Assembly (NCBI RefSeq): GCF_058153355.1
Contig: NZ_CM177019.1
Length of the DNA: 64,000 nt
Reading direction: 5' to 3' (one strand)
In this document: positions 1-64,000 of the stretch, piece after piece
Layout of the letters: the number at the start of each line of letters is the position of its first letter
Position numbering within the stretch: the first letter of the stretch is position 1
The notes under the pieces: model-generated
Database searches by the model: none
Seen by the model: only the letters and a program-made list of their open reading frames with translations
Told to the model about the DNA's origin: nothing
Translations under genes and position numbers: made by a program

Positions 1-78
1 TAAAATTATGACTGTTTTGCGGTACGCTATCGCCGGGTTATGCCAGAATCATAAAAAAGCAGGTTGGGAGTCGTCAGG

Positions 79-2603
<2,525 letters not shown>

Positions 2604-2782
2604 TTACCAGGATGATTCTCAAAACAGCACAAATTATCAAAGATGATTTTTTCGGGAGCGATCCCGTTGACGCCAGAGCCACCAAGGGGTGACGCGCGTC
2701 ACATTTCTATTCATAAGTAGCGTTAATCATTCATATCACGAATATTTTCTTGTCAGCGAAAAAAATTGCGGATAAGGTGATG

Positions 2783-2870
2783 AACACATCAGATTTCCTG
2801 GTGTAACGAATTTTTTAAGTGCTTCTTGCTTAAGCAAGTTTAATCCCGACCCCCTCAGGGTCGGGATTTT
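2783..2870 (+). ncRNA. dsrA: DsrA small regulatory RNA (anti-H-NS, rpoS translational activator) with its own terminator hairpin
   Basis: Sequence aacacatcagatttcctggtgtaacgaattttttaagtgcttcttgcttaagcaagttt...cccgaccccctcagggtcgggattttttt matches the recalled DsrA sequence, including the GC hairpin plus U-run; located between yedP and yodD as in K-12. Confidence 0.85.
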
Positions 2871-2882
2871 TTTATTGTGCAT

Positions 2883-3110
2883 TCAACGATTCACTTCAGA
2901 GACGCTGAAGTCATGAATATCCAGTTCGAAGGCATCCGCCAATTCACGCCATGTATGATATTCACGTCCATCGACACTAACGTGTTCAGGATCGTGCTGG
3001 CTGCGATGAACTTCGCTTTCGCTAATTTCATTGATCGCCGCCAGCAGGGCATCGACATCGACACTGACCTCACGTTTTGCGGTATCGCTGTACTCTTTTG
3101 CGGTTTTCAT
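2883..3110 (-). CDS. yodD: Small stress-induced protein YodD (75 aa from MKTAKEYSDTAK)
   Basis: ORF 2883..3125 with internal Met giving a 75-aa product; synteny. Confidence 0.7.
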   Translation of the reverse strand: MKTAKEYSDTAKREVSVDVDALLAAINEISESEVHRSQHDPEHVSVDGREYHTWRELADAFELDIHDFSVSEVNR

Positions 3111-3181
3111 CATATTTCCTCGCAACCGTTACTCTGTTGTTGCCGCCAGTCGTTAAGTCCGCTGGCATCTCTTAAGTATAG

Positions 3182-3460
<279 letters not shown>

Positions 3461-3503
3461 TCTAATTCAGCCTGACTGGTGGGAAACCACCAGTCAGAAT
3501 GTG

Positions 3504-4127
3504 TTAGCGCATGTTGACAAAAATACCATTAGTCACATTATCCGTCAGTCGGACGACATGGTAGATAACCTGTTTATTATGCGTTTTGATCTTTCGTTTA
3601 ATATTACCTTTATGCGATGAAACGGTCTTGGCTTTGATATTCATTTGGTCGGAGATTTGAATGGTTCCCTGACCTGCCATCCACATTCGCAACATACTCG
3701 ATTCGGTTCGGCTCAATGATAACGTCGGCATATTTAAAAACGAGGTTATCGTTGTCTCTTTTTTCAGAATATCGCCAAGGATATCGTCGAGAGATTCCGG
3801 TTTAATCGATTTAGAACTGATCAATAAATTTTTTCTGACCAACAGATATTCATCAAAATGAACATTGGCAATTGCCATAAAAACGATAAATAACGTATTG
3901 GGATGTTGATTAATGATGAGCTTGATACGCTGACTGTTAGAAGCATCGTGGATGAAACAGTCCTCATTAATAAACACCACTGAAGGGCGCTGTGAATCAC
4001 AAGCTATGGCAAGGTCATCAACGGTTTCAATGTCGTTGATTTCTCTTTTTTTAACCCCTCTGCTCAACAGATACCCGGTTAAACCTAGTCGGGTGTAACT
4101 ACATAAATCCATAATAATCGTTGACAT
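3504..4127 (-). CDS. rcsA: RcsA, LuxR-type auxiliary regulator of capsule synthesis
   Basis: 207-aa ORF; C-terminal LuxR-type HTH; length and position match RcsA. Confidence 0.9.
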
Positions 4128-4380
4128 GGCATACCCTCACTCAATGCGTAACGATAATTCCCCTTACCTGAATATTTCATCATGACTAAACGGAACAACA
4201 TGGGTCACCTAATGCGCCACTCTCGCGATTTTTCAGGCGGACTTACTATCCCGTAAAGTGTTGTATAATTTGCCTGGAATTGTCTTAAAGTAAAGTAAAT
4301 GTTGCGATATGTGAGTGAGGTTAAAACAAATATTTCGCCACAGGAGTATCCTGGAAGATGTTCGTGGGTATTATTTTTCA

Positions 4381-4391
4381 GATAATCCTTA
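4381..4391 (-). promoter_or_regulatory. Candidate RcsAB box upstream of rcsA
   Basis: Minus-strand sequence TAAGGATTATC resembles the RcsAB box consensus; position upstream of rcsA. Confidence 0.3.
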
Positions 4392-4416
4392 GGATAACAA
4401 GATAAACATTAGGGAA

Positions 4417-5202
4417 TCATATTACAGGTAATTCGCTGATAATATCTGCCAGCAAATTAAAAATTTCACTGAATAAATGTTCGCAAAAAGGAGCAATTAA
4501 CGGCATTAATGCCGCCATTAATGAGATACCGACAGTCAGAGTTAATGGAAATCCAATAACAAAAATGGATAATTGCGGGGCCATACGATTCAGTAAACCT
4601 AATGCCAGATTCAGTGTCAGCAGCAGAGTAATGAGCGGTAACGCCAGCATCAGTCCATTGAGGAAAATCATACTCCCTGCTTTGGTGAGTGCCAGAAACG
4701 CATTGCTATTCAACGGCTCGCCACCAATAGGCAGGGTGTGAAAGGTATCCACCAGCAGTGAAATCAGCCATAAATGACCGTTAAATGTCAGGAACAGCAG
4801 TAACGCCAGCATATCCATGATGCGCGCTAAAACGGGCATATTGAGATGGCTGCCCGGATCGACAAACGTTGCAAATGACAGTCCCATTTGCAGACCGATA
4901 ATTTCGCCAGCGGTTCGCACAGCGGCAAAAGCAAACTGCATGGTAAAACCAAGCGCAATGCCGATCAGGATCTGCTGCACGGCCAGCCACAGAGCAAAGA
5001 ACGAAAAAACAGGAACATCGTTGGCAGGTAATGATGGGGCAATGGCGAACGTGATCATCAATGCGATACCCAGTTTGACCCGTTTCGGCACGCTACGTTC
5101 GCTCAGAATTGGCGCGGTAGAAATGAGCGCCAGCACGCGCAGTAACGGCCAGAAGTACAGGCTCAACCAGGAAAGCCATTGATCGCTTGTCACCTGCAAC
5201 AT
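4417..5202 (-). CDS. fliR: Flagellar export apparatus protein FliR
   Basis: 261-aa polytopic membrane protein at the end of the fliL operon. Confidence 0.93.
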
Positions 5203-5210
5203 TATACGGG

Positions 5211-5480
5211 CTACCCGATGATATACGGCAGGTTAGTGAACAAGGTACGGACGTAATCCAGCAACAGATTGAGCATCCACGGTCCGGCAATAATAATGGC
5301 GATAAATACGGCGATGATTTTCGGAATAAACGACAGCGTCATTTCATTAATCTGCGTGGCGGCCTGCAAAATACTGATGATAAGGCCCGTGACCAACGCC
5401 ACCAGCAATAGCGGGGCAGCCAGTGCCAGCGCGACTTTCATCGCTTCAGTCCCCATCATCATGACCGATTCAGGTGTCAT
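5211..5480 (-). CDS. fliQ: Flagellar export apparatus protein FliQ
   Basis: 89-aa hydrophobic ORF; operon position. Confidence 0.93.
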
Positions 5481-5489
5481 TTTGCCTCT

Positions 5490-6227
5490 CTAGCTGTAAA
5501 AGCTCTGCGCCAGCGAACCGACCAGCAATTGCCAGCCATCCACCAGTACAAACAGCATCAGTTTAAAGGGCAGAGCAATGGTGGCCGGGGGCACCATCAT
5601 CATCCCCAATGCCATCAGTACGCTGGCAATCACCAGGTCGATAATCAAAAAAGGAATGAAAATCGTGAAGCCTATCTGAAATGCGGTTTTCAGCTCGCTG
5701 GTCACGTAGGCCGGGAGTAAAATGCGCATTGGCACGGCTTCAGGTCCCTGCAACGGGCCGGTATTCGCCAGTCTGGCAAACAACCCTAAATCTGCCTCGC
5801 GGGTCTGACGCAGCATAAACTCACGCAGCGGCTGCGCCCCTTTTTCCAGCGCCTCCTGCATTGAGATTTTCTCTTCGCTGAACGGCTGGTATGCATCGAC
5901 ATAAATTTTGTCGATCACCGGCGACATTATAAAAAAGGTCAAAAACAGTGCCAGCCCCAGCAATACCTGGTTGGGTGGTGCGGAGGGCGTGCCCAGCGCG
6001 TTTCGCAATAATCCAAAAACAATGATGATACGGGTGAAACTGGTCATCATCAGTAAAATCGCTGGAATAAACGTCAACGAGGTGATGAACACCAGCGTCT
6101 GCACCGGGAGGGACCAACTTTGTCCTCCGCCAGGCAGCGGCTGACTGGTGATACCCGGCAGTTGTGCGAAGGCGACGGGTGTAACCAGCCAGAGAAGAAC
6201 AGGTGCGACAGACAACAAACGACGCAT
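5490..6227 (-). CDS. fliP: Flagellar export apparatus protein FliP
   Basis: 245-aa ORF with signal peptide and conserved membrane segments. Confidence 0.93.
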
Positions 6228-6592
6228 CAGGATCTCCCGCTACGCTTAAGCAAGTTTTTCATGACCGACTGAAAATCGGTCTGTGGTATCTCTTCCGTTG
6301 GCGCAGAAGGGGGAAGTTTATGCAGCAGATTGATTTGCCCTGCGGTAACGCCGAGCACCAGCCGTGCATCTTCCACATCGACCACCACGACCCTTTCACG
6401 GGCGCCCAGCGAAGCACTGGCGCTAATTTTCAGACCGTTAACGCCAGTTCGTTTGGGGGCAAATCCCAGCCGTTTTACCAGCCAGGCAGCAGCGAGGATC
6501 AGGGCAATAATGGCGATCAGTGCGCCGCTCACCTGCAGCAGCGGTGCAGCAGAAACCGGCGCGGACGGTTGCACAGTAGCGTGGTTATTCAT
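6227..6592 (-). CDS. fliO: Flagellar protein FliO
   Basis: 121-aa ORF between fliN and fliP. Confidence 0.85.
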
Positions 6593-6594
6593 CG

Positions 6595-7008
6595 CTAACG
6601 GCTCAGGCGGCGCATTCGCTCAGACGGAGTAATGATATCGGTGATCCGCACGCCATATTTATCGGCAACGACCACCACTTCGCCCTGGGCGATTAAATAA
6701 CCGTTGATCAGAATATCCAGCGGTTCGCCTGCCAGGCCGTCCAGCGCTACGACTGACCCTTGTGTCAGGCGCAACAGCTCTTTGATGGTCATCCGCGTGC
6801 GGCCCAGTTCGACGGTCAGCTTAACCGGAATATCCATAATCAGGTCGATATCCTGCAACGTTCCGCTGACATCACCGCCGCCAAATTGCTGGAATACCGC
6901 GTCTGCAGCGCTTTTACTGCTGGTTGATTTTTGTTCGCTCAACGCTTCAGCCCACAGATCGTCCATTGCGCCGTTGTTATCATCGGCCGGATTATTCAAG
7001 TCACTCAT
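6595..7008 (-). CDS. fliN: Flagellar motor switch protein FliN
   Basis: 137-aa ORF; operon position. Confidence 0.93.
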   Translation of the reverse strand: MSDLNNPADDNNGAMDDLWAEALSEQKSTSSKSAADAVFQQFGGGDVSGTLQDIDLIMDIPVKLTVELGRTRMTIKELLRLTQGSVVALDGLAGEPLDILINGYLIAQGEVVVVADKYGVRITDIITPSERMRRLSR

Positions 7009-8009
7009 TTGGGCTGTTCCTCGTTCAGAGAATTCAAAATCGGGTTAATCAAATGTTCAATCCGTAACGCATACTGGCCGTTGAGGGTGCCGTACTGGCT
7101 GGTCAGCACCGGAACGCCGTCAACATGGGCGATGATGCGATCGGGTTTTTCTATCGGCAGGACGTCGCCGGGTTTCAGTTTTAAAATCTGCGACAGACGC
7201 AGCGATATATCGGCAAAGTTAGCGACCAGCTCCAGCTGTGAGTGCTGCACCTGACGCACCAGGTTATCGCGCCAGTTCTGATCTTCATTTCGTGAGTTTT
7301 CCAGCGGCGGGTTAACCAACAATTCCCGTAGCGGCTCGATCATGCTGAATGGCAGGCAGATATTAAATTCGCCGGTCAGGTTGCCAATCTCCACATGGAA
7401 CGGTGTGTTAACCACGATGTCGTTCGGCGAGGTGGTGATATTGGTAAATTTCACCTGCATTTCCGAACGCACGTACTCTACATCCAGCGGATTAATTGCC
7501 TTCCAGGCGTCGCTATAGCCTTCCAGCGCCAGCTTCAACATACGGTTGATGACGCGCTGTTCAGTATGGGTAAACTCGCGACCTTCCACTTTGGTTGGGA
7601 AGCGTCCATCGCCGCCAAACAGGTTATCCACGGCGATAAACACCAGACTCGGCGAGAACACCACCAGCCCTGTGCCGCGTAGCGGTTTCAGGTGGATTAG
7701 GTTCAGGTTGGTCGGCACCGGCAGGTTGCGGGCAAATTCATGGTACGGCTGAATGCGGATGGCCCCGACGGTAATGTCCGGGCTACGGCGCAATAGGTTG
7801 AACAGCCCCATACGGAAATGGCGGGCAAAACGCTCATTAATGATTTCCAGCGCCTGCAAACGTTCGCGTACAACCCGTCGTTGGGTATTCGGATCGTACG
7901 GACGAATGTCACTATCGCCGCTAACACTGGCCGTCGGTTCGTCTTTGACTTCGCTGTCACCATTCAACAGCGCATCAATTTCAGCTTGAGAAAGAATACT
8001 ATCGCCCAT
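7005..8009 (-). CDS. fliM: Flagellar motor switch protein FliM (334 aa from MGDSILSQAEIDALL)
   Basis: ORF 7005..8111 trimmed to the internal Met that gives the canonical 334-aa product. Confidence 0.92.
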   Translation of the reverse strand: MGDSILSQAEIDALLNGDSEVKDEPTASVSGDSDIRPYDPNTQRRVVRERLQALEIINERFARHFRMGLFNLLRRSPDITVGAIRIQPYHEFARNLPVPTNLNLIHLKPLRGTGLVVFSPSLVFIAVDNLFGGDGRFPTKVEGREFTHTEQRVINRMLKLALEGYSDAWKAINPLDVEYVRSEMQVKFTNITTSPNDIVVNTPFHVEIGNLTGEFNICLPFSMIEPLRELLVNPPLENSRNEDQNWRDNLVRQVQHSQLELVANFADISLRLSQILKLKPGDVLPIEKPDRIIAHVDGVPVLTSQYGTLNGQYALRIEHLINPILNSLNEEQPK

Positions 8010-8013
8010 GTCG

Positions 8014-8478
8014 TTATCGCAGAATAAAAGCGGTATACAGCACGTCGGTGACATCCTGTTTCGGTTGCCCGGCAACAAGCGGGGTGGAAAGTGTGGCTTT
8101 AATCTCAGCAATCAGGCTTTTCTTGCCTTCTTCTGTCGCCAGTACGGCAGCATCCTGACGCGAAAACAGTAACAGCAAGCGGCTACGGACTTCCGGCAAA
8201 TACTCACTTAGCCGCGAGCGGGTAGCTTCATCTTTTAGCCGCAGAGTTATGCCGATATAAAGCACGCGATCCGCATCACCCAAATTGACCGTAAAGGTAT
8301 CCAGCGCATAGAAGACCGGGGAGGGCACGACGCGTTGCTGCGCTTTGTCGTCAGCGGCAACCTGATGCGAATGCCAGTAGCTGTAACCTGCGCTGGCACA
8401 GGCCGCGAGGGTAATGAATACCAGAATCGGGATCCAAAGCGATCGCTTGCTTTTCTTGCTTATCGCGTAATCAGTCAT
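8014..8478 (-). CDS. fliL: Flagellar basal body-associated protein FliL
   Basis: 154-aa ORF, first gene of the fliLMNOPQR operon. Confidence 0.92.
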
Positions 8479-8582
8479 GTGTTGCGGTCTTCCTGTGTCG
8501 CTACTGCTTATCGGCTAATTATCCTGCGTCTTGAACGCAACAAAGCGGGGAAAAGACGCGGATTACGGTGCTACCTCTGACG

Positions 8583-9710
8583 TTAGGCGAAAATATCAAC
8601 GCCACTGTTGCCTGTTACGCGCCCTTGTAAAGAGACGGGAACGGGTAGCGCATCGTCGTCTTCACCCGCCAGAGGTTCATGATTTGCTGTGCGCTGGCTT
8701 TGCTGTTGCTGTGAAGCGGCCTGTTGCTGACCACTAAAGCTTTCGCCACTGATGTTGCTTTGCCCTAACTGAATGCCACTTTCTGCCAGCTGCGTACGCA
8801 GTACCGGTAGCGCAGCTTCCAGCGCGGCGCGTACGTGCTGATGCGGTGACACCATCTGGATTTGCGCCTGGCTATCATCCACTTTGAGGGAGATTTGTAC
8901 TTCACCTAAATCCTGCGGGTGCAGACGCAACTCTGCGCTTTGTTGCCCCTGGCGGGTAAACAGCGAAATATGCTGGCTTAATGATTGTTGCCATTCGTGA
9001 GAACCCAGCGGCGCACTCAAAACAGGTGCTGCGACGGTGGGCAGCGGCTGTGTCTGGTGCGGAGTGATGAGCGGGCTGACGGCAGCGGTCACCGGCGAAG
9101 GTGTGCTGATGACTTCCGCTTTACTCTGGGCTTCTGCTACCAGCGGTGTTACTGGCTGAGCTTGCGCGTCGGGGGCGTCATCAGGCTGTGCGGTTGTGAA
9201 TTGCGCAGTAGTCAGTTTTATGTAGAGAGTTGGTTTCTCTGTCGGTAACACGGTTGACGGCGCATCAGCCACTTTGGGCGTATTGTCAAAACCCGGCAAC
9301 ATCGCAAAAAGGGCGCTCAGGCTTGCGGTGACGTCTTCATTAAGCTCATCTGCTTTTTCGTCTTTTGTCGTATTTTTGTCAGCCACCGCAGCCAACGTCA
9401 TCGTCTGAGCGGTGGTTAACGGTGTTGATGTGGATTGTTCGTCGTTGATGACAGGCGGTATTTCATCCTCAGGGATCAGTAAATCCGCTTGTTGCACATC
9501 GGAAAGAATATCGCTAACCAGCGGCTCACCTTTTGTTATGGGTTTATCTGTTGCCACCAGCAACTGAGGGGCTGCTTTGTCGGTTGTTGTTTCACCTGCT
9601 ATTGCTCCACTCAACAATGCGAGAAAATCTTGTGCAGCATCGCTGGCTTTACCGCCGGGCAATATGGCGGTGTCAACGTCAGCGGTAATCACGGGCGCTA
9701 AGCGAATCAT
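8583..9710 (-). CDS. fliK: Flagellar hook-length control protein FliK
   Basis: 375-aa Pro/Gln/Ala-rich ORF; position. Confidence 0.92.
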
Positions 9711-10150
9711 TCGGGTTTCCTCATGGTGGCACGTTGGGCGAACTCATCCATCTTTTTCTGATCGAGACGGTTTTCTGCAAGCAGTGCCGCCGTGGATTGC
9801 CGTTCCTGCAGTGTCTGCCAGGCCTGCAAACGTTGTTTCTTTTCTCGCCAGCTGTTCAGGGCAATGTCAACTTTCTGCGTCCACTGATTAAGTTGCTGGC
9901 GATGCTGAGTAATGGCTTTTTCCAGCGTCTGGATAAACTGCTGATAGTTGATCCAGCGGTTACTGGTCATCCCGGCACTCATATCGCTGTTGAGGTTATT
10001 GCGATATTCATTCTGATAATCGATCAGCATTTTGAGTTGTTCCTCTGCCTGCTGGCATCCGCGACGCATTTCACCCAGCAGGCGCGCGGCATCTTCTACC
10101 TCTTTTTCTGCCAGATCTTTCAGGGTCGCCAGCGCGCCATGTTCTGCCAT
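9707..10150 (-). CDS. fliJ: Flagellar export chaperone-escort protein FliJ
   Basis: 147-aa coiled-coil ORF. Confidence 0.92.
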
Positions 10151-10171
10151 CTGCCGTTATCTCCTGCGTTT

Positions 10172-11541
10172 TCACACTGTCGGGAATATGCGCTCCAGCC
10201 CCTGGAGAGACTCTTCCCAGTCCGCGCGTTCAAAAATGCCTTGTTGCAAATAGCCCTCCAGCTGCGGCCACAGAGCGATGGCTTTATCGAGCATTGGATC
10301 GCTGCCTTTGGCATACGCGCCGACGCTAACCAGATCGCGGTTACGCTGAAAACTCGACAACAGCTGTTTGAAGGTGCGCACTCGCGCGTAATGTTGCTCG
10401 CTGATCAACGCCGTCATTGCACGGCTGATCGACGCTTCAATATCAATCGCCGGATAGTGTCCGGCTTCCGCCAGACGACGAGAAAGAACAATGTGACCGT
10501 CGAGGATCGCCCGTGCGGAGTCGGCAATCGGGTCCTGCTGGTCATCGCCTTCGGTGAGCACGGTATAAAACGCCGTAATTGAGCCGCCGCCGCTGATACC
10601 GTTACCGGCACGCTCGACCAGCGCCGGTAATTTGGCGAATACCGACGGTGGATAACCTTTGGTGGCAGGCGGTTCGCCAATCGCCAGCGCAATCTCACGC
10701 TGGGCCATCGCGTAGCGGGTGAGGGAGTCCATAATCAGCAACACATGCTGACCACGATCGCGAAAATCTTCGGCAATGCGCGTGGCATAGGCGGCACCTT
10801 GCATTCGCAGGAGCGGAGAAACATCCGCTGGAGCGGCAATCACCACGGAGCGTGCACGCCCTTCGGCACCGAGGATATTCTCAATAAAATCTTTTACTTC
10901 GCGCCCACGTTCACCAATCAAACCCACGACAATGACATCGGCGCGGGTGTAACGTGCCATCATCCCCAGCAGCACACTTTTACCGACACCAGAACCAGCA
11001 AATAGCCCCATACGCTGCCCGCGCCCAACGGTAAGCAGGGCATTGATTGGGCGCACGCCCGTGTCCAGCACATGTTCAATCGGTGTACGTTGCAAAGGGT
11101 TAAAAGGCGGGGTGATCAGCGCACCTGTTTCGGTCGTATCGGGGGAGGGAAGGCCATCAAGCGGTTTACCGCTGCCGTCCAGTACGCGACCTAACAACGC
11201 CGGACCGAGTGGCAACTGCTTGCCGCTTTGCAGCCCTTCAGCCGAAATGTGTTTGGCATAAACGCGCGCGCCGGGCAGGACACCTTCCACTTCTTCCAGC
11301 GGCATTAAAAACAGCCGTTGACCGTTAAAACCAACCACTTCGCTTTCTACTTCATGCGTTTCCGACCCGTTCTGGCGCTCAATCACACAGGTTGCGCCGA
11401 GCGGCAATTGTAATCCGGTAGCCTCCAGCACCAGCCCGGTGGCGCGGGTTAATCGCCCGTAGCGACGTACCGCAGGCAACTGCGCCATTTTGGCTTCGAA
11501 GTTATCCAGCGTGGTTAGCCAGCGAGTCAGGCGCGTGGTCA

Positions 11542-11542
<1 letters not shown>
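10172..11542 (-). CDS. fliI: Flagellum-specific ATPase FliI
   Basis: 456-aa ORF with Walker A GSGVGKS. Confidence 0.95.
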
Positions 11543-14867
<3,325 letters not shown>

Positions 14868-15081
14868 CGCGCACCTCGTGGCTGATTATGGACGGCGTTA
14901 TTGGCAAAGTGGAACAAGACTCACTCCCGGGTCAGCAAACTCGAAAAATTGACGCTCTCATTATTTGTGCTTTCGTTTTTTTCTATCCGCCAATAAACCC
15001 GTTTTTTTGTTGCTATTTAGCGCCTTTGTCTTATTGACTTACTGGTAGGCTTTGCTACCAGAAATTATCCGGGAGATGAAA

Positions 15082-15396
15082 ATGTCAGCGATACAGGGGA
15101 TTGAAGGGGTTATTAGCCAGTTACAGGCTACGGCGATGAGTGCGCGTGCGCAGGAATCACTGCCGCAACCGACCATTAGTTTTGCCGGGCAGCTGCACGC
15201 CGCGCTCGATCGCATAAGCGATACACAAACCGCCGCCCGCACGCAGGCAGAAAAATTCACCCTCGGCGAACCCGGCGTGGCGTTAAACGATGTGATGACC
15301 GATATGCAAAAAGCCTCAGTTTCTATGCAAATGGGGATTCAGGTGCGTAATAAGCTGGTGGCGGCGTATCAGGAAGTGATGAGCATGCAGGTGTAA
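15082..15396 (+). CDS. fliE: Flagellar hook-basal body protein FliE (104 aa from [10 protein letters not shown])
   Basis: ORF 15052..15396 trimmed to the canonical start; divergent from fliF. Confidence 0.9.
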
Positions 15397-15729
15397 GTTG
15401 TGTAACCTGTTGTTGATTACATCCGATCTCACCGCGTGGGGCATGGATGGGGCAAACACACTCAATTTCTGGTTTAAAATGGAAACCTGATTCTGAAAGT
15501 TTTCTGCCATCCACGATCTGTAAACGCGATAACATGTTTTGTCTTCGCTTTGCTCATAGGAAGAGTGAACTCTTTCGTTAGCCTGGGGTTCCTTCTGATC
15601 ATTATTGTTCCTGCCTTTATCTCTTGCCACGCCAGAGCCCCCTGGATACACATACACCAGGATGAAAACGGTGAGTTGTGTTCAAACTGTAGTACAATTC
15701 TCTCCAGTATGAACAGGAAAGAATATGCT

Positions 15730-16062
15730 ATGAACCCTTATATTTATCTTGGTGGCGCAATACTTGCAGAGGTCATTGGTACAACCTTAATGAAGTTTTC
15801 AGAGGGGGTTACACGGTTATGGCCCTCTGTTGGCACAATTATTTGTTATTGTGCCTCATTCTGGTTATTAGCTCAGACGCTGGCTTATATACCTACAGGG
15901 ATTGCTTATGCTATCTGGTCAGGAGTCGGTATCGTTCTGATTAGTTTGCTTTCCTGGGGATTTTTTGGCCAACGGCTGGACCTGCCAGCCATCATAGGCA
16001 TGATGTTGATTTGTGCCGGTGTGTTAGTCATTAACTTGTTGTCACGAAGTGCACCGCATTAA
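15730..16062 (+). CDS. emrE: Small multidrug resistance (SMR) efflux protein EmrE
   Basis: C-terminal 110 aa of ORF 15550..16062 (MNPYIYLGGAILAEVIGTTLMKFSEG...) match recalled EmrE, including the conserved Glu14. Confidence 0.9.
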   Translation: MNPYIYLGGAILAEVIGTTLMKFSEGVTRLWPSVGTIICYCASFWLLAQTLAYIPTGIAYAIWSGVGIVLISLLSWGFFGQRLDLPAIIGMMLICAGVLVINLLSRSAPH

Positions 16063-16230
16063 AAAATAATCATCCTTGAGATAACAAGAATCTGATTTGT
16101 GCATATTATGGCTAATGTTCGGGGCAACTTTATAATTATGATTGCATTTGCGCGATCATTGCGCCTTTTTGCATAATGAGATCAAGGCACATCAAATAAA
16201 ATAACGATAGGTCACAACAAAGAGGTTTTT

Positions 16231-16782
16231 ATGAAAAAACTTATCGTTTCAAGTGTATTGGCATTCATAACATTTTCTGCGCAGGCCGCAGCATTTCAGG
16301 TCACTAGTAATGAAATAAAAACAGGAGAGCAACTTACAACGTCTCATGTATTTTCTGGATTTGGGTGTGAGGGGGGGAATACATCGCCCTCATTAACCTG
16401 GTCTGGTGCTCCTGAAGGCACCAAAAGCTTTGCCGTAACTGTGTATGATCCAGATGCGCCTACAGGCAGTGGATGGTGGCACTGGACTGTTGCTAATATT
16501 CCAGCAACGGTAACATATTTGCCCGCTGATGCAGGAAGACGTGATGGTACAAAACTTCCGACTGGTGCTGTCCAAGGCCGAAATGATTTTGGCTATGCGG
16601 GATTTGGTGGAGCATGTCCTCCCAAAGGAGATAAACCCCATCATTACCAGTTTAAAATATGGGCTCTAAAAACTGATAAGATTCCTGTGGATTCTAATTC
16701 CAGCGGAGCGTTAGTTGGTTATATGCTTAATGCCAATAAAATTGCAACCGCTGAGATAACACCCGTTTATGAGGTAAAGTAG
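16231..16782 (+). CDS. ybcL: YbcL, periplasmic PEBP/RKIP-family (UPF0098) protein; DLP12-prophage-type cargo
   Basis: 183-aa ORF with signal peptide and PEBP motifs (DPDAP, GWWHW, GxHHY); follows emrE as in DLP12. Confidence 0.85.
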   Translation: MKKLIVSSVLAFITFSAQAAAFQVTSNEIKTGEQLTTSHVFSGFGCEGGNTSPSLTWSGAPEGTKSFAVTVYDPDAPTGSGWWHWTVANIPATVTYLPADAGRRDGTKLPTGAVQGRNDFGYAGFGGACPPKGDKPHHYQFKIWALKTDKIPVDSNSSGALVGYMLNANKIATAEITPVYEVK

Positions 16783-16791
16783 GATAAGAGT

Positions 16792-17589
16792 ATGCTGGCA
16801 AAAGATAGGACTAACCTAAAGATTGAAGAAATACGGATGCATAAACATCATGAGATTCACAGGGTTAAGCCTCTTATGCCAGCTTTATGTCGTATCCGTC
16901 AGGGAAAAAAAGTTATCAATTGGGAGACGCATAGTCTAACTGTTGATAATAATCAGATAATATTATTTCCCTGTGGATATGAATTTTATATTGCGAATTA
17001 CCCAGAAGCAGGTCTTTATCTTGCAGAAATGCTTTATTATCCCATTGATCTAATTGAAAAGTTCCAAAATCTTTATGCGATAACCGATCAAATTCGTAAC
17101 ACGACAGGTTTCTGCTTACCTCAGAATCCCGAGTTAATATATTGTTGGGAGCAACTAAAAACATCTGTTTCCCGAGGCTTCTCAACGCAAATTCAGGAAC
17201 ACTTAGCAATGGGCGTTCTACTTTCATTAGGAGCACATCATGTTAATTGTTTACTTTTATCAGATAGTAAACAATCATTAATAAGTCGTTGTTATAACCT
17301 AATGCTATCCGAACCTGGAACAAAATGGACAGCAAACAGGGTAGCGAGATATCTCTACATTTCTGTTTCCACATTGCATCGCCGTCTGGCAAGCGAGGGA
17401 GTAAGTTTTCAAAGTATATTGGACGACGTGAGGTTAAATAATGCGTTGTCTGCTATACAAACGACAGTAAAACCCATCAGCGAGATTGCCAGGGAAAATG
17501 GTTACAAGTGTCCTTCTCGTTTTACTGAAAGGTTCCATAATCGTTTTAAGATAACACCAAGAGAGCTAAGAAAAGCGTCCAGAGAGTAA
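16792..17589 (+). CDS. ybcM: AraC-family transcriptional regulator YbcM
   Basis: 265-aa ORF with C-terminal AraC-type HTH; order matches DLP12 ybcL-ybcM. Confidence 0.8.
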
Positions 17590-17598
17590 AAGTATTTT

Positions 17599-17718
17599 AT
17601 GAAGGAGCAACAGCATCGATTTTTATTTTGGAAAATCAATACGGCATACTCAACCTATTGGAGCCTGAACAATCCGGTGACTTCTGCGCTAATCGGGGAC
17701 GTTTATAAGCACATATAA
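17599..17718 (+). CDS. Candidate small ORF (39 aa, MKEQQHRFLFWKINTAYSTYWSLNNPVTSALIGDVYKHI), possibly ylcH-like
   Basis: Short ORF immediately after ybcM, where DLP12 carries ylcH; no convincing ribosome-binding site. Confidence 0.25.
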   Translation: MKEQQHRFLFWKINTAYSTYWSLNNPVTSALIGDVYKHI

Positions 17719-18042
17719 TTGATACTCTCTTCCTCCATCACAATTTCAGAAATGCACGTGTGATTTTTTGGCATCCGGCGTTTGGACTATGTGGAGTTCA
17801 AGAGTGGGAAAGTTACAAGAGGTTGAGGGGATAATTAAAGGGATGCTTATGACATTAGATATCCGGTTAGGTACGGATATCGTTGTTATTAAATCTAATT
17901 GATACGTTAATTGTTCACTGAGTATTATTAAAAATGGGGCGTTGAAACGCCCCAGAAAATAAAGGGTAATATATAACAGAAGGTTTATATAGTCAGAAGC
18001 AAGATAGCGCTTCTAAGGAAAGTGGCTTGAGGGGGCCACTTA

Positions 18043-18075
18043 TATGTTGGGGAGGCAAAGCCTCCCACAACATAT
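18043..18075 (-). terminator. Perfect inverted repeat (atgttggggaggc / gcctcccacaacat) just downstream of the porin gene
   Basis: 13-bp stem with 4-nt loop directly 3' of the porin stop at 18091. Confidence 0.6.
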
Positions 18076-18090
18076 CTTTGAGTAATCAGA

Positions 18091-19173
18091 TTAGAACTGG
18101 TAAACCAATCCTACAGCAACGATATCATCGGTAGCAACGCCAGATGCTTTCGTGAAATCGCTCTTATCAATCAGGTTGATTTTGTAATCAACAAAAGTGG
18201 ACATATTTTTGTTGAAGTAATAGGTTGCACCTACATCAATATATTCAACCAGGTCCTGATCACCCCACGCACCCAAGTCTTTTCCTTTAGATTGCAGGTA
18301 AGCAACGGACGGACGCAGACCGAAGTCGAACTGATATTGTGCAACTACTTCGAAGTTTTGTGCTTTGTTGGCAATATGGTTATTACCAAAAACAGTCATG
18401 TTCTGGGTTTCAGAATAGGTGGTAGCCAGATAGATGTTGTTCGCATCATATTTCAGACCAGCTGCCCATACTTCAGCATTTTGACCAGATGCATTCAGGC
18501 TGTTGTTACCGTAGATAACCTGATCATTAGTGCGGTCAGATTTAGCATAGGTTGCACCTACACCGAATCCTTCATACTCATAAGTAGTGGAGAAACCGAA
18601 ACCATCACCGTTAGCTTCAGTTACGTCAGTGCGGTCATTTTTACCCTGATACTGAGCAGCAAAGTTCAGACCATCAACCAGACCAAAGAAGTCGTTGTTA
18701 CGATAAGTTGCAACACCTGTGGTGCGACCAGTCATGAACACATCTGTTTGGGTCCAGGTATCGCCACCGAATTCTGGCAGAACGTCGGTCCATGCACCGA
18801 TATCGTATGCTACACCGTAGTTACGGCCATAATCGATGGAGCCGTAGTCACCGAATTTCAGGCCAGCGAAGGCAAGACGGGTTTTATCTTTGGAAGAACC
18901 TTGAGATTCAGCACGGTTGCCTTTGAATTCATATTCCCACTGACCGAAACCAGTCAGTTGATCGTTGATTTGGGTTTCGCCTTTGAAGCCCAGACGAACA
19001 TAAGTTGTGTCGCCATCATCTGCATCGTTAGAAGAGAAGTAGTGCTTAGCATTAACTTTTCCGTACAGATCCAGCTTGTTACTGTCTTTATTGTAAATCT
19101 CTGCTGCCTGAGCAGACATCGCCATCAGTACTGATGCAGCTACAGCAGAAATTGCCACTGTTAATTTTTTCAT
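18091..19173 (-). CDS. nmpC: Intact NmpC/OmpD-type general porin of the OmpC/OmpF family
   Basis: 360-aa ORF with signal peptide ([23 protein letters not shown]) and C-terminal ...VGLVYQF; closest to recalled NmpC; prophage-type cargo on the opposite strand to emrE-ybcM as in DLP12. Confidence 0.8.
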
Positions 19174-19703
19174 CGTGAGCCCTTTTATTTGAACTATTAT
19201 TTAAAAATGATGTCACTGCACCACAAATATTCATCTAATCAATGAGATTATTTCAAGATGTAAGTTTTAGTTTCTCATTTAAATTGTGAAGTAGATCCCT
19301 ATTTTTATCTGAACTGTTTCTATTGCACACAATGCATGACTATTTTGTGAACGAATATAAATTTGGTAGTCAAATTATATTAAAGGTTGTTATTTATGAT
19401 TGACTCATAATTTATTTATTTAATTTAAATAGCCTAAAAATAACCATGGAGATTATTTGCATGATATTTGTTTAGATTTGTTAATGTAGTTGAGGTGATT
19501 TTATTTAATACGCAATATAGCGCCGCTTGATATTAGTTCTATTTTTTTTTTGCGTAAGATAGATGAGACAAACTGAGACGCATAATGGTTTGCAAGGCTC
19601 TAATACTTTGATGTTGAGGATGTGATGGGGCATGTACGTGCATAGTACAATGATGTCCATGCCGGTGTGGATAATCTCCAGGCTTATCCGGTGCGCCGTA
19701 AAA

Positions 19704-20177
19704 CCCCGTCCTTCAGGGCGGGGATATAAGGCGCGGTTTTCCACCTGACCAGGTGTTTGCTGTTGTTCAATGTATTGGCGGATGACGGATATTGGCGCAC
19801 CTCCGCAGCTACTGGCAAAATAGCCGGGACTCCACAAAACGCCTTTGTAGTAATACCTGACTGCAATATCTGGTCGATCTCGTCGCAGTAATCTACCCGA
19901 TACGCCTTTGTGGCTGTTTACCAGACTGGATATCGCCAGTTTGGGAGGATAGTTAATTAACAAATGGACGTGATTCTGGTTCGCCATCCATTTCAACCAG
20001 TTCAGCTTCAAAATCAGCACATACATTTGAAAAGTAAGTGCGTAGTTTTTCTGTCGCGTCATGGTCAAAAATCTGACGTCGGTATCTGGTGACAAAGACC
20101 CGGTGAACATGCATCAGAAAAACACAGTGCCTTCCACGCCGGATATCGGTTTCTTTTTTCACAGACCAAAGTATCAT
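19704..20177 (-). pseudogene. tnpA: IS200/IS605 Y1 (HuH) transposase TnpA, split by a frameshift
   Basis: N-terminal part in ORF 19953..20177 (HCVFLMHVHRVFVTRYRRQIF...ELVEMDGEPE); HuH motif and catalytic-Tyr region in a different frame in ORF 19505..20110 (NHVHLLINYPP...SCGGAPISVIRQYIEQQQ); frame switch near 19965..19985. Confidence 0.7.
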
Positions 20178-20184
20178 TTGGCCT

Positions 20185-21393
20185 GTGAAACGACTACAAG
20201 CATTTAAATTCCAGTTAAGACCAGGTGGTCAACAGGAGCGTGAAATGAGGCGCTTCGCAGGCGCATGTCGTTTCGTTTTCAATCGTGCTCTGGCACGTCA
20301 GAATGAGAATCATGAGGCCGGTAATAAATACATCCCTTACGGGAAAATGGCTTCCTGGCTGGTTGAGTGGAAAAATGCCACTGAAACGCAATGGCTTAAA
20401 GATTCGCCCTCACAGCCATTGCAACAGTCACTGAAAGACCTTGAGCGGGCTTACAAAAACTTCTTCCAGAAGCGGGCTGCTTTTCCCCGATTCAAAAAGC
20501 GGGGACAGAATGATGCATTCCGCTACCCGCAGGGCGTTAAGCTCGATCAGGAAAACAGCCGTATTTTTCTGCCGAAACTGGGCTGGATGCGCTACCGGAA
20601 CAGCCGTCAGGTCACGGGTGTTGTGAAAAATGTCACGGTCAGCCAGTCCTGCGGTAAGTGGTACATCAGTATTCAGACAGAAAGTGAAGTATCCACTCCG
20701 GTTCATCCTTCAGCATCAATGGTCGGGCTGGATGCTGGCGTGGCTAAACTCGCCACGCTGTCAGATGGCACAGTCTTTGAGCCTGTAAACAGTTTTCAGA
20801 AAAACCAGAAGACGCTGGCGAGACTTCAGCGACAGTTAAGCCGCAAGGTCAAATTCAGCAACAACTGGCAGAAGCAGAAACGCAAAATACAGCGACTGCA
20901 TTCCCGTATCGCAAATATCCGCAGGGACTACCTTCACAAAGTCACAACGACCGTCAGCAAAAACCACGCAATGATAGTCATTGAGGATTTGAAGGTCAGC
21001 AACATGTCAAAGTCAGCAGCGGGTACGGTCAGCCAGCCGGGGCGCAATGTCCGGGCAAAATCAGGTTTAAACCGTTCGATACTGGATCAGGGCTGGTATG
21101 AAATGCGCCGCCAGCTTGAGCACAAGCAGCTCTGGAGTGGCGGTCAGGTGCTTGCTGTTCCGCCAGCGTACACAAGCCAGCGTTGCGCGTGCTGTGGTCA
21201 TACAGCGAAAGAAAACCGCCTGTCACAAAGTAAATTCAGATGCCAGGTATGTGGATATACAGCGAACGCCGATGTAAATGGCGCTCGTAACATTTTAGCG
21301 GCGGGGCACGCCGTTCTTGCCTGTGGAGAGATGGTGCAGTCAGGCCGCCCGTTGAAGCAGGAACCCACCGAAATGATTCAGGCGACAGCCTGA
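20185..21393 (+). CDS. tnpB: TnpB (IS605 OrfB), RuvC-like RNA-guided endonuclease; intact; GTG start
   Basis: 402-aa ORF; N-terminus resembles TnpB; C-terminal zinc finger CxxC...CxxC ([37 protein letters not shown]) and RuvC-like segments. Confidence 0.85.
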
Positions 21394-21432
21394 ACGTAGC
21401 AGGGATCCACGTCCTTCAGGGCGTGGAGGATG

Positions 21433-22105
21433 TCAACAAACAGGTTGAATTAACTTCGCGCCCTGGTTTTTGACATTACCCACCGCGCGCGACACAGGGT
21501 GCCAGGTGAACTGGTTTGCTGGAACACAGCCACTGGCAGAAATTTCAGAGGCTTCTTTACCGCTAATCTCTTGCCGCATCCATTCCCGCGCAGCTTCTGG
21601 CGACAGTACCAGCGGGCGGCGGTCATGAATATCTACCAGACCCTGGTCTGCTGCTGCAGTGACAATTAAAAATCCTTCGGCTTCGTCACCACGCTCAAAC
21701 GGTGTGCTACCTATCGCGGCTATAAAAACAGGTTGTCCATCAGCGCGATAGATAAAATAAGGCTGTTTTTTTGTCGCCTTCTTTTTTCCACTCAAACCAG
21801 CCATCGGCAAAACAGATTGCCCGACCATGTTGCCAGAGCGGTTTAAACATACGACTGGTTGCCGCAGTTTCTACGCGGGCGTTAATCAGCGGCGGTTTAT
21901 CCCACCATCCGGGAGCATATCCCCAGAAAACCGGATCCAGATGAAGGTGTTCATCACGTTCACTGAGCAGAAGAACTTTGGTTCCCGGCGCGACGTTGTA
22001 TCTGCCAATGGGTTCGGGATCGTAGGGAATATCGCGTTCAATATCTTCCGCGAGAAGCGCAAGGTAATCTTCACGCGTTTGGGATTGGGCAAAGCGTCCA
22101 CACAT
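21433..22105 (-). pseudogene. yedK: YedK (SRAP/HMCES-family abasic-site processing protein) disrupted by a +1 frameshift in a homopolymer run
   Basis: N-terminal 121-aa ORF (MCGRFAQSQ..., catalytic Cys2) and C-terminal 131-aa ORF overlap in different frames; 7-nt T run at 21766..21772 where the intact reading requires 6. Confidence 0.8.
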
Positions 22106-22213
22106 AGCAACCTCCTGAGATCATACTGAAAAGAATAGGAGAGGGGGCGGGTAAAATCTATGTGATGCAGAGGTAACGATGTTCCCGCTGTTGGCCACAG
22201 CGGGAATGAGGGA

Positions 22214-22447
22214 TTACTTCTGAATTAAATAACGAATGGTCGGCCCGTCTTGCTGAATATCCAGCACCGTATAGCCGTGATTACGCGCATCCAGTGGAAT
22301 ATTATTGATCGACTGCGGACAGTCGCTCACCACTTCCAGGATCTCACCTTTTTTTAATTGCGGCATCGCCTCAAGGGTTGCGACTGCCGGATAAGGGCAG
22401 GGTTCACCCACCATATCAAGGCGGTAATCAGGAACGATATTTTTCAT
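22214..22447 (-). CDS. yedF: TusA-like sulfurtransferase-family protein YedF
   Basis: 77-aa ORF with CPxP motif (EPCPYP). Confidence 0.88.
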   Translation of the reverse strand: MKNIVPDYRLDMVGEPCPYPAVATLEAMPQLKKGEILEVVSDCPQSINNIPLDARNHGYTVLDIQQDGPTIRYLIQK

Positions 22448-23649
22448 GCGATCTCCTTAGCAGTCTGCGGTGCCGCACGGCGGAAGAAGCGTTTTTCCCA
22501 GCCGATAATCAACATCAGCGCAGCAAACAGCAGCAAATATGTCACCAGCAGGCCACCCATCGGACCAAAGGTTTTCAGTAGGTTGATTTTGTCCCAGTCG
22601 GTGGCCAGCGCCGGAGCGAAATCATCCCAGTAATACGCCAGAATCGTTGAGCCGATCACGTTGCCCAGACCGACCCACCAGTAGTGCACCTGGCCTTCTA
22701 CCGCGCGGTACATCCAGCCGGTTTCGCAACCGCCTGCCAGCACGATGCCAAAACCAAACAGTAAACCACCGATTACCGCGTTCGGCCCCGCCCACATGAT
22801 TTTGGGTTCAACGCCTAACTGGACGTAACTGAAGATCCCGATGGCACTTACCGCCATACCGATAATGATTGCTTTCGCCATGTGGGTACGTCCGGTGATC
22901 CACATATCGCGGAACGCCGAAGTAAAGCAGATTTGCGCACGTTCAATCAGTAAACCAAAGCCGACGCCAAACAGCATTGCCAGCCCCAGTTTTGGTTGGT
23001 TCATCGCCGTCAGCAGCGCCCAGCCCAGCATGCCGAAAAAGACCAGCATCCCGAGACGAAAACGACGCCGCGCCTGATCCGGTTTTTGCGTCAGCGGTGA
23101 GGCGGCAGAAACTTTCTGCATTTTCACGGGAATACGGAAGATGGGCAGCAGGGTAAAGCGCGCGCCAAACCATGAACCAATGGCAGTGGCGATGGCAAAG
23201 AACCAGGCATGCAGCGAGAACTGAGGAATGCCGGTAAAGAACGCCGCCAGGTTACAGCCCATTGCCAGACGCGCGCCAAAACCGGCGATAATGCCGCCAA
23301 TGATGGCCTGCATAATGCGGATACGGCTGCGCGGCATGCGTAGTTTGACATTGTTGGCCCACAGCGCTGCAGCAAAGCAGCCGCCAAACATACCGAGGAT
23401 CATCATGCCGTCGATGCGGGTTAATGGCGATCCTTCCAGATGAATAATTTTAAAATAACCCCACTCTTCAGCATGGACGCCGAACAGCTGCAGGAGCTGA
23501 CCGCCCCAACGGGTAAATTCACCCGTGACAGCCCAAAAGGTGCCAGTGATGCCAAAGTAGTAAGTGGAGAGAATACCCGCCGCGATGACCGCAGGGATGG
23601 GTGCCCAGAATTTAATCAACCAGGCGTGTTTGAATTGCTGCCATGACAT
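22444..23649 (-). CDS. yedE: YedE, YeeE/YedE-family inner membrane transporter (selenium/thiosulfate-related)
   Basis: 401-aa polytopic membrane ORF overlapping yedF. Confidence 0.88.
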   Translation of the reverse strand: MSWQQFKHAWLIKFWAPIPAVIAAGILSTYYFGITGTFWAVTGEFTRWGGQLLQLFGVHAEEWGYFKIIHLEGSPLTRIDGMMILGMFGGCFAAALWANNVKLRMPRSRIRIMQAIIGGIIAGFGARLAMGCNLAAFFTGIPQFSLHAWFFAIATAIGSWFGARFTLLPIFRIPVKMQKVSAASPLTQKPDQARRRFRLGMLVFFGMLGWALLTAMNQPKLGLAMLFGVGFGLLIERAQICFTSAFRDMWITGRTHMAKAIIIGMAVSAIGIFSYVQLGVEPKIMWAGPNAVIGGLLFGFGIVLAGGCETGWMYRAVEGQVHYWWVGLGNVIGSTILAYYWDDFAPALATDWDKINLLKTFGPMGGLLVTYLLLFAALMLIIGWEKRFFRRAAPQTAKEIA

Positions 23650-23832
23650 GTATGTAGCCTCTGAACTCAGAAGGTTTGAAACAAGAGTCGCGAATCATAC
23701 ATCAAGCAAATTTATTTTCGGGGTAATAATTCACAAAAATAATAGTTAGATCAAATTTCTCTCTGAACCTGGAAAGGCTGGCGACATCAGGGCTTTAATG
23801 CCACAATCCTCTTTTCTTCTCATGCAGGACGA

Positions 23833-24249
23833 ATGATGAAAAAACTCGCAATTGCAGGCGCGCTCATGTTGCTGGCGGGCTGTGCCGAAGTCGAAAACTA
23901 TAACAATGTCGTTAAAACCCCCGCGCCGGACTGGCTGGCGGGCTACTGGCAGACCAAAGGGCCGCAAAGTGCGCTGGTCAGTCCGGAAGCGATAGGCAGC
24001 CTGATTGTCACTAAAGAGGGCGATACCCTGGATTGCCGTCAGTGGCAGCGGGTGATTGCTGTGCCGGGTAAGTTGACATTGATGTCTGATGATCTCACTA
24101 ACGTTACCGTAAAACGTGAGCTGTACGAGGTTGAGCGTGAAGGTAACACCATTGAGTACGATGGAATGACGATGGAGCGTGTGGATCGCCCGACGGCAGA
24201 GTGTGCCGCTGCGCTGGATAAAGCGCCGTTACCGACGCCATTGCCGTAA
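23833..24249 (+). CDS. yedD: Lipoprotein YedD
   Basis: 138-aa ORF with lipobox (LLAGC). Confidence 0.8.
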   Translation: MMKKLAIAGALMLLAGCAEVENYNNVVKTPAPDWLAGYWQTKGPQSALVSPEAIGSLIVTKEGDTLDCRQWQRVIAVPGKLTLMSDDLTNVTVKRELYEVEREGNTIEYDGMTMERVDRPTAECAAALDKAPLPTPLP

Positions 24250-24282
24250 TGAAATCTCCCCGGCTTGCCGCCGGGGATGAAT

Positions 24283-25770
24283 TTAAATCACCTCTTCGAT
24301 AACCCACACGCTGACGCTGCCGCCGTTGCAAAAGAAGGTCGCTTCGCCGTTTTCGTCGGTCACTACGCTCTCTTGCCGATTCCCCAGAAAATCACGCCAG
24401 GTTTTATTGCCGTAATTCTCTCCCAGATGAATGGTTTTTTCGCCATCATCTCCGTTCGACATGACCACCACGCAGCCGGGATATTCGTCGGTGCCACTGC
24501 GGCTAAAGGCAATGCAGTTCGGATGGTCGAAAAATAACGTCTGTACACCGTGGGCGAAACGCTGACGGGCGAGAATTAACTCATCAAGTTGTTCGATTAT
24601 TGGCATATCTATCGGATAGGTTTGCCCGTCACCGCCGACATCTTCGTAATGCGCGCCATAGAGGTCAGGATAGAACACCGAAGGAACGCCATTTTCCCGC
24701 AACAAAATTAAGGCATACGCCAGCGGTTTAAACCACGGTTCGACCGGCGCTTCGAGGGCTTGCAACGGTTGGGTGTCATGGTTGGCAACGAGGGTTACGG
24801 CGTGAAAAGGATCGGCTTCCACCAGCGTCCCAGTGAAAATCTGCGTCATGTCGTAGTCGCGTCCCATGCGCGATGCTTCATGGAATTTCATCTGCAGCGG
24901 CGCATCGAACAGCATGGTTTTGCCTTCCACCTGATCAATATACGTTTGCAGCTTATCAACTTCATGCGACCAGTACTCCGCCACAATAAACAGCGGCTTT
25001 GGCGCAACTTCTTGTACGTGTTCGACCCACTCTTTATAAAACCAGGCTGGAATATGTTTGACCGCATCAAGACGAAAACCGTCGCATTGCGTTTGTTCCA
25101 TCACCCAGCGCGCCCAGTATTTAATCTCTTCCGTCACGGCATGATTGCGAAAATCGATATTCTCGCCCATCAGATAATCGAAATTACCGAGTTCATCATC
25201 AACCTGATCGTTCCAGCCTTCGCCGGTGTAGTCGTTAACAATTTTAAAAATGCCATCTTCATTGGGGTTTTCGATATGGTCGATACCGCTAAAACATTTG
25301 AAATCCCAGATAAACTGCGAGTATTGCCCGGCACGGGCGGGGAAGGTGTAACGCGTCCAGCCTTCGCATTCAATGATTTCTTCATCAATTTGCGTACGGT
25401 CGTCAGCATTAACGCGCTGCACGCGAATAGCTTCTTTTTCATCCGCGCCCATTTTGTGATTGACTACCACGTCCAGCAGCACCGCAATGTCATTACGTTT
25501 CAGAGCGTCAATGGCGGCCAGCAGTTGTGCTTTATCGCCATATTTAGTAGGGATGCTGCCTTTCTGATCAAACTCGCCTAAATCAAATAAATCATAGGAG
25601 TCGTAGCCGACCGAATACCCGCCCGATGCGCCTTTATAGGCGGGCGGCAACCAGACCATATTGATACCAATATCATTAAAACCGTCGGCGCGCTCGGCCA
25701 GTTCAGGCCAGAGCTTACCGCCTTCCGGGTAATACCAGTGAAAACATTGTAACAGCGTGGGATTACGCAT
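24283..25770 (-). CDS. amyA: Cytoplasmic alpha-amylase AmyA
   Basis: 495-aa ORF with GH13 motifs ([12 protein letters not shown]). Confidence 0.92.
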
Positions 25771-25847
25771 TCTTCGACTCCATTCAAGGGGAACATTAGA
25801 AGCGTAGCCGTAATCGGATTATTCGCGAGCCATCGGCTCGTTAAGAT

Positions 25848-26213
25848 TCAAAAGAGGTTATCCTGCGGAGCCAGCACAAAGCCGCCCTGATCGCCATAGG
25901 CACTTAACACCGATTTTTGTACCGATGACTGACCGACCAGTTTCGCCAGTTCATCCATCCGAATCTGCAATAACTGCTTTACCCTGCTTTCGTTGTCGAG
26001 AATCAGGCGCAGCATCGGGCGGAGTTGCTCCTGCATCGTGGTGGACGGATCAATCTCTTCAGTCAGATGTGCAATCTCCTGCACCGCATTCACATACGCC
26101 ATTTCGCTGGCGATGAGTTCGTCCCATTGTTCTTCTGTTGCCAGGCGTAACATGAGCTGGCTTTTTTCGACGAGTTGTTGCCAGGCGAAATACAAATGCG
26201 GTGCATGGTTCAT
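25848..26213 (-). CDS. fliT: Flagellar chaperone / anti-FlhDC factor FliT
   Basis: 121-aa ORF downstream of fliS. Confidence 0.9.
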
Positions 26214-26623
26214 CAGACTGGGTCCTGAATCAAAGAAGGGGAGAGTAAAGACTCTTTCCAGGCATCGGCAATATTGCGCATTAATGCTTCCACTTCTTCG
26301 ACTGCGGAGACATCGTTGCGTAAATTGGCTTGCAGCAAGCGCCTGACCATATAGCTATAAAGAGCAATCAAGTTTTGGGTTAGTTCGTCTTTGCTCTCTT
26401 CATCAAGACTCACCCGCAGCCCGTTCTCAATGATGTTGATCGCTTTTGACAAAGAGACGCCTTTGCCTTGCTGATTGTTGTCCTGCATAAACAGGCGCGC
26501 TCTAACCAGTGCGCTCAGCACTCCATCAAATAGCATGGTGACCAGCTGCTGCTGGCTGGCGCTCATTACGGCGCTTTCGACGCCAATTTGTGCATAGGCC
26601 TGGGTGCCTTTTGCCGCGTACAT
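26213..26623 (-). CDS. fliS: Flagellin-specific chaperone FliS
   Basis: 136-aa ORF. Confidence 0.92.
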
Positions 26624-26638
26624 AGTTTCTCCTGAAGA

Positions 26639-28054
26639 TTATTTCGAGTTGCTATTTGAGGTGTCGAACTGCTGTGTCAGATAGCTACTGGTGGAGTTAA
26701 GCGAGTTCATTAACACATCTAATTGGGTGAACTGGGCTTTATAGCGCGTCATTAAGGTATCGATACGCTCACTGGCTGCGTTGTACTGGTCGGTCAAATT
26801 ATTCAGCGTTTTGCTGACGCCATCTTTTGCGGCCTGGATTATCCCGGTGGAAGAGAGCCAACTGGTCAGGTTGCTACTAATGCCGGTAGTTACCCCTGTA
26901 CTTTTACCGTCACCTATAAACATTTCACCGATGCCAGCGGCATCTTTTTTTAGTGCCGTTTGCAGTTTGTCGGTCGCGATTTCCAGCTTGCCGGTACTGG
27001 CATCGCTGGTAATGCCAATCTGTGCCAGCGTTTTATAGTTTGAACTGCTGTGAGTATTGGCGAGCAAGGTTTTAAGCTGAGTCTGGATGGTACGCAGTGT
27101 GGAGTCACCAAGTAATGCTCCATTACTGGAGTCCTGACTTTCTGCTCCGGCATCGACAGCGGTGTATTTGGTTAAGCTACTGAATGTATCCTGCAATGTG
27201 TTATAGGCATCCACCCATGCTTTGACTGCATTTTCAGCTTTGGATGTGTCTTTACTGATGGTCAGTGTCTGATTACCGGTGGTGACGTCATTCAGGTTGA
27301 GTGTGATATCTTCCAGCGCGTCGCTGATAGTGTTACTGCTGTTTTCAATCTCAACGTTATTGACTGTTAGTTTGGCGTTTTGCGCGGTGACGCTTTCAAT
27401 CATGCCATTGCTGCTATCACCCGACGTTCCGTTGTAACCCATAAAACTTTCCAGGGCGCTGTCGCCGCTGACGCTAAGTTTCATAGCGTTATCGTTGCCC
27501 GTATCGTTAGCGGTGATGGACAGACGATATTCGCCGTTTCCCACATTGATGATACTGGCGCTGACACCAGCTTTGGCGTTGTTAATGGCATCGCGAATGC
27601 CGGAAAGTGACGAGTTAGCCGCGCTGATATCAATCGTGACCGGATCTTTACCGCCGCCTTGCTGGATGGTCAGTACGCTATCGCTGGTAGCGATGGCAGC
27701 TTTACTGTCTTTTTGACTAATTTTTGTGGTCAGCGTTTGTGCCTGCGCCAGTTGGCTAACGCTAATGGTGAATTTCCCGGCAATCGCGCTGCCCGTGGTG
27801 GTGGCGCTGAAAGCCGATGAACTGCTGGTGGTTGAAGTGGCGGTAAATAAATCGGCTTTATTCAGTGCTGTGTTGGCTGTCTGGAAACTCTCTAGTGCAC
27901 TTTTCAGCGTCCCGTAGGCGCTCAGTTTCGCGGTGTAAGAGCTTTGCTGTTTTGATATCGGCGTCAGGGTAGATTTTTCTGCCGCCTCCAGACTGTCAAG
28001 GATGCTGCTTAAGTCCAGCCCCGACCCAACCCCAAGCGTTGAAATACTAGCCAT
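26639..28054 (-). CDS. fliD: Flagellar filament cap protein FliD
   Basis: 471-aa ORF (MASISTLGVGSGLDLSSILDSL...). Confidence 0.92.
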   Translation of the reverse strand: MASISTLGVGSGLDLSSILDSLEAAEKSTLTPISKQQSSYTAKLSAYGTLKSALESFQTANTALNKADLFTATSTTSSSSAFSATTTGSAIAGKFTISVSQLAQAQTLTTKISQKDSKAAIATSDSVLTIQQGGGKDPVTIDISAANSSLSGIRDAINNAKAGVSASIINVGNGEYRLSITANDTGNDNAMKLSVSGDSALESFMGYNGTSGDSSNGMIESVTAQNAKLTVNNVEIENSSNTISDALEDITLNLNDVTTGNQTLTISKDTSKAENAVKAWVDAYNTLQDTFSSLTKYTAVDAGAESQDSSNGALLGDSTLRTIQTQLKTLLANTHSSSNYKTLAQIGITSDASTGKLEIATDKLQTALKKDAAGIGEMFIGDGKSTGVTTGISSNLTSWLSSTGIIQAAKDGVSKTLNNLTDQYNAASERIDTLMTRYKAQFTQLDVLMNSLNSTSSYLTQQFDTSNSNSK

Positions 28055-28096
28055 ATAGATTCCTTAATCATGCGACGTATAGAACGAATATCGAGG

Positions 28097-28123
28097 TTAT
28101 CGGCGTAAGCGGGGCAAAGTTTA
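28097..28123 (-). promoter_or_regulatory. sigma28 (FliA) class 3 promoter for fliDST
   Basis: Minus-strand TAAACTTT-N11-GCCGATAA, a near-perfect match to the sigma28 consensus TAAAGTTT-N11-GCCGATAA. Confidence 0.75.
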
Positions 28124-28196
28124 CGATTTATTTTTTGGTTTAATGACACGAACAGCAACGAGGAAGGGGAGTATTTCGACCGCTAGAAAAAAATTC

Positions 28197-28223
28197 TAAA
28201 GGTTGTGAGTGACCAGACGATAA
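28197..28223 (+). promoter_or_regulatory. sigma28 (FliA) class 3 promoter for fliC
   Basis: TAAAGGTT-N11-GACGATAA about 75 bp upstream of the fliC ATG. Confidence 0.75.
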
Positions 28224-28299
28224 CAGGGTTGACGGCGACGAAGCCGAAGGGTGGAAGCCCAATACCTAAACCGTAGACTTGAAAACAGGAAAAGAAATC

Positions 28300-29781
28300 A
28301 TGGCACAAGTCATTAATACCAACAGCCTCTCGCTGATCACTCAGAACAACATCAACAAAAACCAGTCTGCGCTGTCGACGTCTATCGAGCGTCTGTCTTC
28401 CGGTCTGCGTATCAACAGCGCAAAGGATGATGCAGCGGGCCAGGCCATTGCTAACCGTTTCACCTCTAACATTAAAGGCCTGACTCAGGCTGCACGTAAC
28501 GCCAACGACGGTATTTCTCTGGCGCAGACTACTGAAGGCGCGCTGTCTGAGATTAACAACAACTTGCAGCGTGTGCGTGAGTTGACTGTACAGGCGACGA
28601 CCGGGACTAACTCTGAATCTGACCTGTCTTCTATCCAGGATGAAATCAAATCCCGTTTAAGCGAAATTGACCGTGTTTCTGGTCAGACTCAGTTTAACGG
28701 CGTGAACGTACTGGCTAAGAATGACACCCTGTCTATTCAGGTAGGTGCAAATGACGGTCAGACTATCAATATTGACCTGCAGCAGATCGATTCTCATACA
28801 CTGGGTCTGGATGGTTTCAGCGTTAAAAACAATGATGCAGTGAAAACCAGTGCTGCGGTGAATACTCTTGGGGGTGGGGCAAGTTCTGTTGCTGTCGACT
28901 TCGCAACAACCAATTTGACTGCTATCGCTGGTCTCGGTGGCGGTGCTATCAGCGAAATTGCTAAAGACGATAATGGTGATTACTACGCGCATGTTACAGG
29001 GACTACGGGTAGTACTGCTGATGGTTACTATGCTGTCGATATTGACAAGGCTAACGGTAAGGTCGCTCTGAAAGATGGTAACGTAGATACACCGACAGGT
29101 ACGCCAACGACGACAAGCACATATGACTTCACAGACGCTGGTCAAACCGTTTCCTTTGGCACTGATGCTGCAACAGCAGGTATCAGCACTGGCGCTTCTC
29201 TCGTCAAACTTCAGGATGAGAAAGGCAATGATACTGCTACTTATGCAATCAAAGCACAAGATGGCAGCCTGTATGCCGCCAACGTTGATGAGACTACCGG
29301 TAAAGTCACTGTCAAAACCGCCAGCTATACCGATGCTGACGGCAAAGCAGTGACCGATGCCGCTGTAAAACTGGGTGGCGACAATGGCAAAACCGAAATT
29401 GTTGTCGATGCTGCGTCAGGTAAAACTTACGATGCTGGTGCACTGCAAAACGCTGATCTCTCCAGTGCAACCAACACGGTAACCGCAATCCCGAACGGTA
29501 AAACCACGTCTCCTCTGGCTGCCCTTGACGACGCAATCAGCCAGATCGACAAATTCCGCTCCTCCCTCGGTGCGGTACAAAACCGTTTGGATTCCGCCGT
29601 CACCAACCTGAACAACACCACTACCAACCTGTCTGAAGCGCAGTCCCGTATTCAGGACGCCGACTATGCGACCGAAGTGTCCAACATGTCGAAAGCGCAG
29701 ATTATCCAGCAGGCCGGTAACTCCGTGCTGGCAAAAGCCAACCAGGTACCGCAGCAGGTTCTGTCTCTGCTGCAGGGTTAA
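28300..29781 (+). CDS. fliC: Flagellin FliC (493 aa from MAQVINTNSL); conserved termini with a variable central H-antigen domain
   Basis: ORF trimmed to the canonical start; N- and C-terminal regions match recalled flagellin, central region diverges from K-12. Confidence 0.93.
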   Translation: MAQVINTNSLSLITQNNINKNQSALSTSIERLSSGLRINSAKDDAAGQAIANRFTSNIKGLTQAARNANDGISLAQTTEGALSEINNNLQRVRELTVQATTGTNSESDLSSIQDEIKSRLSEIDRVSGQTQFNGVNVLAKNDTLSIQVGANDGQTINIDLQQIDSHTLGLDGFSVKNNDAVKTSAAVNTLGGGASSVAVDFATTNLTAIAGLGGGAISEIAKDDNGDYYAHVTGTTGSTADGYYAVDIDKANGKVALKDGNVDTPTGTPTTTSTYDFTDAGQTVSFGTDAATAGISTGASLVKLQDEKGNDTATYAIKAQDGSLYAANVDETTGKVTVKTASYTDADGKAVTDAAVKLGGDNGKTEIVVDAASGKTYDAGALQNADLSSATNTVTAIPNGKTTSPLAALDDAISQIDKFRSSLGAVQNRLDSAVTNLNNTTTNLSEAQSRIQDADYATEVSNMSKAQIIQQAGNSVLAKANQVPQQVLSLLQG

Positions 29782-29824
29782 TCGTCCTAACCTGATTAAC
29801 TGAGACTGACGGCAACGCCAAATT

Positions 29825-29927
<103 letters not shown>

Positions 29928-29955
29928 TGAATGGTAATTTGTCAGCAACGTGCTT

Positions 29956-29980
29956 CCCCGCCACCGGCGGGGTTTTTTCT
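29956..29980 (+). terminator. Rho-independent terminator after fliC
   Basis: ccccgccaccggcgggg hairpin followed by a T run. Confidence 0.8.
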
Positions 29981-30067
29981 GTCCGCAATTTACCGGTAAC
30001 CCCCAAATAACCCCTCATTTCACCCACTAATCGTCCGATTAAAAACCCTGCAGAAACGGATAATCAT

Positions 30068-30075
30068 GCCGATAA
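30068..30075 (+). promoter_or_regulatory. sigma28-type -10 element (GCCGATAA) upstream of fliA
   Basis: Exact GCCGATAA about 25 bp upstream of the fliA GTG; the matching -35 is weak. Confidence 0.4.
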
Positions 30076-30100
30076 CTCATATAACGCAGGGCTGTTTATC

Positions 30101-30820
30101 GTGAATTCACTCTATACCGCTGAAGGTGTAATGGATAAACACTCGCTGTGGCAGCGTTATGTCCCGCTGGTGCGTCACGAAGCATTGCGCCTGCAGGTTC
30201 GACTGCCCGCGAGCGTGGAACTTGACGATCTGCTACAGGCGGGCGGCATTGGGTTACTTAATGCCGTCGAACGCTATGACGCCCTACAAGGAACGGCATT
30301 TACAACTTACGCAGTGCAGCGTATCCGTGGCGCTATGCTGGATGAACTTCGCAGCCGTGACTGGGTGCCGCGCAGCGTGCGACGCAACGCGCGTGAAGTG
30401 GCACAGGCAATAGGGCAACTGGAGCAGGAACTTGGCCGCAACGCCACGGAAACTGAGGTTGCGGAACGTTTAGGGATCGATATTGCCGATTATCGCCAAA
30501 TGTTGCTCGACACCAATAACAGCCAGCTCTTCTCCTACGATGAGTGGCGCGAAGAGCACGGCGATAGCATCGAACTGGTTACTGATGATCATCAGCGAGA
30601 AAACCCGCTACAACAACTGCTGGACAGTAATCTGCGCCAGCGGGTGATGGAAGCCATCGAAACGTTGCCTGAGCGCGAAAAACTGGTATTAACCCTCTAT
30701 TACCAGGAAGAGCTGAATCTCAAAGAGATTGGCGCGGTGCTGGAGGTCGGGGAATCGCGGGTCAGTCAGTTACACAGCCAGGCCATTAAACGGTTACGCA
30801 CTAAACTGGGTAAGTTATAA
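30101..30820 (+). CDS. fliA: Flagellar sigma factor sigma28 FliA (GTG start)
   Basis: 239-aa ORF with sigma-70 family regions 2 and 4. Confidence 0.95.
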   Translation: MNSLYTAEGVMDKHSLWQRYVPLVRHEALRLQVRLPASVELDDLLQAGGIGLLNAVERYDALQGTAFTTYAVQRIRGAMLDELRSRDWVPRSVRRNAREVAQAIGQLEQELGRNATETEVAERLGIDIADYRQMLLDTNNSQLFSYDEWREEHGDSIELVTDDHQRENPLQQLLDSNLRQRVMEAIETLPEREKLVLTLYYQEELNLKEIGAVLEVGESRVSQLHSQAIKRLRTKLGKL

Positions 30821-30865
30821 CGTCAGTAAATGCCGCACTTTAATTTTGACTACCAGGAGTTCTTA

Positions 30866-31417
30866 ATGATGGTGCAGCACCTGAAAAGACGGCCATTAAG
30901 CCGCTATCTTAAAGACTTTAAACACAGCCAGACCCATTGCGCGCATTGCCGTAAATTACTCGATCGCATTACCCTCGTTCGCGACGGCAAAATAGTGAAT
31001 AAAATCGAGATTTCCCGCCTGGACACGCTGCTTGATGAAAATGGCTGGCAAGTGGAACAAAAATCATGGGCGGCATTGTGCCGATTTTGCGGTGATTTAC
31101 ATTGCAAAACGCAGAGTGATTTTTTCGATATTATCGGCTTTAAGCAATTTCTTTTTGAGCAAACTGAAATGAGCCCAGGTACGGTGCGTGAATATGTCGT
31201 TCGTCTGCGCCGTTTGGGTAATCATCTTCACGAGCAAAATATTTCCCTCGATCAGCTGCAGGACGGTTTCCTTGATGAAATCCTCGCCCCGTGGCTGCCC
31301 ACTACCAGCACCAACAATTACCGCATCGCGTTACGGAAGTATCAACACTATCAGCGTCAAACGTGTACCGGACTTGTGCAGAAATCCACCAGTCTGCCTG
31401 CTTCTGATATATATTAA
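30866..31417 (+). CDS. fliZ: FliZ regulator (183 aa from MMVQHLKRRPL)
   Basis: ORF trimmed to the canonical start; downstream of fliA. Confidence 0.9.
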   Translation: MMVQHLKRRPLSRYLKDFKHSQTHCAHCRKLLDRITLVRDGKIVNKIEISRLDTLLDENGWQVEQKSWAALCRFCGDLHCKTQSDFFDIIGFKQFLFEQTEMSPGTVREYVVRLRRLGNHLHEQNISLDQLQDGFLDEILAPWLPTTSTNNYRIALRKYQHYQRQTCTGLVQKSTSLPASDIY

Positions 31418-31504
31418 ATAAGAATAAGATGTAGCAGAGTTGTTTTTGTGTTTACAAACAATGGCTCTACACTGCAAACAGACATAACAACATTCGGGGT
31501 GAAT

Positions 31505-33396
<1,892 letters not shown>

Positions 33397-33410
33397 CTCC
33401 GGAAACGCTC

Positions 33411-34079
33411 ATGCAAGAAAGTATACAACTGGTTATTGATTCCTTGCCGTTCCTGCTGAAAGGGGCTGGGTATACGCTGCAACTCAGTATCGGCGGCATG
33501 TTTTTTGGCTTACTGCTAGGGTTTATTCTCGCGCTGATGCGCCTTTCGCCAATCTGGCCCGTGCGCTGGCTGGCGCGTTTTTATATCTCTATTTTTCGTG
33601 GTACACCGCTCATCGCACAACTGTTTATGATCTATTACGGCCTGCCGCAGTTTGGCATCGAATTAGATCCTATACCATCAGCGATGATTGGTCTGTCGCT
33701 GAATACTGCCGCCTATGCAGCCGAAACGCTGCGCGCCGCCATTTCTTCTATTGATAAAGGTCAGTGGGAAGCTGCTGCCAGTATTGGTATGACGCCGTGG
33801 CAGACCATGCGTCGCGCGATTTTGCCACAGGCGGCGCGGGTGGCGTTGCCGCCGCTGTCGAACAGCTTTATCAGCCTGGTAAAAGATACGTCGCTGGCCG
33901 CGACAATCCAGGTGCCGGAGCTGTTCCGTCAGGCGCAGTTGATTACCTCGCGTACGCTGGAGGTGTTCACCATGTATCTGGCGGCTTCGCTCATCTACTG
34001 GATCATGGCGACAGTGTTATCGACGTTGCAGAACCATTTTGAGAATCAACTTAATCGCCAGGAGAGAGAACCAAAATGA
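33411..34079 (+). CDS. tcyL: Cystine ABC transporter permease TcyL (YecS)
   Basis: 222-aa ABC permease ORF. Confidence 0.9.
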   Translation: MQESIQLVIDSLPFLLKGAGYTLQLSIGGMFFGLLLGFILALMRLSPIWPVRWLARFYISIFRGTPLIAQLFMIYYGLPQFGIELDPIPSAMIGLSLNTAAYAAETLRAAISSIDKGQWEAAASIGMTPWQTMRRAILPQAARVALPPLSNSFISLVKDTSLAATIQVPELFRQAQLITSRTLEVFTMYLAASLIYWIMATVLSTLQNHFENQLNRQEREPK

Positions 34080-34828
34080 GTGCCATTGAAGTTAAGAACC
34101 TGGTGAAAAAATTCCACGGCCAGACGGTGCTGCACGGTATCGACCTTGAGGTGAAGCCTGGCGAAGTGGTAGCGATTATCGGTCCGAGCGGTTCCGGTAA
34201 AACCACGTTGCTCCGCAGCATAAATCTGCTGGAGCAACCGGAAGCGGGAACCATTACCGTTGGCGATATCACCATTGATACTGCACGTTCATTAAGTCAG
34301 CAAAAATCGCTGATTCGCCAGTTGCGTCAGCACGTCGGGTTTGTCTTCCAGAACTTTAATTTGTTTCCGCATTGCACGGTACTGGAAAACATTATTGAAG
34401 GGCCGGTGATCGTCAAAGGCGAACCAAAAGAAGAGGCCACGGCGCGCGCTCGCGAGCTACTGGCGAAAGTTGGGCTGGCCGGTAAAGAAACCAGTTATCC
34501 ACGTCGTTTGTCTGGCGGTCAACAGCAGCGTGTCGCGATTGCGCGAGCGCTGGCTATGCGTCCTGAGGTGATTTTGTTTGACGAGCCAACGTCGGCGCTG
34601 GATCCAGAGCTGGTGGGCGAAGTCCTGAACACCATCCGCCAGCTGGCGCAGGAAAAGCGCACGATGGTGATTGTGACGCACGAAATGAGCTTTGCCCGGG
34701 ATGTTGCGGACAGGGCGATCTTTATGGACCAGGGGCGGATAGTCGAGCAGGGGGCCGCAAAAGCGTTATTTGCCGATCCTCAGCTGCCTCGCACTCGCCA
34801 GTTCCTCGAGAAGTTTCTGCTGCAATAA
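34076..34828 (+). CDS. tcyN: Cystine ABC transporter ATP-binding protein TcyN (YecC)
   Basis: 250-aa ORF with Walker A GPSGSGKTT, signature LSGGQQQRVAIARAL, Walker B ILFDEPTSALD. Confidence 0.92.
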   Translation: MSAIEVKNLVKKFHGQTVLHGIDLEVKPGEVVAIIGPSGSGKTTLLRSINLLEQPEAGTITVGDITIDTARSLSQQKSLIRQLRQHVGFVFQNFNLFPHCTVLENIIEGPVIVKGEPKEEATARARELLAKVGLAGKETSYPRRLSGGQQQRVAIARALAMRPEVILFDEPTSALDPELVGEVLNTIRQLAQEKRTMVIVTHEMSFARDVADRAIFMDQGRIVEQGAAKALFADPQLPRTRQFLEKFLLQ

Positions 34829-35057
34829 TAAGAAAAAATCAGCCCCGACGATTTACCAGCCGGGGCGGGACGCCACTTCAAACGTGATAAAACTGCTTAA
34901 CAAATCAGCATAACTCATTAATAACATAAGAGAATGCGATGGCTTGCAAAAGTAATTCATTGCCTGAATAATATAAATTATATATAAATCTTATTTATGT
35001 GATAGTTTGAATTATCATTATAAATGATACTCACTCTCAGGGGCGTTGCGGTTTACT

Positions 35058-35780
35058 ATGCAGGATACGGATTTTTTCAGCTGGCGTCGCACGATGCTGT
35101 TGCGTTTTCAGAGGATGGAGGCCGCAGAAGAGGTCTACCATGAAATAGAGCTTCAGGCTCAGCAGCTGGAGTACGATTACTATTCGTTATGTGTTCGCCA
35201 CCCGGTACCATTCACGCGACCTAAAGTAGCTTTCTACACCAATTACCCTGAGGCGTGGGTGAGTTATTATCAGGCAAAAAACTTTCTCGCCATTGATCCT
35301 GTGCTGAACCCTGAAAACTTTAGTCAGGGCCATTTAATGTGGAATGATGACTTATTCAGCGAAGCACAGCCGTTATGGGAAGCCGCGCGCGCACACGGTT
35401 TACGCCGCGGTGTCACTCAGTATTTAATGCTGCCAAATCGGGCGCTGGGCTTTTTGTCCTTTTCCCGTTGCAGCACGCGCGAAATACCCATTCTTAGTGA
35501 TGAACTGCAATTAAAAATGCAGTTACTGGTGCGCGAAAGTCTGATGGCTCTAATGCGTTTAAATGATGAAATAGTGATGACGCCAGAGATGAATTTCAGC
35601 AAGCGCGAAAAAGAAATTCTGAAATGGACGGCGGAAGGGAAGACATCAGCAGAGATAGCGATGATTTTGTCAATCTCTGAGAATACGGTCAATTTCCATC
35701 AGAAAAACATGCAGAAAAAAATCAATGCACCGAATAAGACCCAGGTTGCCTGTTACGCGGCCGCTACTGGCTTAATTTGA
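35058..35780 (+). CDS. sdiA: LuxR-type quorum-sensing regulator SdiA (240 aa from MQDTDFFSWRRTML)
   Basis: Autoinducer-binding domain plus C-terminal LuxR HTH. Confidence 0.92.
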   Translation: MQDTDFFSWRRTMLLRFQRMEAAEEVYHEIELQAQQLEYDYYSLCVRHPVPFTRPKVAFYTNYPEAWVSYYQAKNFLAIDPVLNPENFSQGHLMWNDDLFSEAQPLWEAARAHGLRRGVTQYLMLPNRALGFLSFSRCSTREIPILSDELQLKMQLLVRESLMALMRLNDEIVMTPEMNFSKREKEILKWTAEGKTSAEIAMILSISENTVNFHQKNMQKKINAPNKTQVACYAAATGLI

Positions 35781-35807
35781 TCGCTTTTCTTTCTGCGTGC
35801 CAGATGC

Positions 35808-35845
35808 AAAAACCGGCTGAAAGGCACGCTCTCAGCCGGTTTTAT
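35808..35845. terminator. Bidirectional hairpin terminator between sdiA and yecF
   Basis: aaaaccggctga...tcagccggtttt inverted repeat with A-run and T-run flanks. Confidence 0.7.
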
Positions 35846-35846
35846 A

Positions 35847-36071
35847 TTACTGACGGTAGGCTTGTTTAATTTGCTTAACCGTTTTGGAAAATACTGCAGC
35901 CTGGGTTTCGTCTTCGATCAGCGCAAGCTGTTTTTCCATCTTTAACATCACGCGGCCCGCGTCAGCTTGTCCCATCGCCTGCAGCATCAGCGTCAGCATC
36001 GCTTTCAGGCAGGAGACTTCATTTGCCAGTTCTTGATTATTCTCGGCAGTAGAAAAATCAGGCGTACTCAT
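35847..36071 (-). CDS. yecF: Small protein YecF
   Basis: 74-aa ORF; synteny between sdiA and uvrY. Confidence 0.75.
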
Positions 36072-36529
36072 TTATTTTCCTCGTCATGTTGCAATGAAAA
36101 TTTGCGGTGAAAAATGTTAAGGCGGCGGAGTATACCATAAGCTTTGCTAAAAATAGCAGTGGTTGTTTTTTGAGCGTGCCGTCAACGGTGCTATTAAATG
36201 CGTTAATATAATGACCAATAAATATTTTTATCATGAATGTTTTTTGCCCGTATTGTTCGGGTTAATTAATGTTACATATTCAGCGGGCTGATTTTCATTT
36301 TTGCTGAATAAAGGTAATTTTTGTCACATTTCGTCGCAGGGCTTACTGTGAAACGATCCGGTAAGCCGTTGGTGACGGGCGTGACCATTACTGTGGACAA
36401 TCGAATTGACAAAAACGAGAGAAAAATCGAATACCCACCATTTTTAACGTTTCAAAGTTGCAATAAAAACCGCTAATATACGAATGACTAACTATCAGTA
36501 GCGTTATCCCTATTTCTGGAGATATTCCT

Positions 36530-37186
36530 TTGATCAACGTTCTACTTGTTGATGACCACGAACTGGTGCGCGCAGGGATACGACGCATTCTGGAAGATAT
36601 AAAGGGTATAAAAGTCGTCGGTGAGGCATCGTGCGGTGAAGACGCCGTTAAGTGGTGCCGGGCAAATGCCGTTGACGTGGTGCTAATGGACATGAGTATG
36701 CCGGGCATTGGCGGTCTTGAGGCGACGCGTAAAATCGCGCGTTCCACAGCTGATGTCAAAATCATCATGCTTACTGTCCATACAGAAAACCCTTTACCAG
36801 CGAAAGTCATGCAGGCCGGTGCTGCGGGCTACCTCAGCAAAGGCGCGGCTCCGCAGGAAGTCGTGAGTGCGATCCGTTCTGTCTATTCAGGGCAGCGTTA
36901 CATTGCTTCTGACATCGCTCAACAAATGGCGTTAAGCCAGATCGAACCAGAAAAAACAGAAAGCCCATTTGCCAGTTTGTCTGAACGTGAATTGCAGATT
37001 ATGCTGATGATCACCAAGGGCCAGAAGGTCAATGAGATCTCAGAACAGCTCAATCTCAGTCCGAAAACGGTGAACAGCTACCGCTATCGAATGTTCAGTA
37101 AACTAAACATTCATGGCGATGTTGAGCTGACTCACCTGGCAATTCGCCATGGTCTGTGTAATGCGGAGACATTATCAAGTCAGTGA
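36530..37186 (+). CDS. uvrY: Response regulator UvrY (BarA/UvrY two-component system); TTG start
   Basis: 218-aa ORF with receiver domain ([13 protein letters not shown]...D54 region) and LuxR HTH. Confidence 0.93.
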
Positions 37187-39015
37187 GTGATCAGTTTGAC
37201 GCAAAAGCGTTTTTAAAAACCGTAACCAGCCAGCCAGGCGTTTATCGCATGTACGATGCTGGTGGTACGGTTATCTATGTCGGCAAAGCGAAAGACCTGA
37301 AAAAACGGCTTTCCAGCTATTTCCGTAGCAACCTCGCTTCGCGCAAAACCGAAGCGCTGGTCGCCCAGATCCAGCAAATTGATGTAACGGTTACTCATAC
37401 AGAAACCGAAGCGCTGTTGCTGGAACACAACTACATCAAACTCTATCAGCCGCGTTACAACGTTTTGCTACGCGATGATAAATCTTATCCTTTTATCTTC
37501 CTGAGTGGCGATACCCACCCGCGTCTGGCGATGCATCGTGGTGCGAAGCATGCCAAAGGTGAATATTTCGGCCCGTTCCCGAATGGCTATGCCGTACGTG
37601 AAACACTGGCGTTACTGCAAAAGATATTCCCCATTCGCCAGTGCGAAAATAGTGTTTATCGCAATCGCTCGCGTCCGTGTCTGCAATATCAGATAGGGCG
37701 CTGTCTGGGGCCGTGCGTTGAAGGACTGGTGAGTGAAGAAGAATACGCTCAGCAGGTCGAGTATGTGCGCCTGTTTTTGTCTGGCAAAGATGATCAGGTG
37801 CTTACGCAACTCATTAGCCGTATGGAAACTGCCAGCCAGAATCTGGAGTTTGAAGAAGCGGCACGTATTCGCGACCAAATTCAGGCGGTGCGACGCGTCA
37901 CCGAAAAACAGTTTGTGTCCAATACCGGCGACGACCTTGACGTTATTGGTGTGGCGTTCGATGCGGGCATGGCTTGTGTCCACGTATTGTTCATTCGTCA
38001 GGGTAAAGTGCTCGGCAGCCGCAGCTATTTCCCGAAAGTGCCGGGCGGTACGGAACTGAGCGAGGTGGTGGAAACCTTCGTAGGTCAGTTCTATTTACAA
38101 GGCAGCCAGATGCGCACCTTACCGGGTGAGATCCTGCTCGATTTTAATCTTAGCGATAAAACGCTGCTCGCCGATTCCCTTTCAGAACTGGCGGGACGCA
38201 AGATTAATGTTCAAACCAAACCTCGCGGCGATCGGGCGCGTTATCTGAAACTCGCGCGCACCAATGCGGCGACGGCCTTAACCAGCAAACTTTCGCAGCA
38301 ATCTACCGTTCACCAGCGACTGACCGCGCTTGCCAGCGTGTTGAAATTGCCGGATGTGAAGCGGATGGAGTGCTTTGACATCAGCCATACCATGGGTGAA
38401 CAAACCGTCGCCTCCTGTGTGGTATTTGATGCTAACGGCCCGCTGCGTGCGGAGTATCGGCGCTATAACATTACTGGCATTACGCCGGGCGATGATTATG
38501 CGGCGATGAATCAGGTGCTGCGTCGGCGTTATGGTAAAGCCATCGACGACAGTAAGATCCCGGATGTGATCCTTATCGACGGCGGCAAAGGCCAGCTTGC
38601 ACAGGCGAAAAATGTCTTCGCCGAACTGGATGTCTCATGGGATAAAAATCATCCGCTGCTACTTGGCGTTGCCAAAGGAGCAGATAGGAAGGCTGGGTTG
38701 GAAACGCTGTTCTTTGAGCCGGAAGGTGAGGGATTCAGTTTGCCGCCAGATTCTCCCGCGCTGCATGTTATCCAACATATTCGCGACGAATCACACGATC
38801 ACGCGATTGGCGGGCACCGCAAAAAACGGGCGAAGGTCAAAAATACCAGTTCCCTGGAAACCATTGAAGGCGTCGGGCCAAAACGTCGGCAAATGTTGTT
38901 GAAATATATGGGCGGTTTGCAAGGTTTACGTAACGCCAGCGTCGAGGAAATTGCAAAAGTGCCGGGTATTTCGCAAGGTCTGGCAGAAAAGATCTTCTGG
39001 TCGTTGAAACATTGA
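37183..39015 (+). CDS. uvrC: Excinuclease ABC subunit C UvrC
   Basis: 610-aa ORF with GIY-YIG N-terminus ([24 protein letters not shown]). Confidence 0.95.
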
Positions 39016-39071
39016 TGTCTCTGTAGCAACATAGGGGTAATCTTACTGACAACAGATAGTTACCCGTCATT

Positions 39072-39620
39072 ATGCAATTTAATATTCCTACGTTGCTTAC
39101 ACTGTTCCGTGTCATCCTTATCCCATTCTTTGTATTGGTCTTTTATCTACCTGTCACCTGGTCGCCGTTTGCCGCCGCGCTCATTTTCTGCGTCGCGGCG
39201 GTGACTGACTGGTTCGATGGTTTTCTGGCACGCCGCTGGAACCAGAGTACCCGGTTTGGTGCTTTCCTTGACCCTGTAGCAGATAAAGTTCTCGTGGCTA
39301 TCGCCATGGTGCTGGTAACCGAGCATTATCACAGCTGGTGGGTGACCTTACCGGCAGCAACGATGATCGCCCGTGAAATTATTATTTCTGCGCTACGCGA
39401 ATGGATGGCGGAGTTGGGTAAACGCAGTAGCGTGGCTGTCTCCTGGATTGGGAAAGTGAAAACCACTGCCCAGATGGTGGCGCTGGCATGGCTGCTGTGG
39501 CGTCCGAACATTTGGGTTGAGTACGCCGGTATTGCACTTTTCTTTGTGGCTGCGGTACTGACTCTGTGGTCAATGTTGCAATATTTGAGCGCTGCGCGTG
39601 CAGATTTGCTTGATCAGTGA
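39072..39620 (+). CDS. pgsA: CDP-diacylglycerol--glycerol-3-phosphate 3-phosphatidyltransferase PgsA
   Basis: 182-aa ORF with CDP-alcohol phosphatidyltransferase motif (DGFLAR...FLDPVADK). Confidence 0.93.
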
Positions 39621-39670
39621 TCGTTTCGGCGCAATTTTCAGCAAACGATCAAAAGTGGTGAAAAATATCG

Positions 39671-39698
39671 TTGACTCATCGCGCCAGGTAAGTAGAAT
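39671..39698 (+). promoter_or_regulatory. Strong sigma70 promoter for the glyW-cysT-leuZ tRNA operon
   Basis: TTGACT-N16-TAGAAT about 75 bp upstream of glyW, followed by a GC-rich discriminator. Confidence 0.65.
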
Positions 39699-39771
39699 GC
39701 AACGCATCGAACGGCGGCACTGATTGCCAGACGATAATAAAATCAAGTGATTAACTGATTGCTTGATGAAT

Positions 39772-39847
<76 letters not shown>

Positions 39848-39900
39848 GTTTAAAAGACATCGGCTTCAGCGGATGTCCGGCTGAAAGGCCTGAAGAATTT

Positions 39901-39974
39901 GGCGCGTTAACAAAGCGGTTATGTAGCGGATTGCAAATCCGTCTAGTCCGGTTCGACTCCGGAACGCGCCTCCA
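39901..39974 (+). tRNA. cysT: tRNA-Cys (GCA)
   Basis: ggcgcgttaacaaagcggttatgtagcggattGCAaatccgtc...ggttcgactccggaacgcgcctcca; 74 nt. Confidence 0.93.
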
Positions 39975-39986
39975 CTTTCTTCCCGA

Positions 39987-40073
39987 GCCCGGATGGTGGA
40001 ATCGGTAGACACAAGGGATTTAAAATCCCTCGGCGTTCGCGCTGTGCGGGTTCAAGTCCCGCTCCGGGTACCA
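39987..40073 (+). tRNA. leuZ: tRNA-Leu (UAA) with long variable arm
   Basis: gcccggatggtggaatcggtagacacaagggattTAAaatccc...gggttcaagtcccgctccgggtacca; 87 nt. Confidence 0.93.
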
Positions 40074-40117
40074 TGGGAAAGATAAGAATAAAATCAAAGC
40101 AATAAGCAGTGTCGTGA

Positions 40118-40141
40118 AACCACCTTCGGGTGGTTTTTTTG
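40118..40141 (+). terminator. Rho-independent terminator of the tRNA operon
   Basis: aaaccacc ttcg ggtgg hairpin followed by a T run of 7. Confidence 0.85.
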
Positions 40142-40268
40142 TACCTGCAACTTGTCGTTACACCCTCCTTAATTTTTAATCACCGGCAAAGCCACTCAAA
40201 AAGTATCTCTGATACGGACCGACATGTAAGATAGGTGTTGGCGAGTTGAGATCCACAAGGAAAAGCGT

Positions 40269-40934
40269 ATGAAAACGGAACCGTTAAACGAAAGTGAGTT
40301 GGAATGGCTGGACGATATTCTGACCAAATACAACACTGACCACGCCATTCTTGATGTGGCGGAGCTGGACGGGTTATTGACGGCGGTGTTGAGCTCTCCG
40401 CAAGAGATTGAACCGGCACAGTGGCTGGTTGCCGTATGGGGTGGGGCTGACTATGTGCCACGCTGGGCGTCAGAGAAAGAGATGACGCGCTTTATGAACC
40501 TGGCTTTTCAGCATATGGCCGATACCGCAGAGCGTCTGAACGAATTCCCGGAGCAGTTTGAGCCGTTATTCGGCTTGCGAGAAGTCGATGGCAGCGAGCT
40601 GACGATTGTTGAGGAGTGGTGCTTTGGCTATATGCGGGGCGTGGCACTTTCTGACTGGTCAACGTTGCCCGATTCGTTAAAACCGGCGCTGGAGGCGATT
40701 GCGCTGCACGGTACTGAGGAAAACTTCGAGCGGGTAGAGAAGATGTCGCCAGAAGCGTTTGAAGAGAGCGTAGATGCCATTCGACTGGCGGCACTTGATT
40801 TACATGCATACTGGATGGCGCATCCGCAGGAAAAAGCTGTTCAGCAACCAATCAAAGCAGAAGAGAAACCGGGTCGTAACGATCCTTGTCCGTGCGGCAG
40901 TGGTAAGAAATTTAAGCAGTGCTGCCTGCATTAA
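40269..40934 (+). CDS. yecA: YecA (UPF0149 domain with C-terminal SEC-C metal-binding motif)
   Basis: 221-aa ORF ending [13 protein letters not shown]. Confidence 0.88.
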
Positions 40935-40983
40935 GAGGTCAAATTGGGTGTCAGCGTTAATTCTGGCACCCAATAAGATCTAA

Positions 40984-42195
40984 TCATCCCACTTCTGGTA
41001 ACAAGCCTGCCGCAATCAAAAATTGCGCGCCAATCACAGCAATACCACAGAGAAACACCACCACCAGCGCCGGACGACCACCTTTCACCCGGTAACCCGC
41101 CTGAGGATTGTGTTTTCTGCTTTGCCAGGTCAACAGCGAAGGGATAATCAATGCCAGTACCGCCAGCGCCACACCGGCGTAACCCAGCGCCATTACAAAT
41201 CCTCGTGGATAAAACAGTGCAAACGCTAACGGCGGCAGAAAGGTAATTGCACCAGTTTGCAATCGTCCACCAACGGTATTTGAACGCTGAAACAAATCTG
41301 CCTGATAATCAAATAAACCTAACGCAACGCCGAGGAATGACGTGGCGAGGGCTAAATCAGCAAATAAATGCACCGCCAGCTCAACATGCGGAGAGGCCAC
41401 CATTTCGCGTAACGCCTGTAACAGCCCGTTTAATCCGGCATGATTAGCCAGCAATCCCATAAAGGTTGTTGAATCAATGCTGCCAAGCGTCGCCAGCTGC
41501 CAGAAAATATATGCCACCAGGGGGATCGCACTACCGGTTATAAACACCCAGCGTAGCTTACGAATATTGCCATCCATATAACTGACAATGCTCGGCACGC
41601 TGCCGTGAAAACCAAACGACGTAAAAATCACCGGGATTGCAGACAGTGCCAGCCCCTGTTGCAATGGCAGGGTTAAAAGATTCACCTTGTGAATATGCGG
41701 AAGCAGCAGTACCAGCATTACCACCAGAAAAATAATTTTGGCGCTGAACAGAAAACGGTTAAATAAATCGACCAGCGAAGTTCCAACACAAACCACGCCA
41801 CCGGCAACAAAAGTGAACAACAGCACGCCAGCGGTTGCCGACATTGAAATACCTGTCCAGTCGCTGATGCTGGAAGCCAACAATTCACCAGCACCGCTGA
41901 TGTATGCCGCAGTCAGAGCATACATTAAGAACATCATACTGAAGCCCGTCAGCCACTGACCGTAGCGTCCCAGATAGCGTTTTGCCAGCGTGCCCAGACC
42001 GGTATCTGCCGGGACATGCTGGTACACCTCCAGTAGTAATAGCGCCGTGTAGCACATCAACGCCCAAAGCCCAATCAACAAGATTAACGTGACGCTAAAA
42101 CCAACACCTGCCGCAGCCAGCGGCATTGCCAGCATGCCTGCGCCAATTGTGGTTCCCGCCACGATAAAAACACTTCCCAGAGTTCTGTTTTTCAC
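40984..42195 (-). CDS. tyrP: Tyrosine-specific transporter TyrP
   Basis: 403-aa polytopic aromatic amino acid permease-family ORF. Confidence 0.92.
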
Positions 42196-42385
42196 GCTTT
42201 CTTCTGTCCTGACGATCTTTATGAGTGATATCTGCGGCGCAGGTTAAGGCATAACGGCTGCTTCGTCAAACCGGCGTTACATATGGTGTAAATATAAATG
42301 TACAATAAAATGCGTTCAGTCCTGCGCTGGCGCAAAGTCTTGGTAAGCGGCAATCGCTACGCTAGCCTTTTTTTGAGGAGGAACG

Positions 42386-42625
42386 ATGGACTCTATTCAC
42401 GGTCATGAAGTGTTAAATATGATGATTGAATCAGGTGAGCAATATACGCATGCCAGTCTGGAAGCTGCGATTAAAGCGCGTTTTGGTGAACAGGTACGTT
42501 TTCACACTTGCTCGGCAGAAGGGATGACAGCGGGAGAGCTGGTAGCGTTTCTGGCAGCAAAAGGCAAATTTATACCTTCGGAAGAAGGTTTTTCGACCGA
42601 TCAGAGTAAGATTTGCCGTCACTGA
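42386..42625 (+). CDS. yecH: Small protein YecH
   Basis: 79-aa ORF; synteny between tyrP and ftnA. Confidence 0.7.
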   Translation: MDSIHGHEVLNMMIESGEQYTHASLEAAIKARFGEQVRFHTCSAEGMTAGELVAFLAAKGKFIPSEEGFSTDQSKICRH

Positions 42626-42662
42626 TTTGAAACGGCGGCAGTAAACCTGCCGCCGGAGAACA

Positions 42663-43160
42663 TTAGTTTTGTGTGTCGAGGGTAGAGAGTTCTTTGTCGA
42701 TAAAATACAAACCTTCGCCGCTTTTGCCTGCCAGGCTTAATTTATCAATAATCGATTTGAACAGTTTCTCTTCTTCATGCTGCTCAGAAACATACCATTG
42801 CAGGAAATTAAATGTTGGGTAGTCCTGATTGGTCATTGCAGCATGAGCCAGTTCGTTAATTTTCTGCGTGATTAATTGTTCGTGTTTATAGGTTTCCTGG
42901 AATAATTCATCAAGTGAAGAATATTCAGCAAACGGAGATTCAACGGTATTAATACGCGGTAAGTTTCCGGTATCAGTCAGGTAATCAAACAGACGCTGCA
43001 TATGCGTCATCTCTTCCTGGGCGTGGCGGCGCAGGAACGCGGCAGCACCTTCGAAGGTATGATAGCTGCACCAGGCGCTCATTTGCTGATAAAGCAGTGA
43101 AGAGTACAGTTCCAGGTTCATCTGCTCATTAAGTTTTTCAATCATTTCTGGTTTCAGCAT
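42663..43160 (-). CDS. ftnA: Ferritin FtnA (165 aa from [10 protein letters not shown])
   Basis: Ferritin-like ORF trimmed to the canonical start. Confidence 0.9.
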
Positions 43161-43331
43161 GATAGTGCTCCACAAAGGTTATATTTGTTGCTGTGGCGTC
43201 ACTATAATTTGTTATTTTATTATTTGCAAAAGGTAAAATATAAACTTCATTTATTAAAAATACGAATGGGAATAAAACGCATTACCGCTATTTATTTAAT
43301 CAGCGAAGATCCCCCTCGCTGATTAAAACGT

Positions 43332-43655
43332 TTAGAGAAAGACAGGGAAGGCGGAATGATGGCACTGATATGACAAAGTGAATTCCGTATTCAAACATAA
43401 GGAACCCGCAAAGAGGCTACAGTTGCCTACTGGCTGACCAAAGGGGATAGCGTGGGTATAGCCTTCCTGCTGGCATGCGCGATCGGCGATCCCGCGACTG
43501 ACATAACGATCGGTACGGGCATGCTGCAAAAAAGCCTGATCATAAACCAACCGAACAATACCTGTTGCCGCGTCAACTTCGCCCACATGAGCCTGGCGAG
43601 TAACTGTGCACCCCGCCAGCGTTATTAATGAAAGAGTCAGAATCAGAAGTCTCAT
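43332..43655 (-). CDS. yecR: Lipoprotein YecR
   Basis: 107-aa ORF with lipobox (LAGC); synteny. Confidence 0.6.
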   Translation of the reverse strand: MRLLILTLSLITLAGCTVTRQAHVGEVDAATGIVRLVYDQAFLQHARTDRYVSRGIADRACQQEGYTHAIPFGQPVGNCSLFAGSLCLNTEFTLSYQCHHSAFPVFL

Positions 43656-43819
43656 GGTCCAGCCAGAAGAGTAAAAGAAAGCAGTATTTTACGCGTTACA
43701 GCGCTGCGACAATGGCCGGAAAAGACGCCTGGCAGGCGCTATTTCTCGCCATCTGTATGTGTCAGAAATGGGGGTGCTGCTTTTTGATTATCATTTTTAT
43801 AACATTAAAGGGGTATTTG

Positions 43820-43835
43820 TGTGATTTGCATCACA
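43820..43835. promoter_or_regulatory. CRP-type palindrome TGTGATTTGCATCACA upstream of azuC
   Basis: Perfect TGTGA-N6-TCACA half-sites about 85 bp upstream of the azuC ATG. Confidence 0.6.
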
Positions 43836-43917
43836 TAAAGATTGATTTTTGTGATGGTTGTCATATTATAAGTGCAAAGACAATAACACCTGCATAACAA
43901 ATAGTCGGAGTGCCGCG

Positions 43918-44004
43918 ATGAAACTGCGCAAGATCCTGAAAAGTATGTTCAATAACTATTGCAAGACGTTCAAAGACGTACCGCCAGGCAATATGTTCAG
44001 ATAA
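43918..44004 (+). CDS. azuC: Small membrane-associated protein AzuC (28 aa); its mRNA is also the AzuCR/IsrB regulatory RNA
   Basis: atgaaactgcgcaagatcctgaaaagtatgttcaataactattgcaagacgttcaaagacgtaccgccaggcaatatgttcagataa encodes MKLRKILKSMFNNYCKTFKDVPPGNMFR; followed by terminator hairpin aaaaacctgctccggcaggttttttt. Confidence 0.8.
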   Translation: MKLRKILKSMFNNYCKTFKDVPPGNMFR

Positions 44005-44118
44005 CAAAAAACCTGCTCCGGCAGGTTTTTTTGTGTCCTGATGACGGTGGTTGTGACTATCGCTGAAGAAGTGAAGCCGCTACTATAACGGCTTTCAAAA
44101 TGCTATCAGGAGTTTACG

Positions 44119-44370
44119 ATGTCCCAGCCGCTGAATGCCGATCAGGAACTGGTTTCTGACGTGGTTGCTTGCCAGTTGGTTATCAAACAAATTCTCGACG
44201 TTCTGGATGTAATCGCGCCCGTTGAAGTTCGCGAAAAAATGTCCAGCCAGCTGAAGAATATCGACTTTACTCACCATCCCGCCGCCGCAGACCCGGTCAC
44301 CATGCGGGCAATCCAAAAAGCCATCGCGCTGATTGACCTCAAGTTTACCCCACAGGGCGAATCCCATTAA
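44119..44370 (+). CDS. yecJ: Small protein YecJ
   Basis: 83-aa ORF; synteny. Confidence 0.7.
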
Positions 44371-44447
44371 AAAACCGCTGCTTCAAAAAGATGAGGCAGC
44401 GGTTTCTCAAAAACTTCATCGGCGCAATGCATTAGCGCCGATGATGA

Positions 44448-44951
44448 TCAATGCAGCTGATGCGACACGACATTCAGAACATGTTGGTCGGTCTGCACAG
44501 GGCACATACCAGCAAGTTTCGCACTGCGCACTTCATCAAGAATGGTTTGCAGCAACAGGCCATCATGCTGCTGCTCTTTTTCCAGATCGCGCAGGAAATT
44601 GACGGTTGAATCATCATTCAGTTCTTTAGCTTCATCGGCTAACTGTGCCAGCGTGCTTGAACGTTGCTCGTATTCTTCCATCGTTTTTTGGAAAAGTTCT
44701 TCCAGTGAGTTCAGTTTTTCACCGGGAACATCAATGGCTTTAACAATGGGAGTAGCGCCGACACTCTTCATAAAGTTAAACATGCGCATCATTTGGGTCA
44801 CGTTACTCTGTGCCTGGGCGCGAAGGAAAGTGGCGGTGCCGTTCAGACTCTGTTCAGAACACCAGTTACTCAGGTGAAGGTAGAGATTGGATGCGTAAAA
44901 CTCGCGGTTCATTTGAGAGTTGAGTTTGAGAAGCATTCCAGCGGTTGCCAT
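44448..44951 (-). CDS. ftnB: Ferritin-like protein FtnB (YecI)
   Basis: 167-aa ORF paralogous to ftnA. Confidence 0.88.
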
Positions 44952-45747
44952 ACCTAATATCCTTATATCCAGAAGTGGAGAGGTGCAAGATAAATCAAAA
45001 CACCATAATTACTGTTTGCAGAATAATTCCTTTCTGCCGGTCCGAAATGTGATCGTGGAGTCAATTCTGACGATGATCTGAAATAAGAATAACGTCTGAA
45101 CGGGTATAAGAAAATGCTTAAATCATCAAGTTTATATATTTTTACATTTCATTGATGAAATCAATGTAACTGCAATGAATTTTAATGATGATGCTTTTTG
45201 TATCTTGTTGATATTAATAGGGGGATTTGAATTCATGATGAAGAAATGATTTTTTAAAACATTTTTTCATTTTTGCGATATGGCTCTCAGTATACGTGTT
45301 CTGTTAATTAATGAGCACGGTGATAATTAATGGCGAAATGAATGACGCTCATTTTCCACCTCTTTGAGTTGCGGTTATTACACCATTTCAAAAGCTCAAC
45401 GCCAGGTAATGTGGCCAATTGACTGGTTAAAAAGAAGACGTTCCGCATGGGTACCAAAGACAACAAGGATTTCCAGGCTAATCTTATGGATTAATCTGCT
45501 GCGTGCTCGGTGATTTGTCTGACAAATAAGCTTTTACTTATGTCTTTTCCCGCTAAATTTATGCACGTTCTCACTGTAATTCTGCGATGTGATATTGCTC
45601 TCCTATGGAGAATTAATTTCTCGCTAAAACTATGTCAACACGGTCACTTATCTTTTAGTTAAAAGGTAATGCTTTGTTTTCCGATTAATTTAACGAAAGT
45701 CATTCGTTTTTGCCCTACACAAAACGACACTAAAGCTGGAGAGAACC

Positions 45748-46743
45748 ATGCACAAATTTACTAAAGCCCTGGTAGCCATTGGTCTGGCAGCCGTTATGTC
45801 ACAATCCGCTATGGCGGAGAACCTGAAGCTCGGTTTCCTGGTGAAGCAACCGGAAGAGCCGTGGTTCCAGACCGAATGGAAGTTTGCCGATAAAGCCGGG
45901 AAGGATTTAGGGTTTGAAGTTATTAAGATTGCCGTGCCGGATGGCGAAAAAACATTGAACGCTATCGACAGCCTGGCTGCCAGTGGCGCGAAAGGTTTCG
46001 TTATTTGTACTCCGGACCCGAAACTCGGCTCTGCCATCGTGGCGAAAGCGCGTGGCTACGATATGAAAGTCATTGCCGTGGATGACCAGTTTGTTAACGC
46101 CAAAGGCAAGCCAATGGATACCGTTCCGCTGGTGATGATGGCAGCGACCAAAATTGGCGAACGTCAGGGCCAGGAACTGTATAAAGAGATGCAGAAACGT
46201 GGCTGGGATGTCAAAGAAAGCGCGGTGATGGCGATTACCTCCAACGAACTGGATACGGCTCGTCGCCGTACTACGGGTTCTATGGATGCGCTGAAAGCTG
46301 CAGGATTCCCGGAAAAACAAATTTATCAGGTACCTACCAAATCTAACGACATCCCCGGGGCATTTGACGCTGCCAACTCAATGCTGGTTCAACATCCGGA
46401 AGTTAAACATTGGCTGATCGTCGGTATGAACGACAGCACCGTGCTGGGCGGCGTACGCGCGACGGAAGGTCAGGGCTTTAAAGCGGCCGATATTATCGGT
46501 ATCGGTATCGGTATTAACGGTGTGGATGCAGTAAGCGAACTGTCTAAAGCACAGGCAACCGGCTTCTACGGTTCCCTGCTGCCAAGCCCGGACGTACATG
46601 GCTATAAATCCAGTGAAATGCTTTACAACTGGGTAGCAAAAGACGTTGAACCGCCAAAATTTACCGAAGTTACCGACGTGGTACTGATCACGCGTGACAA
46701 CTTTAAAGAAGAACTGGAGAAAAAAGGTTTAGGCGGTAAGTAA
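45748..46743 (+). CDS. araF: Periplasmic L-arabinose-binding protein AraF
   Basis: 331-aa ORF with signal peptide (AVMSQSAMA). Confidence 0.93.
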   Translation: MHKFTKALVAIGLAAVMSQSAMAENLKLGFLVKQPEEPWFQTEWKFADKAGKDLGFEVIKIAVPDGEKTLNAIDSLAASGAKGFVICTPDPKLGSAIVAKARGYDMKVIAVDDQFVNAKGKPMDTVPLVMMAATKIGERQGQELYKEMQKRGWDVKESAVMAITSNELDTARRRTTGSMDALKAAGFPEKQIYQVPTKSNDIPGAFDAANSMLVQHPEVKHWLIVGMNDSTVLGGVRATEGQGFKAADIIGIGIGINGVDAVSELSKAQATGFYGSLLPSPDVHGYKSSEMLYNWVAKDVEPPKFTEVTDVVLITRDNFKEELEKKGLGGK

Positions 46744-46812
46744 TCTGCCGGAAAAATTCCCCTCTGCATGATGCAGAGGGGGTGTGAACGACCAGTGATT
46801 CACGGAGACGTT

Positions 46813-48327
46813 ATGCAACAGTCTACCCCGTATCTCTCATTTCGCGGCATCGGTAAAACGTTTCCCGGCGTTAAGGCGCTGACGGATATTAGTTTTGACT
46901 GCTATGCCGGTCAGGTTCATGCGTTGATGGGTGAAAATGGCGCAGGAAAATCAACTCTCTTAAAAATCCTCAGCGGCAACTATGCGCCAACCACGGGTTC
47001 TGTAGTGATTAATGGGCAGGAAATGTCCTTTTCCGACACAACCGCAGCACTTAACGCGGGTGTGGCGATTATTTACTAGGAACTGCATCTCGTGCCGGAA
47101 ATGACCGTCGCGGAAAACATCTATCTCGGCCAGCTGCCGCATAAAGGCGGCATTGTGAATCGCTCATTGCTGAATTATGAGGCGGGTTTACAACTTAAAC
47201 ATCTTGGTATGGATATTGACCCGGACACGCCGCTGAAATATCTCTCCATTGGTCAGTGGCAGATGGTTGAAATTGCCAAAGCGCTGGCGCGTAACGCCAA
47301 AATTATCGCCTTTGATGAGCCAACCAGCTCCCTCTCTGCCCGTGAAATCGACAATCTTTTCCGCGTTATTCGTGAACTGCGAAAAGAGGGGCGGGTGATC
47401 TTATACGTTTCTCACCGTATGGAAGAAATATTTGCCCTCAGCGATGCCATCACCGTCTTTAAAGATGGGCGTTATGTCAAAACCTTTACTGATATGCAGC
47501 AGGTTGACCACGACGCCCTGGTGCAGGCGATGGTCGGGCGCGACATCGGCGATATCTACGGTTGGCAACCGCGTAGTTATGGCGAGGAGCGGCTGCGTCT
47601 TGATGCTGTGAAAGCACCAGGCGTGCGTACGCCAATAAGTCTGGCGGTTCGCAGTGGAGAAATTGTCGGTCTGTTTGGTCTGGTCGGGGCAGGGCGTAGC
47701 GAATTAATGAAAGGCATGTTTGGCGGTACGCAAATCACCGCCGGTCAGGTTTATATCGACCAACGGCCGATTGATATTCGTAAACCGAGCCACGCTATTG
47801 CCGCAGGCATGATGCTCTGCCCGGAAGATCGCAAAGCGGAAGGCATTATTCCTGTGCACTCCGTTCGCGACAATATCAACATCAGTGCCAGACGCAAACA
47901 TGTGCTCGGCGGTTGTGTAATCAACAACGGTTGGGAAGAAAACAATGCCGATCACCACATTCGTTCGCTCAACATCAAAACGCCGGGCGCAGAGCAACTG
48001 ATCATGAATCTTTCAGGCGGAAATCAGCAAAAAGCCATTCTGGGCCGCTGGTTATCGGAAGAGATGAAGGTCATTTTGCTGGATGAACCTACGCGCGGCA
48101 TTGATGTTGGTGCTAAGCATGAAATTTACAACGTGATTTATGCGCTGGCAGCGCAGGGCGTGGCGGTGCTGTTTGCCTCCAGCGACTTACCCGAAGTCCT
48201 CGGCGTTGCCGACCGGATTGTGGTGATGCGGGAAGGCGAAATCGCCGGTGAATTGTTACACGAGCAGGCAGATGAGCGTCAGGCACTGAGCCTTGCGATG
48301 CCTAAAGTTAGCCAGGCAGTTGCCTGA
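46813..48327 (+). pseudogene. araG: Arabinose ABC transporter ATPase AraG interrupted by an in-frame amber codon (TAG at 47077..47079)
   Basis: Reading frame split into a 103-aa ORF (46768..47079, with Walker [10 protein letters not shown]) and a 411-aa ORF (47092..48327) in the same frame; the TAG sits where the recalled K-12 protein has Gln ([12 protein letters not shown]). Confidence 0.8.
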
Positions 48328-48341
48328 GTAAGGAGAGTATG

Positions 48342-51694
<3,353 letters not shown>

Positions 51695-51700
51695 GTGCGG

Positions 51701-52129
51701 TTAATCTCCCGTAAGTGGAACTAACAGCACATCGACCTCACTTGAGGCAATCACTCTTTTCGCCGAGCAGGATGCTCGCGAAAAGAAACTGTGATTGTGA
51801 TTACCGCAAATCACCAAATCGAAATGATGTTTGCGACAAACCTCCAGAATATGTTCGCTTAACTCACCGTAGGCAATAAACGTTTCGTCAACGGGATACC
51901 CCGCATCCTGAATTAACTTATCAAGAAAGCTTTGCGTTTCTTCCTGCATCACGCTGCGTAAATCTTCAAGCATCGGCGCGGCTAATTGATTGTACATTTC
52001 CGGGTCGGAAGCGAGAGTAATTAAACTGATGTGTCCCTTTACTGGCCTGGCGATAGATACCGCTTTTGCTAGCAGTTGCTGACTTTCCGGTGTAACCGCA
52101 ACGGCGACAAGAATATTGCTATAGCTCAT
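51701..52129 (-). CDS. uspC: Universal stress protein UspC
   Basis: 142-aa Usp-family ORF. Confidence 0.88.
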   Translation of the reverse strand: MSYSNILVAVAVTPESQQLLAKAVSIARPVKGHISLITLASDPEMYNQLAAPMLEDLRSVMQEETQSFLDKLIQDAGYPVDETFIAYGELSEHILEVCRKHHFDLVICGNHNHSFFSRASCSAKRVIASSEVDVLLVPLTGD

Positions 52130-52631
52130 AACCTGTTCCTTATTCTGTGAACTTCAGGTGACATTAAAGCTTTACTCCTAATGGAGAATCGACGCAATCC
52201 CAACTCAGTCAAACAGGTAAATATTAGTGTGATTATTAGTAAATACAATTAATCAATCACTCTCGGTGATCATATGATTTCAACTGTAATTATAAGAAAA
52301 TAATGTACTGATTCTCCATATCAAACAAGTGGTTAATATATGTAAAACATTTTATTAACATTAAGTTGATTGTTGCCTTTCTTTGTATTTAATTAGTTTG
52401 TTGTGCGGTAAGTGTCTGTTTAAAAATAGCTTATCGGGTATTGCATTAAAGCAATTATTTATAGCAGATGATTATTTACGGTGAGTTATTTTAACTGTGC
52501 GCAACATCCCATTTCGATTATTCCTGTTTCATTTTTACTTGCTATCGTAGCGAAAAACTTTTTAACAGATTGAAATACACCCAAAACAAAAGTATGACTT
52601 ATACATTTATGTTAAGTAATTGAGCGTTTTG

Positions 52632-52647
52632 TGTGATCTGCATCACA
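52632..52647. promoter_or_regulatory. CRP site TGTGATCTGCATCACA in the flhDC regulatory region
   Basis: Perfect TGTGA-N6-TCACA palindrome about 265 bp upstream of the flhD start; flhDC is a known CRP-activated class 1 operon. Confidence 0.75.
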
Positions 52648-52909
52648 CATTATTGAAAATCGCAGCCCCCCTCCGTTGTATGTGAGTGTAGTGACGAGTA
52701 AAGTTGCGTCGATTTAGGAAAAATCTTAGATAAGTGTAAAGAACCCCTTCTATTTGTAAGGACTTATTAAATCCAAAAAAGGGGCTCTGCCTATTGCAGC
52801 TTATCGCAACTATTCTAATGCTAATTATTTTTTACCGGGGCTTCCCGGCGACATCACGGGGTGCGGTGAGACCGCATAAAAATAAAGTTGGTTATTCTGG
52901 GTGGGAATA

Positions 52910-53260
52910 ATGCATACCTCCGAGTTGCTGAAACACATTTATGACATCAACTTGTCATATTTACTACTTGCACAGCGTCTGATTGTTCAGGACAAAGCGT
53001 CCGCAATGTTTCGTCTCGGCATAAATGAAGAAATGGCGACAACGTTAGCGGCACTGACTCTTCCGCAAATGGTTAAGCTGGCAGAAACCAATCAACTGGT
53101 TTGTCACTTCCGTTTTGACAGCCACCAGACGATTACTCAGTTGACGCAAGATTCCCGCGTTGACGATCTCCAGCAAATTCATACCGGCATCATGCTCTCA
53201 ACACGCTTGCTGAATGATGTTAATCAGCCTGAAGAAGCGCTGCGCAAGAAAAGGGCGTGA
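52910..53260 (+). CDS. flhD: Flagellar master regulator subunit FlhD (116 aa from [15 protein letters not shown])
   Basis: ORF 52901..53260 trimmed to the canonical start. Confidence 0.93.
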
Positions 53261-53262
53261 TC

Positions 53263-53841
53263 ATGAGTGAAAAAAGCATTGTTCAGGAAGCGCGGGATAT
53301 TCAGCTGGCAATGGAATTGATCACCCTGGGCGCTCGTTTGCAGATGCTGGAAAGCGAAACACAGTTAAGTCGCGGATGCCTGATAAAACTCTATAAAGAA
53401 CTGCGCGGAAGCCCACCGCCGAAAGGCATGCTGCCATTCTCAACCGACTGGTTTATGACCTGGGAACAAAACGTTCATGCTTCGATGTTCTGTAACGCAT
53501 GGCAGTTTTTACTGAAAACCGGCTTGTGTAATGGCGTCGATGCGGTAATCAAAGCCTACCGTTTATACCTTGAACAGTGCCCGCAAGCAGAAGAAGGACC
53601 GCTACTGGCATTAACCCGTGCCTGGACATTGGTACGGTTTGTTGAAAGTGGATTACTGCAACTTTCCAGCTGCAACTGCTGCGGCGGCAATTTTATTACC
53701 CACGCTCACCAGCCTGTTGGCAGCTTTGCCTGCAGCTTATGTCAGCCGCCATCCCGGGCAGTAAAAAGACGTAAACTTTCCCAGAATCCTGCCGATATTA
53801 TCCCACAACTGCTGGATGAACAGAGAGTACAGGCTGTTTAA
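53263..53841 (+). CDS. flhC: Flagellar master regulator subunit FlhC (192 aa)
   Basis: ORF with Zn-binding cysteines (CNCCGGNF...CSLC). Confidence 0.93.
53772..53798 (+). promoter_or_regulatory. sigma28 promoter inside the 3' end of flhC, candidate class 3 promoter for motAB-cheAW
   Basis: TAAACTTT-N11-GCCGATAT matches the sigma28 consensus at 7/8 and 7/8 positions. Confidence 0.6.
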
Positions 53842-53865
53842 CTGATACGGTGTGGCGAAACATTC

Positions 53866-53899
53866 CAGCAGCGGTAACGACGTACCGCTGCTTTTTTTT
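53866..53899 (+). terminator. Rho-independent terminator after flhC
   Basis: gcagcggta acga cgtaccgctgc hairpin followed by a T run of 8. Confidence 0.75.
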
Positions 53900-53967
53900 C
53901 CCCCAATCGCGCGTTAACGTCTGACGACTGAACATCCTGTCATGGTCAACAGTGGAAGGATGATGTC

Positions 53968-54851
53968 GTGCTTATCTTATTAGGTTACCTGGTTGTTCTC
54001 GGTACAGTTTTCGGCGGTTATCTGATGACCGGTGGAAGCCTTGGAGCACTCTATCAACCCGCTGAACTGGTGATTATTGCCGGTGCAGGGATTGGGTCGT
54101 TTATCGTCGGCAATAATGGCAAAGCGATTAAAGGCACGCTGAAGGCGCTGCCGTTGCTATTTCGTCGCTCCAAATATACCAAAGCAATGTATATGGATCT
54201 GCTGGCTCTGCTTTATCGGTTGATGGCGAAATCGCGGCAGATGGGGATGTTTTCGTTGGAACGCGATATTGAAAATCCCCGTGAGAGCGAGATCTTCGCC
54301 AGCTACCCACGCATCCTTGCGGATAGCGTCATGCTTGATTTTATCGTCGATTATCTGCGCCTGATTATCAGCGGTCACATGAATACCTTCGAAATTGAAG
54401 CCCTGATGGATGAAGAGATTGAGACGCACGAAAGCGAAGCAGAAGTCCCGGCGAACAGTCTGGCATTGGTCGGGGACTCACTTCCGGCGTTTGGTATTGT
54501 CGCGGCTGTGATGGGGGTCGTTCACGCGTTAGGTTCAGCCGATCGTCCTGCCGCCGAGCTGGGGGCGCTTATCGCACATGCGATGGTGGGGACTTTCCTC
54601 GGTATTTTATTGGCTTACGGATTTATTTCCCCATTAGCGAGTGTTTTACGTCAGAAAAGCGCCGAAACCAGCAAAATGATGCAATGCGTCAAAGTCACAC
54701 TGCTTTCTAATCTGAACGGTTACGCACCGCCTATCGCCGTTGAGTTTGGTCGCAAAACGCTCTATTCCAGCGAACGTCCGTCGTTTATTGAACTGGAAGA
54801 GCATGTGCGTGCGGTGAAAAATCCGCAACAACAGACGACAACCGAGGAAGC

Positions 54852-54855
<4 letters not shown>
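53968..54855 (+). CDS. motA: Flagellar stator protein MotA (GTG start)
   Basis: 295-aa ORF. Confidence 0.95.
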
Positions 54856-57747
<2,892 letters not shown>

Positions 57748-57767
57748 ATGAGTAAAAAGGTAACAAT

Positions 57768-58271
57768 ATGACCGGTATGACGAATGTAACAAAGCTGGCC
57801 AGCGAGCCGTCAGGCCAGGAATTCCTGGTATTTACCCTTGGTGACGAAGAGTACGGTATTGATATTCTGAAAGTGCAGGAGATCCGTGGTTACGATCAGG
57901 TGACACGGATTGCAAACACGCCAGCGTTTATCAAAGGTGTCACTAATCTGCGCGGTGTTATTGTGCCGATTGTCGACTTACGAATTAAGTTCAGTCAGGT
58001 GGATGTGGACTATAACGACAACACAGTAGTTATTGTCCTGAATCTCGGGCAGCGGGTAGTCGGCATCGTAGTGGACGGGGTTTCGGACGTTCTTTCATTG
58101 ACGGCGGAGCAAATTCGTCCGGCACCGGAATTTGCCGTGACTCTTTCAACAGAATATCTCACTGGACTGGGCGCACTGGGTGACCGCATGTTGATTCTGG
58201 TGAACATCGAAAAACTGCTGAACAGCGAAGAGATGGCGCTGTTAGATAGCGCGGCGTCAGAAGTGGCGTAA
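57768..58271 (+). CDS. cheW: Chemotaxis coupling protein CheW
   Basis: 167-aa ORF. Confidence 0.95.
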
Positions 58272-58297
58272 TTCTCCTGATTTCCTCAATTGCAATG

Positions 58298-58329
58298 AAC
58301 CCGATGACCTGCGCATCGGGTTTTTTATT
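58298..58329 (+). terminator. Rho-independent terminator after cheW
   Basis: cccgatg acctgcg catcggg hairpin followed by ttttttattt. Confidence 0.8.
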
Positions 58330-58356
58330 TCAGTTTCGCGGTGGGTGGCATCAGCA

Positions 58357-58384
58357 ATAAAGTTTCCCCCTTCCTTGCCGATAA
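58357..58384 (+). promoter_or_regulatory. sigma28 class 3 promoter for the tar-tap-cheRBYZ operon
   Basis: Exact consensus TAAAGTTT-N11-GCCGATAA about 30 bp upstream of the tar ATG. Confidence 0.9.
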
Positions 58385-58415
58385 CGAGATCAACTTGTTT
58401 TCAGGAAGGTGCCTT

Positions 58416-60077
58416 ATGATTAACCGTATCCGCGTAGTCACGCTGTTGGTAATGGTGCTGGGGGTATTCGCACTGTTACAGCTTATTTCCGGCAGTCTGT
58501 TTTTTTCTTCCCTTCACCATAGCCAGAAGAGCTTTGTGGTTTCCAATCAATTACGGGAACAGCAGGGCGAGCTGACGTCAACCTGGGATTTAATGCTGCA
58601 AACGCGCATTAACCTGAGTCGATCAGCGGTGCGGATGATGATGGATTCCTCCAATCAACAAAGTAACGCCAAAGTTGAATTGCTCGATAGCGCCAGGAAA
58701 ACTTTGGCCCAGGCCGCGACACATTATAAAAAATTCAAAAGCATGGCGCCGTTACCTGAAATGGTCGCTACCAGTCGTAATATTGATGAAAAATATAAAA
58801 ACTATCACACAGCATTAACTGAACTGATTGATTATCTTGATTATGGCAATACTGGAGCTTATTTCGCTCAGCCAACCCAGGGAATGCAAAATGCAATGGG
58901 CGAAGCGTTTGCTCAGTACGCCCTCAGCAGTGAAAAACTGTATCGCGATATCGTCACTGACAACGCAGATGATTACCGATTTGCCCAGTGGCAACTGGCG
59001 GTTATTGCGCTGGTGGTGGTATTAATTCTGCTGGTGGCGTGGTACGGCATTCGCCGTATGTTGCTTACACCGCTGGCAAAAATTATTGCTCACATTCGCG
59101 AAATCGCCGGTGGTAACCTGGCGAATACCCTGACCATTGACGGGCGCAGTGAAATGGGCGACCTGGCGCAGAGCGTTTCACATATGCAACGCTCTTTGAC
59201 TGACACCGTCACTCATGTGCGCGAAGGTTCAGATGCCATCTATGTCGGTACCCGTGAAATTGCGGCGGGCAATACCGATCTTTCCTCTCGTACTGAACAG
59301 CAAGCATCCGCGCTGGAAGAAACTGCTGCCAGCATGGAGCAGCTCACCGCGACGGTGAAGCAAAATGCCGATAACGCCCGCCAGGCCTCGCAACTGGCGC
59401 AAAGTGCCTCCGACACCGCCCAGCATGGCGGCAAAGTAGTGGATGGCGTAGTGAAAACGATGCATGAGATCGCCGATAGTTCGAAGAAAATTGCCGACAT
59501 TATCAGCGTTATCGACGGTATTGCCTTCCAGACTAATATCCTCGCGCTGAATGCCGCTGTTGAAGCCGCGCGAGCGGGTGAACAAGGCCGTGGTTTTGCC
59601 GTGGTGGCGGGCGAAGTGCGTAATCTTGCCAGCCGCAGCGCCCAGGCGGCAAAAGAGATCAAAGCACTTATTGAAGACTCCGTTTCGCGTGTTGATACCG
59701 GTTCAGTGTTGGTCGAAAGCGCCGGGGAAACAATGAACAATATCGTCAATGCTGTCACTCGCGTGACTGACATTATGGGCGAAATTGCATCGGCATCAGA
59801 TGAACAGAGCCGCGGCATCGATCAAGTCGCATTGGCGGTTTCGGAAATGGATCGCGTCACGCAACAGAACGCATCGCTGGTGCAGGAATCAGCTGCCGCC
59901 GCAGCTGCGCTGGAAGAACAGGCCAGTCGTTTAACGCAAGCGGTTTCCGCGTTCCGTCTGGCAGCCAGCCCACTCACCAATAAACCGCAAACACCATCCC
60001 GTCCTGCCAGTGAGCAACCACTGGCACAGCCACGACTGCGAATTGCAGAACAAGATCCAAACTGGGAAACATTTTAA
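58416..60077 (+). CDS. tar: Methyl-accepting chemotaxis protein II Tar (aspartate/maltose receptor, 553 aa)
   Basis: ORF trimmed to [17 protein letters not shown] and MCP signalling domains; C-terminal NWETF pentapeptide. Confidence 0.95.
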
Positions 60078-60122
60078 CGAGCATTGACTAACGCGGTCAT
60101 TGCCGCCTGATGGGGAGCGTTG

Positions 60123-61724
60123 ATGTTTAATCGTATTCGAATTTCGACCACGCTGTTTTTAATTTTGATTCTCTGCGGGATCTTGCAGATTGGCAGTAAC
60201 GGCATGTCTTTTTGGGCATTTCGCGATGATTTGCAACGATTGAATCAGGTCGAGCAGAGCAATCAGCAACGTGCGGCATTAGCGCAAACTCGGGCGGTGA
60301 TGTTACAGGCCAGCACCGCGCTGAATAAAGCGGGCACTCTGACGGCGCTTAGCTATCCGGCAGATGACATTAAAACGTTGATGACGACGGCGCGCGCCAG
60401 TCTGACGCAATCCTCTACGTTATTTAAAAGTTTTATGGCGATGACTGCGGGCAACGAGCACGTGAGGGCGTTGCAAAAAGAGACGGAGAAAAGTTTTGCC
60501 CGCTGGCACAACGATCTCGAACATCAGGCGACCTGGCTTGAAAGTAATCAACTTTCGGATTTCCTCACTGCGCCGGTGCAGGAATCACAGAATGCGTTTG
60601 ACGTTAACTTTGAGGCCTGGCAGCAGGAGATCAACCATGTGCTGGAAGCCGCCAGTGCGCAAAGCCAGCGTAACTATCAGATTTCGGCGCTGGTGTTTAT
60701 CAGCATGATTATTGTTGCAGCGCTCTACATCAGCAGTGCGCTGTGGTGGACGCGCAAGATGATTGTTCAACCACTGGCCATCATCGGTAGCCATTTTGAC
60801 AGCATTGCTGCGGGTAATCTGGCGCGTCCGATTGCGGTATATGGTCGCAATGAGATCACCGCCATTTTTGCCAGCCTGAAGACCATGCAGCAGGCTTTAC
60901 GTGGGACGGTGAGTGATGTGCGTAAGGGAAGCCAGGAGATGCACATTGGTATCGCGGAGATCGTTGCAGGCAATAACGATCTCTCAAGTCGTACCGAACA
61001 GCAGGCGGCATCGCTGGCACAAACGGCCGCCAGTATGGAGCAATTAACCGCCACGGTAGGGCAAAACGCCGATAACGCGCAACAGGCTTCGGAACTGGCA
61101 AAAAAAGCCGCGACAACGGCGCAGGCGGGGGGTGTCCAGGTCAGTACCATGACTCACACCATGCAGGAAATCGCCACCAGCTCGCAAAAAATTGGCGACA
61201 TTATCAGCGTTATCGACGGCATTGCTTTCCAGACCAATATTCTGGCCCTGAATGCGGCAGTGGAAGCGGCTCGCGCCGGAGAGCAGGGGCGTGGTTTTGC
61301 GGTAGTGGCAGGTGAAGTGCGCAATCTTGCCAGCCGTAGCGCCCAGGCGGCAAAAGAGATCAAAGGACTGATCGAAGAGTCTGTCAATCGTGTCCAGCAG
61401 GGTTCGAAACTGGTGAATAACGCCGCCGGGACCATGACCGATATTGTCAGTTCAGTAACCCGCGTGAACGACATTATGGGAGAAATTGCCTCGGCGTCGG
61501 AAGAACAACGGCGTGGGATTGAACAAGTTGCACAGGCTGTTAGCCAGATGGATCAGGTGACACAGCAGAACGCCTCCCTGGTAGAAGAAGCGGCGGCGGC
61601 AACGGAACAACTGGCGAACCAGGCTGACCATCTTTCGTCGCGTGTGGCGGTATTTACCCTTGAAGAACATGAAGTAGCACGACATGAGTCGGCGCAGTTA
61701 CAAATTGCGCCAGTGGTATCCTGA
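60123..61724 (+). CDS. tap: Methyl-accepting chemotaxis protein IV Tap (dipeptide/pyrimidine receptor, 533 aa)
   Basis: ORF trimmed to MFNRIRISTTLFL; signalling domain near-identical to tar; lacks NWETF. Confidence 0.93.
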   Translation: MFNRIRISTTLFLILILCGILQIGSNGMSFWAFRDDLQRLNQVEQSNQQRAALAQTRAVMLQASTALNKAGTLTALSYPADDIKTLMTTARASLTQSSTLFKSFMAMTAGNEHVRALQKETEKSFARWHNDLEHQATWLESNQLSDFLTAPVQESQNAFDVNFEAWQQEINHVLEAASAQSQRNYQISALVFISMIIVAALYISSALWWTRKMIVQPLAIIGSHFDSIAAGNLARPIAVYGRNEITAIFASLKTMQQALRGTVSDVRKGSQEMHIGIAEIVAGNNDLSSRTEQQAASLAQTAASMEQLTATVGQNADNAQQASELAKKAATTAQAGGVQVSTMTHTMQEIATSSQKIGDIISVIDGIAFQTNILALNAAVEAARAGEQGRGFAVVAGEVRNLASRSAQAAKEIKGLIEESVNRVQQGSKLVNNAAGTMTDIVSSVTRVNDIMGEIASASEEQRRGIEQVAQAVSQMDQVTQQNASLVEEAAAATEQLANQADHLSSRVAVFTLEEHEVARHESAQLQIAPVVS

Positions 61725-61742
61725 AGTGATTGAGAAGGCGCT

Positions 61743-62603
61743 ATGACTTCATCTCTGCCCTGTGGGCAAACGTCTTTATTGTTACAGATGACCGAGCGCC
61801 TGGCGCTTTCCGACGCGCATTTTCGGCGGATAAGTCAATTGATCTATCAACGAGCCGGGATCGTTCTGGCTGACCATAAACGCGACATGGTTTACAACCG
61901 ATTAGTTCGTCGCTTGCGTTCGCTGGGACTGACGGATTTCGGCCATTACTTGAACTTGCTGGAATCTAACCAGCACAGCGGTGAGTGGCAGGCGTTTATC
62001 AATTCGCTGACCACGAATCTGACAGCATTTTTCCGTGAGGCACACCATTTTCCTCTGCTCGCGGATCATGCCCGGCGTCGTTCTGGCGAGTATCGTGTAT
62101 GGAGCGCGGCGGCTTCGACCGGCGAAGAACCGTACAGCATTGCGATGACACTGGCTGACACATTGGGCACCGCGCCCGGACGCTGGAAAGTGTTTGCCAG
62201 CGACATTGACACCGAAGTGCTGGAAAAAGCCAGAAGCGGTATTTATCGCCATGAAGAGCTGAAAAATCTGACGCCGCAGCAACTGCAGCGGTACTTCATG
62301 CGAGGGACGGGACCGCATGAAGGGCTGGTACGCGTGCGTCAGGAGCTGGCGAACTATGTTGATTTTGCCCCGCTGAATTTACTGGCGAAACAATACACCG
62401 TGCCGGGGCCGTTTGATGCGATCTTCTGTCGTAACGTCATGATCTACTTCGATCAAACTACCCAGCAGGAGATTTTGCGCCGCTTTGTTCCGCTCCTTAA
62501 ACCCGACGGATTGCTGTTTGCGGGTCACTCTGAAAACTTTAGCCACCTTGAGCGCCGCTTCACGCTGCGTGGTCAGACGGTGTATGCGCTAAGTAAGGAT
62601 TAA
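61743..62603 (+). CDS. cheR: Chemotaxis methyltransferase CheR
   Basis: 286-aa ORF. Confidence 0.95.
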
Positions 62604-62605
62604 CG

Positions 62606-64000
<1,395 letters not shown>

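What the first reader, a model, noticed from the sequence alone, without database searches (positions are those of the whole stretch)
28800..29500. Flagellin central domain differs from K-12 (distinct H-antigen type)
FliC has the conserved N- and C-terminal regions, but the central surface-exposed domain differs from my recollection of the K-12 H48 protein, and the protein is 493 aa. This is consistent with a different H serotype and, like the island, indicates a non-K-12 background.
Basis: partly seen in the sequence, partly recalled or inferred. Interest (0 to 1): 0.2.

Follow-up and report, generated by a model that had tools for sequence, protein, structure and literature searches.

The report
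H24-type flagellin gene, not K-12 H48
The flagellin gene in this E. coli window encodes the rare but long-known H24 flagellar antigen rather than the H48 of K-12, which is an ordinary serotype difference; its nearest relatives outside E. coli are Pseudocitrobacter flagellins.

Summary
fliC lies at 28300-29781 (+) and encodes 493 aa, against 498 aa in K-12. The ends are conserved against K-12 H48 (aa 1-180 92.8%, aa 401-493 94.6% identical). The centre is not (aa 181-282 30%, aa 283-400 53%).

The interpretation, a different H type, is supported, and the type can be named. The protein matches the reference H24 flagellin (gi|30059884) at 449 of 461 residues with no gaps. The closest complete genome, strain XJ6.1, differs from that reference by one residue and was published as O23:H24 by SerotypeFinder.

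The allele is rare. It occurs in 2 of 5,426 complete E. coli genomes and in one cluster of 11 sequences among about 15 billion proteins. It is still a known type, and the exact protein is already in NCBI (EGO8352146.1).

The window carries a variant H24 sub-lineage with 12 substitutions against the reference, 7 of them at aa 195-254.

One side result goes beyond the finding. Outside the D3-like segment, the gene is 92-97% nucleotide-identical to Pseudocitrobacter fliC, while the flanking genes are only 76-83% identical. This suggests transfer between genera. The fliD and intergenic divergence from K-12 is a common E. coli allele, not part of the rarity.

Interest is low.

The parts
28300..29781 (+). 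fliC, flagellin, 493 aa plus stop; H24-type allele
   Evidence: ORF. NCBIfam FliC/FljB NF005953 scores 654 bits against a cutoff of 619. Pfam finds Flagellin_N, Flagellin_D3, FLIC_barrel and Flagellin_C. 449/461 aa match the H24 reference.
28300..28839 (+). Conserved N-terminal part (aa 1-180; D0/D1 helices)
   Evidence: 92.8% aa identity to K-12 and 99.4% aa to Pseudocitrobacter alleles. Nucleotide identity is 85.7% to K-12, at most 86.5% to any other E. coli allele family, and 94-97% to Pseudocitrobacter loci.
28840..29145 (+). Most variable segment (aa 181-282; D3-like, surface-exposed), probably the main H24-specific part
   Evidence: 30% aa identity to K-12. The best match outside the E. 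coli H24 cluster is only 57% aa. The Pfam Flagellin_D3 hit covers aa 208-274. Seven of the 12 substitutions against the H24 reference fall at aa 195-254.
29146..29499 (+). Second variable segment (aa 283-400; D2-like, includes the FLIC_barrel hit at aa 340-383)
   Evidence: 53% aa identity to K-12 but 92.4% aa to P. faecalis FliC. Over aa 283-370, nucleotide identity to P. faecalis is 92%.
29500..29778 (+). Conserved C-terminal part (aa 401-493; D1/D0 helices)
   Evidence: 94.6% aa identity to K-12. The last 280 nt are 96% identical to many E. coli alleles.
28197..28223 (+). Sigma-28 (FliA) class 3 promoter-like site for fliC: TAAAGGTT-N11-GACGATAA
   Evidence: Read directly from the sequence. 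It matches the consensus TAAAGTTT-N11-GCCGATAA at 7/8 and 7/8. The consensus comes from established knowledge; function was not tested.
28097..28123 (-). Sigma-28 promoter-like site for fliDST: TAAACTTT-N11-GCCGATAA on the minus strand
   Evidence: Read directly from the sequence.
29956..29982 (+). Intrinsic-terminator-like hairpin plus T-run downstream of fliC
   Evidence: 7 G-C pairs, followed by TTTTTTCTGT.
26639..28054 (-). fliD, filament cap, 471 aa; 73% nt identity to K-12 fliD but a common E. coli allele
   Evidence: ORF. NCBIfam FliD equivalog scores 683 bits. nt identity. The allele is present at 95% identity or more in 1,325 of 5,426 genomes.
30101..30820 (+). fliA, the sigma-28 factor that drives fliC; 99.4% nt identity to K-12

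Best explanation
This is the ordinary chromosomal flagellin gene fliC of a non-K-12 E. coli, and it carries an H24-type allele.

The protein has the usual flagellin layout. The conserved N- and C-terminal helices (aa 1-180 and 401-493) form the filament core. A variable middle (aa 181-400) folds into the outer D2/D3 domains, which cover the filament surface and carry the H-antigen epitopes. Because the middle is H24 rather than H48, the strain should type as H24 in silico. If motile, it should probably agglutinate with H24 antiserum.

The gene sits in the canonical place between fliD and fliA. It has a sigma-28 promoter-like site and a terminator-like hairpin, and the ORF is intact.

Shown here: gene identity, length, the domain pattern of conservation, near-identity to the H24 reference, and rarity among E. 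coli genomes.

Inferred: expression, serological reactivity, and the evolutionary origin. On origin, the conserved and D2 parts look as if they came from the Pseudocitrobacter flagellin gene pool, while the D3 part has no close relative outside E. coli H24.
For: - Match to the reference: 449/461 aa identical with no gaps to gi|30059884, labelled H24 in the curated flagellin database in supplement file 9 of PMC3578835.
- Published typing: the closest complete genome, XJ6.1, is 96.6% nt identical and 482/493 aa identical to the window gene. It differs from the reference by 1 aa and was published as O23:H24 by SerotypeFinder.
- No closer E. coli allele: the central 771 nt are covered at 80% or more in only 2 of 5,426 genomes, and the next best is H48 at 67% over half the query. 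In the protein database the next E. coli family is H48 at 69%.
- Flagellin family and fold: FliC/FljB NCBIfam score above cutoff, four Pfam flagellin domains, and a full-length alignment to the K-12 filament structure 8cxm at E about 1e-186.
- Canonical locus: fliT-fliS-fliD on one side and fliC-fliA-fliZ on the other. There is only one flagellin gene in the window.
- Expression signals: promoter-like and terminator-like sites.
Against: - The allele is not identical to the reference. It has 12 substitutions, 7 of them at aa 195-254 in the exposed segment, so full serological equivalence is not proven.
- The H24 reference is partial (461 aa).
- The published H24 call concerns a related strain, not this one.
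- Only part 5 of 11 of the reference flagellin database was read. Exclusion of the other H types therefore rests on the genome and protein searches, not on a direct comparison with all 53 references.
- Only 64 kb were seen. A second flagellin locus elsewhere in the genome, with a repressor of fliC, could change the expressed H antigen.
Confidence: 0.93

Rival explanations
1. The allele is a serologically new H type or sub-factor. The 12 substitutions against the H24 reference, concentrated in the exposed segment, would change the epitopes enough that H24 antiserum no longer recognises the filament.
For: - Seven of the 12 substitutions lie at aa 195-254.
- The window allele belongs to a distinct sub-lineage shared by P0001, P0124, P0129 and P0130.
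- Between the window and XJ6.1, 9 of 18 nucleotide differences in the central 660 nt change an amino acid. In the conserved parts, the 32 nucleotide differences change only 2 amino acids.
Against: - 97.4% identity without indels is well inside the variation normally pooled in one H type. SerotypeFinder's usual identity threshold, which I recall as 85% and did not check here, would still call it H24.
- Most changes are conservative (S/G, N/S, A/T, T/A).
Confidence: 0.05
2. The fliC gene is H24 by genotype, but the strain expresses a different H antigen or none. It could carry a second flagellin locus (flkA, fllA, flmA or flnA type) with a fliC repressor outside the window, or it could be non-motile.
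For: About 10 of the 53 H types are encoded outside fliC (PMC5343136), and only 64 kb of the genome are visible.
Against: - The window has a single flagellin gene.
- The ORF is intact with sigma-28 promoter-like sites.
- The neighbouring fliD, fliS, fliT, fliA and fliZ are intact.
- The rest of the window is colinear with the K-12 flhDC-mot-che region at 97% identity.
- XJ6.1 holds only one fliC-like place in its chromosome.
Confidence: 0.05
3. The gene is the K-12-type H48 flagellin and the reader misremembered the K-12 sequence.
For: None. H48 is merely the closest other E. coli family.
Against: - Overall aa identity is 69%.
- aa 181-282 are 30% identical.
- Length is 493 aa against 498 aa.
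Confidence: 0

Closest known systems
E. coli H24 flagellin (reference gi|30059884; full-length equivalent P0123, and WP_275877646.1 in strains XJ6.1 and JNEC-KY178)
   Same: Same length, no indels, 97.4% aa identity over the 461-aa reference, and the same locus between fliD and fliA.
   Different: Twelve substitutions against the reference: E106D, S195G, N205S, A210T, G214S, S238N, N252T, K254E, T332A, K364T, A385V, A478S (window residue first). There are 50 nucleotide differences from XJ6.1. These include a 125-nt stretch (fliC nt 76-200) where XJ6.1 is only 88% identical to every sequence compared, while the window is 99.2% identical to a Pseudocitrobacter-like allele.
E. coli K-12 H48 flagellin (WP_000079739.1; filament structure PDB 8cxm)
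   Same: Same family, same domain order, same locus and same conserved termini (92.8% and 94.6% aa).
   Different: The central domain is only 30-53% aa identical. Length is 498 aa against 493 aa. The N-terminal coding DNA is only 85.7% identical.
Pseudocitrobacter faecalis flagellin (P0003, locus L004) and related alleles P0002, P0004, P0005
   Same: aa 1-180 are 99.4% aa identical (94-97% nt, third codon positions 83-91% identical). aa 283-400 are up to 92.4% identical. aa 401-493 are 99-100% identical. Gene order around fliC is the same.
   Different: The D3-like segment aa 181-282 is only 46-57% aa identical and longer, giving proteins of 504-508 aa. The flanking genes fliS, fliD and fliA are only 76-83% nt identical, as expected for a different genus.
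Salmonella enterica phase-1 flagellin FliC (PDB 1ucu, 3a5x, 1io1)
   Same: Full-length alignment at E about 1e-137, with the same D0-D1-D2-D3 organisation.
   Different: A different species with a different antigenic centre. It is not a close allele.

Membership tests
FliC/FljB family flagellin | Score above the curated cutoff of the NCBIfam subfamily model | tested here: met
   NF005953 scores 654 bits against a cutoff of 619. NF005294 scores 509 against 387.
FliC/FljB family flagellin | Flagellin_N and Flagellin_C helical domains flanking a variable insert | tested here: met
   Pfam PF00669 at aa 5-142, PF00700 at aa 407-491, PF08884 at aa 208-274, PF21504 at aa 340-383.
FliC/FljB family flagellin | Canonical fliC locus, divergent from fliDST and upstream of fliAZ, with a sigma-28 promoter | tested here: met
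   Gene order. Promoter-like sites read; this is a consensus match only.
E. coli H24 antigen type | High sequence identity of the whole variable region to the H24 reference flagellin | tested here: met
   449/461 aa identical with no gaps to gi|30059884.
E. coli H24 antigen type | In silico H-typing tool returns H24 | tested here: inconclusive
   The tool was not run on this sequence. XJ6.1, the nearest complete genome (482/493 aa identical to the window protein, 1 aa from the reference), was published as O23:H24 by SerotypeFinder 2.0.
E. coli H24 antigen type | No other H type reference is closer | tested here: met
   This is indirect. Among 5,426 complete genomes only the two H24-like genomes cover the centre. 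The next E. coli protein family is H48 at 69%. Only the references H21-H29 were read directly.
E. coli H24 antigen type | Agglutination of motile cells with H24 antiserum | not testable with these tools
   This is a serological test.
E. coli H48 antigen type (K-12) | Central domain matches K-12 fliC | tested here: not met
   30% aa identity over aa 181-282 and 53% over aa 283-400. Nucleotide identity is 35-63% over 28871-29611.
Novel (unassigned) H type | Variable region unlike every recognised H-type reference | tested here: not met
   It matches the H24 reference at 97.4%.

The most novel reading that the evidence does not exclude
The E. coli H24 flagellin gene is an import from the Pseudocitrobacter flagellin gene pool, or from a close relative of that genus. 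In nt 76-200 of the gene the window's variant is closer to that source than the reference H24 allele is. Its D3 surface segment comes from a donor allele that has not been sampled.
Probability: 0.55. Interest if true: 0.2.

Novelty: already known. Interest (0 to 1): 0.1.

Why it matters
It matters little beyond strain description. The H type is a standard epidemiological label. Knowing that the window carries H24, a rare type found in 2 of 5,426 complete genomes, helps to place the strain and confirms a non-K-12 background.

The side observation is a clean, small example of flagellin gene exchange between genera and of domain-wise mosaicism. The conserved and D2 parts of H24 are 92-97% nucleotide-identical to Pseudocitrobacter fliC, while the flanks are 76-83% identical. 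Lateral transfer and mosaic evolution of flagellin genes are already well established in enteric bacteria.

Tried and rejected
- Novel H type. This first looked likely. PGAP gives the two matching genomes only generic names ('flagellin', 'flagellin N-terminal helical domain-containing protein'). NCBIfam has no H-type-specific hit. The 11-member protein cluster holds only recent accessions. The idea was rejected once the XJ6.1 serotype and the H24 reference sequence were found.
- Divergent 5' coding region as proof of foreign origin. The window's 5' region is at most 86.5% identical to all other E. coli alleles. This was weakened by a control: the 5' region of K-12's own fliC is only 87-93% identical to most other E. 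coli alleles. That number alone is therefore not an outlier. The case for transfer rests on the comparison with Pseudocitrobacter flanks.
- fliD and intergenic divergence from K-12 as part of the same rare block. Rejected, because that allele is in 1,325 of 5,426 genomes.
- Literature searches for novel fliC or H types, and for Pseudocitrobacter with fliC, gave nothing relevant.
- Two papers were not held: Wang et al. 2003 (by DOI) and Banjo et al. 2018 (PMC5971530). As a result, reference gene lengths and Hg24 PCR primers could not be checked.
- The large genome contigs and metagenome scans, the structure prediction and the fold searches were deliberately not run. They would not have changed the verdict.

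Full report
**1. What is at the coordinates**

The + strand ORF at 28279-29781 contains the conserved flagellin start MAQVINTN at 28300. This gives fliC = 28300-29781 and a protein of 493 aa. K-12 FliC is 498 aa.

The gene lies in the canonical position. fliD (26639-28054), fliS and fliT are on the minus strand to its left. fliA (30101-30820), fliZ, tcyJ and dcyD are to its right. This is the same order as in K-12 and in other E. coli genomes.

The protein passes the curated cutoff of the FliC/FljB NCBIfam model, 654 bits against 619. It has the four Pfam flagellin domains: Flagellin_N at aa 5-142, Flagellin_D3 at 208-274, FLIC_barrel at 340-383 and Flagellin_C at 407-491. It aligns end to end with the solved K-12 filament flagellin 8cxm at E about 1e-186.

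Reading the intergenic region directly shows two divergent sigma-28-type promoter-like sites:
- For fliC: TAAAGGTT-N11-GACGATAA at 28197-28223.
- For fliD, on the minus strand: TAAACTTT-N11-GCCGATAA at 28123-28097.

A G+C-rich hairpin with a T-run lies at 29956-29982. The window holds no second flagellin gene.

**2.

| Segment | aa identity to K-12 | nt identity to K-12 |
|---|---|---|
| aa 1-180 | 92.8% | 85.7% |
| aa 181-282 | 30% | 45.5% |
| aa 283-400 | 53% | not computed for this range |
| aa 401-493 | 94.6% | 90% |

The megablast alignment to K-12 stops at 28854 and resumes at 29494.

Relative to K-12, the divergent block also covers fliD and the fliD-fliC spacer, at 67-78% nt in 200-nt windows. 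That fliD and spacer allele is common: 1,325 of 5,426 complete E. coli genomes carry it at 95% identity or more, including ST131. It is not part of what makes this locus rare.

**3. Which H type**

Only 2 of 5,426 complete E. coli genomes contain the whole gene. They are XJ6.1 (bovine, China) and JNEC-KY178 (human, Japan), both at 96.6% nt identity. The same two are the only ones that cover the central 771 nt. The next best is H48, at 67% identity over half of the query.

In the protein collection the window protein is an exact match to EGO8352146.1 / HFG3507521.1. It sits in a cluster of 11 E. coli sequences. The next E. coli family is H48 at 69%.

I first suspected a new H type, because PGAP gives these genes only generic names. 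Two pieces of evidence settle the matter.
- The paper describing XJ6.1 lists it as O23:H24 by SerotypeFinder 2.0 (PMC10673294, Table 1).
- The curated flagellin database in the supplement of the MS-H paper (PMC3578835, file 9) holds a sequence labelled H24, gi|30059884, 461 aa and partial at both ends.

The window protein matches that reference at 449 of 461 positions with no gap. XJ6.1 matches it at 460 of 461. The allele is therefore H24, one of the 43 H types encoded at fliC (PMC5343136).

**4. The window carries a variant H24 sub-lineage**

The 11 cluster members fall into two groups.
- A reference-type group: P0123 (identical to the reference over the shared 461 residues), P0121 (XJ6.1 and JNEC-KY178), P0126 and the truncated P0127.
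- A second group that includes the window protein (P0122) together with P0001, P0124, P0129 and P0130.

The differences from the reference, window residue first, are E106D, S195G, N205S, A210T, G214S, S238N, N252T, K254E, T332A, K364T, A385V and A478S.

Between the window and XJ6.1 there are 50 nucleotide differences. In the central 660 nt, 9 of 18 change an amino acid. In the conserved parts, the 32 nucleotide differences change only two amino acids. This is the usual pattern for flagellin: purifying selection on the filament core and relaxed or diversifying selection on the exposed domains. Whether the substitutions alter H24 serology cannot be tested here.

**5. How it works**

This section rests on established knowledge of the family. 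The conserved terminal helices (D0/D1) build the filament core. They are also the parts recognised by the export chaperone FliS, the cap protein FliD and host TLR5. The middle of the chain folds into the outer D2/D3 domains, which coat the filament and carry the H epitopes. Exchanging the middle changes the serotype without affecting assembly.

The sequence here fits that picture. The ORF is intact, the termini are conserved, a D3 domain and barrel are recognisable, sigma-28 promoter-like sites are present, and fliA is 99.4% identical to K-12's. Expression and motility were not tested.

**6. Side result: relation to Pseudocitrobacter**

After the E. coli H24 cluster, the closest proteins are not other E. 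coli H types. Buttiauxella, Kluyvera and Enterobacter follow at 76-79%.

The DNA was fetched for four such loci. Three of them (L004, L009, L010) are mutually 99% identical in their flanks. The fourth (L008) is 92-97% identical to them, so it is a related lineage.

Against the window:

| Region | nt identity | Third-codon-position identity |
|---|---|---|
| Flanking genes fliS / fliD / fliA | 76.5% / 80.5% / 82.6% | 53-60% |
| fliC aa 1-180 | 94.3-96.7% | 83-91% |
| fliC aa 283-370, vs P. faecalis (L004) | 92% | 82% |
| fliC aa 401-493 | about 95% | 85-89% |

K-12 against P. faecalis serves as the control.
- For aa 1-180 it gives 85% nt and 65% at third positions.
- For aa 283-370 it gives 59% nt and 41% at third positions.
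- For the C-terminus it gives 90% nt and 83% at third positions.

The N-terminal and D2 comparisons are therefore informative, and the C-terminal one is not.

The D3-like segment aa 181-282 has no close relative anywhere. The best matches are 57% aa in P0004 and 56% in a Buttiauxella protein.

In fliC nt 76-200 the window is 99.2% identical to L008. XJ6.1 is 88% identical to every sequence compared there, which points to a small recombination patch in the reference-type allele.

Four different Pseudocitrobacter-type alleles share these conserved ends, while in E. coli the type is rare. The more economical reading is import into E. coli from that gene pool. The direction is inferred, not shown.

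One caution applies. The 5' region's low identity to other E. coli alleles (at most 86.5%) is not on its own unusual. K-12's 5' region is itself only 87-93% identical to most other alleles.

No paper in the searchable library links Pseudocitrobacter with E. coli fliC types.

**7. Background of the window**

The window aligns to K-12 1855277-1915489 in three pieces:
- 1-15533 at 95.8% identity.
- 21437-28854 at 90.9%, lowered by fliD.
- 29494-64000 at 97.25%.

The interval 15534-21436 has no K-12 counterpart. It encodes an SMR transporter, a PEBP-family protein, an AraC-type regulator, a porin and an IS200/IS605 element (tnpA and tnpB), and it ends at a shortened yedK.

An 8-kb housekeeping stretch is 99.1-99.4% identical to the best complete E. 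coli genomes and 98.7% identical to strain 042. The organism is ordinary E. coli, not K-12.

Contig DAXYJU010000003.1 of assembly GCA_043012465.1 is 99.986% identical to window 18299-39781 and encodes the identical FliC.

**8. Verdict**

It can be sharpened to an H24-type fliC allele from a variant sub-lineage. This is already known biology. H24 is a recognised H type and this exact protein is already in public databases. Interest is low. The only mildly new element is the evident sharing of the non-D3 parts of the gene with Pseudocitrobacter flagellins.

Noticed in passing
window 15534-21436: A 5.9-kb segment with no counterpart in K-12, where K-12 has about 2 kb holding a DUF5503 pseudogene and yedL. 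Its ORFs hit the SMR transporter family (15550-16059), PEBP (16231-16779), an AraC-type regulator (16792-17586), a 360-aa Porin_1 protein (18094-19173, minus strand) and an IS200/IS605 pair: Y1 transposase at 19508-20110 (minus strand) and TnpB/OrfB at 20185-21390. The adjacent yedK (SRAP) ORF is only 131 aa (21436-21828), against 222 aa in K-12 (669-nt CDS), so it appears truncated next to the IS.
   Followed up: partly
window 26600-28299: fliD and the fliD-fliC spacer are only 67-78% nt identical to K-12. They nevertheless belong to a second allele class that is common in E. coli, found in 1,325 of 5,426 complete genomes including ST131. The spacer just upstream of fliC (28150-28280) is 91% identical to Pseudocitrobacter faecalis, against 67% for K-12 vs P. 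faecalis.
   Followed up: partly
L001 6076-6200 (fliC nt 76-200 of strain XJ6.1), compared with window 28375-28499: The reference-type H24 allele has a 125-nt stretch with 15 synonymous differences from the window allele. That stretch is only 88% identical to every sequence compared, which suggests a small recombination patch from an unsampled allele. The window allele is 99.2% identical to a Pseudocitrobacter-like locus (L008) there.
   Followed up: partly
window 1-15533: The left part of the window is only 95.8% identical to K-12 where K-12 has dgcQ through fliE, including the fliF-fliR operons. This is lower than the 97.25% on the right side (29494-64000). The cause was not examined.
   Followed up: no
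proteins P0127 (STI47131.1) and P0130: Two members of the H24 protein cluster are 288-aa products that start at an internal Met (MTAIT.../MTAIA...). These fliC genes are either interrupted or mis-assembled in their source assemblies.
   Followed up: no
L001 and L002 (strains XJ6.1 and JNEC-KY178), fliC at 6001-7482: NCBI's annotation names K-12's gene 'H48 family flagellin FliC' but gives H24-type genes only generic names. Annotation alone would not reveal the H type.
   Followed up: yes

What the first reader, a model, noticed from the sequence alone, without database searches (positions are those of the whole stretch)
43820..43835. Near-identical CRP palindromes upstream of azuC and flhDC
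The 16-mers TGTGATTTGCATCACA (azuC, 43820..43835) and TGTGATCTGCATCACA (flhDC, 52632..52647) differ at a single spacer base and share flanking bases (gtGTGAT.TGCATCACAt). This suggests the small-protein/sRNA gene azuC and the flagellar master operon receive near-equivalent CRP input in this region.
Basis: partly seen in the sequence, partly recalled or inferred. Interest (0 to 1): 0.3.

Follow-up and report, generated by a model that had tools for sequence, protein, structure and literature searches.

The report
Known CRP sites at azuC and flhDC
Both palindromes are real, near-perfect binding sites for the sugar-sensing regulator CRP, but both were already catalogued, and they act in opposite directions: CRP switches azuC off and the flagellar master operon flhDC on.

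Summary
TGTGATTTGCATCACA (43820-43835) and TGTGATCTGCATCACA (52632-52647) are the only two perfect TGTGA-N6-TCACA sites in the window (0.06 expected). They are also the two best hits of a CRP weight matrix.

The gene assignments are right: azuC/AzuCR and flhDC. Both sites are already curated in RegulonDB, as reproduced in Shimada 2011:
- azuC: CRP repressor sites at -48.5 (this palindrome) and -18.5 (TGTGATGGTTGTCATA, 43850-43865).
- flhDC: CRP activator site at -71.5.

My mapping of the K-12 start sites onto the window gives the same positions. In Shimada 2011, the azuC (yecJ/yecR) spacer was the most abundant CRP SELEX clone. AzuC and isrB rise in crp mutants.

"Near-equivalent CRP input" therefore holds only for predicted affinity. 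The regulatory sign is opposite.

The resemblance beyond the consensus is coincidental:
- In K-12 the two 16-mers differ at three positions.
- Across Escherichia species the half-sites are nearly invariant, but the central four bases vary freely.
- The flanking G at 43819 occurs in none of 5,426 complete E. coli genomes.

The azuC palindrome also coincides with a published FNR repressor site, so it is probably a hybrid CRP/FNR operator.

Verdict: already known, low interest.

The parts
43820..43835 (.). azuC CRP site 1, TGTGATTTGCATCACA, centred at -48.5 of the AzuCR start. Equals K-12 1,988,042-1,988,057. Also the published FNR motif position.
   Evidence: sequence, chance, matrix score. RegulonDB lists an azuC repressor site at -48.5. 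FNR binding site at 1,988,042-058; half-sites conserved across Escherichia.
43850..43865 (.). azuC CRP site 2, TGTGATGGTTGTCATA, centred at -18.5. It overlaps the spacer and the -10 hexamer, and lies 30 bp centre to centre from site 1.
   Evidence: one mismatch to the core. (11.0 bits, fifth best in the window). (RegulonDB repressor site at -18.5). (spacing invariant, left half-site less conserved).
43842..43869 (+). azuC sigma-70 promoter: TTGATT (43842-43847), 16-bp spacer, TATTAT (43864-43869).
   Evidence: The -10 hexamer ends 6 nt before the mapped start at 43876.
43876..44034 (+). AzuCR (IsrB/AzuR) dual-function RNA. The 5' end at 43876 equals K-12 1,988,001.
   Evidence: azuR ncRNA annotated at 1987843-1988001. 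(alignment to K-12). (Raina 2022 gives the start at 1988001).
43919..44005 (+). azuC coding sequence (28 aa, MKLRKILKSMFNNYCKTFKDVPPGNMFR).
   Evidence: One search gives a Pfam PF28150 AzuC hit at the orthologous gene.
43332..43655 (-). yecR, the divergent neighbour. It is a lipoprotein gene and a known FlhDC target.
43788..43819 (.). Strongly conserved block just upstream of site 1. It holds a NarL/NarP-type heptamer, TACCCCT on the minus strand at 43809-43815, and corresponds to the published NarP site.
   Evidence: conservation. (NarP 1,988,060-076, which equals window 43801-43817).
52632..52647 (.). flhDC CRP site, TGTGATCTGCATCACA, centred at -71.5 of the flhDC start (class I position).
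   Evidence: (RegulonDB: flhDC activator at -71.5; also recovered by SELEX-chip). (alignment to K-12).
52711..52711 (+). flhDC transcription start, transferred from K-12 1,978,395. The 5' UTR is 199 nt here.
   Evidence: site centre plus 71.5, with no indels in between; no strong sigma-70 consensus, as expected for an activator-dependent promoter.
52910..53841 (+). flhD (52910-53260) and flhC (53263-53841).

Best explanation
The palindrome at 43820-43835 is the upstream, high-affinity member of a pair of cAMP-CRP operators that shut off the azuC/AzuCR promoter when glucose is absent. The pair is centred at -48.5 and -18.5, 30 bp apart.

Proposed mechanism at azuC:
- Site 2 covers the spacer and the -10 hexamer, so CRP bound there excludes RNA polymerase.
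- Site 1 abuts the -35 hexamer at a position that does not match the class I or class II activating positions.
- Site 1 most likely acts as the strong anchor that raises occupancy of the weaker site 2 and blocks contacts of the polymerase alpha subunit's C-terminal domain.
- The same palindrome (GTGAT-N4-ATCAC, 8 of 10 matches to the FNR consensus) is apparently also used by FNR for anaerobic repression. That makes it a hybrid CRP/FNR operator.

The palindrome at 52632-52647 is the well-known class I CRP activator site at -71.5 of flhDC.

The two sites look alike because both sit close to the CRP consensus TGTGAT-N4-ATCACA. The extra shared bases (TGC in the centre, TTTG on the 5' side) are coincidental.

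Shown, by literature or here:
- The sequence, its position and its conservation.
- CRP binding to the DNA fragment.
- crp-dependent repression of azuC and activation of flhDC.

Inferred:
- Which of the two azuC sites does what.
- Any cooperativity between the two azuC sites.
- Competition between CRP and FNR at site 1.
For: - Sequence and chance.
- Matrix ranks the two sites first and second in the window.
- Start-site mapping: the K-12 azuR 5' end at 1,988,001 aligns to window 43876, which puts the sites at -48.5 and -18.5. These are the same values RegulonDB gives, with 'repressor'.
- Promoter hexamers TTGATT-16-TATTAT at 43842-43869.
- CRP SELEX: the yecJ/yecR spacer was the most abundant clone (59 clones). 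SELEX-chip lists both azuC 16-mers and the flhDC 16-mer.
- Expression: AzuC and AzuCR are high in glucose and up in a crp deletion. isrB is up in a crp mutant.
- flhDC: activator site at -71.5, and CRP is required.
- Phylogenetic footprint over 9 sequences from E. coli, E. albertii, E. marmotae and two other Escherichia lineages. The half-sites TGTGAT/ATCACA change in 1 of 12 columns. All 4 central columns vary (TTGC, TTGT, TCGC, GCAG, GCAT, TCAG). There are no indels between site 1, site 2 and the -10.
- FNR: a ChIP-seq peak assigned to yecR, and a mutationally tested FNR site at 1,988,042-058, the same bases as the palindrome.
Against: - No experiment I could read dissects site 1 from site 2.
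- Ekdahl 2025 report that the main occupancy changes, measured by their IPOD-HR protein-occupancy method, lie 'further upstream' of the annotated CRP sites. Yet their FNR coordinates equal site 1, so the ligand in vivo under their conditions is ambiguous.
- Some RegulonDB promoters carry activator sites near -49.5 to -53.5 (aer, trg, feaR). The position -48.5 alone therefore does not prove repression.
- Site 2's left half-site is not well conserved (TGCGA and TATGA in two lineages).
Confidence: 0.88

Rival explanations
1. One reading: azuC and flhDC receive near-equivalent CRP input and so are co-regulated in the same direction, because the operators are nearly identical.
For: The two 16-mers differ at one low-information spacer base. 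Their matrix scores are within 0.4 bit. Both are recovered by CRP genomic SELEX.
Against: The positions differ: -48.5 with -18.5 at azuC, against -71.5 at flhDC. The curated modes are opposite, repressor against activator. AzuC and isrB go up in a crp mutant, whereas flhDC needs CRP.
Confidence: 0.03
2. The azuC palindrome is physiologically an FNR operator, possibly also a PhoP one, and not a CRP operator. The CRP annotation would be only a motif prediction.
For: [quoted passage not shown] By my conversion from the flhD coordinates, that peak centre lies within about 50 bp of the palindrome.
- Ekdahl 2025 place FNR at 1,988,042-058 and PhoP at 1,988,046-063. Mutating these sites derepressed isrB.
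- The site matches TTGAT-N4-ATCAA at 8 of 10 positions.
Against: - The site carries G, not T, at the position that distinguishes CRP (GTGA) from FNR (TTGA). This distinction rests on my own knowledge of Bell et al. 1989.
- It is a perfect CRP core and exceeds all 57 training sites in CRP matrix score.
- It was the top CRP SELEX clone in vitro.
- crp-dependent repression is documented.
- The two roles are not exclusive.
Confidence: 0.07
3. The two sites are similar by common descent or by micro gene conversion between the two loci 8.8 kb apart.
For: There is a 20-nt block at 19/20 identity. The two bases where this window differs from K-12 at azuC (G43819, C43829) both match the flhDC sequence.
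Against: - No similarity exists outside the 20-nt block.
- The base between the two variant positions (43826, T vs C) is not converted.
- The C allele exists without the G (strain 120899) and is shared with E. albertii, so the changes were stepwise.
- Twelve of the 16 bases are simply the CRP consensus.
- The central bases differ freely among species at both loci.
Confidence: 0.01
4. The palindrome acts as an RNA hairpin (6-bp stem, 4-nt loop) in a long yecR leader transcribed from a start near 43857 on the minus strand.
For: A perfect TATAAT lies on the minus strand at 43865-43870. Myers 2013 place the FNR site at +30 of a yecR start. The central 4 nt vary like a loop.
Against: The stem bases never covary. 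They are invariant and equal the CRP consensus. An identical palindrome sits at flhDC -71.5, where it is not transcribed. Protein binding is documented.
Confidence: 0.01

Closest known systems
RegulonDB/EcoCyc azuC (isrB) promoter CRP sites at -48.5 and -18.5 (Hemm et al. 2010; Raina et al. 2022)
   Same: The locus, the positions and the half-sites are all the same. The window site is the orthologue of K-12 1,988,042-1,988,057.
   Different: Two single-base alleles differ: the spacer is TTGC here and TTGT in K-12, and the 5' neighbour is G here and A in K-12. The G is absent from 5,426 complete E. coli genomes. The matrix predicts no functional consequence, 15.0 against 15.8 bits.
flhDC class I CRP activator site at -71.5 (Soutourina et al. 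1999; RegulonDB)
   Same: The locus and the position are the same.
   Different: The window carries the perfect right half-site ATCACA. That is the majority E. coli allele, exact in 3,843 genomes. K-12 has ATCACG, exact in 401 genomes and about 3 bits weaker.
Hybrid CRP/FNR sites (e.g. Salmonella pepT; the guaB, ptsH and uxaB overlaps in Myers 2013)
   Same: One palindrome of the type GTGAT-N4-ATCAC is reported as a target of both regulators.
   Different: At azuC both proteins would repress. At pepT the hybrid site activates. Competition between the two at azuC has not been tested.

Membership tests
cAMP-CRP binding site | Two-fold symmetric TGTGA-N6-TCACA core within a 22-bp site | tested here: met
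   Both sites have a perfect core plus the T6/A11 consensus bases. Matrix scores are 15.0 and 15.4 of a possible 16.9 bits.
cAMP-CRP binding site | Lies in a promoter region at a defined distance from a mapped transcription start | tested here: met
   The azuC site is at -48.5 of the start at 43876, and the flhDC site is at -71.5 of the start at 52711. Both were obtained by alignment to annotated K-12 starts and match RegulonDB.
cAMP-CRP binding site | Half-sites under purifying selection while the spacer is free to vary | tested here: met
   In 9 Escherichia sequences, 1 of 12 half-site columns varies at azuC while all 4 central columns vary. The flhDC site shows a similar but weaker pattern: 2 of its 12 half-site columns and 2 of its 4 central columns vary.
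cAMP-CRP binding site | Physical binding by cAMP-CRP | not testable with these tools
   From the literature: the yecJ/yecR spacer was the top SELEX-clos clone with 59 clones. SELEX-chip lists both azuC sites and the flhDC site.
cAMP-CRP binding site | crp/cAMP-dependent expression of the adjacent gene | not testable with these tools
   From the literature: azuC is repressed and flhDC is activated.
Class I CRP-activated promoter (the flhDC type) | Single CRP site centred near -61.5, -71.5, -82.5 or -92.5 | tested here: not met
   flhDC meets this at -71.5. azuC does not: its sites are at -48.5 and -18.5, and the latter overlaps the -10.
FNR binding site (hybrid CRP/FNR) | Match to TTGAT-N4-ATCAA | tested here: inconclusive
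   GTGATTTGCATCAC matches 8 of 10 positions, with G/C rather than T/A at the discriminating outer positions (sequence). The flhDC site has the same match.
FNR binding site (hybrid CRP/FNR) | FNR occupancy in vivo, and an effect of mutating the site | not testable with these tools
   From the literature: a ChIP-seq peak assigned to yecR, and a mutated FNR site at 1,988,042-058 that derepressed isrB.

The most novel reading that the evidence does not exclude
Most natural E. coli carry a flhDC CRP site with exactly the same half-sites (GTGAT...ATCAC) as the azuC palindrome, and that palindrome is reported to bind FNR in vivo. FNR might therefore also compete with CRP at flhDC -71.5 and lower flagellar expression anaerobically in wild isolates. 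K-12 has the weaker ATCACG allele, which could hide such an effect. In that reading the two look-alike sites would be a pair of hybrid CRP/FNR switches with opposite CRP sign.
Probability: 0.08. Interest if true: 0.35.

Novelty: already known. Interest (0 to 1): 0.08.

Why it matters
It matters little beyond bookkeeping. Both operators, their positions and their regulatory signs are already in RegulonDB and the primary literature.

The useful corrections are these:
- Similar operator sequence does not mean equivalent regulation. CRP represses azuC and activates flhDC.
- The one-base difference seen here is a strain-level coincidence, not a conserved design.

One minor by-product may interest people who extrapolate K-12 motility regulation to wild strains. 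The K-12 flhDC CRP site is an atypical, weaker allele. The perfect half-site is exact in 3,843 of 5,426 complete genomes, against 401 for the K-12 allele.

Tried and rejected
- Rfam scan of 43300-44500 found no family at gathering score, so it gave no independent boundary for IsrB/AzuCR.
- Hemm et al. 2010, the primary source for CRP repression of azuC, and the EcoSal small-proteome review are not held. I relied on Raina 2022, on the RegulonDB table in Shimada 2011 and on a 2025 preprint.
- The single genome-contig scan with YecR returned only 2 loci. The YecR homologue search found only Escherichia proteins. Footprinting is therefore limited to the genus, and I could not test Salmonella or Citrobacter. 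One 60%-identical YecR-like gene (L010) sits next to a ferritin gene without azuC and was not used.
- Gene conversion or duplication between the two sites was considered and rejected (see rivals).
- The mechanical ORFs that overlap the site, 43628-43897 (+) and 43805-43900 (-), are rejected as genes. The spacer shows indels that are not multiples of three (4, 7 and 11 nt) among close relatives.
- The simple promoter scan finds no sigma-70 consensus at flhDC. This fits an activator-dependent promoter but is not informative by itself.
- The third-best matrix hit (20622-20637) lies inside an IS200/IS605 tnpB gene and was dismissed as chance.

Full report
**1. Observation**

- They are the only perfect TGTGA-N6-TCACA cores in the 64-kb window. 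Dinucleotide-preserving shuffles give 0.06 on average, and 0 of 100 shuffles reach 2.
- Allowing one mismatch adds three sites. One is TGTGATGGTTGTCATA at 43850-43865, only 30 bp from the azuC palindrome.
- I built a symmetrised CRP weight matrix from 57 other RegulonDB sites, with the azuC and flhDC sites left out. It ranks the two palindromes first and second in the window, at 15.4 and 15.0 bits of a possible 16.9. These scores exceed every training site, and no site reached them in 30 shuffles.
- The central four positions carry only 0.03-0.12 bit each, so the one-base difference has no predicted effect.
- The flank claim is half right. Both sites follow TTTG, but the 3' neighbour is T at azuC and C at flhDC.

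**2. What is there**

Megablast against 5,426 complete E. coli genomes, together with their annotation, identifies the region:

| Gene(s) | Strand | Window coordinates |
|---|---|---|
| yecR | - | 43332-43655 |
| azuC | + | 43919-44005 |
| yecJ | + | 44119-44370 |
| ftnB | - | 44448-44951 |
| araFGH, otsBA | + | between ftnB and uspC |
| uspC | - | 51701-52129 |
| flhD | + | 52910-53260 |
| flhC | + | 53263-53841 |

The window is 95-99% identical to most E. coli in the azuC region, and at best 99.3%.

*The azuC promoter.*
- K-12 annotates the AzuR/AzuCR RNA at 1,987,843-1,988,001. Raina et al. 2022 give the same start.
- Aligned to the window, this start is 43876.
- It sits 6 nt downstream of a TTGATT-16-TATTAT promoter at 43842-43869.
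- The palindrome is therefore centred at -48.5 and the second site at -18.5.

*The flhDC promoter.*
- The RegulonDB value of -71.5 puts the start at 52711.
- That leaves a 199-nt leader. K-12 has 198 nt, and the window has a 1-nt insertion.

**3. What is already known**

RegulonDB, as reproduced in Table S4 of Shimada et al. 2011, lists the following:

| Target | Mode | Position | Sequence (K-12) |
|---|---|---|---|
| azuC | repressor | -18.5 | TGTGATGGTTGTCATA |
| azuC | repressor | -48.5 | TGTGATTTGTATCACA |
| flhDC | activator | -71.5 | TGTGATCTGCATCACG |

These are the same positions I derived independently.

- *Binding.* In Shimada's genomic SELEX the yecJ/yecR spacer was the single most abundant CRP-bound clone, with 59 clones. 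The SELEX-chip table lists both azuC 16-mers and the flhDC 16-mer.
- *azuC regulation.* Raina et al. 2022, citing Hemm et al. 2010, state that AzuC-SPA is higher in glucose than in glycerol because of CRP-mediated repression, and that it is elevated in a crp deletion. AzuCR RNA behaves as a CRP-repressed transcript. A 2025 preprint reports isrB up in a crp mutant by RT-PCR.
- *flhDC regulation.* CRP activation of flhDC is textbook.

They show opposite signs at the two promoters.

**4. Is the near-identity meaningful?**

Twelve of the sixteen bases are simply the extended consensus TGTGAT-N4-ATCACA. The question is whether the extra shared bases (TGC in the centre, TTTG on the 5' side) are selected. 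They are not.

*Alleles within E. coli.*
- K-12 has aTGTGATTTGTATCACA at azuC and TGTGATCTGCATCACG at flhDC, which is three differences.
- The genome closest to the window (E200086) has the T allele at azuC.
- Strain 120899 has the C allele but an A flank.

*Counts among 5,426 complete genomes.*

| Locus | Allele | Genomes with exact match |
|---|---|---|
| azuC (67-mer) | K-12 allele (A flank, TTGT) | 2,278 |
| azuC (67-mer) | C allele (A flank, TTGC) | 742 |
| azuC (67-mer) | window allele (G43819, TTGC) | 0 |
| flhDC (55-mer) | ...CACA | 3,843 |
| flhDC (55-mer) | K-12 ...CACG | 401 |

*Across species.* The comparison used E. coli, E. albertii, E. marmotae, Escherichia sp. E3659 and strain E69 (loci; alignment).
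- The azuC half-sites are invariant except for one base in one genome.
- The centre reads TTGC, TTGT, TCGC, GCAG, GCAT or TCAG.
- The flhDC centre reads CTGC, CTGA or CCGT.

This is the footprint expected of a CRP site: half-sites constrained, spacer free. It gives no evidence that the two sites are kept alike.

Strain E69 carries TGTGATGCAGATCACA at azuC. That is the window's flhDC 16-mer in the opposite orientation, a further sign of chance convergence.

**5. Mechanism**

*At flhDC.* CRP at -71.5 is a class I activator. This is shown in the literature, and the position is confirmed here.

*At azuC.*
- Site 2 (-26 to -11) overlaps the spacer and the -10 hexamer, so bound CRP should exclude RNA polymerase.
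- Site 1 (-56 to -41, or -59 to -38 as a 22-mer) abuts the -35 hexamer.
- From my own knowledge of Gaston et al. 1990, -48.5 is out of phase with the activating positions -41.5 and -61.5.
- I infer that site 1 is the high-affinity anchor. It holds CRP on the promoter, helps fill the weaker site 2 (11.0 against 15.0 bits, 30 bp away with invariant spacing) and blocks contacts of the polymerase alpha subunit's C-terminal domain.
- Which site is necessary, and whether binding is cooperative, has not been tested in anything I could read.

*Caveats.*
- RegulonDB lists a few activator sites near -50 at other promoters.
- Site 2's left half-site is degenerate in two lineages.

**6. An extra layer: FNR**

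- Ekdahl et al. 2025 place a mutationally supported FNR repressor site at K-12 1,988,042-1,988,058. These are the same bases as the palindrome, 1,988,042-1,988,057.
- They also place PhoP and NarP motifs overlapping it or just upstream.
- Myers et al. [quoted passage not shown] The peak centre is 1,986,025 in the older K-12 coordinates, and the top FNR site lies at +30 of a yecR start. By my conversion from the flhD coordinates, that peak centre is close to the AzuCR start and within about 50 bp of the palindrome.
- The palindrome matches TTGAT-N4-ATCAA at 8 of 10 positions.

The most economical reading is a hybrid CRP/FNR operator. This does not rescue 'equivalent input'. It adds another difference between the two promoters, unless FNR also binds the flhDC site, which has not been reported.

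**7. Verdict**

Everything essential is already catalogued, so novelty is 'already known' and interest is low.

The most novel reading left open is FNR competition at the majority-allele flhDC CRP site. It is speculative.

Noticed in passing
window 43788-43819: The block immediately upstream of azuC CRP site 1 is almost invariant across five Escherichia lineages, while the rest of the yecR-azuC spacer diverges with indels. It holds a NarL/NarP-type heptamer (TACCCCT, minus strand 43809-43815) and corresponds to the NarP site 1,988,060-076 of Ekdahl 2025.
   Followed up: partly
window 43865-43870 (minus strand): A perfect TATAAT lies on the minus strand, back to back with the azuC -10. It would give a yecR start near 43857. 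That fits the Myers 2013 'FNR site at +30 of the yecR TSS' if the FNR motif is the palindrome. The two CRP sites would then also lie at about +1 and +30 of a long yecR leader.
   Followed up: partly
window 43332-43918 (yecR and the yecR-azuC spacer): yecR is a known non-flagellar FlhDC target, and a FlhDC genomic-SELEX peak lies in the isrB/yecR spacer. CRP activates flhDC 8.8 kb away, FlhDC activates yecR, and strong CRP sites sit in the same spacer. This is a possible feed-forward arrangement.
   Followed up: no
window 52647; K-12 NC_000913.3 1,978,459: The last base of the flhDC CRP site is polymorphic. The perfect half-site ATCACA is exact in 3,843 of 5,426 complete E. coli genomes, and K-12's ATCACG in only 401. 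The matrix difference is about 3 bits, so K-12 carries an atypical, weaker CRP site at the flagellar master operon.
   Followed up: partly
window 43819: The G just 5' of the azuC palindrome occurs in none of 5,426 complete E. coli genomes; the best match to the 67-mer is 98.5%. The window as a whole is at most 99.3-99.8% identical to any of them in the regions tested. Its source is an Escherichia coli-like lineage not represented in that collection.
   Followed up: partly
window 20622-20637: The third-best CRP matrix hit (TGTGAAAAATGTCACG, 12.6 bits) lies inside an IS200/IS605-family tnpB (insQ) coding region. It is probably a chance match.
   Followed up: yes
window 52130-52630: No insertion sequence lies upstream of flhDC here. 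MG1655 carries IS1H starting about 108 bp upstream of the flhDC start. The native uspC-flhDC spacer is intact.
   Followed up: partly
L003 (E. coli 120899), yecR-azuC spacer, aligned to window about 43783-43796: A homopolymeric G tract of about 13 bases replaces GGGGGTGCTGCTTTTTG, with a 4-nt length change. This is a variable tract in the yecR leader region.
   Followed up: no

What the first reader, a model, noticed from the sequence alone, without database searches (positions are those of the whole stretch)
46492..46515. In-frame tandem hexamer repeat in araF
The sequence att atc ggt atc ggt atc ggt att encodes IIGIGIGI. My recollection of K-12 AraF (329 aa, ...DIIGIGINGV...) has one fewer GI unit than this 331-aa ORF. 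This would be a slipped-strand length polymorphism in a surface loop of the binding protein.
Basis: partly seen in the sequence, partly recalled or inferred. Interest (0 to 1): 0.2.

Follow-up and report, generated by a model that had tools for sequence, protein, structure and literature searches.

The report
Rare six-base duplication in araF
A rare E. coli lineage carries one extra Gly-Ile unit in its arabinose-binding protein, made by a six-base tandem duplication in a conserved core strand, and the transporter's ATPase gene next door is already broken by a stop codon, so this is ordinary decay of a dispensable sugar-uptake operon.

Summary
Window 46492-46515 reads att atc ggt atc ggt atc ggt att, and araF (45748-46743) encodes 331 aa. 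K-12 AraF and the crystallised arabinose-binding protein have 329 aa and IIGIGI, one Gly-Ile unit fewer. An E. coli strain carries the exact two-unit precursor sequence, so the event is a clean 6-base tandem duplication (TATCGG, 2.5 to 3.5 copies), consistent with replication slippage.

- It is not a population polymorphism. No complete E. coli genome matched a three-unit probe, and the exact protein sits on only 5 public contigs. A codon-degenerate search for the three-unit form found nothing in 100,044 species genomes or in the metagenome collection.
- It is not a surface loop. The run is modelled as a beta-strand between two helices. Its length is invariant in 120 homologue clusters. It ends at Asn257/Asp260, which I recall as sugar-binding residues (mature Asn232/Asp235).

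In the same lineage araG carries CAG->TAG at codon 89, leaving only the Walker A motif. The AraFGH transporter is therefore probably already inactive. This is an ordinary rare allele of low interest.

The parts
45748..46743 (+). araF, L-arabinose-binding periplasmic protein, 331 codons plus stop (K-12: 329)
   Evidence: ORF. E = 5.8e-203 to solved ABP 1abe over mature residues 1-306. Aligns to K-12 araF with a single 6-nt gap. The identical protein is deposited as EGO8352123.1 / HFG3507499.1 'arabinose ABC transporter substrate-binding protein [Escherichia coli]'.
45748..45816 (+). Signal peptide (23 codons); carries the lineage-specific substitution A9V
   Evidence: The mature crystallised ABP starts at query residue 24. 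V9 in the window against A9 in K-12, PE164, O157 and 2CC.
46492..46515 (+).
46494..46514 (+). Perfect period-6 tandem tract, TATCGG x 3.5. The extra 6-nt unit can be placed anywhere within it.
   Evidence: TRF, 100% matches, score 42. Only lag-run of 15 or more in the window. The two-unit precursor (15-nt tract) is present in E. coli 2017-02-2CC, L005.
46516..46527 (+). Codons N257-G258-V259-D260 (mature Asn232...Asp235), immediately after the strand. Invariant in homologues; recalled as sugar-binding residues.
   Evidence: N257, G258, V259 and D260 are invariant columns in alignment A1 and present in 119 of 120 homologues. The ligand role is from my own knowledge of the Quiocho-laboratory ABP structures and could not be confirmed in the paper library.
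46813..48327 (+). araG, ATP-binding subunit, same length as K-12 (1515 nt) but interrupted: a pseudogene
   Evidence: Collinear with K-12 araG with no gaps. One internal stop. No gene is called here in the independent contig L001.
47077..47079 (+). Amber codon TAG at araG codon 89 (CAG/Gln in K-12, PE164, O157, 2CC and others)
   Evidence: Walker A lies at residues 40-47. The LSIGQ (144), LSGGN (400) and Walker B (420) motifs all lie downstream of the stop. No complete E. coli genome matches the 101-nt probe at 100%.
48342..49328 (+). araH, permease subunit, intact
   Evidence: 987 nt, no internal stop. The protein is identical to a very common E. coli allele.

Best explanation
A single replication-slippage event duplicated one 6-base unit inside a short perfect repeat in araF (TATCGG, 2.5 to 3.5 copies). 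This happened on an E. coli allele that uses GGT-ATC codons. It added one Gly-Ile pair to the conserved core beta-strand IIGIGI, which leads into the sugar-binding residues Asn232/Asp235 of the arabinose-binding protein. The allele is inherited within one rare E. coli lineage. In that same lineage araG, which encodes the transporter's ATPase, carries an amber codon at position 89 that leaves only the Walker A motif. The high-affinity AraFGH arabinose importer is therefore most likely non-functional, and the araF insertion is either a second loss-of-function lesion or a change tolerated because the operon is no longer under selection. Shown: the duplication, its precursor allele, its rarity, its position in a strand of invariant length, and the araG stop. 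Inferred: slippage as the mechanism, loss of transporter function, and relaxed selection.
For: Sequence and frame. K-12 and the solved ABP lack the unit. The exact two-unit precursor GATATTATCGGTATCGGTATTAAC exists in E. coli 2017-02-2CC. It is the only perfect short tandem repeat in the window. An independent isolate contig, L001, differs by 5 SNPs in 12,996 nt with no gaps and shares both the insertion and the amber codon, so this is a real inherited allele. Rarity: no complete E. coli genome reaches 95% identity to the three-unit probe. With the two-unit probe, 4,098 genomes are at >=95% and all 60 rows sampled across the ranking span 98 nt. The exact protein is on 5 contigs under 2 NCBI accessions. 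Conservation of segment length: 0 of 120 homologue clusters have residues in the inserted columns. Burkholderia AraF 4kzk aligns without a gap here. Strand rather than loop: AlphaFold models place E249-254 between helices in both proteins, and with the insertion local pLDDT falls from 79 to 65 and from 86 to 55. The araG amber lies upstream of every motif except Walker A. Of about 63 K-12 orthologues in the window, only araG and yedK are broken, and araF has the only in-frame indel among genes sharing the K-12 allele type.
Against: No functional data exist. A two-residue insertion keeps the in/out alternation of a beta-strand, so the protein might still fold and bind arabinose. The AlphaFold confidence drop is weak evidence, because the whole window model is less confident (74.7 vs 81.2) and AlphaFold is not a reliable predictor of mutation effects. 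The ligand role of Asn232/Asp235 rests on my memory and could not be confirmed in the searchable literature. The order of the two lesions is unknown, because no relative carrying only one of them was found. About 245 complete genomes gave no hit with the 98-nt probe (about 10 of them lack araF altogether), and their copy number was not determined.
Confidence: 0.75

Rival explanations
1. Neutral, recurrent length polymorphism in a tolerant surface loop of AraF: the copy number of the hexamer drifts among strains with no functional consequence.
For: The tract is a slippage-prone perfect repeat. The insertion is in frame, and the rest of AraF is nearly unchanged (only A9V is lineage-specific).
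Against: No copy-number variation was seen in any complete E. coli genome examined. Segment length is invariant in 120 of 120 homologue clusters and in at least 120 species, with 0 three-unit hits in the genome and metagenome collections. The segment is modelled as a beta-strand between helices, not a loop.
Confidence: 0.1
2. Sequencing or assembly artefact: the extra hexamer is not present in the organism.
For: Short tandem repeats can be miscalled, and the reads were not available to me.
Against: An independent public contig (L001, GCA_043012465.1) differs from the window by 5 SNPs over 13 kb and has the identical araF and araG. The exact protein is recorded on 5 contigs under 2 NCBI accessions and in Logan assemblies. 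A whole-unit, in-frame 6-nt gain is not a typical error mode.
Confidence: 0.03
3. Adaptive loss or modification: the lineage was selected to lose high-affinity arabinose uptake, or to alter AraF ligand binding. The two lesions in one operon would then reflect selection rather than drift.
For: Two of the three lineage-specific gene lesions found in the 64-kb window fall in one three-gene operon. The insertion abuts invariant residues recalled as ligand contacts.
Against: With araG truncated at codon 89, an altered AraF cannot deliver substrate. Apart from these lesions the operon sequences are ordinary common alleles: a revertant AraG equals the 2CC/L129 allele and AraH is a very common allele. 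That pattern fits recent chance inactivation. There are no phenotype or ecology data.
Confidence: 0.12

Closest known systems
E. coli L-arabinose-binding protein AraF/ABP (K-12 b1901, NP_416414.1; PDB 1ABE, 5ABP, 6ABP, 8ABP and related entries)
   Same: Same gene at the same chromosomal position (ftnB-araF-araG-araH-otsB). 96.9% nucleotide identity to K-12 with the gap counted. The mature protein is identical to the crystallised ABP except A165S and the insertion.
   Different: One extra Gly-Ile in the strand IIGIGI (331 vs 329 aa), plus A9V in the signal peptide.
Two-unit araF allele of E. coli 2017-02-2CC (NZ_AP027764.1; WP_039020707.1)
   Same: Identical codon usage through the repeat (GAT ATT ATC GGT ATC GGT ATT AAC). 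It is the best whole-region match, at 98.8% over 8 kb.
   Different: It has 2.5 rather than 3.5 copies of TATCGG, and its araG is intact (CAG at codon 89).
Slipped-strand mispairing at short sequence repeats (contingency loci, phase variation)
   Same: The inferred mutational mechanism: gain of one unit within a perfect short tandem repeat.
   Different: The unit is a multiple of three, so there is no frame switching. The tract has only 3.5 copies. No variation among strains was found, so it does not behave as a switch.
Pseudogenisation of dispensable sugar-uptake operons in E. coli lineages
   Same: A nonsense codon in araG plus an indel in araF, in an otherwise intact and collinear chromosome region.
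   Different: Decay is limited and recent. araH and the upstream region show no disruptive changes relative to K-12, and the window shows none of the IS expansion typical of Shigella-like genome reduction.

Membership tests
AraF / L-arabinose-binding protein (type I periplasmic binding protein) | Full-length sequence similarity to the experimentally solved ABP | tested here: met
   E = 5.8e-203 to 1abe_A, query residues 24-331 against chain 1-306, with a single 2-residue gap.
AraF / L-arabinose-binding protein (type I periplasmic binding protein) | Peripla_BP_1 / Peripla_BP_4 domain | tested here: met
   PF00532 and PF13407 are recorded for the identical protein in L001 and for all listed homologues.
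AraF / L-arabinose-binding protein (type I periplasmic binding protein) | Operon context araF-araG-araH at the K-12 locus | tested here: met
   Collinear with K-12 ftnB-araF-araG-araH-otsB.
AraF / L-arabinose-binding protein (type I periplasmic binding protein) | Binds L-arabinose and delivers it to AraGH | not testable with these tools
   Needs binding and uptake assays. The insertion before Asn257 and the araG amber codon both argue against normal function.
Phase-variable short-sequence-repeat (contingency) locus | Repeat copy number varies among closely related strains | tested here: not met
   No complete genome matches the three-unit probe at >=95% identity. All 60 sampled rows and all 4,098 genomes at >=95% identity have two units. 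The two lineage members examined both have 3.5 copies.
Phase-variable short-sequence-repeat (contingency) locus | A unit gain or loss switches expression, by shifting the frame or changing promoter spacing | tested here: not met
   The unit is 6 nt and lies inside the coding sequence, so the reading frame is preserved.
Inactivated (pseudogenised) araFGH operon | At least one essential transporter gene carries a disabling mutation | tested here: met
   araG has CAG->TAG at codon 89, upstream of the signature, Walker B and entire second ATPase domain. No araG gene is called in L001.
Inactivated (pseudogenised) araFGH operon | Loss of high-affinity arabinose transport in the organism | not testable with these tools
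   Needs an uptake assay. Amber suppression or reinitiation at GTG 47092 cannot be formally excluded.

The most novel reading that the evidence does not exclude
The 331-aa AraF is still folded and exported, and the lengthened strand repositions Asn232/Asp235 so that ligand affinity or specificity changes. This would give a natural example of binding-protein retuning by a two-residue strand insertion. Alternatively, the lineage was positively selected to lose high-affinity arabinose uptake, through two independent hits in one operon.
Probability: 0.05. Interest if true: 0.3.

Novelty: new member of a known kind. Interest (0 to 1): 0.1.

Why it matters
It matters little beyond annotation. It shows that a textbook binding protein can carry an in-frame strand insertion in a natural lineage, and that the araFGH operon of that lineage should be annotated as inactive because of the araG amber codon. 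It is also a caution for readers of raw sequence. An in-frame repeat expansion is not necessarily in a loop, and the neighbouring genes show whether the gene is still under selection. If the variant protein were shown to fold, it would be a small but neat case study of how well a Rossmann-like core strand next to a ligand site tolerates an insertion.

Tried and rejected
- Shigella-type genome decay as context: rejected. The window is collinear with K-12 from dgcQ to cheY, the flagellar and chemotaxis genes are full length, and only araG and yedK are broken. NCBI labels the exact protein Escherichia coli.
- Literature support for Asn232/Asp235 as arabinose ligands: five full-text searches found nothing usable, so this stays as recalled knowledge.
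- Using the redesigned ABP 2wrz to mark pocket residues: the design changed K10, W16, F17, E20, C64, D90, M108, N177 and L298 but not 232 or 235, so it is uninformative.
- Finding a relative with only one of the two lesions through the exact AraH protein: the AraH allele is very common (10,982 blocks). All ten loci returned had AraF-329 and AraG-504, and the closest was only about 98.5% identical. The order of events is unresolved.
- Search for 'araFGH' with 'pseudogene' in the literature: nothing relevant turned up.
- The 6-kb region without a K-12 counterpart was checked as possible context. It is a common accessory island unrelated to the finding.

Full report
**1. The observation.** Window 46492-46515 reads att atc ggt atc ggt atc ggt att. 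It lies in frame in a 331-codon ORF at 45748-46743 on the + strand, where it encodes I249-I-G-I-G-I-G-I256. Tandem Repeats Finder reports 46494-46514 as a perfect period-6 array (TATCGG, 3.5 copies, score 42). This is the only perfect array of three or more copies in the 64-kb window. It is also the only tract with 15 or more consecutive self-matches at any lag from 2 to 12. The repeat is therefore real and far beyond chance.

**2. Comparison with K-12 and the solved protein.**
- The ORF is araF. Residues 24-331 match the crystallised L-arabinose-binding protein (1abe and related entries) at E = 5.8e-203, with a single two-residue gap exactly at the run.
- K-12 MG1655 araF (b1901) is 990 nt / 329 aa and reads gat atc atc ggc att ggc att aac, i.e. 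DIIGIGIN.
- Besides the insertion, the window protein differs from K-12 only by A9V (in the signal peptide) and A165S.

**3. Origin.**
- K-12 uses GGC-ATT codons in the run, whereas the window uses GGT-ATC.
- E. coli strain 2017-02-2CC is the best regional match, at 98.8% over 8 kb, and its length differs from the window by exactly 6 nt.
- That strain carries GAT ATT ATC GGT ATC GGT ATT AAC, which is the window sequence minus one 6-nt unit.
- The event is therefore a clean tandem duplication inside a pre-existing 15-nt perfect repeat, going from 2.5 to 3.5 copies. This is the classic signature of replication slippage; the mechanism itself is inferred.
- Across araF, araG and araH, plus the 797 nt upstream of araF, this is the only net length difference from K-12.

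**4. Is it real, and how common is it?**
- The exact 331-aa protein is on only 5 contigs of a collection of 153 billion gene positions.
- NCBI holds it under two accessions, EGO8352123.1 and HFG3507499.1, both labelled Escherichia coli.
- One of those contigs (L001, GCA_043012465.1) differs from the window by 5 SNPs in 12,996 nt with no gaps, and has identical araF and araG. It is a different isolate of the same lineage, so the allele is inherited and not an assembly artefact.
- Among 5,426 complete E. coli genomes, none reaches 95% identity to a 104-nt three-unit probe. The best hits are 92.3%, which equals a 6-nt gap plus 2 mismatches.
- With a 98-nt two-unit probe, 5,181 genomes match and 4,098 are at >=95% identity, which is arithmetically impossible with a 6-nt indel. 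All 60 rows sampled evenly from best to weakest span exactly 98 nt.
- About 245 genomes gave no hit with the short probe and remain unscored.
- I found no sign of copy-number polymorphism.

**5. Conservation of the segment.**
- In 120 cluster representatives of AraF homologues (84-99% identity, many Enterobacterales genera), none has residues in the two inserted columns. G-[IV]-G-I-N-G-V-D is essentially invariant (invariant columns).
- A codon-degenerate DNA pattern for I-G-I-G-I-G-I-N-G-V-D has no match in one genome for each of 100,044 species, and none in the JGI metagenome collection.
Its matches include Vibrio, Aeromonas, Tolumonas and the betaproteobacteria Silvimonas and Paludibacterium.
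- The Burkholderia AraF structure 4kzk aligns DMIAVGING to DIIGIGING without a gap.
- The length of this segment has therefore been held constant over a wide evolutionary range.

**6. Where it sits in the protein.** AlphaFold models built on the same 30 homologues compare as follows.

| Feature | K-12 AraF | Window AraF |
|---|---|---|
| Strand | 249-254 (IIGIGI) | 249-254 (IIGIGI) |
| Following coil | N255-D258 | G255-I256-N257 |
| Following helix | 259-263 | 258-264 |
| Mean pLDDT, residues 251-260 | 79 | 65 |
| Mean pLDDT, residues 261-270 | 86 | 55 |
| Mean pLDDT, whole model | 81.2 | 74.7 |

- In both models the strand follows helix 229-241. The run is therefore a core beta-alpha-beta strand, not a surface loop.
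- In the window model the extra G255-I256 is pushed into the coil before N257, on the side facing the binding cleft.
- The confidence drop is only weak evidence of damage, because AlphaFold is not a reliable predictor of mutation effects.
- From my own knowledge of the Quiocho-laboratory ABP structures, mature Asn232 (N257 here) hydrogen-bonds the sugar and Asp235 (D260 here) takes part through water. I could not confirm this in the paper library, and the redesigned ABP 2wrz left these positions unchanged.
- A two-residue insertion keeps the in/out alternation of a strand, so folding is not excluded.

**7. Context: the operon is already broken.**
- I transferred K-12 gene models onto the window. 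It is collinear with K-12 from dgcQ to cheY, and all flagellar and chemotaxis genes are full length.
- Of about 63 orthologues, only two are disrupted: yedK (frameshift) and araG.
- araG keeps its K-12 length (46813-48327) but has CAG->TAG at codon 89 (47077-47079). All compared E. coli have CAG there.
- The stop lies after Walker A (residues 40-47). It lies before LSIGQ (144), LSGGN (400) and Walker B (420).
- By homology with other ABC ATPases, which I recall rather than tested, Gln89 in IIYQEL is the Q-loop glutamine.
- No araG gene is called in L001, and no complete genome matches a 101-nt probe across the amber codon at 100%.
- With the stop reverted, AraG is identical to common alleles (2CC, L129), and AraH is a very common allele. 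The inactivation therefore looks recent.
- An AraF that cannot hand its substrate to an ATPase has no transport role, so selection on its structure is presumably relaxed.
- I found no relative carrying only one lesion, so I cannot say which came first.

**8. Verdict.**
The extra unit and a slippage origin hold. 'Polymorphism' and 'surface loop' do not.
- What is there is a rare, lineage-private, in-frame 6-nt tandem duplication. It lies in a conserved core strand of a textbook binding protein, within an operon whose ATPase gene is a pseudogene.
- This is an ordinary product of mutation and relaxed selection. It is of low interest except as an annotation note and a possible small case study in tolerance to strand insertions.

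Noticed in passing
window 46813-48327 (stop at 47077-47079): araG is a pseudogene. An amber codon (CAG->TAG) at codon 89 leaves only the Walker A motif. It splits the gene into the 103-aa and 411-aa ORFs listed mechanically, and it is absent from all complete E. coli genomes probed.
   Followed up: yes
window 21433-22105 (- strand): yedK (SOS-response-associated peptidase) is 670 nt against 669 in K-12. It carries a one-base insertion that shifts the frame, leaving two overlapping ORFs of 121 and 131 aa. Whether this is lineage-specific was not checked.
   Followed up: partly
window ~15400-21430: A roughly 6-kb stretch replaces the K-12 yedL-yedN-intG region. The best E. coli matches annotate it as ybcL, ybcM-like regulator, an OmpC-family porin, and IS200/IS605 tnpA plus a TnpB/InsQ RNA-guided endonuclease (402-aa ORF at 20185-21393). 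It is a common accessory island, present at >=80% coverage in 1,027 genomes.
   Followed up: partly
window 26664-29781: fliD (73% identity to K-12) and the central part of fliC (only the ends align, at 85-91%) are a different flagellar H-antigen allele from K-12. This could be used to serotype the lineage.
   Followed up: no
window 4419-14867: The fliF-fliR flagellar genes are 93.5-96% identical to K-12, which is noticeably more diverged than neighbouring housekeeping genes (97-99%). This suggests a recombinant or divergent flagellar segment.
   Followed up: no
window 45190-45540: The ftnB-araF intergenic region carries 32 substitutions and a compensated 2-nt/2-nt indel relative to K-12, clustered at 45190-45540. 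Whether AraC/CRP sites of the araF promoter are affected was not examined.
   Followed up: no
protein cluster: The 90%-identity cluster that holds AraF (11,231 members) also contains full-length AraG proteins, and its representative is a 504-aa sequence. This looks like a clustering artefact in the database, so cluster-level counts for AraF should not be trusted.
   Followed up: no

What the first reader, a model, noticed from the sequence alone, without database searches (positions are those of the whole stretch)
47077..47079. In-frame amber codon truncates araG after 88 codons
The araG frame contains TAG at the position where the recalled K-12 protein has Gln (…[16 protein letters not shown]…). 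The stop falls after the first Walker A motif. An in-frame ATG 5 codons downstream (47092) could allow reinitiation, but the product would lack the N-terminal nucleotide-binding motif. The high-affinity arabinose ABC transporter is therefore predicted non-functional unless the strain carries an amber suppressor.
Basis: partly seen in the sequence, partly recalled or inferred. Interest (0 to 1): 0.5.

Follow-up and report, generated by a model that had tools for sequence, protein, structure and literature searches.

The report
araG knocked out by amber codon
A single C-to-T change turns codon 89 of araG, the ATPase gene of the high-affinity arabinose transporter, into a stop codon; this is an ordinary gene knock-out that has arisen many times in E. 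coli and Shigella, here at a DNA-methylation site known to mutate easily.

Summary
araG runs from 46813 to 48327 (+), and codon 89 (47077-47079) is TAG where K-12 and about 5,400 complete E. coli genomes have CAG (Gln). An independently assembled SRA contig is 100.000% identical over 18.5 kb and has the same TAG, so this is not an assembly slip. Gln89 is the Q-loop glutamine of the first nucleotide-binding domain. The only canonical Walker A motif (residues 40-47) lies upstream of the stop, so no restart product (GTG 47092 or ATG 47101) can be a working ATPase. Apart from the stop, the gene differs from its nearest relatives only at synonymous sites, and araH is intact, so the lesion is recent. 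The identical allele is already public: RefSeq annotates it as a pseudogene ("internal stop") in strain CFSAN061761, and it is deposited as a Shigella boydii protein. It occurs on at least 5 araG haplotypes. The mutated base is the methylated C of a Dcm site (CCAGG to CTAGG), the classic origin of amber hotspots, and the lineage has intact dcm and vsr. Controls weaken that point: non-Dcm nonsense alleles of araG also recur (28-166 contigs against 198). Verdict: a real, ordinary, already-known pseudogene. A methylation origin is plausible but not shown.

The parts
45748..46743 (+). araF, periplasmic arabinose-binding protein. Intact, but 331 aa instead of 329 because of an in-frame 6-bp repeat expansion.
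   Evidence: 98.8% aa identity to K-12 AraF with a 2-residue gap. The same 331-aa product is called in L028.
46813..48327 (+). araG pseudogene (ATP-binding subunit, 504 codons) interrupted at codon 89.
   Evidence: The pieces match NCBIfam NF008442 (AraG) at profile positions 1-88 and 94-503.
46930..46953 (+). Walker A of nucleotide-binding domain 1 (GENGAGKS, residues 40-47). This is the only canonical Walker A in the protein.
   Evidence: Motif scan. The second domain has GLVGAGRS (Lys replaced by Arg) at residues 289-296.
47076..47080 (+). Former Dcm site: CTAGG here, CCAGG in wild-type araG. The changed base (47077) is the inner, methylated cytosine.
   Evidence: Complete genomes carry CCAGG in all but one case.
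47077..47079 (+). Amber codon replacing Gln89, the Q-loop glutamine of domain 1.
   Evidence: Gln89 aligns with Gln475 of human ABCB1 in the motif VVSQEP.
47092..48327 (+). Downstream in-frame ORF (411 codons from GTG Val94; ATG Met97 at 47101). AGGA at 47078-47081 lies 10 nt upstream of the GTG and could act as a ribosome-binding site, making this a possible restart product. The product would lack Walker A and the Q-loop of domain 1.
   Evidence: Gene callers call this 411-aa product in public assemblies.
48342..49328 (+). araH, the permease. Intact, with 1 aa difference from K-12.
39772..40073 (+). glyW-cysT-leuZ tRNA cluster with wild-type anticodons GCC, GCA and UAA. There is no amber suppressor in the window.
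   Evidence: K-12 annotation.

Best explanation
A recent, lineage-specific C-to-T transition converted Gln89 (CAG) of araG into an amber stop. Translation ends after 88 residues. That fragment keeps the only canonical Walker A but lacks everything else. Any restart at GTG94 or ATG97 gives a protein without the Walker A and Q-loop of domain 1, which belong to the one consensus ATP site (Walker A and H-loop of domain 1 plus the LSGGN signature of domain 2). AraG is therefore inactive and the AraFGH high-affinity L-arabinose importer is lost. Uptake is left to the proton symporter AraE, which lies outside the window. The stop may also lower araH expression through polarity. Shown here: the base, the frame, the motif positions, the recurrence of the allele and its pseudogene annotation. 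Inferred: the loss of transport and the polarity. Probable origin (about 0.55): deamination of 5-methylcytosine at the inner C of the Dcm site CCAGG, with the resulting T:G mismatch escaping Vsr repair. This is the mechanism behind the classic lacI amber hotspots.
For: The TAG is in frame at codon 89 where K-12 has CAG. L028 is 100% identical over 18.5 kb and carries the same TAG and the same araF insertion. All differences from the nearest CAG-bearing relatives, apart from the stop, are synonymous (7 against H1, 15 against L029), and araH is intact, so the lesion is recent. Gln89 aligns with the Q-loop Gln475 of ABCB1. The only GxxxxGK[ST] motif is at residues 40-47, and domain 2 has GAGRS. 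The identical allele in E. coli CFSAN061761 is annotated as a pseudogene with an internal stop. The 88-aa product is on 198 contigs and 287 blocks, including Shigella boydii 965-58, and sits on at least 5 araG haplotype backgrounds. Sites 16 bp upstream and 8 bp downstream show all four allele combinations with the stop. For the Dcm origin: the wild-type context is CCAGG and the inner C is the base that mutated. Intact dcm (472 aa) and vsr (156 aa) lie 2-4 kb left of the window in L035, which is 100% identical to window 1-12585. Q89am is the commonest of 11 transition-type stops tested (198 contigs against 28-166; 127 against 5-29 blocks on contigs of 10 kb or more). CCWGG is an established C-to-T hotspot that Vsr counteracts (PMC13250602; PMC2715241). 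AraE and AraFGH are two independent uptake routes (PMC12299780).
Against: No functional measurement exists. The rest of the genome could not be checked for a suppressor tRNA. UAG can be read through at a low level by near-cognate tRNA-Gln, which would restore the wild-type residue (my own knowledge). Against the Dcm origin: non-Dcm nonsense alleles also recur on 3-4 backgrounds, and two of them reach 148 and 166 contigs. The excess is therefore only 1.2x over the next commonest and about 3.3x over the median, and counts are inflated unevenly by clonal expansion. The second Dcm stop site, Q501, has only 29 contigs, although it was counted on the K-12 protein background only. Between the window and K-12, transitions at Dcm inner cytosines are fewer than at other G:C positions (6/320 against 1426/29156; odds ratio 0.37, p=0.008).
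Confidence: 0.8

Rival explanations
1. The TAG is a sequencing or assembly error and the gene is really intact.
For: It is a single-base difference from all but one of about 5,400 complete genomes. The window also has a homopolymer-length frameshift in yedK, which is the kind of change sequencing errors produce.
Against: An independently built Logan assembly of SRA reads (L028, plus two similar contigs) is 100.000% identical over 18,540 bp, TAG included. A substitution is not a typical error of either short or long reads. The same allele exists in many unrelated assemblies.
Confidence: 0.03
2. The amber is suppressed or leaky, by a supE/supF-type tRNA or by near-cognate read-through with tRNA-Gln, so enough full-length AraG is made for the transporter to work.
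For: Insertion of Gln would recreate exactly the wild-type protein. araF, araH and the rest of araG show no decay.
Against: No suppressor is among the three tRNAs in the window. Suppressor alleles are rare in natural isolates, and natural read-through is typically about a percent or less (my own knowledge). The absence of decay is equally explained by a recent mutation.
Confidence: 0.07
3. Translation restarts at GTG94 or ATG97, and the 411-residue product, alone or together with the 88-residue fragment, still powers transport.
For: AGGA at 47078-47081 lies 10 nt upstream of GTG 47092, a usable spacing for a ribosome-binding site. The terminating ribosome is only 12 nt away. The C-terminal piece alone scores above the AraG family cut-off (757.7 against 689).
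Against: The restart product lacks the only canonical Walker A and the Q-loop glutamine. The remaining Walker A-like motif has Arg in place of the catalytic Lys. Reassembly of a domain split at the Q-loop, with the Gln itself missing, is unlikely (inference).
Confidence: 0.03
4. The C-to-T change is an ordinary transition, such as a replication error or deamination of unmethylated C, and the Dcm context is a coincidence. araG simply collects knock-outs because selection on it is weak.
For: Every transition-type stop tested is present on 28-166 contigs and on several haplotypes. Other lesions are common too: a 4-bp duplication in L029/L030, a 104-aa product on 106 contigs, and lineage-wide lesions labelled S. 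sonnei and S. flexneri. There is no long-term excess of transitions at Dcm sites.
Against: The mutated base is exactly the methylated C of one of only three Dcm sites in the gene. dcm is intact in this lineage. The allele ranks first of the 11 tested, and 4-25x higher on long contigs. Published work establishes CCWGG as a hotspot.
Confidence: 0.4
5. Loss of AraFGH is adaptive in some niches, and the allele is maintained by selection rather than being a transient neutral or slightly harmful variant.
For: Many different independent lesions occur in araG, including a second kind on a closely related haplotype. On the K-12 protein background the knock-out Q89am (roughly 30-35 blocks) is about as frequent as the near-neutral Q501am (58 blocks).
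Against: Each allele is rare: 1 in about 5,400 complete genomes, and a few hundred blocks against 77,285 for one full-length variant. Substitutions between lineages are almost all synonymous, so the gene is under long-term purifying selection.
Confidence: 0.1

Closest known systems
E. coli K-12 AraG (b1900), ATP-binding subunit of the AraFGH L-arabinose ABC importer (NCBIfam NF008442)
   Same: Same locus and neighbours (ftnB-araF-araG-araH-otsBA). 99.6% amino-acid identity over 504 codons. Same two-domain architecture and motifs.
   Different: Codon 89 is TAG instead of CAG, so the reading frame is interrupted. One missense difference, Q318R.
araG pseudogene ('internal stop') of E. coli CFSAN061761 (NZ_CP042903.1), and the 88-aa AraG fragment deposited for Shigella boydii 965-58 (EIQ33233.1)
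   Same: Identical mutation, C265T (Gln89 to amber).
   Different: Different araG haplotypes. CFSAN061761 is K-12-like, with 0 other differences from K-12, whereas the window has 36. These are independent origins, or much less likely gene-conversion tracts shorter than 24 bp.
Amber hotspots at Dcm sites: lacI CCAGG ambers (Coulondre, Miller, Farabaugh and Gilbert 1978) and lambda cI am6 with very-short-patch repair (Lieb). Both cited from my own knowledge; the general statement is supported by PMC13250602 and PMC2715241.
   Same: C-CAG-G becomes C-TAG-G by a C-to-T change at the inner, methylated cytosine. The host lineage has dcm and vsr.
   Different: Methylation of this site and an elevated rate at it were not measured. 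The population counts show only a modest excess over non-Dcm stops.
araG lesions in Shigella lineages (216-aa product labelled S. sonnei on 936 contigs; 35-37-aa products labelled S. flexneri on more than 1,000 contigs)
   Same: Inactivation of the same gene.
   Different: Different lesions, fixed in heavily decayed genomes. In the window 64 of 66 genes compared with K-12 are intact and the flagellar and chemotaxis genes are whole.

Membership tests
AraG (L-arabinose ABC transporter ATP-binding protein, NCBIfam NF008442 equivalog) | Sequence match to the family model above the curated cut-off | tested here: met
   The C-terminal 411-residue piece alone scores 757.7 bits against a cut-off of 689, at profile positions 94-503. 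The N-terminal piece matches profile positions 1-88.
AraG (L-arabinose ABC transporter ATP-binding protein, NCBIfam NF008442 equivalog) | Operon context araF-araG-araH | tested here: met
   araF 45748-46743, araG 46813-48327, araH 48342-49328. The region is collinear with K-12.
AraG (L-arabinose ABC transporter ATP-binding protein, NCBIfam NF008442 equivalog) | Uninterrupted reading frame encoding both nucleotide-binding domains in one polypeptide | tested here: not met
   In-frame TAG at codon 89. This is therefore a pseudogene of the family, not a functional member.
AraG (L-arabinose ABC transporter ATP-binding protein, NCBIfam NF008442 equivalog) | ATP-dependent high-affinity arabinose transport together with AraF and AraH | not testable with these tools
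   Needs uptake assays.
C-to-T hotspot mutation at a Dcm site (5-methylcytosine deamination) | The ancestral sequence is CCWGG and the change is C-to-T at the inner C | tested here: met
   TAC CAG GAA becomes TAC TAG GAA; CCAGG spans nt 264-268 of araG. The 51-bp queries matched 5,397 complete genomes and only one had the TAG; I did not read the site base by base in the others.
C-to-T hotspot mutation at a Dcm site (5-methylcytosine deamination) | The host encodes Dcm methyltransferase (and Vsr) | tested here: met
   L035 is 100% identical to window 1-12585 and carries full-length dcm (472 aa) and vsr (156 aa) just beyond the window edge. These genes are not inside the window itself.
C-to-T hotspot mutation at a Dcm site (5-methylcytosine deamination) | The site is actually methylated in vivo | not testable with these tools
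   Needs bisulfite, SMRT or nanopore 5mC data from a CAG-bearing relative.
C-to-T hotspot mutation at a Dcm site (5-methylcytosine deamination) | The mutation recurs more often than comparable C-to-T changes at non-Dcm sites | tested here: inconclusive
   Q89am is on 198 contigs against 28-166 for ten non-Dcm transition stops, and in 127 against 5-29 blocks on contigs of 10 kb or more. It sits on 5 backgrounds against 3-4 for controls. The other Dcm stop, Q501am, has only 29 contigs (K-12 protein background only). Counts are not independent events. The deep-divergence test shows a deficit.
Amber codon rescued by a suppressor tRNA (supE/supF type) | A tRNA gene with a CUA anticodon in the genome | tested here: not met
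   Only glyW(GCC), cysT(GCA) and leuZ(UAA) are in the window. The rest of the genome could not be examined.

The most novel reading that the evidence does not exclude
The CCAGG at the Q-loop codon of araG could behave as a two-way mutational switch. Deamination of 5-methylcytosine turns the high-affinity arabinose importer off at an elevated rate. Vsr-biased repair of CTAGG/CCAGG heteroduplexes, or back-mutation, turns it on again. Populations would then keep standing on/off variation for this ATP-costly transporter. The allele's recurrence on at least 5 backgrounds, and the deficit of long-term substitutions at Dcm sites, are compatible with this but do not demonstrate it.
Probability: 0.05. 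Interest if true: 0.4.

Novelty: already known. Interest (0 to 1): 0.2.

Why it matters
For this strain it predicts loss of micromolar-affinity arabinose uptake while growth on ordinary arabinose concentrations via AraE is kept. That matters for phenotype prediction and for arabinose-inducible expression work. More generally, araG is a gene that E. coli and Shigella lose again and again, and the case shows how easily "recurrence on several haplotypes" can be mistaken for a site-specific hotspot. In a collection this large, every transition-type stop codon tested recurs. The finding opens no new biological question.

Tried and rejected
(1) My first translation was one base out of frame; corrected. 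(2) An exact 30-mer scan of the GTDB species representatives for the TAG allele found nothing. (3) I tested the idea that the window comes from a decaying Shigella-like genome and rejected it: there are no repeated IS copies, 64 of 66 K-12 genes are intact, and all flagellar and chemotaxis genes are whole. (4) I first read the presence of the allele on several haplotypes as proof of a Dcm hotspot. I dropped that after the controls, because Q69am and Q107am sit on 4 and 3 backgrounds and other stops reach 148-166 contigs. (5) I suspected that contig ends mimic truncations. That does happen (L049-L051), but calibration with codons that cannot become stops gave only 0-3 contigs, so it is a minor effect. 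(6) The deep-divergence test for faster evolution at Dcm cytosines gave the opposite sign. [quoted passage not shown] (8) Literature searches for araG nonsense or pseudogene reports returned nothing specific.

Full report
THE OBSERVATION. The window carries the E. coli ftnB-araF-araG-araH-otsBA-uspC-flhDC region, in the opposite orientation to K-12. araG starts at ATG 46813 and ends at 48327. Its translation is a full 504-codon AraG with one internal stop...[15 protein letters not shown].... A base-by-base comparison with K-12 araG gives 37 differences: 35 synonymous, one missense (Q318R), and CAG to TAG at nt 265, which is codon 89 at window 47077-47079. One detail is wrong. Position 47092 is GTG (Val94), not ATG, and the first in-frame ATG (Met97) is at 47101.

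IS THE BASE REAL? The source genome is not among the 5,426 complete RefSeq E. coli genomes. The best match is 99.3% over araG and 98.8% over 24 kb. Looking up the exact 411-residue downstream product in the large assembly collection returned a Logan contig from SRR31441161 (L028). It is 100.000% identical to the window over 18,540 bp, including the TAG and a private 6-bp insertion in araF, and two more contigs are in the same group. Logan contigs are built from raw reads, so the TAG is in reads and not only in one polished assembly. I cannot tell whether that run is the source's own data.

WHAT THE STOP REMOVES. The two pieces match NCBI's AraG equivalog model at profile positions 1-88 and 94-503, and the larger piece alone exceeds the family cut-off. 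The only canonical Walker A (GENGAGKS) is at residues 40-47, upstream of the stop. The second domain has GLVGAGRS, with Arg in place of the catalytic Lys. The signature motifs are LSIGQ (144) and LSGGN (400). Gln89 aligns with Gln475 of human ABCB1 in the motif VVSQEP, which from my own knowledge is that protein's Q-loop glutamine. From established knowledge of ABC ATPases, the consensus ATP site of AraG is therefore built from the Walker A and Q-loop of domain 1 plus the signature of domain 2. The 88-residue product has the Walker A and nothing else. A restart product from GTG94 or ATG97 lacks both the Walker A and the Q-loop. Restart is physically plausible, because AGGA at 47078-47081 lies 10 nt upstream of the GTG, but the product should be inactive. 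The inference is that AraFGH is lost and arabinose enters only through AraE, the second, independent uptake system (PMC12299780). Polarity on araH is possible but untested.

AGE AND GENOMIC BACKGROUND. Against its nearest CAG-bearing relatives, the window's araG differs at 7 sites (H1) or 15 sites (L029/L030), and all of them are synonymous except the stop. araH is intact with 1 aa difference from K-12. araF is intact apart from an in-frame Gly-Ile insertion. There is thus no decay after inactivation, which means the mutation is recent. The genome is not Shigella-like. Of 66 K-12 genes in the region, 64 are intact, including all fli, flh, mot and che genes. Only araG (stop) and yedK (frameshift) are broken, and no repeated IS copies are present. 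The three tRNA genes in the window (glyW, cysT, leuZ) have normal anticodons. The rest of the genome could not be checked for suppressors.

THE ALLELE IS NOT NEW. The exact 88-residue product is indexed in 287 blocks and 198 contigs of public assemblies. Deposited names include a Shigella boydii 965-58 protein, EIQ33233.1. Among complete genomes, a 51-bp query around the site matches 5,069 genomes on one local haplotype and 328 on the other. The allele is thus rare, about 1 in 5,400 complete genomes, against 77,285 blocks for a single full-length AraG variant. It nevertheless sits on at least 5 distinct araG haplotypes: the window's (36 differences from K-12), a K-12-identical one (L008, L011), and three others. 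Polymorphic sites 16 bp upstream and 8 bp downstream occur in all four combinations with the stop. The allele therefore arose repeatedly, unless conversion tracts shorter than 24 bp are invoked.

ORIGIN: THE DCM-SITE HYPOTHESIS AND ITS CONTROLS. The wild-type context is TAC-CAG-GAA. That contains CCAGG, one of only three Dcm sites in araG, and the mutated base is its inner, methylated cytosine. C-CAG-G to C-TAG-G is the textbook origin of amber hotspots (Coulondre et al. 1978, from my own knowledge). CCWGG as a C-to-T hotspot and Vsr repair of CTWGG/CCWGG mismatches are documented in PMC13250602 and PMC2715241. The lineage has intact dcm and vsr 2-4 kb beyond the window's left edge, as shown by L035, which is 100% identical to window 1-12585.

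I then tested whether this site recurs more than comparable sites. Block counts on contigs of 10 kb or more favour it: 127 against 29, 21, 10 and 5 for Q69, Q107, Q148 and W149. However, the non-Dcm stops also lie on 3-4 haplotype backgrounds. In contig counts, Q89am (198) is first of 11 transition-type stops but is close to Q230 (166) and Q148 (148). The median of the others is about 57-62. The second Dcm stop, Q501am, has only 29 contigs, counted on the K-12 protein background only. Fragments ending before codons that cannot mutate to a stop are seen on 0-3 contigs, so contig-end artefacts are minor, though they do occur (L049-L051). Between the window and K-12 over about 50 kb, transitions at Dcm inner cytosines are fewer than at other G:C positions (1.9% against 4.9%; odds ratio 0.37, p=0.008). 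That fits Vsr's tendency to preserve Dcm sites, but it gives no positive support for a hotspot. My conclusion is that a methylation origin is the most likely single cause for this particular C-to-T change (about 0.55). The data here show a modest excess, not a dramatic one.

araG IS LOST OFTEN. Besides all the tested stops, I found several other lesions. A related haplotype (L029/L030, 98.35% identical to the window) has CAG at codon 89 but a 4-bp CGCG duplication 20 bp upstream. A 104-residue product on 106 contigs cannot come from a single substitution. A 216-residue product labelled S. sonnei is on 936 contigs, and 35-37-residue products labelled S. flexneri are on more than 1,000. On the K-12 protein background, the knock-out Q89am (about 10 of 24 sampled contigs out of 80 blocks) is roughly as frequent as the near-neutral Q501am at 58 blocks. 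This suggests the loss is only weakly selected against over the short lifetimes of such alleles. The almost purely synonymous divergence between lineages shows long-term purifying selection. Together these point to mutation-selection balance on a dispensable but useful gene. Adaptive loss is not excluded.

VERDICT. It is an ordinary, recent nonsense pseudogene of a well-known gene. The identical allele is already in public databases and annotated as a pseudogene, and its likely mutational mechanism has been known since 1978. Interest is low.

Noticed in passing
window 46498-46515 (araF): The hexamer GGTATC is present three times where K-12 has two copies of the equivalent unit. This adds Gly-Ile (…IIGIGIGING…) to AraF, giving 331 aa instead of 329. 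It is private to this lineage (also in L028) and absent from the other fetched loci in which araF was called. Its effect on the binding protein is unknown. It could be a second hit to the same transporter.
   Followed up: partly
window about 21772 (yedK, ORFs 21433-21828 and 21740-22105, minus strand): yedK is split into two frames by a +1 A in a homopolymer (A7 here, A6 in K-12). It is the only other broken gene among the 66 compared with K-12. It could be a real frameshift or a homopolymer sequencing error.
   Followed up: partly
window 15534-21436: A 5.9-kb segment with no K-12 counterpart lies between fliE and yedK, where K-12 has yedL, yedN and the intG remnant. It carries emrE (SMR efflux), a YbcL-type kinase inhibitor, an AraC-family regulator, an OmpC/PhoE-like porin, an IS200/IS605 transposase ORF that matches only profile positions 37-126, and a full-length RNA-guided endonuclease TnpB (383 bits).
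   Followed up: partly
L029:6645-7000 and L030:57-400: The araG haplotype closest to the window's in its 5' part (it shares the otherwise private nt 228 A and also R318) has CAG at codon 89. It is knocked out by a 4-bp CGCG duplication about 20 bp upstream instead. This is an independent second lesion in a related lineage.
   Followed up: partly
public collection (cluster 1, protein P0003): A 104-residue AraG N-terminal product occurs on 106 contigs (e.g. E. coli HVH 156), although the next codon (CTC) cannot become a stop in one step. It presumably marks an IS insertion or indel fixed in a clone. I had intended it as an artefact control and it behaved differently.
   Followed up: no
window against K-12, about 50 kb of collinear sequence: Transitions at the methylated positions of CCWGG sites are under-represented relative to other G:C positions (6/320 against 1426/29156; odds ratio 0.37, p=0.008). 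This is the opposite of a naive hotspot expectation. It may reflect Vsr-biased repair or codon-position effects, which I did not control for.
   Followed up: partly
window 46760-46780: A perfect 9-bp inverted repeat (ccctctgca tga tgcagaggg) lies in the 69-bp araF-araG spacer. It looks like an intercistronic stem-loop. I did not fold or compare it.
   Followed up: no
window 52604-52611 and 28300-29778: The IS1 that sits upstream of flhDC in K-12 MG1655 is absent here. fliC is only 69% identical to K-12 FliC and fliD only 80%, so this strain has a different H antigen.
   Followed up: no

Follow-up and report, generated by a model that had tools for sequence, protein, structure and literature searches.

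The flhDC regulatory region of an Escherichia coli genome: an uninterrupted uspC-flhD interval upstream of a rare FlhC variant

The 780 bp between uspC and flhD (52130..52909) in the 64,000-nucleotide stretch of DNA analysed here (the window) very probably represent the wild-type, uninterrupted regulatory region of flhDC, the flagellar master operon of E. coli. The region is colinear with the allele found across the species, contains no insertion sequence (IS) or IS remnant, and both sites targeted by IS elements in K-12 are empty. An IS-free flhDC region is in itself already known and ordinary. New relative to the initial annotation are figures for the E. coli population, in which the IS-bearing K-12 state is the exception, the polarity of a variant in the CRP site, and a linked substitution in FlhC (R39C).

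The uspC-flhD region lacks insertion sequences

The region is bounded on one side by uspC (51701..52129, minus strand), a 142-aa ORF for universal stress protein C whose product shows three amino-acid differences from that of K-12 and which is annotated in the corresponding place in both MG1655 and strain 2020CK-00188. Preceding uspC in the window are araH, otsB and otsA, all on the plus strand. On the other side, flhD (52910..53260, plus strand) is intact, starts with the ATG at 52910, and encodes a protein identical to FlhD of K-12. It is followed by flhC (53263..53841, plus strand), an intact reading frame with the single substitution R39C, and then by motA, motB and cheA, also on the plus strand. 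Comparison of ORFs with annotated homologues gives the gene order uspC/flhD/flhC/motAB/cheAW, the same as that annotated for MG1655 and 2020CK-00188, and the region thus sits between divergent uspC and flhD, with flhC-motAB-cheAW beyond, as expected for the flhDC control region. Over 6.8 kb, the window and 2020CK-00188, its nearest complete genome, show 18 differences, seven of which fall within about 100 bp at 49262..49363 (the 3' end of araH and the araH-otsB spacer); this clustering suggests a small recombination patch.

The initial annotation described the region as long (about 780 bp) and AT-rich, and both descriptors hold. Its exact length is 780 bp, and its G+C content is 34.5% compared to 50.0% for the whole window, with a minimum of 25.5% in 200-bp windows. 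Among all 780-bp stretches of the 64 kb, 0.19% are equally AT-rich, and nearly all of them overlap the uspC-flhD region, which is also among the three longest ORF-free gaps of the window; these measure 771-796 bp, compared to a median gap of 36 bp. Similar in size and composition is the divergent ftnB-araF gap at 44952..45747 (796 bp, 35% G+C).

MG1655 was stated in the initial annotation to carry an IS in this interval, and IS1H is indeed located there. This element (768 bp; NC_000913.3 1978503..1979270) lies between flhD and uspC and is flanked by an 8-bp direct duplication, CATAAATG. When IS1H and one copy of the duplication are removed, 779 bp remain, and these can be aligned with the window over their full length, 33 substitutions and a single 1-bp indel being the only differences. 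The sequence flanking IS1H is homologous to that of the window, in which the IS1 target CATTTATG is present once; IS1 and the duplication are both missing, and MG1655 differs further in having a derived TCACG in the CRP site (see below). Fourteen other E. coli alleles, sampled across the range of identity, measure 779-780 bp and are colinear with the window region, and alignments of the window region with IS-free alleles contain no indel larger than 1 bp. The initial annotation had proposed such alignments, with MG1655 and with IS-free isolates, as a check on its claim; they show no insertion, no IS-terminal repeat and no remnant.

Both sites at which insertions have been seen in K-12 strains are intact and single-copy in the window. 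The IS1 target CATTTATG, which is the IS1H site of MG1655, lies at 52604..52611 (-107 to -100 relative to the inferred start of flhDC transcription), immediately followed by the IS5 hot spot, TTAA, at 52612..52615 (-99 to -96). An occupied version of the latter is observed in EV36, where the IS5 junction reads ATGTTAA|GGAAGGTGCG. The same TTAA serves as target in the IS5-activated alleles of W3110, MC4100, DH10B, RP437 and MC1000, but in the window it is unoccupied. More broadly, the window carries no IS with a target-site duplication in the interval from about -96 to -476, where an IS-activated allele would have one.

Could the region instead conceal something smaller, such as a piece of an IS, a miniature element with inverted repeats or a mobile insert of another kind? 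A repeat search of the region returned inverted repeats of 10-22 nt with 76-100% complementarity, all short and at chance level, and these are the sole formal hints of such an insert. Blastn searches (word size 7) of the region against copies of IS1 and IS5 gave chance matches of 9-18 bp alone (E >= 0.7). Nothing in the region matches the terminal-repeat queries for ten IS families common in E. coli at up to 25% mismatches, so that neither an IS remnant nor a solo terminal repeat is found. A scan of 51500..54200 against Rfam at E <= 1 matched no family; evidently, the antisense RNA AsflhD and the flhD leader are without a matching Rfam model.

Copy number argues in the same direction. Among 5,426 complete E. 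coli genomes, 5,421 have the region, with a median of one copy and a maximum of two per genome, whereas a 35-bp IS1 end, used as a positive control, is found at six places in the median genome and at as many as 59. A common mobile-element remnant within the region would have been apparent from this comparison. The region is also colinear, at 73-88% identity, with its counterparts in other Escherichia lineages: its length is 777-780 bp in the three for which a uspC gene was located, and colinearity with the window holds for E. albertii and E69. End-to-end colinearity with IS-free alleles points the same way. We therefore regard a hidden insert as virtually excluded, and a hidden IS remnant as already refuted at the resolution of the tools used. 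The initial claim that the region contains no IS is thus borne out by colinearity with MG1655 minus IS1H, by the lack of IS1 or IS5 similarity, and by the lack of IS terminal repeats.

Interrupted and intact regions among E. coli genomes

The upstream DNA of flhDC in K-12 is a documented hot spot for insertions of IS1 and IS5 that raise motility (PMC5100188, PMC5493358, PMC5289928, PMC3688515), as the initial annotation had it. [quoted passage not shown]

To quantify interrupted regions, we used a 501-bp core query (52200..52700) and joined matching pieces lying no more than 750 bp apart. Because of this joining distance, an insertion the size of IS1 splits the query into two places. The core query matched 5,582 places in 5,419 complete genomes, meaning that 163 genomes (3.0%) have a split region and about 97% have an unsplit one. 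A query for the IS1/flhD junction of the MG1655 type found a full-length match in at most 89 genomes, and one for the junction of IS5 at TTAA, in the orientation of EV36 and W3110, in 66 genomes. These two historical insertions hence explain at most 155 of the 163 split regions. Among the 45 strains listed as carriers of the IS5 junction, almost all are K-12 laboratory strains; they include W3110, MC4100, DH10B, BW2952, MC1061, HMS174 and EV36. These data show that the IS-free state is the norm for the species rather than a feature of one strain. By the same token, the IS-bearing K-12 reference is the exception: nearly all interrupted genomes match one of two insertions, and the listed carriers are almost all K-12 laboratory strains.

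Several individual genomes show other kinds of interruption. In E. coli BS-04, from chicken, the 501-bp core is found in two pieces that together span 1,043 bp (NZ_CP172819.1 1947062..1948104), implying an insertion of about 540 bp in the flhDC upstream region of this strain. Two further interrupted genomes came from a separate spread sample of matches to the full region. In E05, a urine isolate, IS1 takes the place of all sequence between a point about 220 bp into the region and a point within tar, flhDC-motAB-cheAW included; in EV36 mutant 5a, IS5 sits at the TTAA hot spot, and flhD together with the 5' part of flhC is lost beyond it. Both are IS-mediated deletions that start inside the uspC-flhD region.

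Colinearity of the region extends over its whole length in the great majority of genomes, with 100% coverage and 95-100% identity in 5,271 of 5,421. Three complete genomes have an identical region and essentially all others are 95-99% identical, but only 15 are at least 99% identical. These numbers might suggest that the regional allele is unusually divergent. We rejected this idea, since flhC-motB of the window is equally rare, with 20 genomes at or above 99% identity; the haplotype thus reflects a rarely sequenced lineage and not an exceptional region.

The closest parallels are the IS-free natural isolates and the IS-free K-12 stocks (such as BW25113 and the poorly motile stocks of MG1655). 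With these, the window shares the flanking genes, the length (780 versus 779 bp), the empty IS targets, the position of the CRP site, the promoter block and the ends of the leader. It differs from them in being a rarely sequenced haplotype with four unique positions and a -10 variant shared with its closest relatives. The unique positions are 52229, 52322, 52436 and 52545, where the base of the window is seen in no other of the 15 alleles compared.

CRP site, promoter and leader

A predicted cAMP-CRP site, TGTGATCTGCATCACA, lies at 52632..52647, with both half-sites at consensus and its centre at 52639.5, or -71.5. The pattern TGTGA-N6-TCACA occurs twice in the 64-kb window against 0.06 occurrences expected, and one of the two is this site. 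The other, TGTGATTTGCATCACA at 43820..43835, maps by comparison with MG1655 to the yecR-azuC intergenic region, about 40-50 bp upstream of the azuR/azuC start; azuC is known to depend on CRP, and the position of this second core fits such dependence.

In K-12, the base equivalent to 52647 is G (TCACG), versus A in the window (TCACA). An exact 59-mer containing the perfect site is present in 3,838 of 5,361 genomes (72%), and TCACA is found in all five of the other Escherichia lineages examined (E. albertii, E. whittamii, E1V33, E69 and SCPM-O-B-8794); across the lineages compared, the half-sites are invariant. On the basis of these two distributions, the perfect site is both the majority form and the ancestral one, and the TCACG of K-12 is a derived form. 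The initial annotation had the region retaining a perfect CRP palindrome at 52632..52647. The perfect palindrome is there, but the polarity relative to K-12 needs to be reversed, K-12 being the strain whose site has changed.

Promoter elements were assigned relative to a transcription start at 52711, which we infer from two independent and concordant anchors. The first is the place of the TTAA, at -99 to -96 (PMC5100188); the second is the 198-nt leader of K-12, lengthened by the one extra T that the leader of the window has, at 52772, compared to MG1655. The K-12 figure is taken from the MG1655 annotation, where AsflhD ends at 1,978,395, 198 nt upstream of the ATG. With this start, the leader (5' UTR) of flhDC in the window would be 199 nt long (52711..52909, plus strand). 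The putative -35 element, TTGTAT (52676..52681, plus strand), is weak, with three of six positions at consensus, and lies 17 bp upstream of the putative -10 element, TAAAGT (52699..52704, plus strand), which reads TACAGT in K-12. A homologue of AsflhD is predicted on the minus strand at 52711..52931, by position from MG1655 b4839 and PMC9600491.

A scan for consensus promoters and terminators did not call the flhD promoter, because its -35 matches at only three of six positions, and returned three promoter-like hits on the minus strand, fewer than the mean of 3.8 for shuffled sequence. A weak -35 that escapes such a scan fits what is expected of an activator-dependent promoter. In this respect, the window resembles class I CRP-dependent promoters, in which CRP sits near -61.5, -71.5 or -82.5: a consensus site at -71.5 is combined with a weak -35, although the spacing in the window depends on a start transferred from K-12, and binding and activation by CRP are predicted.

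Soutourina and colleagues are reported to have placed the CRP site of K-12 flhDC at -71.5 in 1999. The spacings in the window, with the CRP centre near -71.5, a leader close to 198 nt in length (the start being transferred from K-12 by homology) and TTAA at -99 to -96, agree with those of K-12; for the TTAA, the K-12 position is that given in PMC5100188.

Several blocks are invariant or nearly so across the genus Escherichia: the segment from about -160 to -88, which holds both IS targets, the CRP half-sites, the block CTCCGTTGTATGT, and the region around the start. The -35 lies within CTCCGTTGTATGT, which does not vary among the ten Escherichia sequences compared. At the two ends of the leader, the first ~30 nt and the last ~90 nt are likewise invariant or nearly invariant across the genus. 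A comparison of 85 distinct Enterobacteriaceae leaders gave the same picture, with the two ends conserved and the segment from +31 to about +110 hypervariable.

Against this background, the window region differs from that of K-12 at 34 positions (4.4%), compared to 0.9-3.2% in the flanking features. These differences include one in the -10 (52701), one in the spacer (52685) and nine in the leader (52743..52791). It is conceivable, then, that the window carries a functionally distinct cis allele, in which the TAAAGT -10, the consensus CRP site and a stronger leader hairpin alter the level of flhDC expression or its catabolite dependence relative to K-12. Besides the elevated divergence, this idea draws on the observations that the -10 and spacer variants are common only to the closest alleles (WR14-2 and FDAARGOS_1371), that the K-12 CRP half-site is imperfect, and that the leader is predicted to fold more stably than that of K-12 by 4.9 kcal/mol. 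However, all four bases occur among Escherichia lineages at the third position of the -10 (52701), which is thus weakly constrained, the consensus CRP site is the majority and ancestral form, and the leader differences fall within the segment that is hypervariable in Enterobacteriaceae. More generally, the regulatory-looking differences from K-12 sit at weakly constrained positions. The equal rarity of flhC-motB indicates a rarely sequenced lineage, and among natural isolates the activity of PflhD is little correlated with motility (PMC5289928). We consider a distinct cis allele unlikely, and favour the view that the region is an ordinary wild-type one; the 34 differences, including those in the -10, spacer and leader, may nonetheless make the amount of expression different from that in K-12. 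We also considered the -10 variant as an up-promoter mutation and found this idea unsupported, given that all four bases occur at 52701 in the genus.

The minimum-free-energy folds of the two leaders share the same architecture, at -58.5 kcal/mol for the window and -53.6 kcal/mol for K-12, with z-scores of only -1.3 and -1.0. In the middle of the leader, a small hairpin is predicted at 52744..52784 (plus strand), with a 6-bp stem formed by 52744..52749 and 52779..52784 (+34 to +39 and +69 to +74). The stem reads CCCCUU/AAGGGG in the window; its third pair is C-G there and A-U in K-12, with a C/U mismatch in most other alleles, and E. whittamii and E1V33 have GCAUCA/UGAUGU at this position. Among 13 Escherichia sequences, 85.9% of the cells of the stem can pair, compared to 56-65% when the partners are slid, and four of the six pairs change on both sides. 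One caveat here is that the structure was specified by hand and that the 13 sequences are a small and related sample. RNAalifold, applied to the 5' halves of the same number of Escherichia leaders, recovered the 5'-terminal hairpin alone and not the one in the middle. We note the middle hairpin as a side observation and build no claim on it.

FlhC R39C and the output of the operon

Compared to its counterparts in K-12 and in the nearest complete genome, and to chain E of PDB 2AVU, FlhC of the window has a single difference, R39C, caused by a C to T change at 53377 (codon 53377..53379, TGC instead of CGC). R39 is part of an RGRLI motif, and residue and motif alike are invariant in all 75 FlhC sequences from the Enterobacteriaceae loci fetched. 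Residues R37, R39, K42 and K45 of FlhC form a basic patch required for DNA binding; the double mutant K42E/K45E and the quadruple Glu mutant both fail to bind DNA, and R39 alone is not among the mutants described (Li et al., PMC3510510).

The substitution is rare but real. A 59-mer with the TGC codon was found in none of 5,219 and none of 5,306 complete E. coli genomes in the two sequence backgrounds tested. Taken alone, these zero counts might suggest a private variant or an error. We rejected this possibility since the exact R39C protein is present on 33 contigs, versus at least 1000 for the wild type, and occurs in several haplotypes. Six R39C loci that were fetched represent at least four unrelated haplotypes from draft assemblies, with 58-88 differences from the window in 3.6 kb, and one of them uses the codon TGT. 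The variety of haplotypes and the TGT codon indicate that R39C arose repeatedly.

These observations raise the possibility that the cis region is native and the output of the operon is weakened downstream, with R39C removing a positive charge from the basic patch of FlhD4C2 and leading to poor class 2 activation and weak or no motility. The invariance of R39, the loss of DNA binding in the Glu mutants, the absence of the substitution from K-12 and the nearest complete genome, the absence of the TGC 59-mer in both backgrounds from the complete genomes, and the recurrence of R39C are in line with this idea. Yet the published mutants combine several residues and never change R39 singly, and Cys is a milder replacement than Glu. 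R39C may also belong to a larger set of rare variants that are tolerated or do little harm, as the FlhC cluster comprises 2,287 sequence variants, and several other changes of one residue reach similar frequencies (44, 24 and 22 contigs, compared to 33). In addition, C-to-T transitions can recur without selection, and the base may have been miscalled in the source of the window, even though the allele is real elsewhere. We regard this scenario as plausible but hold it with clearly less than even confidence, and assign a similar weight, about that of one case in three, to the narrower prediction that R39C measurably weakens class 2 activation. More tentative still is the proposal that R39C is a recurrently selected, natural attenuating allele of the flagellar master regulator, and that the strain is poorly motile despite its intact promoter. 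If it were true, R39C would be the point-mutation counterpart of the flhDC deletions and IS insertions that switch motility off.

For the region itself, a wild-type and uninterrupted flhDC control region remains the best explanation, and its likely mode of action can be sketched from homology and the literature. A weak sigma-70 promoter (-35 TTGTAT, -10 TAAAGT) would start transcription at 52711 and would depend on cAMP-CRP, bound at the consensus site centred at -71.5, for class I activation. The long AT-rich DNA upstream would carry sites for repressors and nucleoid proteins that keep expression low and conditional; regulators acting upstream of flhDC in K-12 include H-NS, LrhA, OmpR, RcsAB and others (PMC5493358). 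In K-12 laboratory strains, IS1 or IS5 at around -100 would separate this upstream DNA from the promoter and raise motility. With no IS in place, flhDC of the window should be transcribed conditionally and respond to catabolites, like its counterpart in most natural isolates. In its conserved 5' and 3' segments, the leader of 199 nt probably retains the targets of CsrA and small RNAs.

The initial annotation went on to expect normal control of class 1 regulation. Part of this expectation stands, in that the cis region looks wild type. However, the cis region by itself does not reveal whether control is normal, because the trans-acting regulators lie outside the window and FlhC carries R39C. 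With this substitution, class 2 activation may depart from the native state even if transcription does not. The class 1 step is probably transcribed as in the native state, but what the master regulator delivers may differ, and motility is not predictable from the intergenic region alone.

The consequence for annotation is small: the region has the common, uninterrupted form of the flhDC control region known from textbooks. Besides that of a typical IS-bearing K-12 reference, two common assumptions call for small corrections. Since the consensus CRP site is ancestral and is carried by the majority of genomes, work in K-12 on how catabolites control flhDC may underestimate the affinity of CRP in natural strains. 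And an intact promoter alone does not predict motility, as here the linked flhC has a rare substitution in its DNA-binding patch.

Follow-up and report, generated by a model that had tools for sequence, protein, structure and literature searches.

The closest described system is the class-3 promoter of the Escherichia coli mocha operon, motAB-cheAW, which is recognized by FliA (sigma-28) and lies within the 3′ end of flhC. Its description extends over more than two decades, with prediction in 1999–2001, genome-wide mapping in 2014, recognition of an evolutionary constraint on FlhC in 2018, and characterization of the terminated leader as the sRNA MotR in 2023. Fitzgerald 2014 (PMC4183435), crediting the earlier prediction to Ide, Ikebe and Kutsukake (1999) and Park et al. 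(2001), listed the promoter as a 28-mer FliA ChIP-seq site with a FAT score of 101 and a ChIP signal in the highest tier, assigned to (flhC)motAB-cheAW (Table 2 of that paper). Normalized RNA levels in the wild type were 320 for flhC and 302 for motA, falling to 107 and 1, respectively, in a fliA deletion. The authors also noted that an flhC deletion strain carrying plasmid-borne flhC is non-motile; the plasmid fails to rescue motility because the deletion removes the promoter. A later study (Fitzgerald 2017/2018, 10.1101/188474) found that the flhC-internal promoter is the most conserved of all FliA promoters and the sole intragenic FliA promoter common to E. coli and Salmonella, and identified its −10 element as the reason for the conservation of FlhC Ala177-Asp178.

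The same promoter serves motR. Melamed 2023 (eLife 12:RP87151; PMC10578931) described MotR (b4828) as an Hfq-bound sRNA band of ~95 nt, with a 5′ end that had been mapped by Thomason 2015 (as cited in PMC10578931), and showed that readthrough of the MotR terminator yields the operon mRNA; readthrough bands are also visible on northern blots. K-12 MotR pairs with the rpsJ and fliC mRNAs and promotes flagellar synthesis, raising both S10 (the rpsJ product) and flagellar number (PMC10578931). FliA binding, the FliA dependence of motA, the 5′ end, and the sRNA with its Hfq binding have thus all been established experimentally by others. Three further sRNAs, UhpU, FliX and FlgO, share with MotR the same sigma factor, Hfq binding and the flagellar regulon (PMC10578931). 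However, these three derive from 3′ UTRs, UhpU from its own intragenic promoter and FliX and FlgO by processing, whereas MotR, alone among the four, derives from a 5′ UTR and has a promoter in common with the mRNA of an operon. The motA leader carries its terminator ahead of the first gene of the operon, and in this it resembles both classical leader attenuators (e.g., the trp and S10 leaders) and 5′-UTR sRNAs made by premature termination. Like these, it gives rise to a discrete small terminated RNA and has a predicted, mutually exclusive alternative helix (see below). Unlike the trp and S10 attenuators, it has no identified leader peptide, ligand pocket or protein-binding site.

Here, we compare this system with a locus in a 64,000-nt stretch of E. 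coli chromosomal DNA (“the window”; contig NZ_CM177019.1), the features of which are collected in Table 1. Of 5426 complete E. coli genomes, 5376 contain a match to positions 53200–54200 with 95–99.9% identity, and the genes annotated in the matched region are flhD, flhC and motA. A first-pass annotation of the window, made from the sequence alone, had noted a near-consensus sigma-28 promoter inside the last 70 bp of flhC, upstream of the flhC terminator and of motA. The promoter is present as described: it reads TAAACTTT-CCCAGAATCCT-GCCGATAT, with an 11-nt spacer and two mismatches to the sigma-28 consensus, TAAAGTTT-N11-GCCGATAA; its start lies exactly 70 bp from the end of flhC, the stop codon of which occupies 53839–53841; and it precedes both the terminator stem (53867–53892) and the GTG start codon of motA (53968). 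The element is almost certainly the FliA class-3 promoter of the mocha operon. The window carries the identical 28-mer at the same position in flhC, with the same genes downstream, as in the motA class-3 promoter of Ide 1999, Park 2001, and Fitzgerald 2014 and 2018. The promoter itself shows no difference from that sequence; the window has one synonymous change nearby, at 53745, 27 bp 5′ of the −35 element. We found no evidence contradicting the identification as the motA/motR promoter. The promoter inside flhC and the MotR terminator are therefore real but already known.

Table 1. Features of the flhC-motA locus and the other sigma-28 matches in the window, with candidate elements marked as such
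Feature	Position	Strand	Sequence, basis or remark
flhC coding sequence	53263..53841	+	192 codons + stop; ORF; gapless alignment to MG1655 flhC
Invariant A-rich block	53761..53771	+	GTAAAAAGACG; positions −44 to −34, directly 5′ of −35
Sigma-28 promoter motif	53772-53798	+	TAAACTTTCCCAGAATCCTGCCGATAT
−35 element	53772..53779	+	TAAACTTT; motif scan; listed in Fitzgerald 2014 Table 2
−10 element	53791..53798	+	GCCGATAT; overlaps FlhC codons Ala177-Asp178
+1 of MotR and motAB-cheAW mRNA	53805	+	Mapped from MG1655 motR 5′ end, 1977302
MotR sRNA, 95 nt, 5′ part of motA leader	53805..53899	+	b4828 alignment, gapless, 93/95 identical
Candidate anti-terminator, 5′ strand	53809..53816	+	CUGCUGGA; MotR nt 5-12, flhC codons 183-185
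MotR-M1 seed mutation site, GTG to CAC	53850..53852	+	MotR nt 46-48; primer SM467
Candidate anti-terminator, 3′ strand	53864..53871	+	UCCAGCAG; MotR nt 60-67, overlaps terminator left arm by 5 nt
Intrinsic terminator common to flhDC and MotR	53867..53899	+	Stem-loop 53867-53892, U-tract to 53899
Rest of motA leader, readthrough transcripts only	53900..53967	+	
motA, first gene of motAB-cheAW	53968..54855	+	ORF, GTG start; RefSeq annotation under match
Sigma-28 match, fliD upstream	28097-28123	−	
Sigma-28 match, fliC upstream	28197-28223	+	
Sigma-28 match, tar upstream	58358-58384	+	Perfect consensus

Sigma-28 matches are rare in the window. Scanning both strands of the 64 kb with up to three mismatches gave four matches against 0.53 expected, a number reached by none of 100 shuffles. 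The other three matches are the fliD, fliC and tar promoters, and therefore serve as internal positive controls; fliA itself also lies within the window (30101–30820). The tar promoter has two neighbors of its own, an Rfam C0465 RNA match on the minus strand (58291–58368, 94.5 bits), which overlaps the promoter, and a terminator-like hairpin on the plus strand (58297–58323).

The FlhC protein of the window differs from that of K-12 MG1655 by a single residue, R39C (codon 39, 53377–53379). Upstream of flhD, the region between it and a uspC-like ORF (51701–52129, minus strand) spans about 780 bp (52130–52909) and contains no ORF of at least 40 amino acids other than one at 52126–52248. MG1655 carries IS1H upstream of flhD (RefSeq annotation); given the short gap without a further ORF, the window appears to be without this insertion. 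Elsewhere, an Rfam match to the DsrA sRNA (2783–2869, 102.9 bits) and three clustered tRNA genes (39772–40070) are ordinary landmarks of this part of the chromosome.

The position of the transcript start is supported by several lines of evidence. The ncRNA motR (b4828) annotated in MG1655 RefSeq lies on the minus strand (1977208..1977302) and overlaps flhC at its 3′ end, and transfer of the motR 5′ end to the window places +1 at 53805, 7 nt past the end of the −10 element. The cloning primer SM001, which begins ACAACTGCTGG, agrees with this position, as does the published numbering of the MotR* mutation (“TGC at positions 6–8”). The first-pass annotation had placed a FliA-dependent 5′ end near 53805, which coincides exactly with the annotated 5′ end of MotR. 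flhC thus hosts the promoter together with the first 37 nt of the sigma-28 transcript, and the leader of motA, counted from 53805, is 163 nt long, as expected from the prediction of a long leader for motAB-cheAW. The 95-nt RNA shares its 5′ end, terminator, U-tail and length with K-12 MotR, and has a predicted fold energy of −28.7 kcal/mol (z = −2.4). A search of Rfam 15 found no MotR family and, by gathering score, no match at the locus; the E-value mode returned noise far below threshold.

The terminator shared by flhDC and MotR has a stem of 10 pairs, six of them G-C, with a predicted energy of −16.7 kcal/mol, followed by a run of 7–8 U that ends at 53899. An intrinsic terminator with a U-tail at the 3′ end constitutes the Hfq-binding module of an sRNA. 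RNA polymerase containing sigma-28 would initiate at 53805 and meet the flhC terminator, with its stem beginning at 53867 and its U-tract reaching 53899, 58–95 nt 3′ of the start. Transcripts ending at the terminator would become the 95-nt Hfq-binding sRNA MotR, and those that pass would become the motAB-cheAW mRNA with its 163-nt leader, such that one promoter and one terminator would partition transcripts into a regulatory RNA and the mRNA of an operon. The claim that transcripts need to read through the flhC terminator to reach motA matches Melamed 2023 (PMC10578931), and the built-in attenuation point that had been proposed corresponds to the intrinsic terminator between the promoter and motA, with MotR as the product of stopping and the operon mRNA as the product of readthrough. 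The layout of the locus, the transcript start and the part played by readthrough were thus correctly read from the sequence alone; what was missed is that the arrangement has long been known, and that the RNA ending at the terminator has a function of its own, as an Hfq-binding sRNA. The 3′-end mapping paper of Adams 2021 and its consulted supplements mention neither motA, flhC nor the coordinate.

What the present analysis establishes is the anatomy of the locus and its conservation. A search with FlhC as the query, using one genome per species, gave 80 loci from the Enterobacteriaceae, Erwiniaceae, Pectobacteriaceae and Serratia; motifs were counted over 80 sequences, comprising the window and 79 fetched loci. 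motA lies downstream of flhC in each of the 79 loci with enough sequence beyond flhC. The best sigma-28 motif lies at −69 to −43 relative to the flhC stop codon, with an 11-nt spacer and one to three mismatches, in 79 of the 80 sequences. Four of these 79, with the motif at the same offset, read TAAACTTA at −35. The sequence of the spacer varies freely among loci, and GCCGATA of the −10 element is invariant, with the eighth base free. The sole exception is Enterobacter cloacae DSM 26481 (locus 2501–3202), in which the spacer is 10 nt rather than 11 (TAAACTTTCCGGGATGCTGCCGATAT) and the FlhC match ends at residue 173. The short spacer and the early end of the match together indicate an apparent 1-nt deletion that frameshifts the 3′ end of flhC and shortens the spacer; the deletion may be genuine, or it may reflect an error in the assembly.

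Codon usage in flhC points in the same direction. Among 140 degenerate codons with a conserved amino acid, 14 are at least 97% codon-invariant, and 12 of these 14 fall in codons 167–187, spanning the A-rich block 5′ of the −35 element, the −35 and −10 elements, and transcript positions +2 to +19. With these codons, the constraint published for Ala177-Asp178 extends to the whole promoter element. Within the A-rich block, codons 167–168 and 170 are 99–100% codon-invariant across 79 distinct flhC sequences, and the fixed codons of the block include GTA, which is rare for Val, as well as AAA (Lys) twice. This block is possibly an UP-element-like contact; we found no discussion of it in the cited FliA and MotR papers.

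The terminator is less widespread than the promoter. Its canonical form is kept in 70 loci, with an outer stem of (A)GCAGCG/CGCTGC(U) and a T-run of 6–9. Across these loci there are 40 distinct inner stem segments, and RNAalifold identifies compensatory changes at three inner stem pairs, with both sides changed in 5, 6 and 17 sequences. A strict terminator scan found none in eight of the nine loci from Serratia, Pectobacterium and Brenneria, where there are other hairpins with poor U-tracts. These genera retain the promoter within flhC together with the invariant 5′ part of its transcript, and the canonical terminator is replaced; therefore, the sRNA/attenuator half of the arrangement is less widespread than the promoter half. 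The flhC-motA spacers of Pectobacterium and Brenneria contain a long hairpin (AUCUAUCACUG...CAGUGAUAGAU), the U-tract of which is weak, and those of Serratia, which reach 218 bp in length, contain other hairpins.

Two other readings of the promoter can be weighed against these data. One holds that the intragenic promoter makes only the sRNA and that motA has its own promoter 3′ of the terminator, the circumstance that the first-pass annotation had named as refuting its proposal. The 68-bp gap at 53900–53967 could in principle hold a promoter, and in some proteobacteria the sigma-28 promoter of motA is indeed intergenic (10.1101/188474). However, a motif scan of this gap found no sigma-28 match with up to three mismatches, and no sigma-70-like site was found in 52500–54300; 79 of 80 sequences have their best sigma-28 motif inside flhC; species that keep Asp178 show no enrichment of an intergenic motif (10.1101/188474); and deletion of flhC abolishes motility despite plasmid-supplied FlhC (PMC4183435). 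A separate motA promoter is thus very improbable. The other reading, that the site is a chance match or a non-functional FliA site, draws on the presence in E. coli of ~30 intragenic FliA sites, most of which are unconserved and without stable transcripts (PMC4183435; 10.1101/188474). The flhC site is exceptional among these for its highest-tier ChIP signal, its fixed offset across dozens of genera and its invariance at synonymous positions. A chance or silent site, which we regard as having a negligible probability, is excluded by the combination of conservation and ChIP data.

The MotR allele of the window is not that of K-12. Within nt 41–54 of the sRNA (53845–53858), the window has T rather than A at 53853 (nt 49) and A rather than C at 53858 (nt 54), two substitutions beside the seed, with nt 46–48 identical to K-12. 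The predicted duplex with rpsJ +141..155 is −15.1 kcal/mol for the window and −22.4 kcal/mol for K-12, a difference of ~7 kcal/mol; the M1 loss-of-function mutant, in which the change is at a different site, gives −13.3 kcal/mol. Given the seed-adjacent U49 and A54 and the weaker predicted pairing with rpsJ, the set of K-12 targets may not transfer fully. Among the 5426 complete E. coli genomes, 1135 carry the window allele and 2971 that of K-12. Other genera carry GGTGTGG, as does the window, suggesting that the extended pairing with rpsJ may have arisen as a derived trait of K-12-type MotR. Two possible roles of the invariant 5′ end of MotR in target pairing were considered and rejected. It is not the published seed, since the M1 seed lies at nt 46–48. 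As a second fliC-pairing site, nt 1–24 paired with fliC −62..+400 at −15.3 kcal/mol, a value equaled or bettered by 91% of shuffles; an M1-independent contact between MotR and fliC has been reported (PMC10578931).

How the split between sRNA and mRNA is set we infer from predicted folding, conservation and published RNA levels. We put forward, tentatively, an RNA anti-terminator. MotR nt 5–12 (CUGCUGGA) are the exact complement of nt 60–67 (UCCAGCAG), and pairing between the two would sequester half of the left arm of the terminator. The helix would form once nt 60–67 had been made, and some polymerases would then run on into motA. On the flhDC mRNA, ribosomes translating flhC, the stop codon of which corresponds to nt 35–37, would presumably cover the 5′ strand and block the helix. 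The terminator would therefore act at full strength on translated flhDC mRNA and be leaky on untranslated sigma-28 transcripts. In such a model, which is possible but far from assured, the helix would set the ratio of MotR to motAB-cheAW mRNA and make a single terminator promoter-selective. The logic would be the opposite of that in trp, in that translation would favor termination, and would do so only on transcripts from the flhDC promoter. We found no description of the helix in the MotR paper (PMC10578931) or in a literature search.

Folding predictions and conservation are consistent with this model. The 8-bp helix is predicted with a probability of ~0.99 in simulated nascent transcripts of 68–80 nt, and in the full-length RNA just 3.2 kcal/mol separate the alternative fold from the more stable terminator fold. 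When the upstream part is dinucleotide-shuffled, this gap becomes 9.1 ± 2.2 kcal/mol, and it is no larger than 3.2 kcal/mol in 1.1% (nt 1–59 shuffled) or 0.5% (nt 1–36 shuffled) of the shuffles. For other, compact terminators of the window, the gap is about 5.6–18 kcal/mol. Many irregular hairpins inside genes, with small gaps, were also picked up by the permissive hairpin finder; therefore, only compact canonical terminators are informative for this comparison, and our main reliance is on the shuffle control. Each of the 66 distinct orthologues is predicted to form the helix, with energy differences of 0–7 kcal/mol. The 5′ strand (nt 5–12) is invariant in all 70 loci with a canonical terminator, and the invariance is strict over nt 2–12, including wobble positions. 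On the other strand, C61 and C62 are invariant and U60 is present in at least 90% of loci, although all three lie outside the terminator stem; they are the only invariant or near-invariant bases of a variable intergenic spacer, and their partners would be A12 (for U60), G11 (for C61) and G10 (for C62). The MotR* mutation (nt 6–8, TGC to GAG), reported as a “more abundant” MotR found by chance (PMC10578931), abolishes the predicted helix. Lastly, the fliA deletion data (flhC 107, motA 1) indicate that ~99% of transcripts started at flhDC are stopped, while those started by sigma-28 give a motA level of 302, a pattern consistent with a terminator that differs in strength from one transcript to another.

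Several points weigh against the model. Since both strands of the helix are invariant, there is no covariation signal, and CTGCTG, which encodes Leu-Leu, is a common hexamer. Conservation of the 5′ strand extends to Pectobacterium, Brenneria and most Serratia, all of which are without the CCAGCAG arm, meaning that something else constrains the 5′ strand too; relaxed wobble positions in codons 183–185 were seen in 0 of 70 loci with the arm and 1 of 9 without it, a difference that is not significant. Furthermore, nt 2–4 and 14–15 are invariant but lie outside the 8-bp helix, the effect of MotR* could run through RNA stability instead, and thermodynamic folding is no proof of co-transcriptional behavior. 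The RNA levels in the fliA deletion would also be explained by S10-NusB anti-termination at the motR terminator, in which MotR raises S10, which would feed back to favor the full-length motAB-cheAW mRNA. This autoregulation was proposed by the authors of the MotR study themselves, who observed that MotR and MotR* raise the levels of motAB-cheAW and tar operon mRNA in the wild type and not in a nusB deletion; they labeled the idea as speculation, and their paper reports no BoxA (PMC10578931). The best BoxA candidate in the window MotR, GCTGTTTAACT (nt 29–39), matches GYTCTTTAANA at 9 of 11 positions, with mismatches at C4 and A11. We rejected it because the critical C4, one of two bases altered in a loss-of-function BoxA mutant of suhB, is mismatched. 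As GCUGUUUAACU at 53833–53843, the stretch spans the flhC stop codon, and judging by its sequence it is probably not a Nus-factor site. On balance, we consider regulation through S10-NusB unlikely. The simplest reading is that the terminator leaks at a fixed rate, giving a constant ratio of sRNA to mRNA with no regulated attenuation. Readthrough bands appear on northern blots without any treatment (PMC10578931), and no sensor element has been demonstrated. However, a −16.7 kcal/mol hairpin followed by a run of 8 U is predicted to be strong, and ~99% of flhDC-started transcripts are stopped in the fliA deletion (PMC4183435). By our reckoning from the Table 2 values of that study, a fixed leak of 1% would need an implausibly high level of initiation, ~13 times the fliC RNA level, to produce a motA level of 302. 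We hold a fixed leak to be possible but doubtful.

The candidate anti-terminator helix and the natural polymorphism near the MotR seed are modest new leads from a locus that is otherwise well described. If the proposed helix is real, it would explain why the promoter has been retained inside a coding sequence, why the wobble positions of codons 182–185 do not change and U60–C62 are conserved outside the terminator stem, and why the accidental MotR* variant is more abundant. The strength of the terminator would then be set by the promoter from which an RNA originates and, hence, by the translation state of that RNA.

Follow-up and report, generated by a model that had tools for sequence, protein, structure and literature searches.

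Whether the neighboring chemoreceptor genes tar and tap recombine through their shared cytoplasmic region, and with what products, is the question raised by this locus in the window (the whole 64,000-nt stretch of DNA analyzed here). The tar gene (58416–60077, + strand), encoding methyl-accepting chemotaxis protein II (553 aa), and the tap gene (60123–61724, + strand), encoding methyl-accepting chemotaxis protein IV (533 aa), were identified from open reading frames with their translations, Pfam, and NCBIfam equivalogs, and lie on the same strand separated by a 45-nt spacer (60078–60122, +). Both products showed the domain order TarH, HAMP, and MCPsignal in Pfam (PF02203, PF00672, PF00015; all above gathering scores), that of the transmembrane MCP class with a Tar-type four-helix-bundle sensor. 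Both were also full-length equivalogs in NCBIfam, Tar scoring 1194.7 bits against NF011622 (cut-off 900; residues 1–553 of 553) and Tap scoring 1173.9 bits against NF007309 (cut-off 903; residues 1–533 of 533). Tar differs from its K-12 counterpart by 3 aa (tar, 97.3% nucleotide identity), and Tap by 12 aa (tap, 96.6%). The genes, their order, spacing, and domain plan are those of the E. coli K-12 tar-tap locus (b1886-b1885), with no difference in the window; this is the standard intact arrangement, and nothing new about the biology of tar-tap follows from it. The two genes are probably old paralogous MCP genes, arranged head-to-tail within the cheA-cheW-tar-tap-cheR-cheB-cheY-cheZ cluster of E. 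coli.

The C-terminal pentapeptide NWETF is the tether, or docking site, for CheR and CheB in high-abundance receptors. The earlier note on this DNA, made from the sequence alone, had stated that Tar carries it and Tap lacks it, and the window translations agree: Tar ends with ...QDPNWETF (NWETF codons at 60060–60074, +), and Tap with ...LQIAPVVS. The same pentapeptide is used in PMC4692393 and PMC11414734.

Self-comparison of the window produced one ungapped, in-register diagonal between the two genes, ~645 nt long with an offset of 1701 nt and 72.7% nucleotide identity, confirming the proposal that direct repeats lie about 1.7 kb apart. Copy A (59247–59890, +) is the adaptation and signalling region of tar (approximately Tar residues 278–492), and copy B (60948–61591, +) is the corresponding region of tap on the same diagonal; the encoded residues are 77% identical. 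A repeat search returned 300 nt at 77% and 177 nt at 72%. The self-comparison thus gave a real nucleotide diagonal, but the long, nearly identical nucleotide stretches described in the earlier note did not hold up, near-identity being confined to the protein level. The longest exact run is 28 nt (59637–59664, +; tap copy 61338–61365), a run that measures only 16 nt in K-12; identity is 88–92% in the best 50-nt windows and only ~49–55% at third codon positions. A perfect 24-nt block, CGACATTATCAGCGTTATCGACGG, is located at 59495–59518 (+; tap copy 61196–61219). Of the strings quoted as common to both genes, TTCCAGAC occurs in the tar and tap copies, whereas GGCGACATTATCAGCGTTATCGACGG matches tap perfectly at 61194 and tar, at 59493, with a single mismatch. 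In the proteins, identity rises to 97–100% at the signalling hairpin (approximately Tar 360–405) and is 7–40% in the periplasmic sensor halves. Shuffled controls (n = 200) gave a mean longest exact run of 10.5 nt and a maximum of 14 nt, versus the 28 and 24 nt observed, and the match is far above chance. The copies are adjacent and directly oriented, as in a near-identical tandem duplication, but their identity falls well short of the ~95% or more that such a duplication would show across hundreds of bases; at 73% nucleotide identity, the repeat counts as homeologous rather than near-identical.

Since tar and tap are co-oriented neighbors, gene conversion, concerted evolution, or a recent tandem duplication could have made or could maintain their similarity. 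In keeping with this, two neighboring tap variants carried by the window and by alleles L003 and L015 (tar-equivalent positions 59642 and 59648) have the base found in tar, which extends the exact run from 16 to 28 nt. Comparison with unlinked paralogs points the other way, however. Across Tar 278–492 in K-12, tar and tap share 73% of nucleotides and 49% of third positions, whereas tar and the unlinked tsr share 77% and 51% (tar-trg, 69% of nucleotides); whether all sites or third positions alone are counted, tar is therefore closer to tsr than to its neighbor tap, and the silent-site closeness of the adjacent pair (0.49) is no greater than that of the unlinked pair (0.51). The population alleles surveyed (11 of tar and 9 of tap, with the tap column of L014 ignored owing to a frameshift) also argue against exchange of this kind: tar/tap identity was steady at 72–73% across 9–11 alleles, 149 of the 645 sites were fixed differences, and paralog-like polymorphisms (10/24 in tar, 13/45 in tap) were scattered singletons at a level near that expected from transition bias alone. 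No gene-conversion tract longer than two sites was found among these 11 tar and 9 tap alleles. Together with the sharply diverged sensor halves, the paralog comparison and the population alleles led us to reject the idea that the similarity stems from gene conversion or a recent duplication, and we consider concerted processes of any of these kinds very improbable. The likeness is best read as old paralogy under purifying selection. Such selection would have kept the cytoplasmic methylation helices and the kinase-control hairpin near-constant at the protein level while the sensors diverged, and would thereby leave a 645-nt, ~73% direct repeat at a 1,701-nt offset with identity patches of up to 24–28 nt.

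A population screen for fusion alleles, as the earlier note had suggested, was performed as a split-query search with tar 5′ and tap 3′/cheR probes on 5,426 complete E. coli genomes. Exactly three of them (~0.06%) carried the in-register deletion of 1,701 bp that had been predicted; in these, the probe joint measured exactly 1,499 nt (3,200 minus 1,701) and the locus consisted of cheW, a single 1,608-nt MCP gene (535 aa), and then cheR. The spacer is lost in this deletion together with the 3′ part of tar and the 5′ part of tap, and every Tar-Tap hybrid ends without NWETF. The idea that the repeats are a recombination substrate giving tar-tap chimeras or deletions was thus borne out, though for a rare event. 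Fusions were also found in other assemblies: hybrid protein P0002, of the class joined in the 24-nt block, is on record from 71 contigs and 140 index blocks, and hybrid protein P0001, of the ETEC4088 type, from 28 contigs. Diagnostic-site mapping revealed one clean switch from tar to tap in every hybrid, which otherwise differed by 0–2 nt from K-12 tar and tap, and every mapped fusion sits on K-12-like tar/tap alleles. Some hybrid proteins on contigs bear extra substitutions.

It could be objected that a repeat with only 73% identity is too diverged to recombine, and that the fusion alleles, which are rare and carry the plain name 'Tar' in RefSeq, reflect collapsed assemblies or artefacts of annotation. 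We find this scarcely credible, as repeats that are 27% diverged are not collapsed by assemblers, and the same neighborhood, cheA-cheW-hybrid-cheR-cheB, surrounds the hybrid alleles in every case, both in closed genomes originating from three countries and in dozens of drafts assembled independently. There are, moreover, four distinct clean junctions with flanks this close to K-12, and the 'Tar' name arises because the hybrids score 1004 and 1049 against the NCBIfam Tar equivalog, above its cut-off of 900. Sampling bias may affect these collections, or there may be laboratory-derived strains among the Logan read-set assemblies L021 and L022.

The four junction classes, mapped in the wider collections, are each a single clean switch within an identity patch, of 11, 8, 18, or 24 nt, and all four are located within 59295–59518, in register on the 1,701 diagonal. 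Recombinants with junctions inside the repeat, as expected of a recombination-active direct repeat, are therefore on record. The commonest crossover, that of ET474 (GCF_041320105.1), PEC389 (GCF_056989455.1), and L018, falls inside the 24-nt block at Tar codons 360–368, the very string quoted in the earlier note. The crossover interval of the type seen in ETEC4088 (GCF_030013145.1), at 59360–59377 (+; Tar codons 315–321), is an 18-nt block in K-12-like alleles, of which merely 11 nt (59367–59377) are exact in the window. The crossovers of L021 and L022, two further classes that come from other public assemblies, lie in the region 59295–59332 (+), in an 11-nt patch (59295–59305) and an 8-nt patch (59325–59332), respectively. 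No natural junction was seen in the 28-nt run among the mapped fusions. Runs of at least 8 nt hold only 29% of the possible crossover slots, giving P ~0.007 for all four classes by chance. Both abundant classes fall in the longest two of the identity runs.

A far commoner change at the same locus is the loss of tap, seen in ~20% of E. coli genomes, Nissle being one example. The common short allele (Nissle, PAR) was examined as a candidate tar-tap recombinant and rejected. Anchored prefix/suffix matching placed its breakpoints at codons 41 and 500, that is, a 1,374/1,375-bp deletion inside tap at an imperfect 8-nt microhomology, with tar intact including NWETF and a 75-codon tap remnant left behind. 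For phylogroup B2/uropathogenic E. coli, the literature has loss of Tap (Lane et al. 2006; Borziak et al. 2013), which PMC12623472 and PMC3559539 summarize. Like the hybrids, it affects this locus and leaves one MCP gene before cheR; unlike them, it is a microhomology deletion internal to tap, not tar/tap recombination.

It is very probable that tar and tap are old, diverged paralogs in which rare in-register exchange at identity patches produces the 1,701-bp deletion and a hybrid gene. An exchange within one patch would delete exactly 1,701 bp and leave a single gene, whose product would combine the Tar sensor, transmembrane segments, HAMP, and first methylation helix with the Tap hairpin, second methylation helix, and NWETF-less C-terminus. 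Such a receptor is predicted to sense aspartate and maltose and to adapt poorly on its own, and Tap-mediated dipeptide taxis would be lost. Several observations sit uneasily with recombination: exact identity of no more than 28 nt and 27% divergence would be expected to hold RecA-mediated exchange strongly in check, the patches at two junctions measure just 8 and 11 nt, and the fusions are rare.

The enzymology may be RecA/RecBCD homeologous exchange, or else RecA-independent template switching or single-strand annealing. The deletions might accordingly have arisen by template switching, replication slippage, or single-strand annealing at short direct repeats, the homeology being irrelevant. 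The two shortest junction patches would fit such events, and the common tap deletion, with its 8-nt microhomology, indicates that microhomology deletions do happen at this locus. The reciprocal product is also missing: no tar-[tap/tar]-tap duplication was found, as every one of the 4,321 chromosomes with tap-specific DNA carried a single copy of it, and none of the four predicted Tap-Tar proteins was found in a collection of 15 billion proteins. The latter is a weak negative from exact-match look-up only, for which same-way forward hybrids built from K-12 sequence (P0002, P0020, and P0023) served as positive controls and were all on record. With only the deletion product on record, classical unequal crossing-over is at most a candidate route. 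Against a route through short repeats, all four junctions keep strictly to the 1,701 diagonal and the abundant classes prefer the longest runs, which suits homology-guided alignment, and out-of-register tar-tap joins exist only as singletons. A Chi sequence, GCTGGTGG, is also located on the − strand at 61174–61181. It lies 14 nt upstream of where the 24-nt block, and hence the commonest junction, stands in tap, and K-12 and four further alleles have conserved it; its orientation suits RecBCD entry from a break between the repeats, and it could thereby have a role in the recombination. On balance, we regard deletion indifferent to homeology as possible but rather unlikely.

The outcome of an exchange would depend on how the receptor genes are arranged. 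The pairs tar-tsr (77% nucleotide identity, exact run of 28 nt) and tap-aer (exact run of 29 nt) resemble tar-tap in sharing the conserved cytoplasmic module, but tar-tsr, tar-trg, and tap-aer are unlinked, so that exchange between them would rearrange the chromosome. Among these, tar-tap is the sole adjacent, co-oriented pair, and exchange therefore yields a viable small deletion.

The hybrids described by Slocum, Halden, and Parkinson in 1987 reportedly had a Tar N-terminal part followed by a Tap C-terminal part, and published Tar-Tap hybrids are said, in one paper, to have arisen by spontaneous deletion. The homology between tar and tap and the existence of Tar-Tap hybrids are already published (Slocum et al. 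1987; Weerasuriya et al. 1998). The titles 'Hybrid E. coli sensory transducers...' (Slocum, Halden, Parkinson 1987, J Bacteriol 169:2938) and 'Chimeric chemoreceptors...' (1998) appear among the works cited in PMC2229510 and PMC12016497. As far as its title tells, the laboratory study of Weerasuriya, Schneider & Manson (1998, J Bacteriol 180:914) concerns hybrids in the 'Tar-Tap' orientation, which is that of the natural hybrids. Compared with laboratory hybrids, the occurrence in wild and veterinary isolates and the four mapped junctions may be additional. The fusion is hereby given a population frequency and a junction map, and can be told apart from the mechanistically different internal tap deletion.

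Natural hybrids might arise recurrently at a few patches and persist in wild E. coli lineages, as part of repeated, possibly adaptive, receptor trimming with a Chi-influenced junction spectrum, a reading that we put forward as doubtful. The hybrids, the B2-type tap deletion, and an E. fergusonii gene encoding Tar with a Tap tail could together represent repeated chemoreceptor trimming, in which the fusion route could also strip Tar of its NWETF tether, and the Chi close to the hottest junction may help to set the junction spectrum. That natural hybrids are annotated as plain Tar is a small addition to a finding that is otherwise ordinary; pipelines that label these NWETF-less proteins 'Tar' would mislead inventories of chemoreceptor repertoires.

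The tar-tap locus of the window is an ordinary intact one, and the finding was therefore counted as already known. Open reading frames for cheA (55729-57747), cheW (57768-58271), tar (58416-60077), tap (60123-61724), cheR (61743-62603) and cheB (62606-63655) follow one another on the plus strand, and the 25 kb upstream show the gene order of the E. coli chromosome (uvrC, araG, otsA to cheA), with identity up to 99.1%. Tar and Tap both contain TarH, HAMP and MCPsignal domains, score above the cut-offs of their NCBIfam equivalogs (Tar 1194.7, cut-off 900; Tap 1173.9, cut-off 903) and differ from their K-12 counterparts at 3 and 12 residues, respectively. Tar ends in QDPNWETF and Tap in QIAPVVS, so Tap indeed lacks the NWETF tether that Tar carries, as the earlier note had stated. 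The best match to 57768-62603 among 5,426 complete E. coli genomes did not exceed 98.5% (K-12, 96.7%), while strain 2013C-4282 matched the N-terminal 700 nt of tap at 99.9% identity, a pattern suggestive of a mosaic allele. A match to the Rfam C0465 RNA (58291-58368, minus strand; 94.5 bits, gathering score 40) lies between cheW and tar, antisense to the leader of tar; Rfam matches in the window also include DsrA (2783-2869, plus strand) and three tRNAs (39772-40070, plus strand). Minus-strand open reading frames of 106-192 aa opposite the signalling domains of tar (59240-59818, 59229-59585) and tap (60767-61150, 61154-61474) are probably shadow frames from Ala/Glu-rich codon content, not genes.

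The earlier note had described the two signalling domains as a near-identical direct repeat about 1.7 kb apart. The repeat is real and non-random: the repeat search returned two in-register direct segments at a spacing of 1701, of 300 nt (77%) and 177 nt (72%), and a single diagonal (59247-59890 versus 60948-61591) has 72.7% nucleotide identity. Identity in 50-nt windows peaks at 0.88-0.92 near 59500-59549 and 59600-59674, and the longest exact runs, 28 nt (59637-59664) and 24 nt (59495-59518), exceed those of shuffled sequences, in which the longest run averaged 10.5 nt and never passed 14. "Near-identical" holds for the protein, with 97-100% amino acid identity over Tar ~360-405 in a codon-aware profile, but not for the DNA, which is 73% identical; over those residues nucleotide identity is 79-88% and third-position identity 37-67%. 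The sensor halves share 7-40% protein identity in the same profile. The 26-mer quoted as common to both genes matches tap exactly at 61194; tar, at 59493, differs from it in one base, and TTCCAGAC downstream of it is present in both. The contrast between amino acid and nucleotide identity suggests that the methylation helices and the hairpin that contacts CheA and CheW are under strong purifying selection.

Homology of tar and tap is classical. All pairs of K-12 tar, tap, tsr, trg and aer were compared over Tar 278-492; nucleotide identity (third positions in parentheses) was 73% (49%) for the adjacent tar and tap, 69% (44%) for tar and trg, and 77% (51%) for tar and tsr, which lie 2.6 Mb apart. 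Since tar is closer to the distant tsr than to its neighbour tap, concerted evolution and a young duplication, for which nothing spoke, were set aside, and old paralogy is the simplest reading of the similarity. An exact run of 29 nt is common to K-12 tap and aer. In a set of 11 tar and 9 tap alleles drawn from various strains, the two genes were 72-73% identical in every genome except E. coli O121 strain 201805972, whose value is corrupted by a tap frameshift; 149 of 645 sites were fixed differences, and paralog-matching variants were scattered singletons.

The earlier note had further proposed that the repeat could recombine into tar-tap chimeras or deletions, and had suggested a population screen. 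The 5,426 genomes were screened with a split query consisting of 400 nt of tar-specific 5′ sequence and 401 nt covering the tap 3′ end and cheR, the halves of which join as a single match only when less than about 900 bp apart. They joined in exactly three genomes, with a span of 1,499 nt (3,200 minus 1,701): ETEC4088 (pig, Belgium), ET474 (frog, China) and PEC389 (pig, Korea), the last two being identical across 6.5 kb. All three have cheW, a single 1,608-nt gene annotated 'tar', and cheR in that order, and the 535-aa product ends in QIAPVVS. These clean hybrids with an in-register 1,701-bp deletion bear out the proposal. In the fusion alleles, the two copies of the cytoplasmic domain have exchanged in register, with removal of 1,701 bp; everything from the sensor to the first methylation helix, including the transmembrane segments and HAMP, comes from Tar, and the hairpin, the second methylation helix and the tail without NWETF come from Tap.

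Mapping showed that diagnostic sites change from tar type to tap type just once along each fusion allele, with flanks differing from K-12 tar and tap at 0-2 nt. The switch falls in an 18-nt identity block in ETEC4088 (window-equivalent 59360-59377, Tar codons 315-321) and in the 24-nt block already quoted in the earlier note in ET474 and PEC389 (59495-59518, codons 360-368). A homology search with the hybrid protein returned further 535-aa hybrids, and mapping of their DNA in Logan read-set assemblies added two junction classes, in patches of 11 nt (59295-59305; L021) and 8 nt (59325-59332; L022). All four classes thus lie within identity runs of at least 8 nt, which make up 29% of possible crossover slots (P ~0.007 under a uniform model), and the two abundant classes occupy the two longest runs of K-12-like alleles; junctions favour the longest patches of perfect identity. 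The reciprocal product was not found: of the 4,321 chromosomes with DNA specific to the tap N-terminus, every one has a single copy. Four predicted 551-aa Tap-Tar proteins had no exact record, a weak negative, while three forward hybrids built from K-12 sequence as positive controls (P0002, P0020, P0023) were all on record.

The enzymology of the exchange we infer from patch length and Chi sites. Shen and Huang in 1986 reportedly put the minimal length for RecBCD-dependent recombination in E. coli at about 23-27 bp; the 24- and 18-nt patches would be at or near this minimum and the 8- and 11-nt patches below it. Because of these short patches, RecA-independent template switching or single-strand annealing is a serious, if less likely, alternative source of the fusions. 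The window holds 20 copies of Chi (GCTGGTGG) against 1.9 expected from shuffles. A minus-strand Chi (61174-61181) precedes the 24-nt block of tap by 14 nt and is kept in K-12 and the four further alleles examined. It is oriented for RecBCD entry from a break between the repeats, which is only suggestive of a contribution to fusion; plus-strand Chi sites lie within the TM2 codons of tar (59009-59016, 59030-59037).

The exact ETEC4088-type hybrid protein (P0001) is recorded from 28 contigs and the exact ET474/PEC389-type hybrid (P0002) from 71, always with cheA-cheW upstream and cheR-cheB downstream. All are named 'methyl-accepting chemotaxis protein II' because their scores for the NCBIfam Tar equivalog NF011622 (1003.6 and 1049.4 bits; genes at 2116-3723 of L004 and L005) exceed the cut-off of 900, and are thus misnamed plain Tar in RefSeq despite a Tap C-terminal half without NWETF. 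Hybrids of the 1987 study by Slocum, Halden and Parkinson reportedly arose as spontaneous deletions, through recombination between homologous regions. Tar-Tap hybrid receptors are already in the literature, that study and one by Weerasuriya, Schneider and Manson (1998) being cited by later papers (PMC2229510, PMC12016497). A small new observation may lie in the naturally occurring hybrids, the map of their junctions and the misnaming. Given these studies and the roles of NWETF and low-abundance receptors (PMC4692393, PMC11414734), a hybrid would be expected to sense aspartate and maltose, to adapt only with the help of a high-abundance partner and to have lost dipeptide taxis.

Loss of tap was surveyed with a cheW-to-cheR query in the same genomes. 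The locus is complete (4,836 bp) in most of them and measures 3,461 bp, without tap, in about one fifth; tap N-terminal DNA was absent from 1,105 of 5,426 (~20%). About 40 genomes lacked both probe halves, one had no match, and a few matches were on plasmids. In the short allele (Nissle, L001; PAR, L002), 1,374/1,375 bp are deleted inside tap, from codon 41 to 500 (window-equivalent about 60246-61620), between ends with imperfect 8-nt microhomology (CAGGTCGA / CAGGCTGA). An in-frame 75-codon remnant is left (L001 3856-4101, L002 3856-4100), with an extra frameshift in PAR. With the deletion internal to tap and tar full-length (1,662 nt, annotated Tar), an origin of the short allele from the tar/tap repeat was rejected; it is the Tap loss known from B2/uropathogenic strains, as described in PMC12623472 and PMC3559539 (citing Lane 2006 and Borziak 2013). 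In O121 strain 201805972, Tap is lost in yet another way, tap being an annotated pseudogene frameshifted by a 1-nt deletion (L014 2356-3956).

Other rearrangements were also encountered. 'Tar' of Escherichia fergusonii (P0073, also P0072; L023 3001-4560; 519 aa) is Tar-like to about residue 513 and ends in TAPVVS, with a spacer of the tap-cheR type following in the DNA. The gene thus resembles the product of a tar-tap deletion in which the Tar linker, NWETF and nearly all of tap were lost. Its upstream genes are fimbrial usher/SCPU, not cheA-cheW. Out-of-register joins (P0017, 771 aa; P0018, 688; P0027, 656; P0028, 680; 1-2 contigs each), such as Tar 1-475 + Tap 238-533 or Tar 1-202 + Tap 57-533, give over-long MCPs in which cytoplasmic segments are duplicated; these joins may be real or assembly errors. 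The MCP P0084 (535 aa, 14 members, 2.4-kb Logan contig), Tar-like over its N-terminal 240 residues (47-75% identity), closer to Tap than Tar beyond about residue 400 and ending in AVPVVS, may be an in-register hybrid of another species. In many E. coli/Shigella Tar variants (P0029-P0043, P0053-P0077), internal segments of HAMP or of the cytoplasmic region are duplicated or deleted in frame, for example 1-221 + 194-553, 1-308 + 292-553, or +25, +11 and -11 aa shifts at residues 367-410.
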